A stretch of DNA of 64,000 nucleotides from Rebecca billardiae RCC1528 (GCA_965240325.2 OZ251232.1:868001-932000); one strand, 5' to 3'. Counted from the stretch's first letter, positions 1 through 64,000 are shown. A program made the numbers and translations. Notes: generated by a model from the sequence alone, not told the origin.

Positions 1-132
1 CCGTGTGGAAATCTCTGCGCGCGCTGCTCGTGCATCTTGGTGCGCGCAGCGCTGCTCGTGGCAGCACGCCGACGACCGCGACATGAACTACACTAACACG
101 GAGTTACTCTACACGGAGGGATTCCCAACGTG

Positions 133-599
133 CGGCTCTGGCTCCGGTTGACCCCTGCCAGTCCGGTCATAGAAACCGGGCGTACCGAAAATGATCTTCG
201 CATTCCTGCGGCCGAATGAACGCCCGAAGTGTCCCACAGGGCCCCAAGTAGGGTTGCTATGGATGGCCAATAAGTGCCCAGGGTGTGAAACTCAGTTTGT
301 GACTACTTCAGACTCTATATTTTTCATAGCTATTTACCCAGTCCGGTGACACATTTCCAATAGCTACGGGTGCATCCGGATCGCTCCCGGACCGTGTTCT
401 GACCGGAGTCTGAAATGGGTAAATACATAGTAAAAATAGAGTCTGAACTATAGAGGAAGTGCTTGTTCGGGCCCAATATCGCTCTGAAGTCATCATCTAG
501 GCATCCATTGAGGTCCTCCTGTGCAGTTTTCACGAGTGACTTCATGAAGGAGCTCACAGTGCCCGTCTCTGGCAGGGGTCCGAACCGAAGCCAGAGCCG
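133..599. mobile_element. Putative MITE (non-autonomous TIR element)
   Basis: Imperfect ~30-bp inverted repeats CGGCTCTGGCTCCGGTT-GACCCCTGCCAG (133-161) and CTGGCAGGGGTCCGAACCGAAGCCAGAGCCG (569-599), each followed/preceded by TG. A related TIR remnant lies between TA tracts near 37339-37372. No coding signal inside. Confidence 0.5.
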
Positions 600-968
600 T
601 GCGTCATGCAGGATTTACTATAATACTACTACTGCCGACGCTCACGTGCACTATATTATTACTGTTACACGCAGAGTCTGTCAGCTGGCCAGCAGCCTGG
701 CCTGCCACCGAGAATGGCGCTCCTAAGTTCTTGAGTCATTATTTACATTAATATGATACGACGACGCTGCATTTCGGTAGTTAGATTTGAACTCTCATTT
801 CGATCGGCGATCTGCCTCCAAATCCAATCCCGAGTGAATCCGTGCCCGAGTGCGGAGTGGCATCAGAGTCGGAGTCAGAGTCAGAGGCTCAGAGTCAGTA
901 GAGTCGTCAGCCTCGACTATGACAATATGTCTACAAGTCTCAGTATACATCAATCGTATCACTACGTA

Positions 969-1538
969 GGCAATCGCGGGCCGAATAAGAATTGTCAGAG
1001 ATCTCACGGCTAGTCTCGGTTTCTTAGCCGTTCGGTAGCCCGAGCGCCTACGGAGTCTCAGTTTCTTAGCTAGGTCCGCCCGCCGCGCAGGCGCGGGGGG
1101 CGCAGGGGGGCAGAGCCCCCCGCTGAGTCTTCAGGCCTGGCCGGCGAGGCCGAAGCAGGAAATTTTGGGCCATTTTGGAGCAATAAATCTGGCATGATGT
1201 TGCATGGATGCTGCGGTGCACTGGCCAGGAGTCAGGCATCAGGAGAAGTCGGGACTCGGCCTGTACTCGTAGTCGGGCCGCGCGCCGCGTCCCAAGCCGG
1301 CCAAGGGCCGACTGCGCCTCGGCGGACCACTCCGGTTCGTCAGCCGCGACGCAGACTGTCGTACGGTCCCCCCGGGTTTTTTTGACAGTGTGACTATGCG
1401 TATAGCGAACCAGCCAATTTGCCCGGGCAGCCAATCGCTAGTCTCAGTTTCTAGGCCAGATCGGGCAGATCCGCAGATAGCGCAGCAAGCCCCAGTTTCT
1501 TAACGTGACAGCGGCTCCTAGTATTGCCCGCGATTGCC
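969..1538. mobile_element. Putative MITE with 13-bp TIRs, TA-flanked
   Basis: GGCAATCGCGGGC (969-981) and GCCCGCGATTGCC (1526-1538), with TA outside both ends. Subterminal motif GTCTC(A/G)GTTTCT recurs near 1013, 1055 and 1441. A second, inverted copy is at 52663-53045. Confidence 0.65.
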
Positions 1539-2038
1539 TACGTAGCTATACATAGTCGTCGGATTCTTAGATCGGTAACCGTCCGGTACTCACGGGCGGT
1601 ACTCGGTAGGCCGCGGTAGTAGTTAGTAGTTACGTTATTACGTTATATATATAATACGTACGGCGGTGTATTATATTTTATTGACGATGAATTTTCATTT
1701 TTCATGACAATGTCGTCAAGTTCTTATCAGGCGGAGAGTTAAGGCGCCAACGGCCGAGTCGGCCGACCGCGCACGTACTGTAGACCTGAGTAGTGAGTCG
1801 GAACAGAACGCCTCCCGTACGTAGAATCATGATCTTGGTAGCTGCCTGCCTGTCCGACGGCGTGGCGGCGACGGGCGATGATGCGCGCGCTGGGAGTTCG
1901 GCGACAGGTCGGGCGGAGGCGGGGCCAGCACCGGGCTGCTGGACGGTGGCATGGGAGCCGCTGCATCCGTCCGCCCGGGCTGCGGGCACGGGGTGGTTCG
2001 GTTCGGTGGATGGACGCCTCGACACATGAGCCCAAGGC

Positions 2039-2420
2039 TCAGTCCAGCACGATGGGCTCGTGCAAAGAGGAGCCCGCACGGGCAGGGCGAGCCCGCTTGC
2101 GCGGCGGACCGCGCTCGGCCTCGCAGGCAGGCGGCCCAGCGGCCGCAGCGCCGCCCGCACTCGAGGGCCCAGGGCGGTCCGCTGCGGCGGGCTCGACCGG
2201 CTCAGAGCTTGGCGCGGCGCGAGACGCCGCCTCTGCCGTTGCACCGGCCCGCGCGCTGAGTGTGACCAGGAGGCCAAAGTGGTCGCTTGGCACAACAGGC
2301 AGCACGCGCGAGCCGCCGTTGCGGAATGTCTTCGTGAGCGTCTGCCCAGCGATCGGCTGGATGCCGACCAGCTCGACCGAGCTCACGCGCACAGCCTGGC
2401 GCTGTGTCGTCGTCTCCGGA

Positions 2421-2464
<44 letters not shown>

Positions 2465-3409
2465 ATCGCCCGCGCTGGGCCGCGCGCACATGTGCACGAA
2501 GCAGCGGTCGAAGCGGTTGCGGTACTTGTGAGCGAGCATGCGGTTGGCGCGGCCGTCGTACGTGAACTTGGTCGCCTCAGGCCTCCCGACCGACTCCCAC
2601 GCGTCCTCCCACCCCATGCCCATCACCCGCGTCGCGTCGCCGTCCCCGTCGCCCCAGTTCATGTCGCCCATCAGCACGGCGGCGACTGCGCCGGCTGTGC
2701 GCGCCTCGCGCGCGAGCACGATGCCCGACTCGCGGAGCTGCTCACGCCGCGCGTGGCTCACCTCGTCGCGTACGGCCTCCCCGGCGAAGGACTCGAGGTG
2801 CGTGGACGCGAGCACGACACGGCCGACGCCCGCCCACTCGGCGACAACTACGAGGAGGCCGCGCGCCATCGACGAGCCGCACGAAAACGGAAGCCAGCGT
2901 GGCGGGTCTGAGGCCGAGAGCGGTGCTCGCGTCGCCAGGCCACACCAGTAGCCCATCGACTGGTCTTCTTGCTGGTGCAGGGTGTAGCCTGCGCGCTGCA
3001 GCTTCGGCAGGAGCATGCTCGCCTGCTGCGAGGTCAGCTCCTGCAGCGCGAGCGCGGCGGGCTGAACGTTGCTCTCAGTGCGGTCGGCGAGGCTGGCGAT
3101 GCGCTGCATCCGAACGGCGTACGTGTCTGGGTACTCGAACCACACGTTGTACGAAAGCAGCGAGAGCGGCGGCGGCGCCGTAGCCGTGGCTCCGCGCACG
3201 CTCGCACTCGCCTCAGCAGCAGGGCCAGCGGCCAGCGCATCAGCGGCCGCTGGAGCGGCCACTGGGGCCGCAGCTGCGGCCACTGGGGCCGCAGCTGGGG
3301 CCGCAGCGGATGCAGCGGCCTCGGCCTCGGCGAGTGCCCGTGCGCGCCGCGCGGCCGCCATCCGCCTCACCTCGGCCAGCTGACGCGTGGTCTCGTCGTC
3401 GCTGTCCAT
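2039..3409 (-). CDS. TDP2: Tyrosyl-DNA phosphodiesterase 2-like EEP-family phosphodiesterase
   Basis: EEP motifs in order: SYNV, LQE, STHLES, MGDMN, WEDAW, TYD..N, RFDR, SDHFG. ATG at 3409 (MDSDDE). GCG-encoded poly-Ala insertion at ~2425-2465. Confidence 0.8.
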
Positions 3410-3630
3410 CTCCCCGTCGCAACAAGTCAACAACGCCCTCGCGAGCGGGGCGAGTTCGTTGGCCAAAGTCCGGCCAAATCAAAAGCCAGCCAGCGCTAGG
3501 ACCAGGACCCCGCCGGCGAGCGTGACCTGGAGACCGTTGGCGTACTTTGGCGTCGCACGGCGCCCCCGCCATATCGTGCGCGGCTGGCTGGAGACCGAGA
3601 CCTTGCCCCCCCCCTTCTGCTGCGAGGGCA

Positions 3631-5123
3631 ATGTCGGAGGTCGAGCGCGTGCTTCTGGAGATTCCCGTCGGGCAGGGGACGGGGAAAGAGCCTCGGCTGA
3701 CCCCGGTCAAGCAGCAGGCCCGCTCGCGTGACGAGCTTGAGAATCGGCTGGCAGCGGCAGCCTCAAAGAAAGATGCTGCGCTTGCGGAGAAGCAGGAGCG
3801 CGCGCGCCGCCACGCCGAGCAGGAGGCCGCTCGCGAGCGGCGCGAGCAGACGCAGGGCGAGGCGGAGGCGCACCGCGCGAAGCTTGCCGCGCGCGAGCGC
3901 GAGGCCGAGCTCGCCGCCGCCGAGAAGCTCGCCCTGATCAAGGGCCGGGCGCAGGCTCACAACGAGAAGGTCTCAGACGCAATGCGCGCCGTGCTCGCCG
4001 AGGGGGCCGCTGACTCGACGTCGGCCGCGAAGCGGATCGAGAAGGAGGCGGAGGCTGCTCAGCGCGCCGCCGCCGCGCTCGAGTCGAAGAAGGACGCGGC
4101 CGCCATGCACAACGAGAAGGTCGCCGTCGCGGTTGCGCGCACGACCGAGGCTGAGAAGGAGGCGGAGGCGGCCGCCCTCCAGCGCCACGAGGAGAAGGCG
4201 CGCGAGGCGCTGCGCAAGGCGGCGGAGGCGAAGGAGGTGCGCAAGGCCGTGGCGTCGGACCACAACACCAAGGTCGCCGAGACCGTCGCGCTCACCATCT
4301 CGGCGCGCAAGGCGAAGGAGGAGGCGCGCCGAGCGGAGGTCGAGTCCCTCTCCAGCCCCTTTGCCTCGCCCACCTCCGAGACGCTCGAGGACAGCGCCAA
4401 GCCGCCGGTGATGGTGCGCGCGCGAGGGCCGGGGCTTCGGCGCTGCGGCGGCGCCGCGCGCGCGACCCTGCCATGCCGTGCTCAGGCACGCCCCGCGCGC
4501 CGTGCGTCCGTCGCCTGCGCCGCGCCCCTGCGCGCGCACTGCGCAGCTTCGGTTGGAGGCAGACGCGGAGGTGTCTCGCGAGGCCAAGCTCTCGGCCGCG
4601 GACATTGACGAGGCGCTCAAGGAGGCAGAGCGCAAACGCGAAGAGTTTCTCGCGTCGTCGCGCGTGGCTCCGAACGCTCAGCGCGTGCAGAAGGCGAAGG
4701 CCGTCGCGAAGGAGGTGCAGGTGAGCGCAGTTCGCCGGGTGCGCCATTCGTGCACCGCCCCCCGAGCGCGGCGCGGCTCGCATGCTCAAGCCGCCACGCG
4801 TGGCCGCCGCTGCTGCATCCTCCGCCGCCGCGCAGGAGGAGGCCAAGGTCAAGTCAGAGAAGCTCGCCAAGGAGTCCGCCGAGAAGCTCGAGCGCGCCGC
4901 GGCACGGCGCGATGAGGCGCTCGCCGCGCGCGCGGCACGAGCGGGGCGCCGCTCGACAAGTCCGAGCCCTGTCAAGCGCGCAGCACGGAGCGCGGGCGGG
5001 CCGCCGGAGCAGGGCGGCAGCGGCGCGCTGCTGACGTCGGTGGCCGCCGTCGCATTTGCGGTCGGGCTGGCGGTCCTCGCCAAGAACGCGCTGCTTGGCG
5101 TGCTCCTCGGGGCGGGACGCTGA
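3631..5123 (+). CDS. Ala/Glu/Lys-rich coiled-coil protein with stathmin-like motifs and C-terminal membrane anchor (3 exons)
   Basis: Coding-like frames are joined by GT-AG introns at ~4414-4548 and ~4721-4833. Repeated AxxHNEKV helices. C-terminal hydrophobic segment LLTSVAAVAFAVGLAVLAKNALLGVLL. Confidence 0.7.
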
Positions 5124-5583
5124 GCTCCGCGTCGTCCGTCGATAGACGATATGCCAGATCACTCATTCACTGCCTCGCCCTCAGGCATCGTAACGATCGA
5201 CTTGTCGATTTCACTGTGATGACTGCTCATCAGAGTCATCGTCACACTTGTTATCATAATACGCTGCTTATTAAGCAGCGCGCAGTCTGCTACTGATAGT
5301 AGCATGAATAAGCATGCATGATGCTTATAGTTATAATCCGGATGGCAGACGAGGCTCCGCCATATATATAGTCTCAGGCGGCTGCGGCTGCTATATATCA
5401 TTATATATATATAATATTAATGTCGTCAGAGTACATTAATTTTCCTGTCATAAGCCACCGCCATACTCCAGTAGATTCGTCTTGTGATTTCTTAAGTCGT
5501 AACTTCGAATTACTGGTCACCGGGCCGACGGGGGCTAGCTCACGGGGGGCCGGCGGGGGGTCGGCAGCACCGCGCAGGTCGTG

Positions 5584-6609
5584 TTATGCGAGGCACACCT
5601 CGTAGGGCGAGACCCACACGCTCCCGGGGAACGTGGTGAGCCCGTTGAAGCAGAGCGTGCTCACGCCCGCGCCCGTGAAGCTGGCGACGACCCCTCCGGC
5701 GTTCGAGTAGGTGAAGGTGAGGCCGGTGCCGGCCTGCGTCCATGCGCCCGACGTGTTCGGATCGTCCGTCGTGATCGAGCCGTCGTCCTTCCAGTAGGCT
5801 GCACGCACGCGGGGCGGTGATTGATGGAGGAGGGGGTGGCGCGGGCGCGATCGTTCAACGGTCGATCCCGCCGAGCGAGGGGCAGGTCTCACGCCAGCGC
5901 CCCGAGCACTGAGCACTGGGGCGCAAGGGTCGCACACGCGGCGCAGCATGTGGCCGTGGCGATGTCCACGCCAGGGAGCCCGGGGGCCGCCGCACGCGCG
6001 CGCACCCGTGTGCGTCGAGATGCTGCTGGGCGACGCCTCGCACTCGAAGAAGGACGTGAGGTCCTGCCCGGTGCAGTGGCGCAGGACGACGGTGCGCGGG
6101 CTGGGCGGGTTGACGGCGGGCGAGGTGAAGAGCTGCTCGGGGACGATCGTGCCGCGGTTGTTCGCCGGCGTGACCTCGCGGCGCGGCACCTTGGACAGCT
6201 CCGCGACGATCTCGATCTGCGCCGACGACTGCGGCACCTTGAGCTCGAAGAACAGCGTCGCCACGTCGTTGGCACCGCCCGCCTTGTCGATGCGCGGCAG
6301 CGAGCACACGTAGCCGAGGCCGCTGGCGGTGAGCGCGCACGCGCTGCTCTTGGAGCCGAGTTCGCCGAGCACGTGCACGTTGGGCGACGTGTTCGTCGTC
6401 GGGAGCGTGATCGTGATCTCCGCATCCCCCGCGTCGACGCGCCGATTACCCAAATTCCGCACTGCGACCTCGAAGCGTGTGAAGTCGGAGATGAGCTGCG
6501 GGCCGTCCTGCGTGATGCTCACGCCGAGGTCGGGGCGGCGCCGCGCGCACACGCCCGGCAGAAGGAGCGCTGCGAGCGCGGCGAGTGCGGTGTGTCGCGT
6601 CGGTGCCAT
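5584..6609 (-). CDS. Secreted protein with DUF11-like Ig-fold domain and small Cys-containing beta domain (2 exons)
   Basis: Signal peptide MAPTRHTALAALAALLLPGVCA. PDLGVSIT...VAVRNLG...EVTPANN pattern typical of DUF11. In-frame GT-AG intron 5799-6005 removes a low-complexity stretch. Confidence 0.7.
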   Translation of the reverse strand: MAPTRHTALAALAALLLPGVCARRRPDLGVSITQDGPQLISDFTRFEVAVRNLGNRRVDAGDAEITITLPTTNTSPNVHVLGELGSKSSACALTASGLGYVCSLPRIDKAGGANDVATLFFELKVPQSSAQIEIVAELSKVPRREVTPANNRGTIVPEQLFTSPAVNPPSPRTVVLRHCTGQDLTSFFECEASPSSISTHTGARACGGPRAPWRGHRHGHMLRRVCDPCAPVLSARGAGVRPAPRSAGSTVERSRPRHPLLHQSPPRVRAAYWKDDGSITTDDPNTSGAWTQAGTGLTFTYSNAGGVVASFTGAGVSTLCFNGLTTFPGSVWVSPYEVCLA

Positions 6610-6889
6610 CGGGGCGCGCGGACGACACGGCAGGGCGGGCGGCGAACGATGTGGCGTCTCCTGCACGAAAGCCACGAGATCATATTATGAAGAGCCCATT
6701 TTTTGGCCTTAGAAGTCGGAAATCGCGCCGGTGGTCCCAAATTTGGCCATATGCTGATGCCAAAAATAGCGATAGTCATTCAAGTCGTCCCATGTAGTAT
6801 ACAAATACGATGCAAGACGGTTCTGCCGCTGATACTGGCAACTACGACTCATCAATCATCAAGCGAGAGCAACCGACTCAACGACATTA

Positions 6890-9419
6890 TTACCGATTTC
6901 GGGCAACTGAAAACATGCATTTCGTTTTTGCAAATTTTGTTTTGTTTTTTGAACTTTTTTCATTTTTCAAAACATGTTTTGGACAAAACATCTTTTTGAA
7001 AAAATGTTTTCGAAAAACTTGTTTTGTTTTGTTTTTTTGAAAAACGTTTTCAAAACAAGTTTTCAAAACGTGTTTCAAAAAACAAAACAAAACTTAAGTT
7101 TTCAAAACGTGTTTTAAGTTTTGTTTTGAAAAAGTTTTCTTGGAGAGGAAACCGGAAAGACCGTTGTCCACCGCGTCGCGCGGCGGCGGGCAATCGGCGG
7201 CGACAGGAGATGCCGCGCGAGCCACGGCCGCGGATCGCAGTCAACGCGCACAACGGCGTGTACCGACAGGGTAGGAGCTACGACGTGGTTCTTCGGCAGC
7301 GCGTCGTGGGGACTGCCCTCCGACTGCGCGCGGGCAACTCGTCGTGCACGTACGACGAGATCGCTCAACTCACGGGCGTCGCCAAATCGACCGTGTTCAA
7401 GTGGGTGCGGGAGTACCTCGCGACGCAGCAGATCGTGAGCACGCAGTCGGGCGGCGTCGCGTCCTCTGGCCCGCCGATCTTCGACCTGCCCCAGCTCTTC
7501 CTGCTGAAAGCACTCGTCAAGATGTACCCGCGAGACACGCTGGCGCAAACATGTGCACGCCTTGCGCTGTGGTATGGCCTGAGCGTCAGCGAGCCGACCG
7601 TCTGCAGAGCAATGCAGGTCATCCGCATGACGCGCAAGAAGACCGTTGAGGTTCCGGTGGTGCGCGCAAGTGCGCCGCGGCGACCGCGCATGCGTGCGCG
7701 CTTGATGCTTGGTCTCGCCCGGCCATCAGCGGGTGTGACCCTCAGCCGTGCCCTGCTGCGACAGGGCCAGGGGCGGGAGCTGATGGAGGATCCTGTCGCC
7801 GACGCAGTAAGCGCGCCGCTGAGCACATCGGCCTGCAGGAGTCCGTGCTTCTTTCGTCATCATGGCGAGCAGCGGAATCTGGGCGCGACGAGCAGCGTGA
7901 TGATGCGCGCGTCCGGACGAGCCGATCATGTCTTTCGACTACTTTCATCCGCCTGAGCCGCGGGCCCGTGCGCTTCGGGCAGGAGCCCTCGTCATCAGTC
8001 GTCTGATGCCCTGCATGACGCTGCCATACTACTACGACACAAGTACGCGTGAGTCGCTGTTAGTCATATCGATGCGATCGTCGCACGACAGCAGTGGCGC
8101 TGCACGGCCGCGGAGCCCAGGGCTGACGATCAGTGTGGACCGAGCCGTCGACAGACGCAACTAGTCGGCGGACACGACGAGGTCTGTAGTGCGCGCCGCG
8201 TGCGGCCAGGTACCGCCAGGGCCAGGGCCACGCCGGTGACGGCGGGCAGCAGAGGATGCAGCACGCGCGTGACGCCAACGTGCCGTGCGAGGGCTACGCC
8301 AACGCTGCTCAGGCACCGCAGCAGCCGCAGCTCACGCGTGAGGACTTCTGCCGACTGTGGTTGGCAGCGGTGCGCGAACTCGTCGGCGGCGTCCGACGAC
8401 CGCCGCGGAGGTGAAGGTGATGGTGCTTGCTGCGCTCAACGCCAGGTGCGCGTATGTGCGTGAGCCCAAGCGGTGGACGAGCACGGTCGCGTGCCATCCG
8501 CACGTGGTCGTCGCCATCGCCCTTCGCGCCATCGTGCGACTCGGCGGCGCGCTGCACCGCGCGAGCACACAAGCGTCGGAGCACGACGGCAAGATCATCG
8601 GCAACACGTTCCGCGACCGCACGTGCCGGGCGGGCGGGCTGAGCTCGAACAGACGCGGCACGAGCATGCCGCGAGCTGGCCGCGTCGAGCAGGCCGCCAA
8701 GCAGGTGATCGTGGGCAAGATGAAGATCATGAAGAAGCGCACCAACACCGTCGACAAGAACGGCCGGCTGCGACTGCGCGCAGCAAACGGACGGTGCAGC
8801 CGGGCGCATCCAGTGGCAGCGGGCCTGCGAGCGAGGTGCGTCTGCGCGAGATCGTCCATGCGCGTCGCACCGCATCACCACCTCCGCCATCTGACGCCTG
8901 CGCACCGCATGCGCGCGCGGCCGCGCGGTCGCGCGACCGGCAGGGCGAGTGAGATGACATTTGCGAGTGTCGCGGGCAGTAATAGACGAGGAGACGAAGT
9001 GGCAGGGGCTGGTGAGCGGTGCCTGGAGCATGTGTTGGGTGGTTGCGCACCTGCCAGTGCCCGTCCGCGCCGGCTCAGGGTTCTTACTAGGCCGCCGGCC
9101 CGCGTCGCGCGGCGGCCACCGTAAAGTAGACATTTGGCCGCCATTCTGTTCACCGTGTGTTTTCGAGCGTCACTTTTTGGAAAAAGACAAAAAGTGAAAA
9201 CGTTTTTGAAAAAGGGAAAACAGGTTTGCACTTTTTGAAAACACGTTTTGAAAACAGGGTTTGAAAAACGTTTTCGTTTTTTGTTTCGTTTTGGCAAAAC
9301 TTCTTTTCCAAAAACAAAACAAAACATGTTTTAAATCCGGTTTTCAAAAGTTGAAACTTTTTGGAGTGCGTTTTTCAAAAAAGTGCAGAATCATGTTTTC
9401 AGTTGCCCAAAATCGGTAA
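6890..9419 (+). mobile_element. Tc1/mariner/IS630-type DNA transposon, probably non-autonomous
   Basis: TIRs TTACCGATTTCGGGCAACTGAAAACATG (from 6890) and CATGTTTTCAGTTGCCCAAAATCGGTAA (to 9419), with TA outside both. ~250-bp AT-rich subterminal arrays of TTTTG/CAAAA/GAAAAAC at both ends. Internal transposase HTH fragment. Confidence 0.85.
7210..7650 (+). pseudogene. Transposase N-terminal DNA-binding region (paired-like HTH + second HTH); no DDE domain recognised
   Basis: VNAHNGVYRQGRSYDVVLRQRVV...YDEIAQLTGVAKSTVFKWV...LSVSEPTVCRAMQVIRMTRKK matches IS630/Tc1 N-terminal architecture. Downstream frames show no recognisable DDE motifs. Confidence 0.7.
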
Positions 9420-9835
9420 TATCTCGTCATCATCTGACAAGGCCCTTGCATCTGAGTGACCAATACCACTTACCAGTAAGACTCCACTGAGAGACGACGA
9501 TCATCACGATTCTTACTGCACCTCCGCGCAGTCTACAGTCAGAGAGAGCCGCGCATCGGATCGAACGGCGCCGGCTGAATCTCAGTCTCTCCGATCGAGC
9601 AAACAGGTGAGCGGCGAAGCACCGGCAGACGTCGGTGACTCATCAGGAGCCAACACGCCCGTGCGCCCACGGCCAGGCGTGAGCCGCGCGTACTCTGGCG
9701 CCAGTGCGATCCGCGCGGCCGGCCGCCGCCGCCGGTGGACTCGGGAGGGTGGCCTGGGCGGGATACTGCACGGGATGGCTGTGCCTCGCGCGACTGCCGC
9801 CAGGCTGCGTCGACGCCTGCTCGGCATGGATGAAG

Positions 9836-12800
9836 TCAGGGGCTCATCCGCCGCCGCCGCTGATGCAACGACGACAGCGACTGCTGCGACCGCACCGATT
9901 CCTCGCGTGCCGCAGCTGCTGATGCCGACGGCATGGCCAGCCAGGCAGGCACCGTGTCGCCGAGCGGTACCCAGCCCACGCCGGCGCACTCGACGCCGCG
10001 GCCGCGCGTGTCGCCGTCCGCGGCGGATGGCGGCGGCGCGTGCTCGTTGAGCGCGTGCATGTTCAGCGTCGCCGCCTTGAGGCACAGGTGCGCGATGGCG
10101 CCGACCACGCGGGCGGCGTCGACGTGCGGCACTGGCTCAAGCTGGTGGTGCCACGCGCCGCTCACCAGCGCGACGGGCTGCAGCCCGAAGAGCGGCGTGG
10201 CGCACGAGCGCTGCGCGACCGCGAGCAGCGCGACTGGCCCGTACGCCGGCAGGTAGGACACCGCCTCCCACGTGCCGCTCGCGGGCGCGACCGCCGCGCC
10301 GTACTCGCGCGCGTGCCACCCCGGCTGCAGCGCCTGCGCGCCCGGCGCGCTGAAGCGCAGCGCTGCCTCCACCTTGGCGCGCACGTTCGCGTGCATCTTC
10401 TGGCCAAAGTCGCCCGAGAGCTCGAGCAGCGCGTCGACGACCGAGCGCGGCAGCGCGCACGCGCGCACGAGCGCGGCGGGCGCGCCGACGACGGGCACGC
10501 CGAGCCGCGCGCACTGCGAGCTAAACTGCTCGCCGGGCGCGCTCGGGTAGAGCGTCGGGGCGGGCGGGACCAGAGGGATGGGGGCGGCGCGCTCGCGCCC
10601 GGCGCCACCACCGGCTCGGCCTGCTGAGTGGCGCGTGTCGGGCATCGACGTGCGCGCCTGCTCGGCCGCAGACGCTCGGGAGTGGCGCTCCGCTTGCGCC
10701 GCGATCCCCGCGAGCTGCAAGGACGACAGCTGCACCACGCCGCTCTCAATGAGAGACAGGCCGGCCGAGGCGCGAGCGCGGCGCCCGCGCCGCAGCTGGC
10801 CATCGGCCGCCCACGGCGACGGCGCGACGGGCTCGGGCGGAGAGGCAGGCGCCGCCATCCTGCCGTGCCCCTGGGGCGAGCTGTCGCTGGTGCGCGCGGT
10901 GCTGCGCGACACGGCGCTGCCGCGCGTGAGGGAGCTTCGGCCAGAGCTGCGCGCGAGCGCCGCCAGCGAGCCGAGCAGTGTCGGCGCGCTCCGTCGGTGC
11001 GGCCGCGGCGAGGCGTGCGCGCTGGCGCAGCGGCTGCCGCCGGAGGGCTCGGCGGGTGGCTGCGAGCTGTCGGCCGCCTTTGGCTCGGCGGAGCCTTCGC
11101 GGAAGCGCTTGAGAGCCTCCTCCCAGTCACTCGTGCTGCGCGAGCGCACGAGCGGCACGCGCGGCGCCACCTGCGCCCGACGCTCGCTCGGCGCATCACG
11201 CGCCGAGGGCTGGGGGGCCACACTCACGCCGCTGTGCCGCACGCTGAGCCGCGAGCGCTTGGACTCCGGCGAGCGGGCGGAGTCGGCCGCGCCCTCGGCG
11301 AGCGCTTCCTCCACGGCCTCGCGCACCTCGGGCGCGAGCGGCGCCGCCTCCGCGACCACGCCCACGACCTCCGCCACCTTCTCACGCAGCAGCTTGGCGT
11401 GCACGCGCGCAAACCGAGAGAGCAGCCGCGGCACGCCCGCCGCCACCACGAGCCGCACGCCGCCTGCGGGCAGCTGCTCGAAGCGCGTGGCGAGCGCATC
11501 CAACGAGCCGCCGCCGCCGCGCTCGTCGTCGTCCGCGAGCAGCAGCGAGCCCGCCGTGACGATGCCGAGCTCGTTCGCCATCTCAAAGGTCATGGAGGGC
11601 GCGGCGGTGGCATCGGCCGCGCTCGATGCCGCCGGGGCGCCGCCGGCCGCGGGCGCTCGCGAGGCCGCGGCCGCCGCGGCCGTGTCCGCGGCCGTGTCCG
11701 CGGCGGAAGCGTGGGCGGCAGCGCCCCTCCCCTCGCGCACGACGAGCAGCGCGGCGCAGTCCAGCGCGTTGAACTCGAGCAGCGCGCGCAGCGTGAGCAG
11801 AGTGAGCGCTGTGCCGTGCGTCGAGCCGCCCTGCGAGTCTTCGCGCAGCACGACGACCACCGCCTCCTTGCGCCCCTCGCTGCCCGCACCCACGCCCACC
11901 GTCGCCGCGATGCGCGACTGCATGAGCTCGCCGAGCGCGCGGCCGTCGCGCACGCCCGGCGCGAGCGCCGACTCCCCGATCAGCTCGGCGTGGAAGAGGG
12001 CGCTCGACTCCGCGCCCGGCGGGAGCTGGACCGATCGCTTGAGCGCGCTCAGCGCGCGCCGGCCCGCGCGGCCCGAGAGCGTTCGCTTCAAGGAGGACGA
12101 GGACGAGGAGAAGGTGCGCTTCATCGAGCCGGAGAGGGACGAGAGGCGGTCGCGCGCGCTGCTGCTCCTGCGCTCGGCCGCGTCCGCCGCGCTGTCCGTC
12201 TCCGTGAGCGCTGAGAGCCTGCGCTCCTCCAGCTGCGCGCTGATGGCCTGCTCGGGCGCGGAGCGCGCGCCGAGCGCGAGCGGCTGGAACAGCTCCTCGC
12301 GCAGTCCCGGCACGCACGCGAGCAGCGCGACCACGTCGTACAGGTTGAAGCCGACGACGAGGTCCCAGACCGGGTCCTCCGCCGAGCGCCCCTCGGCCTC
12401 GATGGTGCCGCCGCAGAACGTGGCGGAGAACCACGCGGCGTCGCAGCGCTCGGGGAGCCCGCGCCGCTCGGCCGAGCCGGGCGGCGCGGCCGCGCGCCGC
12501 CACAGTCCCTCGATCGAGTCGCGCTGCGCCTTGCGCAGCCGCCAGCCGATCGGGTTGCCGGACTGCGCGAGCTGGTCGTAGATGACGCGCGGCACGGGGG
12601 CGGCGTACGCCTGGCCGGGCGGCGCGGAGGCGCGGGGCGCGGGGGCGCGGCGGGGGGCATTGAGCGGGGGCGGCGCGCGGCGGTGCTCCGCGGCGCTCCG
12701 CGGAAGCGCGCGCTCGCGCGGCCGCGCGCCGCCAAAGCCTCTCACCGCGTGCCGCGAGACGACGGTGACGGGGATGGCGAGCGCGCTGCAGCCGCGGTAG

Positions 12801-15800
12801 AAGTACTGCGCGGCGCCGAGGTCGAAGGTGTTGTTGTGCGCCGAGTCGGGCACCAGCGTGCGCTCCGCCCGGCTCCGCTCCACGTCCACCCCGCCCATCG
12901 CCACCACGCGCGCCAGCCTGTCCTCGCACAGCGCCGCGTTGTCGCGCAGCAGCAGCGCCGCGTCCTTGAGCGAGGAGATGCACAGCAGCGTGACGGACTT
13001 GGGCGGCGCGGCGGAGAGCACGCGGTGCAGGAGCGCGCGGCCGGGCTCGAGCTGCCGCGCGCGCTGCGACGGCACCGCCGTCGCGTACTCCGCGCTCTCG
13101 AGGAAGCCCGCGCCGTGCGCCATGCTGCCGCCGTCCGTGCCAATGCCCACGGGCACGTGCTGCAGCCCCAGCACGTCCAGCGTGCCGCGCACGAGCCTTG
13201 CGCGCTCGTACGCGGGGGTGAGGTTGGCGATCACGCCGAGCAGCTCGATGCGGCCCTCCATCTGCAGCGCGTGCGCCATCAGCAGCGCCATCTCGTCGTC
13301 CAGGTCCTCGCCCGCGTCGCAGATCACGAGCAGCGGCACGGGCGGCGGCGCGCGCTCCGCCGCCGCCTCGAGCCTGCGCTTGGCCGCGCGGTACCGCAGC
13401 CAGAGGAGCAGCGTGGCGAAGGCGGCGCCGACGAGGGCGATCGTCGCGACGGCGGTGACGAGGACGCTGGAGTCGTCCAACACCACCACCGTCGTGACGA
13501 CGCTCTTCCCGTCGCCGTCGGCGCCGTCGGCGCCGTCGCCGCCGCCGTCGGACGCAGCCTCCGCCGCCTCCGCGCGATCGGCCGGCGGCTCAGTCCGTCC
13601 GGACCTGAAGACGATGGGCAGGTGGAAGCGCCACGCGCCGTCGACGAAGGAGCCGCGCACGGAGACGTCGAGGTGCGGCGTGCCCGGCATGAAGCCGCGC
13701 ACCGTGAAGCGCGACGACTCCATCGAGCGGTCGCCGCTCTGCGCGTCGAAGCGCACGGCGCCCGTCATGCTTTCAAAGCCGGCGGCGAGCGCGCTGTGCC
13801 GCCACCACGCCACGCGCGGCAGCACGGGCCAGCCGTTGGGGTCGCGCTCGGCGCGGCACGCGAGGAGGCCCATCGCGGCGACCGCGTCGTACGTGAGCGC
13901 GTCGATGTCGTTCGGCTCGTCCGCCTCCCACCACGCCGCGCCGAGCTGCCCCTCGGGCGGAAGGTACGCGTTGAGCTCGGCGGCGGGCGCGAGCGCGCCC
14001 GTCGCCCACTGCGCGCGGAACCGCTCCCACGCGGGCGCGCCCCAGCCGCCGGCGGCCTCGATCTGCACGCTGCCCAGCAGCGGCAGCGCCACGTCCGGCT
14101 CGGCGAGCGCGCCGTACTCGCTCGGGCCGATCATGTCCGTGAAGATCCAGTGCTGCCTCGCCGTGAACAGACCGAGCGCCGTGCCGTTGCGCACAATCGA
14201 CGGCAGGTCCGCCAGAAAGGTGAGGCACACGAGGATGCGGTGGTCGGCGCGGCGGAGCATACCGAGCGCGTCGGCGATCGAGGCGGGGTCTCCCTCGGCG
14301 AACGCCACGTTCGCGAACGCCACGCCCACCTCGGCGCCGTGCCGCTGCAGCGCCTGCGCGTACGCCGCGCCCGCGACGTCGTCGACGTGCAGCACGGCCG
14401 CGCGCGTCCATCCCCACTGCCGCACGTAGCCCACCACCAGCCGCGCGATGTTGTAGTCGCTCGGGATGGTGCGGCCGAAGGTGGGGTACTCCTGCGCGTT
14501 CGAGAGGCTCGGCGCGGTGCTCCAGTAGCTCACCATCGGCACGCGGTGGATCCCCGCCAGCGTCGCCACCGGCTCGGACACGGCCGAGCGCGCCGCGCCC
14601 ACAAGCACGTCCCACCCAGAGGCGTGGCCCCGCAGGTACTGCTCGACGCCGACGGTGGGCTGGCCCTCCGAGTGCAGCGGGCGCGGGTCGAGGACGACGT
14701 CGCAGCCCTCGTCGCGCAGCGTGTCGAACACGGGCGCGAACGTGCCGTTCCGCGCGTTGAAGTGCGACACCGCGAGCAGCGCCGTCGCGAGCTTGGTGCG
14801 CTCGCCGCGGCGCGTCGGCTCGCCCCAAAAGCGGCCGAGCAGGCCGACGCGGATCAGCACGGCCGCCTGCCCGTCGGGCGGCGGCTCCGTGCGGTCGTTG
14901 GCGAAGAGCAGCGGCGTGTCGGCCGGGCTGAACCCCTCCGTGCCGAACGTGGCGATGCGCACCACGCTCGGCACGCTCGAGCCGCCGCCGAACCGCACGT
15001 TGGCGAGGACGACGGGCGCGGAGCCGAGCGCGCGGGCGCCGTGCTCGTCAAACCGGACCGGTCCCGATGCGCCGTCGAAGCGCAGCGCGCGCAGCGAGGC
15101 CATGAGCGCGTCGGCGGTGGGCGTGGGAGCGGCATCCGCGCTCGCGTTGCATGCCGCGCGGCCGAGCGCCTCCACCGCCTCGTCCGCGAACATCACCGTC
15201 GCGGGCGGCGTGCCTGCCTCGATCAGCGCGCTCACGTTGGACGCCGACGCGGCGGCCGGCGGAAGCATCGCGCTCACGTTCGCCGCGTGGATGCGGCGCC
15301 AGGTCTCGTTGACGTAGCGCTCGTAGCGGCCGGAGCCGTCGTCGCCCGACGCCTCGATCAGCACGCTGCCGTGCAGCAGCCGCCGCTCGTTGGGCGACGT
15401 CGCCGTCTCGAGCTCGATGCTCTCCGGGCCGTTCAGGACGACGTGACCCGTCGGCCCCGCCACACCGGCCGCGGCGGCGCCGTCGGCGAGCTGGCGGATG
15501 TGGCGGCGGGAGGCGATGACGACGACGACGCGCAGCGGCTCGTCGCTGATCCCGATCATCCGCCCCATCGCGCCGCCCACCTCGCCGTCGTCGCCATCGA
15601 ATGCGAAGCCCTCGCGCACGAAAGTGAGGCGCCGCGCCGCGCCCTCGCGCTCGATCGCGTCGGCCAGGCCGCGGCCGAACGCGTCGTCCACGTGGACGAG
15701 GCCGAGGTGGCGCCAGCCGTGGGCAGCGATATGCGCGATGATCGCCAGCGCCACCACCTCGTCCGACGGCACCGTGCGCGCAAAGTAGGGCAGCTGCGCC

Positions 15801-16186
15801 GCGTCGGAGAGCGCGGGCGCCGTCGAGCGCGGCGAGATGAGCACGACGGGCAGGTGGGGCGCCGCGCGCGCCATGACGAGCGAGACAGCAGAGCGATACG
15901 CGCCTACGATCGCAACCGCGCCAGCGTCATGCGCTGCGACGAGCGCGCGCAGGCCCCGGCCCTCCTCGCCGCGCGTGTCGGCCACGCCGTCCTCCACGAG
16001 CTGCAGCCGCACCGCGCACGGCGGCGCGCTGTTCCATCGGTCGAGGGCGCCGAGGGTGGCGATGGCCAGCTCGGGTGGTGCGCCGCTGATGGGCAAAGCG
16101 ATCCCCACCCGAAGCACGGCGTCGCCCGCCGCAGGCCGCGGAGTCAGGACTGCGGCCAGCAGCGCGGCGGCGGCGAGGCGGCTCAT
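9836..16186 (-). CDS. Single-pass receptor: signal peptide - 2x Venus-flytrap (ANF-receptor/class C GPCR-type) domains - TM - HopQ1/XopQ-like nucleoside hydrolase domain - degenerate second hydrolase domain
   Basis: Two VFT copies (IVGAYRSAVS...STAPALSD...YFARTVPSD; LVGAARSAVS...STAPSLSN...TFGRTIPSD). TM at ~13400-13470. Cytosolic ICDAGEDLDD and FNLYD motifs. In-frame 135-nt GT-AG intron 12611-12745. Confidence 0.85.
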   Translation of the reverse strand: MSRLAAAALLAAVLTPRPAAGDAVLRVGIALPISGAPPELAIATLGALDRWNSAPPCAVRLQLVEDGVADTRGEEGRGLRALVAAHDAGAVAIVGAYRSAVSLVMARAAPHLPVVLISPRSTAPALSDAAQLPYFARTVPSDEVVALAIIAHIAAHGWRHLGLVHVDDAFGRGLADAIEREGAARRLTFVREGFAFDGDDGEVGGAMGRMIGISDEPLRVVVVIASRRHIRQLADGAAAAGVAGPTGHVVLNGPESIELETATSPNERRLLHGSVLIEASGDDGSGRYERYVNETWRRIHAANVSAMLPPAAASASNVSALIEAGTPPATVMFADEAVEALGRAACNASADAAPTPTADALMASLRALRFDGASGPVRFDEHGARALGSAPVVLANVRFGGGSSVPSVVRIATFGTEGFSPADTPLLFANDRTEPPPDGQAAVLIRVGLLGRFWGEPTRRGERTKLATALLAVSHFNARNGTFAPVFDTLRDEGCDVVLDPRPLHSEGQPTVGVEQYLRGHASGWDVLVGAARSAVSEPVATLAGIHRVPMVSYWSTAPSLSNAQEYPTFGRTIPSDYNIARLVVGYVRQWGWTRAAVLHVDDVAGAAYAQALQRHGAEVGVAFANVAFAEGDPASIADALGMLRRADHRILVCLTFLADLPSIVRNGTALGLFTARQHWIFTDMIGPSEYGALAEPDVALPLLGSVQIEAAGGWGAPAWERFRAQWATGALAPAAELNAYLPPEGQLGAAWWEADEPNDIDALTYDAVAAMGLLACRAERDPNGWPVLPRVAWWRHSALAAGFESMTGAVRFDAQSGDRSMESSRFTVRGFMPGTPHLDVSVRGSFVDGAWRFHLPIVFRSGRTEPPADRAEAAEAASDGGGDGADGADGDGKSVVTTVVVLDDSSVLVTAVATIALVGAAFATLLLWLRYRAAKRRLEAAAERAPPPVPLLVICDAGEDLDDEMALLMAHALQMEGRIELLGVIANLTPAYERARLVRGTLDVLGLQHVPVGIGTDGGSMAHGAGFLESAEYATAVPSQRARQLEPGRALLHRVLSAAPPKSVTLLCISSLKDAALLLRDNAALCEDRLARVVAMGGVDVERSRAERTLVPDSAHNNTFDLGAAQYFYRGCSALAIPVTVVSRHAVRGFGGARPRERALPRSAAEHRRAPPPLNAPRRAPAPRASAPPGQAYAAPVPRVIYDQLAQSGNPIGWRLRKAQRDSIEGLWRRAAAPPGSAERRGLPERCDAAWFSATFCGGTIEAEGRSAEDPVWDLVVGFNLYDVVALLACVPGLREELFQPLALGARSAPEQAISAQLEERRLSALTETDSAADAAERRSSSARDRLSSLSGSMKRTFSSSSSSLKRTLSGRAGRRALSALKRSVQLPPGAESSALFHAELIGESALAPGVRDGRALGELMQSRIAATVGVGAGSEGRKEAVVVVLREDSQGGSTHGTALTLLTLRALLEFNALDCAALLVVREGRGAAAHASAADTAADTAAAAAASRAPAAGGAPAASSAADATAAPSMTFEMANELGIVTAGSLLLADDDERGGGGSLDALATRFEQLPAGGVRLVVAAGVPRLLSRFARVHAKLLREKVAEVVGVVAEAAPLAPEVREAVEEALAEGAADSARSPESKRSRLSVRHSGVSVAPQPSARDAPSERRAQVAPRVPLVRSRSTSDWEEALKRFREGSAEPKAADSSQPPAEPSGGSRCASAHASPRPHRRSAPTLLGSLAALARSSGRSSLTRGSAVSRSTARTSDSSPQGHGRMAAPASPPEPVAPSPWAADGQLRRGRRARASAGLSLIESGVVQLSSLQLAGIAAQAERHSRASAAEQARTSMPDTRHSAGRAGGGAGRERAAPIPLVPPAPTLYPSAPGEQFSSQCARLGVPVVGAPAALVRACALPRSVVDALLELSGDFGQKMHANVRAKVEAALRFSAPGAQALQPGWHAREYGAAVAPASGTWEAVSYLPAYGPVALLAVAQRSCATPLFGLQPVALVSGAWHHQLEPVPHVDAARVVGAIAHLCLKAATLNMHALNEHAPPPSAADGDTRGRGVECAGVGWVPLGDTVPAWLAMPSASAAAAREESVRSQQSLSSLHQRRRRMSP

Positions 16187-16585
16187 GGTGTGGGGGGGTC
16201 GCTCAGTAGTGCTAGTGGAGCCGAAACGAGTACAATTTCGAGAATGTATCGTTCCGAGATCATTGATCTCCCGACCGGCGGCGGTGCACCTCCGGCCGTG
16301 GATCCTCTGCTGGTAGGCTCTTGATTATAAGGTACTGTGCGATCGATCAAGGATGGCGCGGCAACCTATGCCACGTGAGCCTTACGCATTATTAAAACAA
16401 ATAAACTGTACGCAGTCGCGTACTCATAATTCATCAACGCAATTGCACTGCGGCTAAATGAGTATCGAACCAACGAAGCTGCACCACCCCATATTCGAGC
16501 TGATGAATAGATAGCGGTGAGGTTGTATGGGGATATGGGCCGGTAAAGAGTAAAGAGAGTAAATAAAGACTCCAAGCCGGAGCGT

Positions 16586-17088
16586 CTATGATGGTGTCAT
16601 CGTGGGCGCAGGCGGCGACAGTCGCTCCTCGGCCACACGAGGGCTCTTGCCGTCGGAGCCGCTGACGGGAGCAGTGCGCCTCTGAGGCAGGAGTCGCCGT
16701 CGCCAGACGCAGTAGCCCATGCCCATGCAGCCGGCCGACGCCAGTACAGCAACGCTGACGATGACCACGCCCAGGACGACTCGCTCAGACTCGGCCAGCC
16801 GGGGTTGTACTGCGGGCAGCCATCTGTCTGCGGGTATCTTCGGCAATACTCCTCCACGGAGAGACCCGCGCTGCATGCGTTGCAAGAGGCCTGGATGGCC
16901 AAGCAGCAGACCCTGCCGTCCCGCCGTGATGGCGGCGCACTCGGCGGCGGAGTAAACGGACTTGGCGGCGGACTCGGAGGCGGCTGCGACGAGGCTGGCG
17001 GAGAGGGTGGTGGCGGGGCGGGTGAGCTGGCGGCCGACAATGTGATGCAAAGCACGGCCACGGTCCCTGCCAGCGAGCGTACGCTCAT
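16586..17088 (-). CDS. Small type I membrane protein (signal, SPPP linker, Cys-rich module, TM); frameshift near 16810
   Basis: One frame gives signal peptide + SPPP + CCLAIQASCNACSAGLSVEEYC..C. An adjacent frame supplies VVLGVVIVSVAVLASAGCMGMGYCVW-RRR and a tail. May be a pseudogene or a sequence error. Confidence 0.5.
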
Positions 17089-17267
17089 GGCTCGTCGCAG
17101 GGATGTTGGCCCGCCGCTCCACAACCTCGAGCGACACGACGATGACGATGCTCTCGCGACTCCCTCTCTCACTCGCGCGCAGTAGTGTGAATACTTGGAG
17201 CTCTGATGCACAGGGCATTTCGGCCAAGGCCCTCCAAAACCGCGCCCGGCCTGATGAGCGGACCGCG

Positions 17268-18660
17268 ATGCTGGCGCCCGGCGCACGGCCGCAGGGACGC
17301 GTCGCGTGCACAGCGCAGCTGGACGCCCTCCCCACCGAGCTGGTCGAGCGCATCCTGCTCTGACTCGATGACGTTCGCGATATCGCCAGGGCCAACCGGC
17401 GCGCCAGGCGGCCGCTCACCGATCGAGCGCACGCTGCGTTCGTGCGCGCGCGCGCGTGGGCGCGAGCACATTCTGCCAGCGGCGCGGCCGCGCGGCGCGC
17501 GCACGTGGACGGAGGAGCTCTAGCTCTTAACGCGCGAGATCGGCAGCGACCTCGCATGCGCGCACGCGCAGGCCGCCGTGTGCAAGTCTATCGACTTCGA
17601 CGTTGGCGCCCGGCCGTGCTCGCTAGAGCGTTTGCGTGTGCAGACAGCTCGCTGCACACGTGCGGCGAGGATTGGTCGGCGAGGCGCCCGCATGGCGGCC
17701 ATCCCGACGCGCTTGGACACCCCACTTCCCGGATGAGCCCGTCTGCATGCCCACTCGCGTCGTCTCGCTCTCCGCCGTGCGTGTGCGCGCAGTTGCTGCA
17801 GGCGTTGGCCACCTGCCTGCGCTTGGCGACACCAGCATCGTGTACGCGTGCTGCACATATGCGAGCGGCGAACTTGGCGTCGACATTGGCACCCAGACGC
17901 GCGAGAAGGCTGTGCCGGTGGCGCTGTCCCGTGACGAGCCCATCGTCTGCATCGCAGCGGCCGGTCTGCACAGCCTCGCGCTGAGCGCGGCCCGGCTCGC
18001 GCCCAGCTGGGGCAACAACTGCTGCGGCCAGCTCGGCCACGGCGACGGGAGGGATCGGTTGGAGCCGACGCGCGTCGAGGCGCTCGAGAGCGTGCGCGTG
18101 GGCACAATGGCGACGAGCACCGAGCACGCGCTCCTTCTCACGAGCAATGGCGCCGTGTACTCGTGCGAAGCGGGACTCCGCGGCCAGCTCGGGCACAGCG
18201 ACTGGCGTGAGCAGCCCACGCCGAGGCACATCGAGGCGCTCGCCGGCGTGCGCGCCGTGCACGTGAGCGCAGGCTATTGCCACAGTCTGATGATGGATGC
18301 TGCGGCGCCGTATTCTCGTTCGGCAATGCCACCTACGGAACCACCTTGCTCGAAGGCTGTCGTGGCCATGCTGCGCCCAAACGCGTCGAGGCGCTTGCCG
18401 GCGTGTGCGCCGTGCGTGCTTGTTTGCGGGTGACGACTGCGCGGCGGTGCTGGGCACGGACGGCAGCCTGCACACATTCGGGCGCAAGCAGGATGACCCG
18501 TATGCTCACGGCAGCGGCGGGCTGGCCAGCCCGGCGCAGGAGCCCGGGCTAGCAGGCGGGCCTGTCGTGAGCTCCTCGCTGGCTATTGAGCCTGCGAGGT
18601 GCGCGCTGTTCGTGACGGCAGACGGCGGCGTGCACTCGTGCGGCAAGCGGACGGCCCAGG
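17268..18660 (+). pseudogene. Decayed F-box + RCC1-repeat gene
   Basis: F-box-like LDALPTELVERILL followed by a stop. RCC1 repeats (IAAAGLHSLAL..WGNNCCGQLGHGD; HALLLTSNGAVYSC..GQLGH; VSAGYCHSL; VLGTDGSLHTFG) are spread over several frames. Confidence 0.75.
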
Positions 18661-18661
18661 C

Positions 18662-18712
18662 CGGCCACCTTCGGCCAGCATTTGGCGTCGGCGTTCACAA
18701 GGACGACTAGAC
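18662..18712 (-). mobile_element. 5' end of family-2 hairpin element (minus strand), abutting the RCC1 pseudogene
   Basis: Reverse complement of the GTCTAG(T/C)CGTCCT(T/C)GTGAACGCCGAC...GCTGGCCGAAGGTGG head seen at 21420, 37439 and 41621. Flanked by AT and a microsatellite. Confidence 0.7.
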
Positions 18713-18720
18713 ATCTAGAC

Positions 18721-18731
18721 ATAGAGAGAGA

Positions 18732-18783
<52 letters not shown>

Positions 18784-18930
18784 AGTAGAGAGAGAGAGAG
18801 AGCCGAGAGAGAGAGAGATCGTCGAGATCGAGAGAGATCGATCGAAATCGAGAGATCTCCTCAGAGAGAGAGAGAGAGATCGACGATATCGATCGACTAC
18901 GATATATATATATTTAATATATATATATAT
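18721..18930. repeat. Interrupted (GA)n microsatellite grading into (TA)n
   Basis: Direct reading. Interruptions are mostly GATC/TCGA/GAGATCTC palindromes. Confidence 0.95.
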
Positions 18931-18999
18931 TAACGCGACACCGTGGCATGCAATAACGGGCAGGCGTCAGAATATATAGTAGTCAGTACATGACATCAT

Positions 19000-21397
19000 G
19001 GCCCGCGGTGCAGGGCGGAGCGCGTAGCGTGGAGCCCCGCCGGGGGCCCTCACTACGTTGTCAAAAAGCAGATCTTTTGATCAAAGAAAAGGGGACGGGG
19101 GACGATTTTGAGGGCTGTTGGAGGGTGAGTTTTCGCTTTTTCGAGGGGTACATTCGCCCATTGCTCTGCATTAGCAAGACGCGATTGACGAAATAGCCGC
19201 GCCCGGGCCATTTCGCATATGTCGATGGACGGACGTGCATTTGTCAGTATATCTGGGTGAACGAATCTGCGATTTGTTGTAAATCTTCATAGCATATTGC
19301 CAAATAGGACGAGGACCCAGCGCGTGCGCTGGAGGTCCTGGGCTCCTGGCAAAAAGTCTTCGTCAAGTACTCAACTTTACTAACGACGAACCTTTATTGC
19401 GCGGTGCCAAATTACTCAACTTTACACCTGAATGACCCCAGTGGGCGGAAATGGCCATATCTCCCGGAGATCGGGAGTACTCACACGTGTGAGTCATGTT
19501 TCGTCCTTTTTCCCGAGACGTTGATTGGTCAAACGCTCAGCATTCTATGTCCACAATTCCATATCGACACAACACAACTCCTACCAACCTGTGTACTAAA
19601 AACCTTGGGTTAGCTGCACAACGACCAATCAGCGCGCAGCGAGCGGAGAGATTCGAAAACCGAGAATCACTCACGCATTTACTATGATGTTTGCTCTTCG
19701 CCCATGCCAACTTTGCACACGTGTGAGTCATGTTTCGTCCTTTTTCCCGAGACGTTGATTGGTCAAACGCTCAGCATTCTATGTCCACAATTCCATATCG
19801 ACACAACACAACTCCTACCAACCTGTGTACTAAAAACCTTGGGTTAGCTGCACAACGACCAATCAGCGCGCAGCGAGCGGAGAGACTCGAAAACCGAGAA
19901 TCACTCACGCATTTACTATGATGTTTGCTCTTCGCCCATGCCAACTTTGCTATTGACAAAAACGCAGCGGCTTGGTTACGACCCATAGAAAGACGACCAC
20001 CAATCAGCACACAGCAAACGAGACAACCTTCACTTTCGAGCGGGCGAAAGGAGCTTTGGCCTTCAACCCGCAGGCATATGCGTTCTGGCGCTGGCCTTCG
20101 TTCGGCGCCCGAGCATCATCGGTAGACGTGTGGCGTGCCGGCCCACGGTCCGCCGCCCTCGCCCTGCTCATCTTCATCGTCTCCTCATCCTCCTCGTCGT
20201 CCGCGCCGCCGCCGTGCGCCAGCGCCTCCGCCAGCGCGGCGCCGCGCAGGTGCTCGCGGAACAGCGCGACGGCGCCAGAGCGCGCCGGCCGGCGTGGCGC
20301 CGGCGGGCGGGCGCGCGGCGCTCAGCGCGGTGCCGAGCAGCCCGCCGAGCGCGCGCAGCTGCGCACCCGCCGGCAGCTCGAGCAGCGCCGCGTGGCACGC
20401 GCCCGCGCCGGCGGCGCCGAGCTCCGCGCACAGCACGGACAGCCCTCGTGCCCACGCCGCCGCGCGCCCGCCCGCGCCCGCGGCGTGCAGCGCGCCGAGC
20501 GCGGCGCCGAGCGCGGCGCGCGCTGCGGACGTGTCGGCGGCGCACAGCGCACCCGCCACCGCGCCCAGTGCACACGCGGCACACGCGAGCAGCTTGAGCA
20601 CGCTCGCGCATGCCAACTGCGAGTGCGGAGGCGCTGGGCGCCGAGCTGGCGAAGCGCGGCGCCGAGCTCGACGCGCTGCGCGACGCGGAGACGGACGCGC
20701 TGGGCGCGCGTGGCGCCCTCGTCGCGACGCCCCGTGCAGCAGCTCGAGCAGCCAGCTGTGGAGTAGACGGCCGTCGAGGCGATCGGCGCCGGGCGCCAGC
20801 GCGCACGGGCTCAGCCCGTGCCGCTGGCTCGGGCCGCCGCAGCCGTCTTCGAGGCCGACGCGGCGGAGGAGGCGGCGGGCGAGCACGGCGGCGCGGTGGA
20901 GCAGGCGCGCACGCGCGGCGGCAGGCGCGACGCGCCGCTCGCCTCGTTCCACCCCGAGCTCCGCTCGGTCTCGGTGCGCGGCTGCCGGCAGCGCAGGCCG
21001 GGGCAGCACTGCGCGGCGCGCGCTCTCGCTCCGTCTGCCGGCACGAGGTGCGCCGGCTGAGTGAGCGACCAGCGGCCCGTCGTCGAGCGCATGGCGCCGC
21101 GCGAGCACGTCAAGCAGACTGTGCGCCCGCACGCGCGCACGCGCTGGCCCGCGCCGCGCGGCGCCTATCGCCCTGCCTGCGCGCGCGCGCCGCCCCGCGG
21201 CGGCCGCTTCCCCGCGCGGCGGCCCGCCGGCGACAGTCCTCGGCCCGCCGGCCCGGTGGGCGGTAACTGAGTTGTGGCGGTGGCAGCTCCGAGGCAAACG
21301 AACTGTTACACATGTCCGACTGAGACAGCAGCCGACGGAGGGTGCACCGCGGGCCCCTAACTGCGTTGGTTCTACGGAAGGACCGCGGAACGCGGTC
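19000..21397 (+). mobile_element. Family-1 non-autonomous Helentron/HLE2-like element, copy 1
   Basis: 5' GGCCCGCGGTGCA (19000-19012) is inverted subterminally at 21343-21355. Terminal hairpin GACCGCG-GAA-CGCGGTC (21381-21397). Flanks AT|...|AT. Both ends and the 3' internal part are shared with 43391-45359. Confidence 0.7.
19482..19950. repeat. Near-perfect tandem duplication, 234-bp unit x2
   Basis: Unit starting CACACGTGTGAGTCATG occurs at 19482 and 19716. The two derived ORFs (19496, 19730) differ by one residue. Confidence 0.95.
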
Positions 21398-21419
21398 ATA
21401 TATATATATATATATATAT

Positions 21420-22540
21420 GTCTAGTCGTCCTTGTGAACGCCGACGGCCAAATGCTGGCTGCCGACACGGAAGGTGCAGGGCACGCATTGCCTGGCCATA
21501 GCGGCAATATGATATGCCAAGGCAGCTTCGGTTTGTGTTGGCTAGCAGCAGCTGTAGCTATATATATATATATATATATACTCATTGTCATCAGTAGCTA
21601 CGTGATGATGTGGGATTTACGCGCGTATCCTCGATGCCTGCTTGGCGAGCGGCAGCAGAATGCAGATGCGGTGGGCTCAGTTCAGCCGCGGCGCGGGCCT
21701 CAGGCTGAGTGAGGGCCTTCGACCACGAGTGCGCCCTGCGTCGCCGGCGGCTGCGGCTCGCGCGCGGGTGGCGCGTCGCGTGCACCGACCATGAGTCACA
21801 TCTTTCGGCAACTCGGCGGTAAGCAACGTTCCGCATCGCGCCCCCTCGCGCTTTGGGCCACTACCGCCTCTCATTCTCGTGACTTCTCTGCGTGCGTGCG
21901 CACTCGGCACACCGAGCGACCGACAGATTGCACCGGTTCCCTCTAATTAATGAGTCGCTACATGCCTCCTCCTCCGTGGGTGCGCCCGGCCACGCGGATC
22001 GCTGCGCTCCATCTCCGTCCCTCCCGCCCGAGCCGGCCGAGGATCCCTCGGGATCGCCCCGGTGCGCAAACGACGTCGTAGCCGGCTCCTACATACTACA
22101 CAAGGACCGCTTGCGGCTACCGCGTGACCGGGCGGCAGACTCTCTGACAGTATCCTCTCTGTCTAGGCTCTCGGGCTCGGCTAGGGAGATGCGAGCCACT
22201 ACTCTTCCCGCCGCGCGGACGACAGCATCCGCCGCTGCTGCTATTTGAGTAGTCGTGCCGCGTGAGTATAGGGCTATAGGCTTCATCGTCGTATATTTAC
22301 TACGCGCGCACACTATGGCGGGCCGTCGCTAGGGCGGCGCTCGCGGCTCGGCCGCTACGGTTAGGGCGGGACGTGGCATATTCTGGCTTCTGCTGCTCCT
22401 GAGACTTCGTTCTGATGCTGCCAGCGCCGCGGCCCGCGGGGCCGGCTGCCTGCTTATCTCTCGTCCTCCTCGGGTTCCATCGCACTCGCACTGCCCCGCC
22501 TGCCCAGCCCCCGCTGGCCGGCCCTCGTGCGTGCGCCTGA
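21420..22540. mobile_element. Degenerate, internally rearranged family-2 element
   Basis: Head at 21420 follows a TA tract and aligns to 37439-37590 with many short insertions. Segments ~21735-22130 and ~22420-22540 are reverse complements of parts of 41890-42400. Confidence 0.7.
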
Positions 22541-22835
22541 GCCGGCCGGGCGCCTCGGAGAGTCGGAGACGGACGGTCGCGGAGCCGGAGCGGCTGGGCC
22601 CACCGTGTCCGCCGGCTGCCACGGGACCGGGGTGTCAGTGCCCAGGGCATAGCCGGAGTGGACGGTGGCCGGGGATGATGACGGTGTAGTGGCGTCGGCG
22701 TGTGCTCTGCGAGCTGATGCTCGCGCCACATTATGTCACTGATTCGTAGACCGTTGATCATCGATCGCAGCATTGGCCGGCTGGCTCAGCGGCTCAGCCG
22801 CGCCGGCACAATCGCGGGCGACGTAGCGCAGCCGA

Positions 22836-23372
22836 CTAAGTCTCACTTGGGCCCGCTGCCGGTACATCATCCACGTTGCCTGGCACGTCGCATACGCGCC
22901 CCACGACACCCGACGTCAGCATGACCTTGATCCCGCGTGGGTGTGTTGCAGAGTTGGTGAGTATTCGCTCCACTACGCCCACTGTCGTTTCACCTGTGCG
23001 CTGATGCTGCTTCTGCACCACGGTGACGTTCATGCCGACATCGATAGACGCACGTCGTTGAGCACTCGTGGGGGGTCCATGCCCAGGGGCAACGGAGGGC
23101 CGTCTATTCGAGCGGCGGCGATTTGGAGAGGGTTGTGCTCGTGCCGAGAAGAAGGCAGGATTGTAAGGCACACCTGGAGAGCGTGCCCTGCTTGCACTGT
23201 TGCGCCCCATGGTTACAGTGGCAAGCGTGCGCTGCGAGAAGCGTGAATGGGATCGCACTGTTGCGGAGCCCCACACCGCACCCCCCACCGGCGCTGCCGC
23301 GAGCAACAGACCGCAAAGATGTGCACGGAGCCAGTTGTGTCCACGGAGCCAGTTGTGTCCACCGAGCTCCAT
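22836..23372 (-). CDS. YwbE/DUF2196-family small protein with N-terminal targeting extension
   Basis: RASIDVGMNVTVVQKQHQRTGETTVGVVERILTNSATHPRGIKVMLTSGVVGRV is the characteristic DUF2196 sequence. Hydrophobic then Ser/Arg-rich N-terminus. Confidence 0.8.
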   Translation of the reverse strand: MELGGHNWLRGHNWLRAHLCGLLLAAAPVGGAVWGSATVRSHSRFSQRTLATVTMGRNSASRARSPGVPYNPAFFSARAQPSPNRRRSNRRPSVAPGHGPPTSAQRRASIDVGMNVTVVQKQHQRTGETTVGVVERILTNSATHPRGIKVMLTSGVVGRVCDVPGNVDDVPAAGPSET

Positions 23373-23568
23373 GGATTCGCGTGAATGCGTGCAGGGCGAA
23401 AGCCAAGCAGGCGAGCGCACTGGTCGGATGCGAGCGATGTCTCCGGCGCCCCGCCCCGGCCGGGGCCGGCCAACCGTCGTCGTTGGCCGCGAATGATTCC
23501 TAAATAGACTTATAGACCACGAACTTGCCTTTTCGACGAAACGGAGCAGGCAAAACGGTCATCGAGCG

Positions 23569-24639
23569 ATGACGGCCGCCGAACTCCGAACGGATCCACC
23601 CACACGTCGAGTGACAGCCACTTCGGCCCAGCAGACCAGCAGACGACGCCATCCGCCAACGCCGTGCATGGGCATGCGTGCGGACGAGGGTGCGGCAGTG
23701 GCTGCTACGGCCAAGGTGGCGGAAGACGAGGCAGCGGCCGTGGTTATGCCAACGAAGGCGGAGGACGAGGCATTCGTGCCTGCGCCTGCCGTTGCGACGG
23801 AGGAGGACCCGGCAGCGGCGGCGGCGAAGACGGCAGATGACGAGGTTGCAGCAGCCGAAGCAGCCATCGCCAAAGTGGCCCTACAGGAGCAAGCTGTGCC
23901 CGGCGTTGCAGCCCCGGGCGTGGACGAGGTCGCTCAGCTCAAGGGCTCTGCTCAGCCGGTGCCAGCCGCTGCCACCGAGGATCCCACCGCGCTTGAGCGC
24001 CCCGCACAAGCGTCAGGCAGCGAGACCGCACGCTACTCGGCGCTGACCGAGGATGAGCTTTACCCGACCGTTCTGCGCTGGGTGGGTGAGGTGACGGGCA
24101 GGCCTGCGCCTGACCCACCCCTCGATACGCACGCGGTGCACACCCACCTCAAGAACGGCGTCGAGCTGTGCGCGCTGATCAACGCTATCCGGCCGGGCAG
24201 CATCAAGCGCGTCGAGAAGCCGATGGGCCCATTCCAGCAGCGTGAGAACATCGCGCGCTTCCTCACGGCCGCGACCGAGCTGGGGGTGGAGGGCCACTCC
24301 CTCTTCCTCACCGGGGACCTCTTCGACGGCACCAACATCAAGCAGGTGTGCCACTGCCTCTTCGCGCTCGGGCGCGCGTGCCACTCGATCGAGGGCTACT
24401 CCGGGCCCACGCTCGGCAAGCCCTCGGCCAAGCTGGGCAAGCACCGCCAGGCGAGCTACAAGGTGAACACCGGCGAGGGCTTGTGGGGGAAATCGGCATC
24501 GGAGCGGCGCGCGAGCGCTGGGAGCGACGCCAGGCTCCGCGCCACCAGCGCGACCGGACCGATCACGGAACGCTACGCGCGCACCAGCCACGCACCTGCA
24601 CAGGCTGAAGCCGACCCGACGGTCCCACGCCCGTCGTGA
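23569..24639 (+). CDS. Calponin-homology (CH) domain protein, transgelin/calponin-like
   Basis: VLRWV...LKNGVELCALINAIRPGSI...FQQRENIARFL...LFLTGDLFDGTNIKQVCHCLFALGR. Acidic Ala-rich N-terminus. Start codon uncertain. Confidence 0.85.
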   Translation: MTAAELRTDPPTRRVTATSAQQTSRRRHPPTPCMGMRADEGAAVAATAKVAEDEAAAVVMPTKAEDEAFVPAPAVATEEDPAAAAAKTADDEVAAAEAAIAKVALQEQAVPGVAAPGVDEVAQLKGSAQPVPAAATEDPTALERPAQASGSETARYSALTEDELYPTVLRWVGEVTGRPAPDPPLDTHAVHTHLKNGVELCALINAIRPGSIKRVEKPMGPFQQRENIARFLTAATELGVEGHSLFLTGDLFDGTNIKQVCHCLFALGRACHSIEGYSGPTLGKPSAKLGKHRQASYKVNTGEGLWGKSASERRASAGSDARLRATSATGPITERYARTSHAPAQAEADPTVPRPS

Positions 24640-25278
24640 CGCGCGGCAAGCAGCACGTCGGCGCGTGGGCAGCCTGGGGCCGAGAGTCGCGATGGCGCGT
24701 GCGCGCGAAGGCGCACCAGCCCCTGCGGGGCTACGATAAGCATTCGCGCACGTCGAGCCGGCGCAGGAGGCGGCGGCGCCGCTTCTGACTATCTGCAGAT
24801 GGGGGCACACACAGACAGCAGAGTCTGTCTCAGTCTGCGGCCGTCGTGACTGTCCTGAGTGGCATCAGTCCTACGGCTACGACATCCGAGACCGCCGAGT
24901 GGCGAGTGCTGGGTCTGACTGGTGTCGTCTTCACACATGATGCCCACCGTGCCCGCGACGATCAAGGCCAGCTAGCGCGCCTGACCAGATCAGAACATCG
25001 TTCTCCGCGACGACGGACACCTCGGGGCGGCCCATGGCACGCCCCCGACGGCCGCCCTCGGCCCCGTCCCTCCGCCTCGGAGAGTGGACGTCAACAAGAC
25101 AAGACTCCTGACCAGCCGGCGAGTCCTGCGAAGCAGCAGTGGAAAGTCCTGCTCGCTGTAGCCAAGTGGACACGTCGATCACTCGGTCCTATTCGGCTGG
25201 GGCGCCATTAGCGGTACTATTGAACCTTGATTCACGCTCATTAGCGCCGGCATCCTGCCAGCTCGGACGCGCGGCACG

Positions 25279-26085
25279 ATGTCGATGATGCGCACGTTGC
25301 TCACGATCAACGCTGCCCTCCTGCTCTGCGTCTCCGTCGAGGCGCAGCTGCCACGCGGCTTTGCGCGGCCAACTGGCGCGGGCGCGGCGGCGGGTGCACA
25401 GGAGCCATCGCAGATGCCGTCGGGCGCAGATTCGGCGAAGCTCGGCCTCGCGGGCCTACAGAAGCTTGCGAAGGATCCCTCTGGCTCGATGGCAGAGATT
25501 ATGGAGGCGCTGAAGGACCCGCAAGCGATGAAGGAGGCAAAGGCCATGATGGAGGACCCCGGGTTCAAGGCCGAGATGGAGAAGATGATGGGCCCGATGA
25601 AGCGCGCAATGGGCGCACTCAAGAACGAGCACCAGATCAACGACCTCGAGGCGCGACAGGGGAGCGAGAACGTGCGTGCGCGCGGCGCCAGTGGGCCGCG
25701 GGCGCGTGCGGGTGTGTGCCCTTCCGCTATGCATGGCCAAACATCCTCACCTGCCGCGCCGCTGACGCGCCGCACCTCGCGCGCCCGCATGCGCGCGCAG
25801 GCGCAACTCGGCATGGCTGGCCTCGCGCGCGCGATGCAGGACCCAAAGATGATCGCCGACGCGATGCGGGCTATGCAGGACCCCGAGACCATGGCGCAGG
25901 TGCGCAAGATGATGGCTGATCCGGCGTTTGCGCAGATGGTGTCGCAGCAGATGGAAGGCGCGAACGAGCTGTTCGGCTCGCTGAACGGCGCGCAGGGTGA
26001 GGCATTGGGCAGCCGGATGCGCGGGCTCGCCGACTATCTCAAGCTCCAGGATGAGCAGCAGCAGCTCAAGGACATGCTGGGCTGA
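25279..26085 (+). CDS. Signal-peptide protein with STI1/DP-type helical repeats (2 exons)
   Basis: Signal peptide. Repeated MxDP motifs (LKDPQAM, MEDPGF, MQDPKM, MQDPET, MADPAF). In-frame GT-AG intron 25672-25800. Confidence 0.75.
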   Translation: MSMMRTLLTINAALLLCVSVEAQLPRGFARPTGAGAAAGAQEPSQMPSGADSAKLGLAGLQKLAKDPSGSMAEIMEALKDPQAMKEAKAMMEDPGFKAEMEKMMGPMKRAMGALKNEHQINDLEARQGSENVRARGASGPRARAGVCPSAMHGQTSSPAAPLTRRTSRARMRAQAQLGMAGLARAMQDPKMIADAMRAMQDPETMAQVRKMMADPAFAQMVSQQMEGANELFGSLNGAQGEALGSRMRGLADYLKLQDEQQQLKDMLG

Positions 26086-26556
26086 TCGGTCGACGACGAT
26101 GTGATATAGCTTACACGTTATTATTTCATAGGTCATGACGAAATAAATACTGACTGGGAAACGAGCCGCGTCGTGGGCACCTCGCGCAGTAGATGACCGT
26201 AGCAGACGCGACGCCGTCATGCCGGAACGTCGAGCAGCGTCGCCGTCTGTCTGCGCTGCGAGTGAGGCCGAGCTGCTCATCCGCCGACTTCGTCTGATCG
26301 CGAGCGCGTGCGTGCCATATCGTGCACATCCCTCGGCCTCATCTCCCCGGCTGCTGCGTGCTCTCAACTGTCCCGCTGAGGCGACGAGGGTGCTCATGCG
26401 CCGCCCAGGTCACTTGGGCTAGTGCTAGCCAGTCACCTGTAGCGTCGCCCCGCCACGCACGGCCAGGCGCCCGACCCTCGGACTGCGCTCGGCAGTCGAC
26501 AGCCGGCAGGCCGCGCGCGACCCGTGCAGGGGCATGGGTGTGGCCGGGCGGCGACC

Positions 26557-29254
26557 TCACGCGCCGCACGAGAGGCACGCCTCCTTGTTGTCGATGGAGC
26601 ACACCAGCTGCGCCATCGCCGCCTCGCGCTTCGCGTCCATGTCCGGGCCGCTCTCGCCCGCGTCCGACTGCGCCTTTGCCAGGAGCGCCTGCTGATCGAC
26701 TGTGAACTTGATCGCGTCGGCCGCGGCGCGCGAGCGCAGGTAGTACATGCCGGTCTTGAGGCCCCTCTTCCACGCGTAGAAGTGCATGGACGAGAGCTTG
26801 CCGTAGTTGGCGTCCTGCACGAAGACGTTGAACGACTGCGACTGGTCGATGAACGCGCCGCGGTCGGCGGCCATGTCGATCAGGTCGCGCTGCTTGATCT
26901 CCCAGCACGTCTTGTAGATGGACTTGACGTCCGCCGGGATCTGCGCGCGCGCGGGGCGGCGCGCGCGCGCGGCGATGAGCACCGCCGCCTGTCCGAGGCG
27001 GCGCGCGCAGCCTCGCGCACCTCGGGGATGTTCTGCACGGAGCCGTTGTGCGCGATGATCTGGTTGCGGATGCCCGCCGTCCACAGCCCGCGCTCCATCA
27101 GGTCGCGCAGCAGGTACTTGTTCACGACGGTGAACTCGCCCGCGAGCACCCTGCGCGTGTAGATGTTGGATGTGTACGGCTCGAAGCACTCGTTGTTGCC
27201 CAGGATCTGCGCGGTGGAGGCGGTGGGCATCGGCGCGACGAGGAGCGAGTTGCGCACGCCGTGCTGCGCGATGCGCGCGCGCAGCTCCGCCCAGTCGTGC
27301 CGCGCGCTCGGCGTGATGCCCCACATGTCGAACTGCAGCACGCCCTTGGAGACGGGCGATCCCTCGTACGTCTCGTAGGCGCCCTCGAGCGCCGCGAGGT
27401 CGCACGACGCGCTCAGCGCGCCGAAGTAGATCGTCTCGAAGATCTCGCGGTTGAGCGCCTTGGCGGCGTCGGAGTCGAAGGGCATGCGCATCAGGATGAA
27501 CGCGTCCGCGAGGCCCTGCACGCCGATCCCCACCGGGCGGTGCCGCATGTTGGACTTCTTCGCCTCCTCGACCGGGTAGTAGTTGTGGTCGATCACGCGG
27601 TTCAGATTGCGCGCGACCGTGTACGAGATGCGCTTGAGGCCGTCGTGGTCGAAGGAGGCGCCGTCGGCGGCGACGAAGCGCGGCAGCGCGATCGACGCGA
27701 GGTTGCACACCGCCACCTCGTCCGGCGCCGTGTACTCGACCACCTCCGTGCACAGGTTGGAGCAGCGGATGGTGCCGAGGTTCTGCTGGTTGGACTTGCG
27801 GTTGCACGAGTCCTTGTACAGCATGTACGGCGTGCCCGTCTCGATCTGCGAGTCGAGGATGGCGAACCAGAGCTCCTGCGCCTGCACGGTCTTCTTCGCC
27901 TTGCCCGCGCGCTCGTACTCGGCGAACTTGGCCTCGAACGCCTCGCCCCAGCTGTCGGCGAGCCCGGGGCACTCGTGCGGGCAGAAGAGCGGCCACTCGC
28001 CGTTCGCCTGCACGCGCTCCATGAAGATGTCGGGGATCCACATCGCGTAGAAGAGGTCGCGCGCGCGCGCCTCCTCCTTGCCGTGGTTCTTCTTCAGGTC
28101 GAGGAAGTCGAACACGTCCGCGTGCCACGGCTCGAGGTACACGGCGAACGCGCCCTTGCGCTTGCCGCCGCCCTGGTCCACGTAGCGCGCGGTCGAGTCG
28201 AACACGCGCAGCATCGGCACCAGCCCGTTCGACGAGCCGCCCGTGCCCTTGATGTACGAGCCGCTCGCGCGGATGTCGGTGCACGAGATGCCGATGCCGC
28301 CGGCCGCCTTCGAGATCTTCGCGCACAGCTTCAGCGTCTCGAAGATCCCGAGGATCGAGTCCTCCTGCATCTGCAGGAGGAAGCAGCTCGACATCTGCGG
28401 CTGCGGCGTGCCCGCGTTGAACATCGTCGGCGTCGCGTGCGTGAACCTGCGCGCCGGGCGGAGCGGGCGGAGGGACGGGCGGGGCGGTTGGCCACGCGAC
28501 GCGCGGGCCAGGGTACGCCTGCGCAGGCACCGCCCGCCCGCGGCCCACACGCAGCTGCGCACGGGCGAGGCTGCCCGCAGCCACCGGAGCGCTTGCGCGC
28601 GCCCGCGCCCTGCGCCCCGTGCGGCGGCGCGCGCGCGGAGCGAGCGTGGCCCCGCGGCGCGCACCAGCGCTCGGACATGAGGTTGTACGTCTCGATCACC
28701 GAGTCCAGATCGCGCTTGTGGATGCCGATCGCGACGCGCATCAGCATGTGCTGCGGCCGCTCGACCGGATCGCCGTGCATGCGGAGCAGGTACGAGCGCT
28801 CGAGCGTCTTGAAGCCGAAGTAGTCGTACTCAAAGTCGCGGTCGTAGACGATCGTGCCATCGAGGCGCTCGGCGTTCTCCTCGACGATCTCGAGCACCTC
28901 GTCCGAGATGAGCGCGGCCGGCTTGCTCGTCTTCGGGTCGACGTACGAGTGCAGCTTGCGCATCGTCGCGGCAAACGACTTGTCCGTCATCTTGTGCAGG
29001 TTGGAGACGGCGATGCGCGCGGCGAGGCGCGCGTAATCGGGGTGCTGCGTGGTCATGTAGGCCGCCGTCTGCGCCGCGAGGTCGTCCAGCTCCACCGTCG
29101 TGACCCCGTTGAACACGCCGGCGATCACCTTCTGCGCGATGATCACAGGCTCGATCACTGCAGGGTCGAAGCTGTAGCAGAGCTTCTTGATGCGCGCGGT
29201 GATCTTGTCGAACATGACCGGCTCGCGCCGCCCATCCCGCTTGACGACGAACAT
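26557..29254 (-). CDS. RRM1: Ribonucleoside-diphosphate reductase large subunit (class Ia), 3 coding exons
   Basis: ATP cone MFVVKRDGR...FDKITARI; [39 protein letters not shown]; C-terminal CLSC. Introns 28447-28664 and 26941-27020 restore the frame. Confidence 0.97.
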
Positions 29255-29437
29255 CGCGACCCGCTGCTAACGCGCTGTGTGGCACTCGCCTCGGCGAGAT
29301 GTGCGGCAGACAGGTGCGCACGCTGCACCCCGGCTCGGCAATGTCGTCGTCCAGTGGCCCGAGCGCTGAATAGGACAACGGTCATTCTTGGTATGTATCC
29401 ACATTCCGGAGCACGCACAGTCACACCGGTCCCGGAC

Positions 29438-31728
29438 GAGACCCCTTCAGGGAAATCGTGCTCGGCTGGGGTCGCGGCTGCGCTGGCGGCTGAGGTCCTG
29501 GCGGGTTGAGACCCCGCCTTTTCTGACGAGCTCCGCGCTGGCGCGGAGCGGCGTCGCCAGAAAATCGACGTCGCGGAGATGAAACGGCTGGGTCTCAATC
29601 AGCCAGGCTGAGGTCGGACCTCAGCCGAGCCGAGGCCGGCTGAGGTCGATCTCCACATACGGGGAAAGCGCGAGATAGTAGGCGCCGCGCGCGCCGAGGC
29701 GCCTTGCGCCTCCTCGCACGTCGCACCGACGCGTGGCACGCGACTCACGCGGCTGTGCATCGGCGCTGAGGTACAAGGGTCCATCCGCGCCGATCGCGCG
29801 CGTGCGCACGCCCTTCCTCGCCGCTGCGGCAGGCGCACGCGCTTCGCGAGCCGCCATGCGTGCGCTGGGAGGCAAAAGCGCACGCGCGCGGCGAGGCACG
29901 TTGAACGCCCCAGACGCAGCGATGCGTCGTATGGCGTAGCACATGTCACACGCGTGCTCTCAGCTTCGCGTGGCGCCGCGCGTGTGCACGGTCTCGGCGG
30001 TGCGCGTCGCGCGCTTTGCGCAGCCGCCAGCACACAGCCAGCTGACCCACGTGCGCCCGGCGTCGTCGAGTGGGCTGTGCACTGCGCGCACGAGGCGTGG
30101 CGCTGCGTGCCTGGCTCGTGGATGGTATGATGCCCGCGCTCTGCGCCCCGCCTGGCGCTTGGCCAGCGATGTGTACCTCCGCGGCCAAGCTGTTCCGCGG
30201 CGTGGCAGGCGGTGCGATCGCAAGGCGCGGCCGGTTCCAGCCGCCGGCTCGCCGGCCATGCGCACCGGGACATGTGGTGCCATGTCGGCCTCGCGAGCGC
30301 GCGCGGGTGTCACGTAGTGATGCAACTGCCCCTCGGCGGCCGCAGGACGGTCGCGGCCGCAGCCTGGCGCCCTGGGATCGCGCATGGCGGTCAGCTCATG
30401 CATCAGGCAGGCGAGCACGACAGCAGCCAGGCGCACTGTGAATCGGCCGCGGCCGTCTGCTGGTTCTAGCTCGCCTCTCGGACGAGTGACCGAGACTCGT
30501 CAGCCCACGCCATTTGGTTGTCGGTAGCAAACGGGTGGACTTCCGCTGGCGCTGCTGATGATCAATAGGCTGTCGCAGCAACATATCGTCGCCTGTTGCT
30601 AGCTGGCATCTCTCATCTGCTCAGCGAGCTCTGTGGACTGGGCCGTGCATGCCGGCATGCGACACAGCCACAGGCATGCTGCATGGTTTTGGCAGCCATC
30701 GAGTCACAATGCGACGAATCCTGCCGCCAGACTTGGCATGTGCGCTACCTGCCCGGCAAATGGCAACGCCCCCATCTCAGAGACATGCCAAGTTGTTCTC
30801 GAGTTGCGCTGCACCTGATGACAATACCCGACCTGTGCACTTCGGCTGCTGTGCTGAGCAACACCGTAGGCCGCAACCAGCTTGTCAATCAGATCAGCAG
30901 CGGGGGACGAGATGAGCCAGGCTGCGGCCGCGACCGCCCTGCGGCCGCCGAGGGGCAGTTGCATCACTACGTGACACCCGCGCGCGCTCGCGAGGCCGAC
31001 ATGGCACCGCATGTCCCGGTGCGCATGGCCGGCGAGCCGGCGGCTGGAACCGGCCGCGCCCTGCGATCGCACCGCCTGCCACGCCGCGGAACAGCTTGGC
31101 CGCGGAGGTACACATCGCTGGCCAAGCGCCAGGCGGGGCGCAGAGCGCGGGCATCATGCCATCCACGAGCCAGGCACGCAGCGCCACGCCTCGTGCGCGC
31201 AGTGCACAGCCCACTCGACGACGCCGGGCGCACGTGGGTCAGCTGGCTGTGTGCTGGCGGCTGCGCAAAGCGCGCGACGCGCACCGCCGAGACCGTGCAC
31301 ACGCGCGGCGCCACGCGAAGCTGAGAGCACGCGTGTGACATGTGCTACGCCATACGACGCATCGCTGCGTCTGGGGCGTTCAACGTGCCTCGCCGCGCGC
31401 GTGCGCTTTTGCCTCCCAGCGCACGCATGGCGGCTCGCGAAGCGCGTGCGCCTGCCGCAGCGGCGAGGAAGGGCGTGCGCACGCGCGCGATCGGCGCGGA
31501 TGGACCCTTGTACCTCAGCGCCGATGCGCAGCCGCGTGAGTCGCGTGCCACGCGTCGGTGCGACGTGCGAGGAGGCGCAAGGCGCCTCGGCGCGCGCGGC
31601 GCCTACTATCTCGCGCTTTCCCCGTATGTGGAGATCGACCTCAGCCGGCCTCGGCTCGGCTGAGGTCCGACCTCAGCCGCCAGCGCAGCCGCGACCCCAG
31701 CCGAGCACGATTTCCCTGAAGGGGTCTC
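29438..31728. mobile_element. Foldback element: 813-bp inverted arms, ~550-bp spacer, 5-bp direct repeat CGGAC outside both ends
   Basis: Left arm 29438-30368 (minus a nested 109+9-bp insertion) is the near-identical reverse complement of 30916-31728. CGGAC at 29433-29437 and 31729-31733. Confidence 0.85.
29498..29606. mobile_element. 109-bp MITE with 9-bp target-site duplication (Mutator-like)
   Basis: TIRs CTGGCGGGTTGAGACCC / GGGTCTCAATCAGCCAG. GCTGAGGTC is duplicated at 29489-29497 and 29607-29615. The opposite foldback arm shows the empty site. Confidence 0.85.
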
Positions 31729-31797
31729 CGGACCCGTCGACCCCGAATTCGGCGTGGCTTGTGCCGACGACGCCGGCGCAGGTTGGACGGCGGCTTG

Positions 31798-33423
31798 ATG
31801 CCGCGAGCGCTGCTCGCCCTCGTGCTGGTGGCAGGGCACAGCACTGCCGCATACAGCATTGCAGCGCCCGCACGAGCTCCCAGTCATCGCCTACGCAGTG
31901 TGCGCGTCTTACCTGCGCCGCGCGCGAGCCAGTCGGGCCGAGCGCACTGCAAGGCTCGTGAGAGCGCTGATGAGTCAGTCGCCAAGTCCGACGCGGACGA
32001 GCTCCCAGCGGGACGCGCCATCTGGCGCTCGGCCCTCCCGCTGTATGGCGCGTGCCTCTGCGAGCCCACGCTCACGCTGATCGACACAGCGTGCGTGGGC
32101 AGCCTCGGGCAAGCCACGACCGTTGGGCTCGCCGCGCTCGCGGTGAATGGCGCGGTCTTCGACGTGGCGGCGAACATATTCGCCTCGCTCTGCACGGCGT
32201 CGACGAACGTCGTCGGCGTTGCGAGCGCGCGTGGCGACCGAGAACTGCGCCGCGCCGTGTCCGTCTCCCTCGCCGTTGCGGTCGTGGTCGGCTGCGTCTC
32301 GGGCGCCGCACTCCTCGGCGTGTCGGGTCCGCTCGCGACACGAGTCTTTGGGCTGGCCAAGTCGCCCGACGTCGCGCGCCGCGCCCTGTCGTACATGCGC
32401 ATCCGCGCCGCGTTCACGCCGGTCGTGTGCGTCAACTACGTGCTCTACGGCGTGCTGCTCGCGCGCGCGGACACGTCGATCGCGGTCCGCGCTGTGAGCC
32501 TCTCCGCGCTGGTGAACATCGCGCTGGACGTGCTGCTGGTGGGCGTGGCGCAGCTCTCGACGAGCGGCGCGGCCGTCGCCACAGTCGCCGCGCAGATCGC
32601 GGTGTGCAGCACGCTCCTCGGCCACGTGCGCCGCACGCTGCCGCCCGCCGAGGCAGCGGCCGGCGCGGGGGACGCCGCGGCGGCTGCGGGCTCGCGCTCG
32701 GCCGCAGCAGCGCGCTGGCCACGGCCGACGCTCGCCGAGCTGCGCCCGTTCGGCGCCGTCTTCGGAGCGGTCGGGCTCGGCACGCTCACCACCTCGGCCG
32801 TGCACGCGTGCGCCGCGCGGCTCGTCGCGTCGAGCGGCGAGGTCGCCGCCACCGCCGCGCACCAGGTTGGCTTCCAAGCGGTTTCGCTCCTCTCGTGCAC
32901 AGCCATCCCCCTCAACCTGGCGGTGCAGGGGCTGCTCGCCTCCGCGGCGGGCGCTGGCGCGCGCGCGCGCGTGCGCGAGCTCGTGCGCGCGGCGCTCCGC
33001 CAGAGCGTGGCAGTCGGCGGGCTCGCCGCCGCCATCGCGTGGGCGATGCTCGCGCGGTTCCCGTCCGTGCTCACGCGCGAGGTGGCCGTCGCGGCGCGGC
33101 TGCGCGGGCTCGTGCCGCTCTGCGCTGCGACGGCGTACCTCTGGTGCCAGACGACGGCGCTGTACGGCGTGTTCGTCGGGCTGCGGCTGCTTGGGCCATT
33201 CCTGCGCGTGCATGCCCTCAGTGCCGCCGGTGCGCTCTGCGTGCTCCTCGGCGGCCGCTTCACGCGCCCCGACGCCCTCGTGCACGCGTGGACGGGCGCG
33301 GCGCTGTACTCGGCGCTTCGGCTGGCCTTCTATGCGCCGAGCGTTGTGCGTGTGCTCGCTCGAGGCGGGGCTGAGGCCGAGCCGAGCACGAAGCCTCAGC
33401 CTGGTCCCAGTGACACCACCTAG
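31798..33423 (+). CDS. MATE (DinF-like) efflux transporter, probably plastid-targeted
   Basis: ALP...EPTLTLIDTACVGSLG; ALSYMRIRA; VNIALDVLLV...GAAVATVAAQ; AAHQV; many TM segments. Signal peptide followed by an Arg/Ser-rich transit-like region. Confidence 0.9.
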   Translation: MPRALLALVLVAGHSTAAYSIAAPARAPSHRLRSVRVLPAPRASQSGRAHCKARESADESVAKSDADELPAGRAIWRSALPLYGACLCEPTLTLIDTACVGSLGQATTVGLAALAVNGAVFDVAANIFASLCTASTNVVGVASARGDRELRRAVSVSLAVAVVVGCVSGAALLGVSGPLATRVFGLAKSPDVARRALSYMRIRAAFTPVVCVNYVLYGVLLARADTSIAVRAVSLSALVNIALDVLLVGVAQLSTSGAAVATVAAQIAVCSTLLGHVRRTLPPAEAAAGAGDAAAAAGSRSAAAARWPRPTLAELRPFGAVFGAVGLGTLTTSAVHACAARLVASSGEVAATAAHQVGFQAVSLLSCTAIPLNLAVQGLLASAAGAGARARVRELVRAALRQSVAVGGLAAAIAWAMLARFPSVLTREVAVAARLRGLVPLCAATAYLWCQTTALYGVFVGLRLLGPFLRVHALSAAGALCVLLGGRFTRPDALVHAWTGAALYSALRLAFYAPSVVRVLARGGAEAEPSTKPQPGPSDTT

Positions 33424-33954
33424 ACTGTCACCGTGGGCAAGGCTGACTGATGATCCGGGCTCAGACTTTCGCGGTTGTGGGCTGATGTCCGGACGACGGA
33501 GCGTCCGGTGCGCATCCGAGGCACGCGGCGGCGCAGCCGAGCGGAGCGCAGCGCGTCCCTCCGCGCGACTCGAAGCTTTTTGGCGACGAGCTTAGCGCGG
33601 TGCGTGGCATCGGCGGGCGTGGCGCGCCGCAGCTGCGCGCACCGCGATCGCCACCGCGCCGCTGCTGCTCGCGCACCCGAGCGCGCGCCACCTGCTCGTT
33701 GCGGCATGCGCGAGCGGCTCCCGCGAGCAGCTCCGACAAGCGAGCAACGCGCGGCACGAGCCCGAGGCTGAGTCGCGGCTCGCACACGCGCGGCGCCCCT
33801 GCGCGTGCTGCCCCTCCCACGCTCGTCTCGCGCGCTCTTCCCGCGCTGATCGAGGCAGGCGTCGAGCTCAGCGCCTCACGAGCTCGTGCAGCCACCCCTG
33901 GGCGCCCACGACGCCAGCGTCAGCAGCAGCCAGCGCGTATTCGCTCCCGGTCCG

Positions 33955-35164
33955 ATGCCCCGCAACCTTTTCGTGAGCGGCATCGCCGAGCAAGTCCAGA
34001 AGCGCGACCTCGAGGACGAGTTCGGCAAGTCAGGCCCCGTATTGAACATCGATGTGAAGGTCGGCTTCGCCTTCATTGAGTACCAGAACGACGCGGACGC
34101 TGAGGGTACGTACGGCGCCTGTGGCGGCGCCTGCGGCCTGTGATGGGCTGACGCGATAACAGCGTGCACTCGCCGCACCCGCGTGAGCCGAGCCCGCACC
34201 CGCCCCGCGCCGGCCGTCCGCGGCCGCCTGACCCCGCCGCCCTCGCAGATGCGATGCAGCGGCTGCACAACGCCAACTTCTTCGGCCGCGTCCTCCGCGT
34301 CGAGTGGGGCAAGAACAAGGACGGCACCGGCGGCACGGCAGTCGGCTACCTCGGGCAGAACCGGGTGGCGTCGGCGGCCGCCGGCGGCGACCGGCTGTAC
34401 GTGGGGAACCTGCCGATGGAGTGCTCGCGTGACGACATTCAGAACCTCTTCGGCGAGTTCCGCCCGACGGACGTGCGCGCCGCGCTGCGGCGCCGCGTGC
34501 GCCCGCGCGTGCACCCGCGCGTGCGCGTGCCAGCGAAATCACCATCCGCTGACCGTTGCCGCCCGGCTCCGCTTCGGTGCGTGCGCAACTGCACGGCCGC
34601 GCCGCCTCGCTGCGCCGCGCCGCGCCAGGTTGACCTCCACAACAAGGACAACCTCAGCCGCCCGCCCGCCTTCTGCTTCCTCACCTTCGGCGACAACCGC
34701 TCGGCCGACGACGCGATGCGCGCGCGCGATGGGCACGAGTTCATGGGCCAGCGCATCCGCGTCGAGTTCACGCGAGGCTCGGCGAACCGGGCCGGCGGCG
34801 GCGGCGGAGCTGCCGGGGGGCCGCCGCCGCCGGCGTACGGCGGCGGCGGCGGCGGCTATGCTCGCGGCGGCCCGCCGTACGGCGGCGGCGGGGGCGGGTA
34901 CGGCGGCGGCGGTGGAGGGTATGCCGGCGGCGGGTACGGCGGAGGCGGCTATGGCGGCAGCGGCGGCTACGGCGGCAGCTATGGCGGCGGCAGCTACGGC
35001 GGCGGCGGCGGGTACGGCCCCCCGGGGTACGACCGGGCGCCGCCGGACGACCGGTACGGCTACGGCCCGCCGCGTCGCGACTATGGCCCGCCGCCCGTCG
35101 ACTACCCGGATTACCCGCCGGTGCGCGAGCGCGAGTACGAGCGCGCCGGCCCTCCGCCCATGTA

Positions 35165-35195
<31 letters not shown>

Positions 35196-35507
35196 CGGTA
35201 CGACCGTGGCGGCGGGTACGACCGTTACGGGTACGACCGGCCCGTGGCGCCGCGGCGGCGATATGACGACGAGGACGAGCGTCCCCGCCGGCGGCGCGAC
35301 GACGACGACGACGACGACGGCGAGCGCCGGCGCAGCAAGAAGACTCGCCGCCGCGACGACGACTACGACGACGAGGACGATGACCGGCGCGAGCGCCGGC
35401 GCAGCAAGAAGCGCGACTCGGACGACGAGTCTGAGGACGACCGGCGTGAGCGCAAGAAGAGCGGCTCGAAGAAGGCGTCCCGGCGCGACGAGGACGATGA
35501 CGCGTGA
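33955..35507 (+). CDS. SR-like RNA-binding protein: 2 RRM + Gly/Tyr-rich + Arg/Asp-rich tail (3 exons)
   Basis: RNP2/RNP1 motifs LFVSGI/GFAFIEY and LYVGNL/AFCFLTF. GT-AG introns 34106-34248 and 34473-34628. Confidence 0.9.
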
Positions 35508-36003
35508 GCGGGCGCGCACGCGTGGTGCGCGGCGGGCGCGGCACGTGCGCCGCGCGGCGCATTCGCGGCGGGCATCAGCCGCACTGCGCCATGCTGCACC
35601 GCTCGAGCACGCGCAGAGCCGCGTGGTGCGCGCTGGCCACCCCGCGCAGCGTGCAGGTCTGCGTGCACGCTGGGCGGCACCACGTGGTCCACGATCAGCG
35701 GCGCGCCTCGGTCATTCGCGCGGCACGCGCTAGCGCGCTGCTGTCAGCGCCGTGTGCCTAGCTCGCACAACGATGTGCCTGCAGCAGCATGGGCTCACGA
35801 AGCTGTGGCTCCGGCGGCAGCGTGGCGTCCTGATCTCCCCTTGGCTCCTGCCACCTGCTTTCTAGCTGGCTTTGACCGTGACTGAGCATCCAACAAGCAC
35901 GACGCTGTTGCCACGGGATTTGAGGAGTCGGGACGACGCGGCAAGGGGCTCCCGTCTCACGCAGCATCTGTGCATCATGAATTAGTATATATAAGTCAAT
36001 ATA

Positions 36004-36671
36004 TGTCGGATGAGTTCAAGAGCCGCGAAACGACTGAGCTATTTGCTTCGCGCGAACCAAATAGCGCTGCTCGTCGTCAGTCGTTTCAGCTCGCGGCTCT
36101 TGTCTCTCACTCTCTTGAACTCCCGCCTCGGACCTACCGAGTACCGTAAGTCCCCTGCTGCGTTGGACACCGTCACCCCGCGACGGGCCAAGGGGCTGTA
36201 GTCCTGTAGTCCGCCAGTGATGTTCTGACGGATTTCGTATATTGTTGTCGAGCAGGTTTTTCTCTCCCCGCCTGGTCTCTCCCAGGTGTTCCACCCTGCG
36301 TGCTCGTCTGCTCTCTGGCTTCGTAGAGACTCCGTCTTTTGTGGGCGGTGATGAGCCCTTCTTGCTGCTGTGGCTTTGTAGTGAGGCTCTTTTTGTGTCT
36401 TTGTTGTTGACCCGGGCGACTGTACTCTGTAGCTACCCGGAGGTTGCGCGTCGCGGACCGTGCTCGTTTTCTGTCGTCTTTCTTTGTCGTGGTCATCATT
36501 CTTCTTCGTGCTCCCCTCTTTTCGTTCGTCTTTTTGCCGATCGACTCCTCGCTATTTTTATTCCCCCCGGAGCCGCGAGGCTCTCGCGAGGTCGAAAGCG
36601 CTTCGCGTGAAAGGCCAAGAGTTGCGAACCAAATAGCTCAGTCGTTTCGCGGCTCTTGAACTCCTCCGACA
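36004..36671. mobile_element. Non-autonomous element with ~41-bp TIRs and an extra internal inverted copy of the end
   Basis: TGTCGGA-TGAGTTCAAGAGCCGCGAAACGACTGAGCTATTTG (36004-36045) versus CAAATAGCTCAGTCGTTTCGCGGCTCTTGAACTCCTCCGACA (~36631-36671). TA-rich flanks. Degenerate third copy at ~36058-36123. Confidence 0.75.
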
Positions 36672-36706
36672 ATATATATATCCATTTACCCATTATAACT
36701 ATCCGC

Positions 36707-36745
36707 CACACACACACACACACACACACACACGTGTGTGTGTGT
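36707..36745. repeat. (CA)n/(TG)n inverted microsatellite
   Basis: Direct reading: a CA run followed immediately by a TG run. Confidence 0.9.
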
Positions 36746-37294
36746 GACGACAGACGAGTCACCGACCGCTGCACCCACCGCCACGCCAGTTCCTGCTGCC
36801 CCCCTCCTGCCCTCCACGAGGACCGAGACTCGCCCCCGGGCGACGACTTGGACGACGAGGAGCTGCCGCAGCAGCTGGACGAAGCGCACCCTGGACGACG
36901 CCGCGCCCGCAGCGCCAGCCGCCGCCAGCCAGCCAGCTGGCTCGAGCGGCAGGCACGTACGCGACCGCCCGGGGAGCACGGGGCAGGCTCGACCAGCTGC
37001 TACCAGCGGCTGAGACTGCCAGCAGAGTGCCAGCTGATATCCGGACCTGCACCATCGCCCTCGTCGCTCGGGGCACAGCAGGGCCATGCGAGCCGCGCAG
37101 CGCAGGTGGATCGCGCTCCAGCAGCTCAAGGCCGCGCTCAAGCAATCCGATCGCGGTGCAGGCTATGCTCTGCCACCAACGCCGACTTCGTCATTCGTGA
37201 CTTACTTCGTGTCGACGATCGGGCACTGCCGCTGACGAATCAGGAGACCCGCGTCGTCCTACCTGTGTCGTCAAATCAATAAATCATAGAATGA

Positions 37295-37302
<8 letters not shown>

Positions 37303-37338
<36 letters not shown>

Positions 37339-37389
37339 CGGGCTCCGGCTCCGGTTCGGACCCCCTGCGGCAGTACGGTACTGTATAGG

Positions 37390-37438
<49 letters not shown>
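37303..37438. repeat. Two (TA)n microsatellites flanking a short TIR remnant
   Basis: Direct reading. The middle segment resembles the TIR at 133-161. Confidence 0.9.
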
Positions 37439-37441
<3 letters not shown>

Positions 37442-38095
37442 TAGCCGTCCTCGTGAACGCCGACGCCAACTGCTGGCCGAAGGTGGGCACGCCGCCTGGC
37501 ATGTCGATGCCGAGGCGGCTGCGTGTGTTCCTACTCAGTGGGATTTACGTGTCCTCATGCCTTGGCGAGCGGCAGCAGATGCGGTGGGCATGCCGCTCGC
37601 CGTCGACGAGACGCGGTGCGTGAGTGATCCCGCGCGGACGTCCGCTGACGGAAGGCTGAGCGCCTGCGGACTCGTCGACTGAACCTCCACCTGACCGCCC
37701 GGGAGCAGCACTGCTGGGGACCTAACCTGAAAAACCCAATCGTGTTGGGAGGCAGGGGGTCACATGAGCCCTAAGTGCAGCGCCGCAAGACCGGGCGGTC
37801 GGACGGCGGGTGTTGTGATCCCGCCGCCCGAGCACCAGACCAACGGGCCCTGGGTGGGCGGGTTGCCGAAAGATGTTGGTCGGTGCACGCGACGCGCCAC
37901 CCGCGTGCGAGCCGCCGCCGCCGGCGACGCAGGACGAGCTTGGCTGGAGCCATCTCGCACGCCGCGCCTGGCGAAGCAGGCGGCAGAGGCCGGCGCCGGA
38001 AATCGATCTCCTGGGCGGCAGAACAACCCGGACAGACTGTTTGTCCGGGAGCAGCGCCCTTTGAGGCGATGGTCTGGTAGAGGGCGATGTGGCTG

Positions 38096-41000
38096 TGTCA
38101 GGGAACGCGTCTTGAGGCTTGACGGTCGAGTCGGGCGACGAGCTTCGGCTTTTGTTTGCGGTGAGGAGCACAGCTTGTTCGTGGTGCTCGGCTCATGTTT
38201 CCGCGTTCATTCAGAATCATCTGGAATACTTCGAGATGCCGCCGCCAGCCATGCTGTCCTGCTGTATTTTAGGATGAGGTTCAGGTTGATTTTGGAGGAT
38301 TTTGTGCGAGCGCCGCCGCAGCGGTCGCGCCGCCACTGTGTGACTGCGAGTAAAATGTTGGATTGGAAATTGGAAATCACTGTAGATTGGCGATTCCTTT
38401 GACACCCCCCCTCAATCCAATATGCGCTCGTCTGTGAGGACTAAGCTTGGATTATGAGTGATTTTGGGCTTGGTATTGTTTGTGCATCTGTGTGCATGAG
38501 TGAATTGGAGTCAGTAATGGTTGCCAATGCCAGGATACGGGTCATGTGCTGGGACTTCCGTGTGACGGTTTTGGGTAACCCGAGTCAGTCCTGGGCTTAT
38601 TTGCACCATTTGTTCACTCTTTGGCCTTGATCTTGGACCTTGTTATTGGGCTATGCCCTGCCTTGATATTTAATCATAGGCATCCGGAGCAGGAATATCC
38701 AGGAAATGGATACGCTCCTTGGGAAATTTGTTGGCTCCCTTGTTTTTGCCTTTGTTGTAATTGTTGGCCTTGGGGCGTAGCTCTGGGTGGAGCCTCCAAC
38801 ACTGCTGGGCAGTATGGTTCTTGAGACCACAGTGAGTGCACCGTTTGCCGGTGTCCGAGTTATTCGGCCCGCTCTCGCCATTGGCTGGAGCCTTTTGGGC
38901 CTGAGCGGCGAACACTTCGGCGCCCTCAAAGTCACCGCGTCGCCGCGTGCCTTGCTGATAATCAGCATTTTGGCGTATCTTGGAATAGTTTTCGGTCTCT
39001 CTCCCCTTGGTCTGATGGAGTAGCTTCATTGAGCCGTGCCGTTTGTAGGCATCTTCCATCTGGGCCATTATCTGGTCAGTGTTATCCACACATTGCTCGG
39101 GCGTGAGCGCTCCGAAGTGCGAGATAACTGACTCGTAGACTTGGGGATGGTCGTGCATGCTGTTATACAGCTTGAAGACCAACATCGTAGCATCGTCCAG
39201 ATTCCCATATCGAGATGAGCGGACTTGCTCGACGGATTTCTTGATAATGTCCGATGCGCCAATGGGCGACACCTTTGTCGGGTATAACTTCAGGAATTCA
39301 TCCCTGAGTTCGGACATAGTTGTGATCTTGAGCTCGCGCTCAAATATCTGTAGCAGCAGCGCCAGATCCAAGTAGTTCTTGGTCGGATCGCTGATGTGCA
39401 GCTTCGATTCCAGATAGGCGAATAACTGAGGCTCGATAGAGTCCTTCAGCTGCTTGAATATCGCTGCCGCAGATCGATCGTAGACCGATCCGATCTTGTT
39501 GGCGTCAGCGTTGTCAGCCTTGTATGGGTCGATTTTGGCTGCGTCTTTCACCCATTTGTCTTTGGCAATGAGTTGAAAGCCGGATAGCTTGCTATCCTTG
39601 GGCTCCATTATGTCAGGTGTGACATCTGAGGATTTGCCCTTGTAGTAGGTGCTCACTTCTGCGAGTGCATCCCGTATCGCGCTGTGTACCGCGCGCTTGG
39701 ATTTCAGAGCCGACTGTGTCAGCTTGTGTGTGGCGGGTGTATCCACTCCTGCCGAGGATTCGCGTGCCATGAACACACGTTCCTTCTTGGTTGGATTAGA
39801 GTCTGTGACTCCTCCTTCGATGACTATCCAGTCACGTTTCTTCGACTCAAGTGCATTGGTCGATGTGTCGCGCGCGCTCTGTGGCGATTCGCGCTCTACC
39901 TTCGAGCGAGGAGTGACCCTCGTCGAGGCTGTGGTGCCTTCTTTGGGCTTCTTCACGCTCGTTCTGTCCAGCGGTGATGCATGTGCATCCGCGGCAGCTT
40001 CGGCGGAATACTCTTCCTTGCAAGAGTGTGGCGTTGTGATGGCTGACGCAGCAGATGCATGCGCACGCGCGTCGCGCTCGCCAACTTGGTTTTGCTGCGG
40101 CTTTGCCGTCAAGCAGGTGTATGATGCCCCCCCTGCATCGCATGCGCTTCCTACGTTCGACGCGAGTCGATACGTGCCAGACGAGGACTCTGCCGTCTCT
40201 GCGGCGGTCATCTCGCGGCTGCTTGTGTCGCTCGTGGCGAGCAGCTCGGCTTCGGAAGCCATCGTGAGGCTGGTAATTTTGGGGTAAACGTATTTGTTTG
40301 GGTCAGGCGCATCAATAATAAATGCGGCCGCTGACTTGATGCTTGAGCTCGCTGTGACAGAGTCACGTGTCGTAGCATCTTGGAGCATAGTTTGCTCTGC
40401 CAGACCATACAGGTCGTTTGCGTCGCACTCATCGGTGCTAATGTCCTCGTTCGATCGGTCAGACTCAGACACAGTGTCATGCGCGCGAGGCTGCAGACTG
40501 ACTGCGGCGGTGGCACGACCTGCGCTGTCACAGGCGGCGGCCAGATGGCCAGCACGCGGAGCAGCGTCGGCAGGCTCGAGGGCCTCGACGGTCGGAGCGG
40601 CATCAGCGGCAGCAGCGTCGAGCGCTACATCTGCCCCGGAACGCTCGGTGACCTCGTTCGATGACTCGGAGGCCGCAAGGCACTCCTTGAGCTGCGGGCT
40701 CTCAGCCGCGCGCTCTTGAACCGCGCTCGCGGGCGCAGAGTCCCGGGCGGTAGTTGTTGAGATCCCCTGCGCAACGACGTGCGTGCGGATGGAGTGGCGC
40801 GATGGCGGGGGATGCGAGCGGCAACGCTCCTCCTCACCGCGCTGTGCGCGAACCTCCTCCTCAAGGTGATCCTTGATTGACTCGGCATGAATCTGGTCAA
40901 CACGCGGTGCGATCGCACTCGACGCGTGGCTGCCTGAGTACAGGTCAGCGGTGTTGCCAGGCCCGTAAGCGCTGGAGATGGGCTTGCGGAGAAGCGTGAG

Positions 41001-41545
41001 CTTCTCGCCTTGCCGGTTCTTCTCAGCCTGCATGCCCCTCAGGGCAGCGGCGAGGTAGTCTGGCGTGCGCTTGCGCGCGATCGCCGATGAGCCGCGCGGC
41101 ATTGCCGCGCGCTCTGCCACGCCTGGCTTCAACCCAATGAGGGGAGCAACTGGGGCGGGCTGATGGCCGTTCACGTCCTTGCCGCTGTTCTCGTCGTCTC
41201 CATCCTTGCCCAAGTTCTCCCAGCACCGTGCTAGCATGTCAGGGAACGCGTCTTGAGGCTTGACGGTCGAGTCGGGCGACGAGCTTCGGCTTTTGTTTGC
41301 GGTGAGGAGCACAGCTTGTTCGTGGTGCTCGGCTCATGTTTCCGCGTTCATTCAGAATCATCTGGAATACTTCGAGATGCCGCCGCCAGCCATGCTGTCC
41401 TGCTGTATTTTAGGATGAGGTTCAGGTTGATTTTGGAGGATTTTGTGCGAGCGCCGCCGCAGCGGTCGCGCCGCCACTGTGTGACTGCGAGTAAAATGTT
41501 GGATTGGAAATTGGAAATCACTGTAGATTGGCGATTCCTTTGACA
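38096..41545 (-). mobile_element. Gag-only LTR retrotransposon (Copia-like gag), 309-bp LTRs, 5-bp TSD GGCTG
   Basis: LTRs 38096-38404 and 41237-41545, TGTCA...TGACA, identical by eye. GGCTG at 38091-38095 and 41546-41550, with the empty site visible near 42562. G-run PPT on the minus strand next to 38404. Confidence 0.93.
38670..41237 (-). CDS. gag: Gag-like protein with CCHC zinc knuckle
   Basis: Open frame of ~855 codons. CTHCGLKNHTAQQCWRLHPELRP is a Copia-type knuckle. No protease, integrase or RT motifs follow. Confidence 0.8.
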   Translation of the reverse strand: MLARCWENLGKDGDDENSGKDVNGHQPAPVAPLIGLKPGVAERAAMPRGSSAIARKRTPDYLAAALRGMQAEKNRQGEKLTLLRKPISSAYGPGNTADLYSGSHASSAIAPRVDQIHAESIKDHLEEEVRAQRGEEERCRSHPPPSRHSIRTHVVAQGISTTTARDSAPASAVQERAAESPQLKECLAASESSNEVTERSGADVALDAAAADAAPTVEALEPADAAPRAGHLAAACDSAGRATAAVSLQPRAHDTVSESDRSNEDISTDECDANDLYGLAEQTMLQDATTRDSVTASSSIKSAAAFIIDAPDPNKYVYPKITSLTMASEAELLATSDTSSREMTAAETAESSSGTYRLASNVGSACDAGGASYTCLTAKPQQNQVGERDARAHASAASAITTPHSCKEEYSAEAAADAHASPLDRTSVKKPKEGTTASTRVTPRSKVERESPQSARDTSTNALESKKRDWIVIEGGVTDSNPTKKERVFMARESSAGVDTPATHKLTQSALKSKRAVHSAIRDALAEVSTYYKGKSSDVTPDIMEPKDSKLSGFQLIAKDKWVKDAAKIDPYKADNADANKIGSVYDRSAAAIFKQLKDSIEPQLFAYLESKLHISDPTKNYLDLALLLQIFERELKITTMSELRDEFLKLYPTKVSPIGASDIIKKSVEQVRSSRYGNLDDATMLVFKLYNSMHDHPQVYESVISHFGALTPEQCVDNTDQIMAQMEDAYKRHGSMKLLHQTKGRETENYSKIRQNADYQQGTRRRGDFEGAEVFAAQAQKAPANGESGPNNSDTGKRCTHCGLKNHTAQQCWRLHPELRPKANNYNKGKNKGANKFPKERIHFLDIPAPDAYD

Positions 41546-42634
41546 GGCTGATGAGCGGCGCTGGCGCCCGGCGTTCTTGTCGTCCTCTTAGACAATCAGT
41601 TATTGTACCAATAACCCCACGTCTAGCCGTCCTCGTGAACGCCGACGCCAACTGCTGGCCGAAGGTGGGCACGCCGCCTGGCATGTCGATGCCGAGGCGG
41701 CTGCGTGTGTTCCTACTCAGTGGGATTTACGTGTCCTCATGCCTTGGCGAGCGGCAGCAGATGCGGTGGGCATGCCGCTCGCCGTCGACGAGACGCGGTG
41801 CGTGAGTGATCCCGTTTCATGGTGTGTTGGGGAGCACCGCGTGGAGGAGAATCCCATTGAGTGATGGGAAGGAAAGGGGGCAAGGCACGTGTGAGTCGCG
41901 CACGCACGAGGGCCGGCCAGCGGGGGCTGGGCAGGTGGGGCAGTGCGAGCGAGACGGAACCCGAATAGGAGAGATAGCAGGCAGCCGGCCCCGAGGCGCG
42001 GCGCTGCGGAAGCAGGAGAAGGCTAGACGGCCTTTGCGGATGCTGTGAATGGCCCGCGGGTGCGCACGGGGCCCGGCGCGCGGTGTGCCGCCAGCGGTCC
42101 TTGTGTAGGAGCCGGCTGGCGTTGGCACCGGGGCGATCCCGAGGCAGGGCGGGAGAGATGGAGCAGCGATCCGCGTGGGGGCGCACCCACGGAGGAGGAG
42201 GCATGTGGCGAAGAGGGAACGGTGCGATCGGGGCGGGTGCGGAAGAGCCACAGGGTGCGCACGCACACAGAGAGAGAAGAGGCGGTGGCCCGAAGCGCGA
42301 GGGGGCGCGATGCGGAGCGTTGCTTACCGCCGAGTTGCCGAAAGATGTTGGTCGGTGCACGCGACGCGCCACCCGCGTGCGAGCCGCCGCCGCCGGCGAC
42401 GCAGGACGAGCTTGGCTGGAGCCATCTCGCACGCCGCGCCTGGCGAAGCAGGCGGCAGAGGCCGGCGCCGGAAATCGATCTCCTGGGCGGCAGAACAACC
42501 CGGACAGACTGTTTGTCCGGGAGCAGCGCCCTTTGAGGCGATGGTCTGGTAGAGGGCGATGTGGCTGATGAGCGGCGCTGGCGCCCGGCGTTCTTGTCGT
42601 CCTCTTAGACAATCAGTTATTGTACCAATAACCC

Positions 42635-42747
<113 letters not shown>

Positions 42748-43390
42748 TCCTGCATGAAGAGCGACGCGACGCCATTGAGTATGGACGAACATCACCCACA
42801 GTCTGCGTGATGTGCATGCGAGGGCAGGTATTGCAGCATATATGCGAGCATGCAGCAAATGCCGATACACACCATGCCGAAATGGTGATGTATAAATATA
42901 TACTTGCGCGTGGTGGGGATTTGTCCCTGGCTGAACGGGAAGAGCGACTTTCGCAACGAGCACAAGCAAAGAACGCAGAGGAGATGGCGGGACCTCGGGC
43001 TTTGCAGATGCGCAGGCCGAAGCAGGGGCTGCCGAGAGATGAGCAGCTCGGCCCGAAAGGTCGTGTAACCGATGATCGAGCGAGCTCTGCTAGGTGGGCT
43101 GCTTGATATGAACTTTGGTAAGTTGCCACGCCGACTTAAGATGACCTTGTATATGATCTCGAGCGCCGGATAGTGGAGAGGAGCGGGTACTTACAGAGGA
43201 GCCAGTGTGGTTGGCCGATATGAAAGGACCAGCGCCCGCCATGATGATGATAAAGGATAGCTCCGTGGCCGATGAGCTCCGGAAATCGACTGCAACTACC
43301 TGCAGGACCTAGAAGACGATGGCGGCCCTTGTCCACCAGCTGCGCGTTGCCTTTCCAGCCTCCCGACACACTCGGTTATAACTCCGTTAT

Positions 43391-45359
43391 GGCCCGCGGT
43401 GAAGGGCGGAGCGCGTAGCGTGGAGCCCCGCCGGGGGCCCTCACTACGTTGTCAAAAAGATCTTTTGATCAAAGAAAAGGGGACGGGGGACGATTTTGAG
43501 GGGTGTTGGAGGGTGAGTTTTCGCTTTTTCGAGGGGTACGTTGGCGCCCATTGCTCTGCATTAGCAACTACGCGATTGACGAAATAAGCGCGCCCACGCC
43601 ATTCCGCATAAGTGTCGATGGACGGACGTGAGCCTGGGCGCGCCTTTGTCAGTATATCTGGGTATAGTGAACGAATATCTAGCTGCGATTTGTTGTAAAT
43701 ATTCATACGGCGGAACAAAACTTGGTCGCCAGCCCGAGAGGGCGAGACCAACCGGACCCAGGGCCGGACGTGTTTTTTAAAAGTGCATGTGCACGGGGGT
43801 CCTACAGTAGCAGGGTATTCTACCAAGGGGGTTCCCGTTCAATCTTCCGACGATACGGTTGAACGTGCATGGTCGTAAATGGACATGGTTCCCGCGGAAG
43901 CCACTAGACCGAGAGGGCGCACTGCAGACAAAACATGATCACTCCGTACGTATACAGCACGCAGACGAAATGCTCGGGCCGGCGCGTACCGGGGTACCGG
44001 CGCGGAGTCGTGAGACGGAGTGAGACGCGGGGCCTGCCGCGACGCGTGGAGTGCTTGACCGTCGGACCGGGGACCTGCGTGCGTGCGCGTGCCGCCGCAG
44101 TACGCCGCGGTGCGCACGGTGGTGGCGGGGGCCGGCCGGCCGCTGCCTCTCGCCCTCGCACTCTGCTCTCCCCGAGCGCGCCTGTCGCCTCGCAGGCCCC
44201 GCGTCTACTCCGTCTCACGACTCGCGCCGGTACGCGCCGGCGCGAGCCGCGCGACGCGTGGAGAGTGCTTGATTGACTCCGGGACCGCGGGGACCGTGCG
44301 TGCGCGTGCCGCCGCAGTACGCCGCGGTGCGCGAGGTGGTGGCGGGGGCCGGCCGGCCGCTGCCTCTCGCCCTCGCACTCTGCTCTCCCCGAGCGCGCCT
44401 GTCGCCTCGCAGGCCCCGCGTCTACTCCGTCACTCGCCCGGCCCTCGCGCTCCGCTCTCATCGAGCGCGCCCACCGGTCTGTCTGTCGTCTTGCCGGGCC
44501 GCGTGGCCGAGTCACGCCGAGTCGGCGCGCGCCCAACAACCTACCCGAGGGCGCGTTCGTCGCTCGAGGAGGAGCGCGCAAGGGCGAGCCGAGTCCGGAG
44601 CACTACGCGAGCTCGTCGCTTGAGGAATGAGGACGGGAGCGCGCCGCGACGGCACGCCGCAGCGGAGATGAGCCGGATGCGCCCGGAGCTAGCGCGCGGC
44701 TGAAGGGCGAGCTCGAGCTCGCGAGCTTGCTCCTCGACGCCGAGCGCGAGCTCCTCCTCAACTCGGTCGTCGACCGCGCCGGAGGTGCAGCAGCAGCAAC
44801 TCGGCGAGCACGCACGGCCACGGGCTGCCGATTGTCACGGCCTGCCGTGCCACGGGCTGGCCGCCGCCGTGGCTTCGAGGCCGACGTGGCGGACGAGGAG
44901 GCGGCGGGCGAGCACGGCGCGGCGCGGTGGAGCAGGCGCGCACGCGCGGCGGCAGGCGCGACGCGCCGCTCCGGCCTCGTTCCACTCCGCCCGCGGTGCA
45001 GGGCGGAGCGCGCCACTCGGCCAGCAGGCACTGCTGGCACGGTCGGCGGCGCGCGCTCTCGCTCTGCCGGCACGAGGCGCGCCGGCTGAGCGACCAGCGG
45101 CCCGTCGTCGAGCGCATGGCGCAGCGCGAGCACCTCAAGCAGGTGCGCCCGCACGCCCGCACGCGCCGCAGCCCGCGCCGCGCGGCGCCTCTCGCCCTGC
45201 GCGCGCGCGCCGCCCCGGCGGCCGCGCTTCCCGCCGCGCGGCCCGCGGCGACAGTCCTCGGCCCGCCATGTCAGTCAGACTGATCGACAGCAGCCGACGA
45301 AGGTTGCACCGCGGGCCCCTAACTACGTTGGTTCTACGGAAGGACCGCGGAACGCGGTC
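43391..45359 (+). mobile_element. Family-1 non-autonomous Helentron/HLE2-like element, copy 2
   Basis: First ~300 bp match 19000-19290. Subterminal IR TGCACCGCGGGCC at 45305-45317. Hairpin GACCGCG-GAA-CGCGGTC at 45343-45359. Flanks TTAT|...|ATAA. Internal ~217-bp tandem repeat at ~44060-44430. Confidence 0.7.
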
Positions 45360-46196
45360 ATAACGCCACATATAGAGTATATATAGGTTATACTATATAT
45401 ATACTATATTCGTCATCCCTATATAAGTCGTCCGGTCATTGGACAGAGGCGCAGCAGTTGGGGGCAAAGCGCCGCGTCGCGGACCGCCGCCGCACGCCAC
45501 ATACTGCATACTGAGCATAGCCGCAGCAGCGCCAGCGGGCATGCAGCGGCAGCCGCAGCCGCCGTGTGCGTCAGACCGGACGAGCGGGGCGAGCCCTGCA
45601 TTCCAGTAGGACCGGATCGAATGCACCGGGTGCAACCCGGCAATGCCCGCCTGAATGGTAACATATCATCGTAAATTAAATAGCACGCAGAAGAGTCTGA
45701 GTCCGGGAATAACCTTTTATAAAACCTAGTAGTAAATACGGTAGTTGTTGCCAGGAGGGCAGGAGGTGGTCGGATGGCGAGTCGGATTAGATGCGCGCCC
45801 CATTTAATAAGTCATCACGTGCACGCATATCACGACTGATCATCAATATCGGCGGGGGTCGGAAGCATTCGGAGAGGCGCGCAGATCGAACTACGGACCG
45901 ACTGTACCGTGTTATGCGGGCGGGGGCCGGTGCCGGACCGGACCGCCAGCCGGGCGAGCAGCCCAGCCACTGCACCGCGGCCGTCATCACGTCGTGCAGC
46001 ACTGCTACGATAGAGATGAGTGATGGCTGTACGATAGACTGAGTGACATACTGTGTAGCGCTATGTAGTATGTATCGAGTGTACGTACTGACCGCGCCGC
46101 TCGGCGCTGCTGCAATGCGACACCGCGCGACATGACGTGGGCAGGGGACCCTCCACGGTATCACGCGACGCGGCGCGCGAGGAGCCAGGCGCACGC

Positions 46197-47075
46197 TCAC
46201 AGCCTGCTCGACGGCGCGTTGCGGAACTGCGGCTCCCGCTTTTCGAGGAAGGCGCGCGCGCCCTCCTTGCCCTCCTCTGAGTGGTAGAAGAGACGGGTCG
46301 CCGCACCGCCCAGCTCCTGCAGGCCGGCGGCAGCGCCCTCGTCCGCGTTGAGTGCGGCCTTGACGAACTGCAGCGCGCTCGGGCTCATCGCCGCGATGCG
46401 CCGGCACCAGCGCAGCGTCTCGCCCTCCAGCCGCTCGAGGGGCACCACCGCGTTGACCAGCCCCATCTCCAGCGCCTCTCGCGCGCCGTAGAACTTACAC
46501 AGGAACCACATCTCACGCGCCTTCTTCTGTCCGACGAGCCTCGCCATGCGCGTCGAGCCGTAGCCGGCGTCGAAGGAGCCGACGCGCGGGCCGGTCTGGC
46601 CGAAGACCGCGTTTTCGCCGGCCACCGTCAGGTCGGCCACCATGTGCAGGATGTGCCCGCCGCCGATCGCGTAGCCGGCGACCATGGCGATGATTGGCTT
46701 CGGGCACGCGCGCATCTGTGTCTGGAAGTCGAGCACGTGCAGGCGGGGCGTCTCGTCGGCGTCGTTGGCGTAGCCGCCGTCGCCGCGCTGCCTCTGATCG
46801 CCACCGGTGCAGAAGGCGTCGGTGCCGCTGCCTGTCAGGATGATGACGGCTATGCTCGTGTCGTTGCGCGCTGCGTCCAGCGCGCCACGGAGCTCAAGGA
46901 TCGTGCGCGGGCGGAAGGCGTTGAGCACGTGCGGGCGGCAGATGGTGAGCTTGGCGATGCGCTCGTCTGAGGCGTGGTACGTCACGTCGGTGTACCCTGG
47001 TGGCGTCACGTCCACCCAGCGCGTCGGGGCCGCGGACACGAGATGCAATCTATCGGCGTCGACACGTGGCGCCAT
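46197..47075 (-). CDS. menB: 1,4-dihydroxy-2-naphthoyl-CoA synthase (phylloquinone pathway) with PTS1
   Basis: [60 protein letters not shown]. Ends -SRL. Confidence 0.95.
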
Positions 47076-48980
47076 CCTCACACGCCCAGCTCTCACGCCC
47101 AGCTGGCCTTGCGGCCCTTGCCTCTGCCGGTCTGGTCGGCAAGGAGTTGAAAGGGGCGCCCTCGCTGCTCACCACTGCAGACCTGCTGGGAGGCCGCTGC
47201 AGCGGCGCACTACAGTTTATTTGTTTTAACGTGCGTAAGGCTCACGGTGGCAGGTTGCCGCGCCATCCTTCACAAGTCACTCACTGTGGGCCTGTGGCAC
47301 GCGGCCCATCGGCGGCGGAGCAGACGGCGGGCTCGCATGCATTGCGCCCCGGCAGGGCGCCACGCCTGGCACCACGAAAGTGTATGGTGGTAAGCCGCAG
47401 CGCTGTGGTGCATGTCAGAAGCGCCTCGTTCGTCGGCGAGGTCGGCACCGAGCGCTGCTAAGCAGCTTGTCCCAGCGCGCACACCAGCTGGCGTGCTCGT
47501 GCTGCTGTGCAGCGCAGGGGAGCGCGCGGTCCATGTGGCGTGGGTGGTGCACGCGATCGCGAGCCTCGCAGCGGTGGTGATCTCATCGAGCTACGTTCTC
47601 CTGCGCGAGAGCCAGGCGTCGTGCACCGTGCTCCACGCCGCCGTGCGCGACGTGGCTCTCTCCAGCCGCTGCTTTGCACAGCCGAGTGGCCGGCTCCGAT
47701 CTCGTGCGCATGGGTCTGCGCCGACGTCCTTGCCGAGTTGTGGCTGGCACCTGGGCCTAGTACGGCGGGGCTCGAGGCCCTGTGGGCTCTCCGCTGGTGG
47801 CTCGTCTCCCCGGCTGATCGAGCGTCACGCTATCGAGGTGCCCAGACTCGATCTTGACCTTCATCTCGAGGCGAGCCCTCTGCCCACGCTCCGGGCGCCA
47901 CCGCTTGCGGACCTGTTGCTGATACACCAGCCCGAGCTGACGGCGCTCGCGGTTCTGAACGCAGGGTGTGTGCGTGTTCGTGCGCCCCGCGCCTCCCGGA
48001 CTTGAACTGTGCACCGTGCTCCGCGCGCCGCTCGACGTGCGGCTCGCACAGCCGCTCGAATCGGCGCACCGGCTGCCGAGCAGGACTCTCTCACCGGGGC
48101 GACACCACAACCAACTTGAGAGGGCGGGCAGGTAGCACGTGCTGCACCGGCGCGAGCGGTGGGCGGCGTTGGAGCGGCTGATGCACGGAGTCCGGGCAGC
48201 GCTCCTTGAGCTTCACACCACCGCGTGCGGTTGCGGCCGCCGCTGACGACAGTGACCCGATGGCTGGCGAGGCGCGCGGTCACAATGAACGGCCTCCGTT
48301 GGGCAGCTTGTCCTCAACCGCTCGCTCTCGCCGGCCACCCTCGCAATCGCAGGCCGGGGGCGTGGTCGGCGGTTTGTATTCTCGGCTGTCGGCCCGCGCG
48401 TCGTGCGCACGGAGCAGTTCGCAGGGTTCTGCGAGCGCGCGGCCGCCCACCGAGCCGCAGGGTGTGGCTCGGTCGAGGGCGCGGTGGTGGAGTGGCCAGA
48501 GCTCCTGCCGTAGCAGTCCTAAGTGGTGCCTACAGTACGGCGTACGCTCTGCGCTCTGGCCTAGTCTTGAGAGCCCGAGTGCAAGAGCTTGCCTCATCGA
48601 CCACCACTCGCCGCCGCGTACGGCGCCGTGCTGTGCGGCAAGGAGGTGCGCACAACCGCGCGTCCGCGCGTGAACTCGCGCGAGTTCGCCGTTGCCCGTT
48701 GGTCGCATCTTCAGTAGGCAAGTACTTGGAAGAGTACAGCTGTACTCATATCAACGAAATGTAACCGTATGTCGATTGTATCTGCTATCTAGATAAAACA
48801 TGATATGACGGCACGGTACTCACATTGACTTGCGCTGATGGCGTGATGGGCTCGGAAGCAAGCTCTGTGGAGCGCACAGGGTGCGCGCACCTGTCTCAAG
48901 CGTGCGTCAGTGGCACCGCCTTGACAAGCCCCGGCAGAGGAGGTGCCCAGGCTTAAGCCGCCTCGGTGGCGACACGGAAC

Positions 48981-49522
48981 ATGCATGATGACGATGACGA
49001 GGCAGAGGACTGCCCAGTGTGCCTGGAGGATCTGCGTGAGCTCCCTGAGCCGCCGGTGAGCGTGCCGTGCTGCCGCAAGACGTTCTGCCGGCCGTGCCTC
49101 GCGGCGCTCGTCGGGGCATCACGGGAGCAGCCGCCTCCGGAGATCACTCGCGCGCTCGAGATCCTGATGCCCGCGCTGGCACGTGCGCTCGCGTTCGCCA
49201 ACGAGATACTCGTGTGCCCAACCTGCCGCCACGAGCACCACATCCCCGATGGCGACGCCTACCGTTGGGCGCGCACGCTCAGCCTCGCGAGCGACGCGAG
49301 TTCGTGGGGTGGCGCTAGCGCGCTCGCCGCGCGCTCGATGCCGCGGGCGCCGCCGGTGGACCCGTCACTTTGCCTCGCGCTCACGCGAGACGAGCTCATT
49401 GGCGTGTGCGCCGCGCTCGACCGCGTGCAGCACGACGCCACGCGTGCGCTGCTCTCGCACCTCTCTCGGCGCGACCTCGTGCGCGAGGTCGGCGCGAGGC
49501 TTCAGCCGGCCCCACACTCGTC

Positions 49523-49553
<31 letters not shown>

Positions 49554-50954
49554 GAGGCGGCGGATGGGGAGGTGGTGCGCGATTTCCCGTCCGAGCTGCG
49601 TGTGCGCGAGCTGAGCGTGCGCGCGGCGCGCGCCGTGCTCGAGCTGCGCGGCGTGCCGCACGGCGACTGCATCGAGCACGAGGACCTGTGCACGCGCGTC
49701 GAGGCCTCGCACCGCGGCAACGTGGCGAGTCTGCCCGTCCGGGTGCTGCGTGAGATGCAGCGGGCGGAGGGGCTCGGCGGCGAAGTGTTCGTGGACAAGG
49801 ACAACCTCGCGCGCCGGCTGATGGCGGTACGTGCGCTGCGCCGCGGCGCGGCGGCGCGCGCGGGCGTGGGCGACGAGACGCCGCGCGCACTGCCCGCCGT
49901 GGCTGGGCTGGCTGCGAGCTTCCCAGCGCGCGCCGCGCCCACGGTGCTGCGGGCGCCACCGGTCGTGACGGCGGCGCGCTCCGATGGCGCCGCGGGCGCG
50001 GCGTCAGGCGGGGGGCCGAGCTCGCAGGCCACTCTCTCGTCGAGCGGCAGCGGCGCGGCCGGCAGCGACAGCAGCGAGCGCTCTGACGCGGCCTCCGAGC
50101 CGCGCGCCGGCGCGCACGGATTGCGCGCGCCAGTGGGCGCGCCCGCATCTGCGCCCGCACGGCCGCAGGCGGACGTGGCGCCGTCGGCTGCCGACGCGGC
50201 TCTGCCGGCTGTCGACTGGACCGAGGCGTCATCGTCGTCGCTGCTCTCGTCCGCCTCGACGGCGGTCGGCGCGTCGAGCACGAGCCAGGCTGCTGACCAG
50301 CACCAGTCGACCGCGGGTGAGACCGCGGCCGGGGCGTGCGCCGGCAGCACTGGGGCGGCACCAATCGCGCGCGCGCCGGCGCGTGAGACGGCCTCTGCAA
50401 GGCGCGCAGCTGCCACGAGCGGTCTCGTGGCGTCGTCGCACGAGCACAGCGCGCCGGCACGCCGCGCGAGCGCCAGCGGCGCCGGTAGCGTGAGGCCGGG
50501 GCGCATCCCGCGCCGGGCAGAGCCCTCCGGCGCGGTGGCAACGCGGCCGACGCCCCAAGCGCCCGAATCGGGAGCGGCTGCCGCCGCGGCCGCCTCCGAG
50601 GGGGCTCGCAGGCCTGGCGCGGGCCCGCGGTGGAGCAGCCGCTCCAACTCGATCGGTGGCATGCGCCGGTACGCAGCGGGCGCGCCGTCCGCGCAGGCGC
50701 ACTCGCAGCCGGCGGGCGCGCCGTCCGGGAGTGCCCGGGCGCACGAAGCGGAGCCGAGCGCAGGCACTGAGGACGAGAGCACGCCGCCGCAGCCGGTCGA
50801 GCGGCGCAAGTCCCAGCCGGCGTCGTCGGGCTCGTCGCACGTGCGGCGGCTGCAGGCGATGCGCGAGACAGTCGGCAACGCCGCCGCTGCCGCCGCCTCG
50901 CGGCCTCTGTTTGGCGCCAGCTCGCACGACCGCGGCCTGCAGCGCATGGCGTGA
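48981..50954 (+). CDS. RING-finger protein with SAP-like repeats and long disordered C-terminus (putative E3 ligase)
   Basis: CPVC...VPCCRKTFCRPC...CPTCR. SAP-like LSVRAARAVLELRGVPHGDCIEHEDL and LPVRVLREMQRAEGLGGEVFVDKDNL. PolyQ tract. Confidence 0.75.
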
Positions 50955-51422
50955 CGAAGAGCTAGTGAGCGCGGCGGCGGCTGGCCCGCTGGGCCGGGCG
51001 GCGCCAGACGACGCAGCGCGTATGCACTCATCAACTGTCAGAATCAACATTGGGCACCATCGCCCACAGGCCGGCCGGCTTGGCGTTGCTCCCGCTGACA
51101 GATTCTATAGGCGGAGTTAAGGACACAGGCACATGCAGCAGACCTGACAGCGCAGACTGCGACCACAGCCAGCTGCTACATGGTACCCGAGCATGTAGGC
51201 GTAGCCGCTACGGTAGCATGCTGCTGAATCTCGCCTGCCTGAGCTGTGTGCGTCTCTTATTCTTAGTAAACTGTAGGATCATTTTCTGTTTCGATCGTCG
51301 GTCGTCGTCATGATTATCGGTCACGCGAGGTCGTTACTTTCCAGCGAGCCGGACGAGCGCGAACTGGGTGCTGCCGACCGCCATATTGCGCTCGCGCACA
51401 AGAGCGAGGCGCTTCCTCGCAG

Positions 51423-51695
51423 ATGGATGCCACAGCCTCTGCGTCGGCCGAGGATGTGCGCGAGCACTTCAAACGCGAGCTGGAGCGTAATCGGATGCTC
51501 AAGGCAGCCCTGGTGCAGCTCGAGCACCTCGACCAGCTCGAGCTTGGCGACGAGCAGCCAAAGGACGTGCTGCCACTCCCCAAGCCGGGCGACCGCAAGT
51601 ACTCGCAGGAGGTGTACGTGAGCCAGCATGGACGCGACAATCTGTACTCGGGGCTGAGCAAGCGAACACCAACCGGAGGCTTCTTCTCGTCATAA
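51423..51695 (+). CDS. Small hypothetical protein (90 aa)
   Basis: ATG start, GC3-biased codons and non-repetitive composition, unlike the neighbouring shadow ORFs. Ends KRTPTGGFFSS. Confidence 0.5.
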   Translation: MDATASASAEDVREHFKRELERNRMLKAALVQLEHLDQLELGDEQPKDVLPLPKPGDRKYSQEVYVSQHGRDNLYSGLSKRTPTGGFFSS

Positions 51696-52662
51696 GGCAT
51701 GCCCGCACCGTTCGCTGCGTTGACTGTACTCCTGGCCCGCATTCAATGAGATTCGTGCCCTAGCTTCTGGCTGCCCAAGGGAGGGCTTTCAGCCTGGGCT
51801 GCTACCCGCTTCGCCTGGCGCCCGTTAGTGCCATCGTGCGGCCAATGCCGTGTGCCGGCCCGCAGGATACGGCGTGCCCGGACCGCCGTGGCTTCGTGCC
51901 TGAGGTGCCTCAACGCGGACAGAGGGCTTGGTGATCGGATTGATGACTTCCGGTCCATCGCGCAGACGACCGTCACCGTTCACTGCAAGTGTCTGAATTC
52001 GACGCAGGCTGCCGGTGCCATCAGATCAGATCGACATCATGCATCATAATCGTCAGTCGTCTATGCAGTGCGGTCCGAGTGACAGCTGTCACTGGCGCCA
52101 GTGGCGTCACTCCGCGTGGCGGACGGTCCGGCCGGGCCGGCGGCGGCCCGGAGTACCGCTAGTCTCTTAGTAGATCGATCGAGTATTCGTGAGTTAACGT
52201 GACCGCTGTCATAAGTACTCAGCAGTAGACCGTCTTAGTAACAGGCGTCTACTCTGTCGCGGTCGCGGAATGCACGCGCCGCCGCCTGAGTACGGTCCGG
52301 TCGTGTGTACTGTCCAACGGTCGTCGCCGATTCAGTCAATCACGACAGTGTGCTGTCCGGCTGTCCGGCCCGCGCGGACCCGGGACCGCCCCGGCCGGGG
52401 TCCGCGGCGACCACCGGCGTCTGGCCTCTGGGAACCCCCCCCCCCCCCCTTTCAGCTCCGTTACGTCTTGGCCCCGAGCCGAAGGCGAAGTCAACCGGCC
52501 AAGCGGAGCATTCAGCAGTGAGCAGAGTCGCTTCCGACCCCCGATTGACGAATGGCGATGACTTCAACGAGAAAGAACTATGGGGGCATCCGACCAACCG
52601 TCCCAAGACCGAGCCAAGTAGGTTCCGAAGACCATACTCTATTTTACTATGTAATTATGACA

Positions 52663-53045
52663 GGCAATCGCGGGCAAGAAGGAGCTATCACGTTAAGAAA
52701 CTGGGGCTTGATGCTATCTGCGGATTTGGCCTAGAAACTACTGAGACGCTAGCGATTGGCTGCTTCGCTATACGCATCGTCACAATGCTAAGAAACCGGG
52801 ACTACTGGTACGTCGTCGCGGCTGACGTGGTCCGCGCCGAGGCGCAGCTTGATTGAGGGAGTGCCCGAGTGCGGGACGCGGCGCGCGGCGCCCGACTGGC
52901 GACTACGAGTACAGGCCAAGTCCCCGCACTTCTCCTGACTGACTGACTCCTGGCCAGTGCACCGCGGCATCCATCATGCAACATCATCGTCATCATGATG
53001 ATGCCAGATTTTATTAGCTCGTCCATCAGCAATCAAATGGGCCAA
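52663..53045 (-). mobile_element. Truncated, diverged inverted copy of the 969-1538 MITE
   Basis: Begins GGCAATCGCGGGC and aligns to the reverse complement of ~1165-1538 with many short indels. Confidence 0.8.
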
Positions 53046-53322
53046 TAGCTTATTCATCAATCATCAATAATATGTAAATTTTATTATTATATTATAGTAA
53101 TACTCAGTGGGCGCTGGTCCCACTGGCGGAACAGAAATTCAAATAATAAACTATCTGACGACGATCGGCGCGGTCTCAGCGACTCGGAACAAAAGGGGTG
53201 CGACAGACTAGCGCCGGCGGGGTATGCGCCGGCGTCTGAGCTCACCAGCGCGACTTCAGCATTATTAATATTAGTGCCGAGTAGTTTCAGTGCCACGGCT
53301 CGGATTAGTCTGCCGATGCTCA

Positions 53323-54444
53323 TCAGTCCGACGCCCGCGTCGGATTTCGCCGTCTCGGCACGGCGCAGAGGCTGACGTTCTCGCCAGCCGCGGATACCCG
53401 CGCCCTCCGTCGCATGCGCCGCCTCACCAGGGCACGCTTCGCAAGTGCGTCGAAGTTGCCTCGGTGCTCGACGACATGCCACTCTCTCGCGGGCGTGTCC
53501 GCGGGCGGGAACAGGGCGGGCAGACCTCGCTTGGCCTGCAGCTTGGAGTAGCAATGCTCCATCGGCGCGAGGTGCGCCTCGAAGACGCGGAACACTGGCC
53601 AGGCTGGCGCGGAGCGGTTGTACCGCAGCTTGCCGCCCTGCGTGAGATCGATCGGCTTGTTCTGCGAGCGCTTGCCTTGGAAGTGGAGCACGCGCACGGC
53701 GGCAGGGATGCTGGCGCCAGGCTTCACCCTGCCGAAGTTGTACTCTCGCGGGAGCAGTGTGCGGCACACCCCAAACAGCAGATTGAACAGGTTTTGGTCG
53801 CTCAGGAGGAAGCCGCCAACGCGCTTGACCGCCTCGACCGCGGCCGCAACATGCGCAGCGACAGCCGTGTCAGGCTGCAGCAGCACGGCACCGGTGTTGC
53901 ACGGCTCGTTGGTCTCCACCATCGCGCACGCGACGGTGATCAGGCGGTACTCGCCCTCGTCTGGGTCCGCTGGCGGCGGCGTGCGCTCGCCGAACCGGAA
54001 GAAGAGCTCGTCGAGCGGCCGCAGCACCACCGTATCCGCATCCAGAAACAGAATGGACGCGTACTCCGTGTGCGCAAAGAGGGTGAGCCAGTGGAACGTG
54101 TTGAGGAAGCGCGCGTGCAAGGTGTGCAGCTGTACGGCCCGCTTGAAGTGCGTGTGGTTCGTTGACGGATGCGGCATGCACGACGGCACGAGCGAGACGC
54201 GCGTCTGCGGGTTGACTGTGTGCGCGCACGCTTGGATGGCCGCAAGTGTGGGGATGCTCGTCTCGCAGTGCAGCAGGAGCACGTCCACTGCCACACTAGA
54301 CTGGCGCTGCACCTCGCCAATCGAATGCACCCATGCCATTAGCAGGCTCACGTACGCCTCCTTCGCGACAAGCGTGGCGATCGCGTGGCGCGAACGCCCG
54401 GCCATCAGTCCGACTTGATTGCCCCGCCGTGCGGCGGCAACCAT
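53323..54444 (-). CDS. Glycosyltransferase family 8 (glycogenin-like)
   Basis: ILFLDADTVVLRPLDELF (DxD), NTGAVLLQP, SDQNLFN, EYN, VLHFQG..KP. Confidence 0.85.
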   Translation of the reverse strand: MVAAARRGNQVGLMAGRSRHAIATLVAKEAYVSLLMAWVHSIGEVQRQSSVAVDVLLLHCETSIPTLAAIQACAHTVNPQTRVSLVPSCMPHPSTNHTHFKRAVQLHTLHARFLNTFHWLTLFAHTEYASILFLDADTVVLRPLDELFFRFGERTPPPADPDEGEYRLITVACAMVETNEPCNTGAVLLQPDTAVAAHVAAAVEAVKRVGGFLLSDQNLFNLLFGVCRTLLPREYNFGRVKPGASIPAAVRVLHFQGKRSQNKPIDLTQGGKLRYNRSAPAWPVFRVFEAHLAPMEHCYSKLQAKRGLPALFPPADTPAREWHVVEHRGNFDALAKRALVRRRMRRRARVSAAGENVSLCAVPRRRNPTRASD

Positions 54445-54635
54445 CGTGGTCCGGTGGCGGCCGGGCCAAAGTCCAAACGGCCCAAACGACGACTTCCAAG
54501 CAAGTCAAGCAGCAAAGTGGTCGTAATGAACACCGGGAGACCGAACCAGCAATAAAGAAAAACCCCCCTTTATTTCTTTGACCGAACGGCACCGCGACGA
54601 CACGGCGAGGGCAGCGTCCGTTGGAAGTCGCGATC

Positions 54636-55778
54636 ATGGACTCGAGCACGAGGGCGTGCGAGCGCTTGCACAAGGTGACGGACCTCCGCGTGGGCAAGGT
54701 GTCCGCGGAGGCGGGACGACGCCTGGACGATGCGATCCGACAGCATCGGGTGCTCCGCATCGCACAGATCACCAACGAGTCGGCGAGCGTGCAGGGCAGC
54801 ACCGTCTTTGGCGTGCTCGCAGCCATTGACGAGCCACCGGCGCGCGGCGCGGTGGGCGCGCGCCTGTGGACGCTGATGGAGATGCAGAACAAGGGCGGTG
54901 CGCGCGTGGACGCCTCGATCTGCGTAATCCTCCCCCCCGACCAGGAGTTCAGCGCGCGCCTCGGCGACGTGGTCGGCATCCTCCAGCCGACCAGCGTGCT
55001 CTCCGCGAACCGGCTCGGCGTATGCCTGCGCGCAGACAGCGCTGAGCAAGTGCTGGTCGTCGGCCGCTCGGCAGACTACGGGCGCTGCCGCAAGTGCCCG
55101 ACGGCCGTGAACCGCCGGATCGGCGAGTTCTGCGCCACGCACCAGCGCACAGAGGTGCAGCGCATCGCCTGCAGCCGGATCGACATTGCGAGCTCGCAGC
55201 CCAAGTGTCGTCTGGTCGGGCTGCCCGTGCGCCCGCGCCGCCACCTCTCGCGTGGGCGCTACGCCGTGGACGAGTACGCGCTCGTGATCGACGCGAGCGG
55301 GCGCGCCGTGTGGGACGAGGACGGAGCGCGCGAGCGCACCGCTGAGTGCGAGCGCACCGAGCCCACACGCGCGGAGCGGCAGCGCATCTCACAGCAGCAG
55401 GCGGCCGCGCTCCAGTCGCACGGCGGTGGCAGCCTCAAGGAGTCGGTTGGCGCGCGCCAGCTGCAGCGGATCGCCGAGGATGAGGAGAAGGAGGCGCGGG
55501 AGCGGGCGAAGGCGAAGGCTGGCGCAGCAGCCAAGCGCGCGCGTGCCGCGCACGGTGGCGCGGCCGACGTGTGTGTGCAAGCTGCGGCGGAAGCTGAGGA
55601 GGAGCTGATCATCGACTCCCTCATGCCGTGCACGGGGCAGTTGACGGCGGGTGCACGCCCATCTGGACCACACGACCGCAACGAGGGTTCGGACGTCGAC
55701 GCTGGGGCGTCGGTGCCAGAGGCCAAGCGGCGCGTGCTCAGCTGGGAGAAGATGCTCCCCTTTGGTAGCGCCCATTGA
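54636..55778 (+). CDS. MCM10: MCM10-like replication factor (OB fold + CCCH zinc finger)
   Basis: FGVL...WTL...GDVVGILQP...VLVVGRSADYGRCRKC...VN...FCATH...SRIDI matches the MCM10 internal domain. Divergent. Confidence 0.75.
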   Translation: MDSSTRACERLHKVTDLRVGKVSAEAGRRLDDAIRQHRVLRIAQITNESASVQGSTVFGVLAAIDEPPARGAVGARLWTLMEMQNKGGARVDASICVILPPDQEFSARLGDVVGILQPTSVLSANRLGVCLRADSAEQVLVVGRSADYGRCRKCPTAVNRRIGEFCATHQRTEVQRIACSRIDIASSQPKCRLVGLPVRPRRHLSRGRYAVDEYALVIDASGRAVWDEDGARERTAECERTEPTRAERQRISQQQAAALQSHGGGSLKESVGARQLQRIAEDEEKEARERAKAKAGAAAKRARAAHGGAADVCVQAAAEAEEELIIDSLMPCTGQLTAGARPSGPHDRNEGSDVDAGASVPEAKRRVLSWEKMLPFGSAH

Positions 55779-56402
55779 GGAGTTTGAGGACTCAGCGCTG
55801 CAGCGCGGGCACGCGGTGGCGGGCGGAGCCGGATGGAGTGACGATCACTGATCAGAACGGTCACGGTCTGACACGGATGAGTTATTCATGCTGAGTATGT
55901 AACGTCGGATGAGACGACTATATCAGTCGTGGGCGATCGTGCCGATGCCCGGTATCAGCCAGCCGCGACGCGATAGCCGCGCCGCCCGCGGGAGCCGCCC
56001 GAAGTGACGACGTACTACGTAGTCTGAGTCACTACGACTCACGTACGGACTACGGTCCGCCGGGTCGGTAGTGTCGGGCGACGCGCCGACCGGGCGGCTA
56101 CCGCGGGCGCATCTGATATGATGACGAAGGAAACTGCATGATCGATATGATGTGCCATATATATATATATCATCAGCAGGCCGCGCGCCAAGTCGAAGCC
56201 ACGACGGATCGGATGACGATTGCCAGCAGCAGTCCGATGCTATTTATTAATATAAATAATAAAATAAGTAGCTTATTACTTACGCGGAAGTTGACGCACC
56301 ACTACGGTACGGGGCCAGCCGGCCACCACGACGACCGCGCGCGGCCGCGTGGCAGCAGGTGGCCCCGCCATTCCTGGCAAGAGCTTGACTCGTAGTCCGT
56401 CG

Positions 56403-59400
56403 TCAGACTCGTTCGTCGCCGCGCGGGAGCGGGACAGATCGGTCTCCGCCAGCACCACCAGTCTGAGGCGCAGCTCGGTGAATGAACGGCGACTGGTACT
56501 GCCGACCAGCCTCACGCTGCTGAGCACGCTGCTGAGCGCCGGCTTGCTCAGCCGCGCCCCCGAGGCCCACGAACGTCGCAGCCCTCTCCATCACGTCCGA
56601 GATCCTGATGGAGCGCGCGTCGGAGTGACGAGGAGACGCACGAGGGTCGGACGAACGGACCCGCCGTCCTGCCGTGGCCTGCTGCTCCTCGCGAAGTAGC
56701 CTGGCCTCGGAGCGACCCATCTGACCGCGCCGCACCGCTTGGATGCGTTCAGCGGCCTGCAGCCTTGCAGCCTCCTGCGCGATCGGTGGGGCCGGCGACA
56801 GGCGCGAAGGGGGTGGTCAGCTGACGGTTGGGAGCCAGCCCGGGCCTGCTGAGGGCGCACGCGCTCGCGCTCAAAAGTACCTGCTGAGCCGCTTCCTTGA
56901 CTTTGCGATTCCGCTTGCGCACGCAGTAGACGCAGGTGACGACGACGATGAGCACAACGAGGCCAAACGCGGCGTAGATAACAATCTGCGCGAGGCGCGA
57001 GGCGCGACGTGGGACGCGCGCACTGTTCAGCTCAGAGCGCTCGCGAGCGCGAGCGCGGCCGCGGTGGGTGCGCGGACCTGGACCGTCAAGGTCAGGGTGC
57101 CAATGCTCTGGCTGATAATGTCGACCGATTGTGGCGGCGGCGCGACGTTCGGCGGCGGTGCCTTTGGCGGCGGCGGGGCAGGTGGAGGCGAACCCGGCAG
57201 CGGAGATGGTGGAGGTGATGGCGGCGGCGATGGTGGGGGCGGACTCGGAGGAGGCTTGGGAGGTGAGGGCGGAGCCGGAGGCGGAGAGGGCGGTGACGGC
57301 GGCGGTGACGGCGGCGGCGGCGACGGAGGTGGTGATGGTGGCAATGGCGGCGACGATGGCGGCGGTGGTGGCGCTGGCGGAGACGGCGGGCTTGGAGGCG
57401 GCGACGAGGGCGTGTCGAATTCGCACGAGCCGTCCGGGTACGTGGCGAGCGAGTTGTAGTTGGCGGCGTTCACCGACGTGCAACCGCCGATGGCGCAGCT
57501 GCCATCGTCCTCGTCCGCCGCCGAGTCGTAGTTGTCCGCAGCGACGTTCGTGCAACCCTGCGCGGGGAACTGGCAGCCGCCCGTCACGGTCGCCGACGGG
57601 TCGTAGTTCACAGCCGCCGTGTTGGTGCAGCCAAAGTACTGGCAGCTGCCACTGTCGACCTCCGCGTCCGAGCGGAAGTTGAGCGCGCTGCTGTCCGTGC
57701 AGCCGCTGATGGGGAAGATACACGAGCCGTCCGGCGTGTTGGCAGTCGAGTCGTAGTTGCTCGCCAGCGTCGAGAGGCAGCCGCTGAAGATGCACGAGGA
57801 CGCGACGAGCTGCGTGACGAGCGAGTCGAAGTTGTCGGCGCTCACGATGCTGCAGCCGCTTACCGGCGGGATGCAGCTGCCGTCGTCGTCGGTCGCTGCC
57901 GAGTTGAAATTGGTCGCAGTGATGTCCGTGCACCCGGGCACGATGCAGCTGCCGTCGTCCGTGTTCGCCGTGGAGTCGTAGTTGTCCGATGCCGAGTCCG
58001 TGCAGCCAAACGCTGGGCACGTGCAGCTGCCGTCGTCGATCGTCGCGGACGGGTCGTACCCGGAGCAGAGCGAGTTGGTGCAGCCGGGGTAGACGCACGA
58101 GCCGTCGTTGACGTTCGCGCCCGAGTCGAAGTTCTCCGCATCGGCTTCCGTGCATCCTGTGACCGGCAGGATGCAGTTGCCCGAGGAGTCGGTCGCCGTC
58201 GAGTCGTAGTTGAACGCGATCGGGTTGAGGCAGCCGAGGAACACGCAGCCCTGGTTGACCGTGGCGAGCGGGTTGTAGTTGTCCGCGTCGGGTGCCGTGC
58301 AGCCGGCGACGGCGATGTTGATGCAGTTGTTCGAGTTGACGGTCGCACGTGAATTGTAGTTCTCGGCCAGCGAGTTGAGGCAGCCGGTGATGACGCACGA
58401 GCCGTCGTCACCGGCCGCGTTTGAGTTGTAGTTGTCAGCGGTGGAGTCCGTGCAGCCCAGCGCCGGGATGATGCACGAGCCCGCGTCGGCAACGTCGGCC
58501 GTCGAGTCGTAGTTCGTGGCGCTCGTGTCCAGGCAGCCCGCGTACTGGCACGAGCCGTCGTTCGTGTCCGCGGTCGACAGGTAGCTGATCGAGCTCGGGT
58601 CCGTGCAGCCAAACTTGGGGTAGATGCACGTGCCGTCATTGTCGGTCGCGGTCGAGTCGTAGTTGGTCGCAAAAGTGAGCGTGCAGCCGCGGAAGACGCA
58701 CGTGCCGTCGTCGACAGTCGCGCCGGCCACGTAGTTCACGGCGTTCGAGTCGAGGCAGCCAGGGATCGCCCCCGTGCACGAGCCGTCGTTCAGAGTCGCG
58801 GCCGAGTCATAGTTGTCCGCGGCTGTCTGGGTGCAACCGGGGATGACGCACGAGCCGTCGTCGACCGTCGCCGAGTCGTCAAAGTTGATCGCGCGCGTGT
58901 CAATGCAGCCGCGGATGAGGAAGAAGCAGCTGCCGTCGTTGAAGGTGGCGGCCGAGTTGTAGTTGTCCGCGTTGGTGTTCGTGCAGCCGGCAACGACGCA
59001 CGTGCCATCGTCGACCGCGGCCGTCGAGTCGAAGTTGTCCGCGATGGGATCGGTGCACCCACCGGCTGGATCGATGCACGAGCCGTCGTTCGTGTTGGCG
59101 CTCGAATCAAAGTTGGTGGCGGTAGGATCGAGACAGCCAAGCACCTCGTACGTGCAGCCCGTGTTGATGGTCGCCACCGAGAGGTAGTTGAGCGCGGTAG
59201 AGTCGACACAACCCAGGATAGTGTACTGGCACGTCGTGTCTCCCTGTGCCGTTGCATTCGAGTTGTAGTTGGACGCGAGCGAGTCAAGGCAGCCGAAGAT
59301 GTCGTACACGCACGAGCCGTCGTCAACGGTTGCTTGCGCGTCGAAGTTGGTCGCGTTGTCGGCGGTGCAGCCGCCGAACGCGCAGGACTCGTCGTCGATC

Positions 59401-62400
59401 GTCGCCGCCGAGTCGAAGTTGTCCGCGTCCACATCCGTGCAGCCCGGGTTGGGGCACGCCGCCGCCGAGTACATCGCTTGCAGCTGGGTGTTGAAGCACG
59501 TGTCCAGGCGGCGCCGACGACCACCGGCGGGCGGAGTCCACACGACAACGAGCTCGGCGGCGCGGGTGGCGTACTGCTCGCCTGCGTCGTTGAGCACGGG
59601 GTTGGACGGCCCACTGGTCAGCGTCAGCCCGAGAGCATCGCGTGCCGACTTGACCAGGGTGGTCATAGCCGTCGTGTCCGTCAAAGTCGACACGATCTCA
59701 CCGCTGCTCCCGACGCACAGCGAAATGGCCTCGTTCAGCACGGCGGCCTCAATGGCGGCGTTCGACGTGTACGGGAGGAAGAGCGCCTCCAGCTGTTTAA
59801 GTAGCGCGTCGAGCAGCGCGCTCGCCCGAACCACGTAGTACGACGCCGCGTCCTGGGCCAGGTACCGCTGCATGGGGCGGTAGGTGAGGATGTTGACGGT
59901 GGACGCGAGCTCGAAGCAGCGGCGCAGTTCGGCCTGCGGGTTGCTCGGCGGAGAGTCCAAATCCTGCATGTACATGTACATCGTGGTGAGCGGCGTGATC
60001 GCCCTGGAGACGAGCGGTGCGCGCAGCGTGTACGTGAGAGACGTCCCGCTCAATGTGTCGCGGCACTGCGCCTGCGGCTCGATGCGCAGCGCGGCGTCGC
60101 TGTTGGTGTACAGCAGCTCATAGGCGCCGTTCACGGAGGAGACGGCTGTGCCCACGACGGCGCCGTTGGCTTGCACCGCCTTGATGACGCACGAACGGCG
60201 CTGCGCGACGATCTGCACGACGCCACGCGAGTACGCAAACTGGCAGCTGCCGTCGTTGAAGGCCGCGATCGGGTCGTAGTTGATCGCGTTCGAGTTGGTG
60301 CAGCCCTTGTACGAGCACGGGCCAGACCGCGTGGCGGTGGTGACGTAGTTGTTGGCCGTCGGGTCGGTGCAGCCGACCACGTGCGGCACGCAATTCTTGC
60401 CGTCGACGGTAGCGAAAGGGTTGAAGTTCTGCGCGGTGACGTCCATGCAGCCGGCGATGACGCACGTCGACGCGGCGAACTCGACGTTCGCCAGCGAGTT
60501 GTAGTTGCTTGCGCTCGTCTTGGTGCAGCCAAACACCTTGGCGATGCAGCTGCCGTCGTCCGCGTTGGCCGTGGGGTTGTAGTTGAGCGCGTTCTTCGCC
60601 GTGCAGCCGCGGTACGCCGGGATGCAGCCCTGGTTCTCGGTGGCGGCGGGGCGGTAGTTGAGCGCGGTCGAGTCGGTGCAGCCGAACACCGGGAACGTGC
60701 AGCTCTTGTCATCCACGTTGGCCAGCGAGTTGTAGTTGAGCGCGCGCGTTGCGATGCAGCCGGACACGGGGAGGACGCACGAGCCGTCGCTCACAGTGGC
60801 CAGCGAGTTGTAGTTGAGCGCGGAGGCGTCCCGGCAGCCGAGCACGGCGAAGACGCAGCTGCCGTCGTCGACGGTGGCGGACGAGTCGTAGTTTTGCGCG
60901 TTCGGCCCCATGCAGCCCAGAGATGGCTGGATGCAGCCCTGGTTGACGTTGGCGTCCGAGCGGTAGTTGAGCGCGCCCGTGTCCGTGCAGCCGAGCACGG
61001 CTTGCGTGCACGAGCCTGCGAGCAGCGTGTTGGCGAGCGAGTTGTAGTTGAGCGCGGTCGGGTCCGTGCAGCCCAGCACCACTTGCACGCACGTGTCCGG
61101 AACCGCGTCCGTGTTGGCGAGCGAGTTGTAGTTGATCGCCGTCGGGTCGCGGCAGCCTGGGCGCGGCAGCGTGCAGTCGGACGCGCTGAGCTGCACCGTC
61201 GCCAGCGAGTTGTAGTTCGTCGCGAGCGAGTTGCGGCAGCCGGTGATGTACGGGATGCAGATGGACGCGTCGCTCTCCGCCGGGCTGGCGGACGAGTCGT
61301 AGTTCAGGCTGCCCTCGACGTTGCACTTGAGCTGCGCGTACTCGCACGTGCCGTCATACACCGTCGCACTCGAATCGTAGTTGCTGGCGCTGGTCACGGT
61401 GCACCCAGCCACGTCGTAGGTGCAGCCGCCGCTGTCCACGGTGGCGTCCGAGCGGAAGTTGGAGGCCGTCGAGTCGGTGCAGCCAAGCACGCCGTACGCG
61501 CAGTTGCCGTCGTTGGCCGTCGCTTCCGAGTTGTAGTTGAGGGCCGTGGGGACGTTGCAGCCAAAGATGACACACTGGCCGCTGTCCACAGCGGCGAGCG
61601 AGTCGTAGTTGGTCGCGCGCGAGTCCGTGCAGCCGACGCGTGGAAACACGCACGAGCCCTGCAGCAGCTGGTTCGCCGTCGAGTCGTAGTTGTCCGCGCC
61701 CGTGTTCGTGCAGCCGGGGTAGACGCAGCTGCCGTCGTCGAGCGACTTGGCGCTGTCGTAGTTGGAGGCAGCGGGGTCGGTGCAGCCGCGGCAGCTGAAG
61801 TCGCACGACGAGAAGACCGTGGCGAGCGAGTTGTAGTTGCACGCGGTGGAGACCGTGCACCCGGCGATGTTGTACTCGCACGAGCCGTCGTTTGTGTCCG
61901 CCGCGTTGTCGAAGTTGAGCGCGACCGTGTCCGTGCAGCCCAGCGTGTATGGCTGGCAGCTGCTGTACGTGTCTGCGAGCGAGTTGTAGTCGGCCGCCCA
62001 CGAGTCGGTGCAGCCCAGGACGGCGTAGACGCAGACGATGTCGCCCTGCTGCGTCGCGGCCGAGCGGTAGTTGGTGGCCTCCGAGTCGGTGCAGCCGAAG
62101 ACGGGGTATGCGCAGCACGAGGGCTCGGTGGGCGAGCAGCCGTACGCCATCGAGTTGTAGTTCTCAGCGATGGGGTCGATGCAGCCGGCGAGCGGCGGCG
62201 GGGGCGACGGCGGCGGTGGGCTTGGCGGAGGGAAGGGCGGCGCCGGGGGCGGGCTCGGCGGCGGGCTCGGCGGTGGGCTCGGCGGAGACTTGGGTGATTC
62301 TGGTGGTGGCGACGGCGGCGCCGACGGCGGTGGTCGGCTTGGTGGTGGCAATGGCGGCGGGCTTGGTGGCGGGCGGGGGGGCGGGCTAGGCGGGGGGGTC

Positions 62401-64000
62401 GGCGGTGGCGGTGGCGACGGAGGCGGGCTCGGTGGTGGGCTTGGCGGTGGGCTGGGCGGAGGTGGGCTTGGCGGCGGGCTTGGCGGCGGAAGCGGTGGCG
62501 GTGATGGTGGCGGCGATGGCGGTGGCAATGGTGGCGGTGGGCTGGGCGGTGGGCTGGGCGGCGGGCTGGGCGGCGGGCTGGGCGGCTGTGACGGCGGTGG
62601 TGATGGCGGCGGCCTCGGTGGTGGGCTCGGCGGTGGTGAGGGCGGCGGGCGCGGGGGCGGCGATGGCGGGGGGCTTGGAGGTGGGTTGGGTGGCGGTGAA
62701 GGCGGTGGTGTTGGCGGCGGGCTGGGTGGCGGCGACGGTGGCGGCGAGGGCGGAGGGCTTGGAGGCGGGCTTGGCGGTGGCGATGGAGGCGGCGATGGCG
62801 GTGGACTCGGGGGCGGGCTTGGTGGCGGAGGGGGTGGCGGGCTCGGCGGTGGACTGGGCGGTGGCACGGGCGGTGGACTGGGCGGTGGCGAGGGCGGGGG
62901 TCTCGGGGGCGGGCGTGGCGGCGGCGAGGGCGGAGGGGTGGGCGGCGGTGGTGACGGCGGCGGTGGTGATGGCGGTGGTGACGGCGGCGGGCTTGGTGGC
63001 GGATATGGTGGCGGTGGCGATGGTGGCGGAGGGCTTGGCGGTGGCGATGGTGGCGGCGGCGGTGGTGGTGATGGCGGTGGAGATGGCGGCGGTGGTGATG
63101 GCGGCGGGCTTGGCGGCGGGGGTGGCGGGGGTGACGGTGGCGGAGATGGTGGCGGTGGGCTCGGCGGCGGCGATGGTGGCGGCGGCGGTGGCGGTGACGA
63201 TGGCGGCGGCGGTGATGGCGGCGGGCTTGGCGGCGGGGGTGGCGGGGGTGACGGTGGCGGAGATGGTGGCGGTGGGCTCGGCGGCGGCGATGGTGGCGGC
63301 GACGGTGGCGGTGACGGCGGCGGAGACGGCGGCGGTGGAAAGGGTGGAGGACTGGGTGGCGGTGTGGGCGGCGGCGGCGAGGGCGGCGGCGGGGACGGCG
63401 GCGGGGACGGCGGCGGCAACGGTGGAGGCGGCTGTGGCGGCGGAGACGGTGGCGGCGACGGTGGCGGGCTTGGTGGCGGTGTTGGCGGTGGCGGAGAGGG
63501 CGGCGGTGGGCTTGGCGGCGGTGACGGCGGCGGCGTCGGTGGAGGCGGCTGTGGCGGCGGAGACGGTGGCGGCGTCGGTGGAGGCGGCTGTGGCGGCGGA
63601 GACGGTGGCGGCGACGGCGGCGGGCTAGGTGGCGGCGTCGGTGGAGGCGGAGAGGGCGGCGGCGGGCTTGGTGGCGGTGACGGCGGCGGCGTCGGTGGAG
63701 GCGGAGAGGGCGGCGGTGGGCTTGGTGGCGGTGACGGCGGCGGCGTCGGTGGAGGCGGAGAGGGCGGCGGTGGGCTTGGTGGCGGTGACGGCGGCGGCGT
63801 CGGTGGAGGCGGAGAGGGCGGCGGCGGGCTTGGCGGCGGTGACGGCGGCGGCGTCGGTGGAGGCGGAGAGGGCGGCGGTGGGCTTGGTGGCGGTGACGGC
63901 GGCGGCGTCGGTGGAGGCGGAGAGGGCGGCGGTGGGCTTGGTGGCGGTGACGGCGGCGGCGTCGGTGGAGGCGGAGAGGGCGGCGGTGGGCTTGGTGGCG
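56403..64000 (-). CDS. Giant type I membrane glycoprotein (5'-partial): extensin-like SPPP tracts, ~52 GCTD-type Cys/Asp repeats, TM, cytosolic IQ motif
   Basis: Frame appears open to the window end. Repeats GCTDxxAxNYxxxAxxDDGSC in blocks of ~25 and ~27. Introns 56986-57077 and 56775-56880 join a TM exon (IVIYAAFGLVVLIVVVTCVYCV-RKRNRK) and a tail exon (AAERIQAVRRGQMGR). Confidence 0.85.
63637..64000. repeat. 54-bp coding minisatellite (18-aa Pro/Ser/Thr unit on minus strand)
   Basis: GTCGGTGGAGGCGGAGAG recurs at 63637, 63691, 63745, 63799, 63853, 63907 and 63961. Confidence 0.9.

Follow-up and report, generated by a model that had tools for sequence, protein, structure and literature searches.

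On the minus strand of the window, a stretch of 64,000 nucleotides of Rebecca billardiae RCC1528 DNA, positions 9836..16186 form a single stop-free open reading frame (ORF) of 2116 codons plus a stop codon; all coordinates below refer to this strand. The DNA here is 75% GC and holds many long overlapping ORFs on both strands. GC contents at the first, second and third codon positions were 0.76, 0.58 and 0.94, respectively, over the whole frame, and the difference between GC3 (0.94) and GC2 (0.58) extended from the first codon block to the last. The GC profile showed AT-rich troughs on either side of the ORF, at 9100-9500 and 16300-16500, and none inside it. The closest relatives of the 2116-aa protein were haptophyte and pelagophyte proteins. 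The relative P0161, derived from an MMETSP transcript, was collinear with aa 909-2115 of the ORF, i.e. from the transmembrane (TM) helix to the C-terminus.

On the best reading of the sequence, the product of 9836..16186 is a type I receptor-enzyme that crosses the membrane once, from a marine alga with GC-rich DNA. It is highly improbable that two adjoining genes, or a gene and non-coding DNA, merely look like one ORF. Such an artefact would fit the frequency of stop-free frames and of long overlapping ORFs on both strands in DNA of 75% GC, and a protein database look-up found no exact record of the 2116-aa protein. However, the codon periodicity runs throughout the frame, the Pfam search of overlapping ORFs gave no matches, the intergenic GC troughs lie outside the ORF only, and collinearity with relatives, among them a transcript, extends over the TM helix, both hydrolase-like domains (NH1 and NH2, below) and the C-terminal end. 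The proposal of an earlier note on this DNA, that the flytrap and hydrolase parts belong to one gene rather than two, is thus supported by the continuous periodicity without an internal GC trough. It is also supported by a TM-to-hydrolase spacing common to three relatives, including the assembled transcript that is collinear from TM helix to C-terminus.

The N-terminus (aa 1-21, 16124..16186), read by eye from the sequence, is signal-peptide-like, with a short basic stretch, then a core rich in Ala and Leu, and a small-residue site. Two Venus-flytrap (VFT) domains follow, and Pfam matched ANF_receptor twice in the protein (whole-protein E 8e-54); the two domains scored 101 and 92.9 bits, where the curated cut-off is 25.4. 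VFT1 (aa 46-386, 15029..16051) covered positions 8-341 of the 353 in the PF01094 profile (E 9e-29 for the VFT1 piece). Its PDB sequence matches were 4mlc (a bacterial extracellular ligand-binding protein), mGluRs, T1R3, GABA-B2 and CaSR. VFT2 (aa 445-836, 13679..14854) matched PF01094 at positions 30-232 of 353 (E 2.7e-26) and Peripla_BP_6 (PF13458) at positions 2-223 of 343. It matched CaSR, T1R1, mGluRs and GABA-B1 in the PDB, and aligned contiguously with both VFTs of Emiliania-type proteins. The ectodomain has five cysteines in total and no cysteine-rich domain.

An acidic Gly/Asp-rich stalk (aa 837-905, 13472..13678), recognised by sequence inspection and with codon periodicity retained, leads to a single predicted TM helix (aa 906-930, 13397..13471; Kyte-Doolittle maximum 2.31). 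The sole other Kyte-Doolittle peak falls within the NH1 fold. Directly after the helix, an Arg/Lys run forms a basic juxtamembrane segment (aa 931-948, 13343..13396), in agreement with the positive-inside rule. Hence, the signal peptide and the single helix followed by basic residues that the earlier note had described were both recovered. Its two complete VFTs were recovered in part: there are two ANF_receptor matches, but the profile match of VFT2 stops at position 232 of 353 and does not cover the last third.

The cytosolic part begins with NH1, the first part of which (aa 949-1147, 12746..13342) was recognised with Pfam, the NCBIfam XopQ profile, PDB phmmer searches, and an AF2 model with Foldseek. 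The second part (aa 1193-1310, 12257..12610) is a further stretch aligned to XopQ, with pLDDT >90. Pfam assigned aa 956-1144 to IU_nuc_hydro (PF01156; 39.5 bits, cut-off 34.2). The NCBIfam XopQ profile (NF041355) matched with E 4.6e-42 and 144.2 bits; this does not reach the equivalog cut-off of 500 bits, so NH1 is not XopQ proper. In the PDB, phmmer matched NH1 to XopQ (4kl0/4p5f/7jlu_B) with E ~5e-31, whereas the best canonical enzyme reached 1.6e-5. The AF2 model of NH1 (pLDDT 86.6) gave a similar ranking in Foldseek, with E 1.8e-22 and TM 0.75 for XopQ versus E 2.7e-10 and TM 0.62 for a canonical nucleoside hydrolase (NH). There were 108 PDB matches at E <= 0.001, and the best 50 of these 108 were all NH-fold proteins. 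Identity to XopQ was ~26%.

The DxxxDxDD motif (D957, D961, D963, D964; 13295-13318) occupies columns that were at least 90% conserved among 44 relatives, with D in 25-28 of 33 aligned relatives. An A-x-N-N-x-x-D block (aa 1116-1122, 12821-12841), also in the first part of NH1, was near-invariant, and equivalents of Y1283-D1284 (12335-12340, in the second part) were kept in 32 of the 33 aligned relatives. In HopQ1, the positions assigned to Ca2+, ribose and substrate are D101, D107, D108, A263, N265, Y383 and D384 (PMC3608555). NH1 carries equivalents of these residues, as mapped by motif rather than by direct alignment to HopQ1. DxxxDxDD in place of the canonical DxDxxxDD is a mark of the HopQ1-like family (PMC3608555), and NH1 was rejected as a canonical inosine-uridine (IU) NH on this motif register. 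Sequence and model together place NH1 in the HopQ1-like protein (HLP)/XopQ subgroup of the NH fold. The assignment by the earlier note of the cytosolic domain to the HopQ1/XopQ type is borne out by an NH-fold match that is specifically XopQ-like in NCBIfam, PDB phmmer and Foldseek, as is its D-x3-D-x-D-D spacing, which is present and near-invariant among relatives. Of the further motif series it had listed, the A-x-N-N-x-x-D block and Y-D are present, but the last series reads N-L-Y-D-V rather than the N-L-Y-D-P of XopQ.

The two parts of NH1 are separated by a probable in-frame intron of 135 nt (12611..12745, ORF aa 1148-1192), which starts with GTGAG and ends with CAG. In the alignment of NH1 to XopQ, the gap has precisely the limits of this segment. 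The segment was missing from XopQ, from nearly all of ~150 relatives among the matches listed, and from P0161, P0027, P0002 and P0003. Furthermore, it lacks codon periodicity (0.89/0.80/0.91), contains short tandem repeats, and is disordered in the model (pLDDT <50). The intron predicted in the earlier note is therefore probable, given its splice-type ends, its in-frame length and the matching gap in XopQ and the relatives.

The ~800 aa C-terminal to NH1, overlooked in the first reading of the sequence, hold a second domain. A Ser/Arg-rich linker (aa 1311-1441, 11864..12256), disordered according to its composition and with pLDDT 30-57 over most of its length, is followed by NH2 (aa 1442-2006, 10169..11863), a degenerate XopQ-like domain identified by hhalign, phmmer and the model. 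The NH2 block aligned to the NH1 block over 272 columns (hhalign probability 100, E 2.4e-41), and phmmer matched NH2 to the second of the two domains in tandem relatives. Its folded segments had pLDDT 75-92, with a disordered insertion at ~10718-11293. NH2 keeps one of the four motif aspartates, and Y-D is replaced by Y-G. The C-terminal tail (aa 2007-2116 and the stop codon, 9836..10168) is collinear with P0161 to aa 2115. Because a 1187-aa model had a pTM of 0.51, it does not fix the arrangement of the domains. The cytosolic part is, as judged from these alignments, a tandem of an active-looking NH1 and a degenerate duplicate, NH2.

Sequence comparison showed that the TM-NH1-NH2 stretch is collinear between the billardiae protein and its relatives. 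In a neighbour-joining tree without support values, the billardiae protein clustered with P0002, P0161 and P0003. Each of these four proteins has one DxxxDxDD motif, and the TM helix starts 44-46 aa ahead of it (helix start/motif start 912/957 in the billardiae protein, 898/943 in P0002, 1119/1163 in P0003 and 364/410 in P0161). The billardiae protein thus has the features of a TM-anchored tandem HLP clade, namely a helix 44-46 aa before the motif, an NH1 with the motif and an NH2 without it. P0192 was placed in the same clade and has no helix. The ectodomains differ: PBP_like_2 (PstS-like) in P0002 from Diacronema lutheri, OpuAC in the transcript P0161, and Laminin_G_3 (LamG)/cadherin-like in P0003. 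Hence, these sequences place the billardiae gene in a clade where one TM-NH1-NH2 chassis carries differing, mostly solute-binding-type ectodomains. Searches of the protein relatives found no second VFT-NH fusion. The pairing of ANF_receptor with IU_nuc_hydro singled out in the earlier note is accordingly the only VFT fusion found, but it is one member of a clade with varied ectodomains.

The enzymatic output suggested by the name 'receptor nucleoside hydrolase' is probably wrong. XopQ homologues hydrolyse 2'cADPR to ADPR by cutting the ribose-ribose O-glycosidic bond, an activity lost when two conserved aspartates are mutated (bioRxiv 10.64898/2026.06.15.732069). It is very unlikely that NH1 is a purine or pyrimidine nucleoside hydrolase that links nutrient uptake or sensing to base recycling. 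The IU_nuc_hydro match above the Pfam cut-off and the resemblance of the clade's ectodomains to nutrient-binding proteins of ABC transporters are in line with such salvage, but DxxxDxDD stands where canonical enzymes have DxDxxxDD, these enzymes match NH1 far more weakly than XopQ does, and standard nucleosides are not substrates of XopQ/HopQ1 proteins (PMC3608555). The substrate of XopQ itself is not confidently transferable to NH1, because identity is ~26%, the score is 144 against 500 bits, and XopQ is highly substrate-specific.

Our main reading, to which we give a probability of roughly 0.55, is that the protein hydrolyses a ribosyl-nucleotide messenger and is gated by a ligand, with NH1 as the putative catalytic domain and NH2 in a presumed regulatory role. 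An extracellular small solute would close or re-pair the flytraps, and the helix and the linker of fixed length might relay this change to NH1 and NH2. By analogy with the kinase-homology domain of natriuretic-peptide receptors, NH2 would act as a regulatory pseudo-enzyme, and the transmitted change would turn NH1 on or off. NH1 would hydrolyse a ribosyl-linked nucleotide messenger; the likeliest candidate is a cyclic ADP-ribose isomer that is opened to ADP-ribose, as in bacterial XopQ. The signal outside would thereby set the messenger level inside.

Alternatively, NH1, and perhaps NH2, could bind a ribosyl compound such as ADP-ribose without converting it and serve as a scaffold or two-sided sensor with output through partner proteins. 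XopQ was long held inactive and was crystallised with ADPR bound, some multidomain proteins bind sugars through NH-like folds (PMC8910321), and the catalytic residues are clearly lost from NH2. We nevertheless consider a binding module unlikely, as NH1 retains all residues assigned to Ca2+ and ribose binding, near-invariant across the family, and a recent report describes bacterial XopQ as a very efficient enzyme (bioRxiv 10.64898/2026.06.15.732069).

It also seems improbable that the helix only localises a constitutively active hydrolase, with flytraps that capture solutes or mediate adhesion and exert no control over activity. Four close relatives (P0019, P0031, P0035 and P0110) have a helix near the N-terminus and no recognisable ectodomain, and therefore the chassis may work without a sensor. 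However, they lie on short metagenome contigs whose genes were called in prokaryote style, and they may themselves be truncated. Moreover, the fixed helix-motif spacing of 44-46 aa beneath four unrelated ectodomains is a feature needed for coupling, not for tethering.

A wider scheme is possible, though we regard it as doubtful. A TIR-type messenger system of their own, based on a cyclic ADP-ribose isomer, may operate in haptophytes and pelagophytes and be wired directly to surface solute receptors, in which amino-acid, phosphate and glycine-betaine-type ectodomains gate a signal-erasing XopQ-type O-glycosidic hydrolase. Receptors like P0159 of Prymnesium parvum, a flytrap receptor with a TIR-like cytosolic domain, would be candidate writers, and bacterial XopQ effectors would be relatives or mimics of a eukaryotic class of signal-terminating enzymes.

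Algal HopQ1-like proteins of Aureococcus, Thalassiosira and Emiliania were reported in 2018 from CLANS and phylogeny, as a clade separate from the bacterial and fungal ones (PMC6019455). The accessible part of that paper analyses the hydrolase domain only, with no mention of a receptor architecture, a tandem domain or anchoring in the membrane. We found no description of a VFT-TM-XopQ-like receptor in the literature searched. The novelty claimed in the earlier note therefore holds for the receptor architecture within that literature, but not for algal HopQ1-like proteins as such, which PMC6019455 already presents. Family and type of organism are the same there as here, but the billardiae domain is part of a receptor chassis that occurs with different ectodomains.

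Among known systems, the XopQ/HopQ1/RipB type III effectors are the best matches to NH1 in both sequence and structure; they belong to the same NH-fold subgroup and share DxxxDxDD, A-x-N-N-x-x-D and the Y-D residues. They are, however, bacterial effectors, whereas the billardiae protein is eukaryotic, has a probable intron and is not a secreted effector. XopQ proper is a stand-alone protein with a free N-terminal secretion region. In contrast, NH1 starts at aa 949, internal to the protein behind the signal peptide, two flytraps and the helix, and is followed by a degenerate duplicate. Canonical IU-NHs (PF01156; IU-NH, RihA/B/C) share the fold and the metal-binding aspartate cluster with NH1, but differ in motif register, match much more weakly, and likely cleave a different bond.

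Class C GPCRs (mGluR, CaSR, T1R, GABA-B) include the nearest solved relatives of both flytraps by sequence. A class C GPCR was rejected on one membrane helix instead of seven and the lack of a cysteine-rich domain. Natriuretic-peptide receptor guanylyl cyclases combine ANF_receptor, a TM helix, a kinase-homology domain and a cyclase, and signal through a nucleotide messenger. The billardiae protein likewise combines a flytrap, a single helix, and a putative catalytic domain with a cytosolic pseudo-enzyme that would be regulatory by analogy. It differs in its two tandem flytraps, in an output with a hydrolase rather than a cyclase fold, and in the order of domains, as the pseudo-domain lies after the catalytic domain here and before it in natriuretic-peptide receptors. 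A receptor guanylyl cyclase was also rejected, as Pfam gave no PF00211 match in the protein at E <= 0.1.

Kinase, phosphatase and cyclase outputs are known among single-pass receptor enzymes, and a receptor with a XopQ-type hydrolase output would, if true, add a new chemistry to them. The XopQ/HopQ1 fold, which has so far been studied for its use by bacteria against TIR signalling in plants, would likewise gain a native eukaryotic signalling context. To our knowledge, the perception of solutes by ecologically important phytoplankton is poorly understood, and the flytrap, PstS-like and OpuAC-like ectodomains of this clade suggest that such organisms use these proteins to sense dissolved nutrients or osmolytes.

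The minus-strand ORF at 9836..16186 is a single stop-free frame of 2116 codons (residue numbers below refer to the unspliced ORF). The DNA contains ~75% G+C, so long stop-free frames can arise by chance, and many other ORFs overlap this frame on both strands. The overlapping ORFs did not match any family in a Pfam scan and had the mirror-image composition that is expected for non-coding frames; they were dropped as a product of the high G+C content. The codon-position G+C contents of the 2116-codon frame (GC1/GC2/GC3 of 0.76/0.58/0.94) are kept in nearly all 45-codon blocks, from the first to the last. Furthermore, intergenic DNA in this window is marked by AT-rich troughs (GC 0.39-0.48); such troughs are found directly outside both ends of the ORF (9100-9500 and 16300-16500), and none lies within it. 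Hence, the 2116-codon frame is the coding one. An exact look-up of its product returned no record of an identical protein.

Several neighbouring ORFs encode ordinary eukaryotic domains, with no obvious tie to the receptor gene. Pfam identified an endonuclease/exonuclease/phosphatase (2042-3466, minus strand), a calponin-homology protein (23569-24636, plus strand), the C-terminal end of the large subunit of ribonucleotide reductase (26560-28584, minus strand) and a MatE protein (31759-33420, plus strand), while a weak RING finger (48966-50951, plus strand) stayed under the Pfam cut-off. The stretch 38000-44000 has a lower GC (0.53-0.62) and a positive GC skew, and includes an 880-aa ORF without a Pfam match (38670..41312, minus strand). 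A long degenerate G-rich tandem array with periods of 6 to 117 nt (GC 0.79, GC skew +0.50) occupies 62300-64000, up to the window end, and overlaps the start of a 2130-aa ORF (57027..63419, minus strand), also without a Pfam match.

The earlier note had described a signal peptide, two Venus-flytrap domains (VFT1 and VFT2) and one membrane helix followed by basic residues, and these features were recovered. Pfam found ANF_receptor twice (whole-protein E 8e-54). VFT1 alone covers the ANF profile nearly in full (positions 8-341 of 353), and VFT2 alone covers positions 30-232, with its last third lacking profile support. The closest solved structures of both flytraps are those of metabotropic glutamate receptors, CaSR, T1Rs and GABA-B receptors, together with a bacterial extracellular ligand-binding protein. 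A hydropathy scan gave one membrane helix (residues 908-930), preceded by an acidic Gly/Asp stalk and followed by a basic run. The N-terminus is signal-peptide-like, and six of the eight N-x-S/T sequons are N-terminal to the helix. Helix, basic run, N-terminus and sequon placement together predict a topology with extracellular flytraps and a cytosolic hydrolase.

The first cytosolic domain (NH1) matched IU_nuc_hydro of Pfam at residues 956-1144, over the curated cut-off, and XopQ was the top NCBIfam model (E 4.6e-42). In a phmmer search of PDB with residues 930-1500, three XopQ entries (4kl0, 4p5f and 7jlu_B) were found at E ~5e-31, whereas the best canonical nucleoside hydrolase reached 1.6e-5. 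The fold comparison that had been asked for gave the same order. An AlphaFold2 model of NH1, built on 43 stand-alone relatives (mean pLDDT 86.6, pTM 0.86), retrieved XopQ structures on top in Foldseek against PDB (E ~2e-22, TM 0.72-0.75), with canonical nucleoside hydrolases next (~1e-10, TM ~0.6). The N-terminal aspartates of NH1 (D957-x3-D961-x-D963-D964) follow the DxxxDxDD register, the mark that divides HopQ1-type proteins from canonical DxDxxxDD enzymes (PMC3608555). These results bear out the assignment to the HopQ1/XopQ subgroup. Conservation among the relatives is complete or at least 90% in the four aspartate columns, in A-x-N-N-x-x-D (residues 1116-1122) and in Y1283-D1284, and the predicted catalytic set of NH1 is intact. 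NH1 is not XopQ itself, as its identity to XopQ is ~26% and it scores 144 bits, whereas the equivalog cut-off is 500.

Between ORF residues 1147 and 1193 the alignment with XopQ is interrupted, with no jump in the XopQ numbering, and almost all of the best 150 of 1216 relatives gave two aligned segments separated by this gap. In an alignment of five sequences, residues 1148-1192 are the sole ORF-specific insertion with splice-like ends. The corresponding 12745..12611 is an in-frame segment of 135 nt that starts with GTGAG and ends with CAG, lacks codon periodicity, contains short tandem repeats, and is the sole internal low-confidence stretch of the NH1 model. We therefore take this segment, from sequence and model, as the intron that had been proposed at 12611-12745. 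If retained, it would form a surface loop and leave the frame unbroken. All searches were run with the unspliced ORF or with single exons taken by reference. A second ORF-specific insertion, at residues 1793-1859, was dropped as an intron because its ends do not resemble splice sites. The metagenome contig L004, with an NH1 that is 63-71% identical, has two matching parts ~850 nt apart (2221-3071), and ORF residues 1103-1192 have no match on it, a pattern suggestive of an intron in the same place as in the window gene, or close to it.

The cytosolic domain had previously been traced as far as ~12275. NH1 is indeed present there, but the remaining 800 residues hold a second domain, NH2. A PDB sequence search with this tail did not give any match, and a BLAST comparison between the tail and NH1 gave only a suggestive hit (E 0.006), while in phmmer many tandem relatives matched the tail with their second half. 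Profile-profile comparison decided the matter: with column blocks of both domains taken from one alignment of 33 proteins, hhalign aligned NH2 with NH1 over 272 columns (probability 100, E 2.4e-41), spanning ORF residues 1442-2006. In a 1187-aa model, NH2 segments are folded (pLDDT 75-92) around long disordered inserts, and a disordered Ser/Arg-rich linker separates NH1 and NH2; the pTM of 0.51 does not establish the packing of the domains. At the four motif columns NH2 has D, T, G and T, with Y-G in place of the Y-D of NH1. Judged by these residues, NH2 is most likely a pseudo-enzyme.

The XopQ-like family comprised 1216 cluster representatives at E <= 0.001, of which 228 also passed E <= 1e-30. 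We inspected the best 150 of the 1216 and scanned the members that have a long N-terminal region with Pfam. Among the matches listed, the best relatives are 55-67% identical; named sources include Diacronema lutheri, Prymnesium parvum, Pelagophyceae sp. CCMP2097 and MMETSP transcriptomes. The domain occurs alone, in soluble tandem proteins and in fusions with other signalling modules. The entire cytosolic chassis of the window protein is common to three relatives with other ectodomains: P0002 (D. lutheri KFE25_002800, 2408 aa; PBP_like_2), P0161 (an MMETSP transcript, 1559 aa; OpuAC-type) and P0003 (2341 aa; Laminin_G_3 and cadherin-like domains). In all four proteins a strong helix begins 44-46 residues before the single aspartate motif. 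P0161 aligned with ORF residues 909-2115 in one BLAST segment (E 3e-156), without the 45 intron-coded residues, and adjoins the window protein in a neighbour-joining tree of 146 domains that carries no support values; in this tree the clade of the window protein has nine members, eight of them with the helix. By sequence, the predicted helix-to-motif spacing is thus fixed, and differing ectodomains are mounted on a conserved chassis.

Some soluble tandem relatives (P0001, P0012, P0182 and P0183) have DxxxDxDD in both domains, ~355 residues apart, and the four receptor-type proteins have it in the first domain only. The XopQ-like domain is C-terminal in STAND/NLR-like proteins (Guanylate_cyc - AAA_16 - TPR - NH) and TPR-only proteins (P0094, P0138, P0008; P0082, P0100, P0104, P0144, P0147, P0194). 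Two more fusions combine a protein kinase with a XopQ-like domain (P0123) and a XopQ-like domain with a sulfotransferase (P0109, P0151). A second protein with flytrap and XopQ-like domains was found neither among long proteins searched by NH region and by VFT region, nor among mid-length proteins or the best 150 of 1216 representatives, nor on metagenome contigs searched across the VFT2-TM-NH1 junction. Likewise, a tblastn search of every retrieved locus with the VFT part did not reveal one. The upstream ORFs of contig L003 had no match in a Pfam scan.

In single-pass receptor cyclases, a flytrap ectodomain acts via a pseudo-kinase domain. In the mechanism that we propose for the window protein, the flytraps would bind a solute and alter the arrangement of NH1 and NH2 through the helix, by which NH1 would be switched. 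NH1 would then remove a ribosyl-nucleotide messenger; production is less likely. As ABC-transporter-type binding folds occur among its ectodomains, the clade may sense dissolved nutrients or osmolytes. Bacterial XopQ homologues convert 2'cADPR to ADPR, an activity abolished by mutating two conserved aspartates (bioRxiv 10.64898/2026.06.15.732069). P0159 (Prymnesium parvum AB1Y20_007595, 3377 aa) has Laminin_G_3, six ANF_receptor stretches and, near its C-terminus, a weak TIR_2 match (residues 3060-3136; 24.9 bits, cut-off 28). Together with the reported activity of XopQ on a TIR product, this match hints at flytrap receptors that might make the TIR-type signal erased by XopQ.

A full-text literature search for the flytrap-TM-XopQ-like architecture returned nothing relevant. 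In a review of the fold, the only context given for multidomain NH-like proteins is a bacterial, carbohydrate-related one (PMC8910321). Algal HopQ1-like proteins (HLPs) were previously reported as a separate clade, of which the paper, in excerpt, covers the hydrolase domain only (PMC6019455). Since algal HLPs are known and the architecture was absent from the literature searches, we rate the window protein not as a wholly new kind but as a novel variation on kinds that are already known, namely receptor enzymes and HLP hydrolases.
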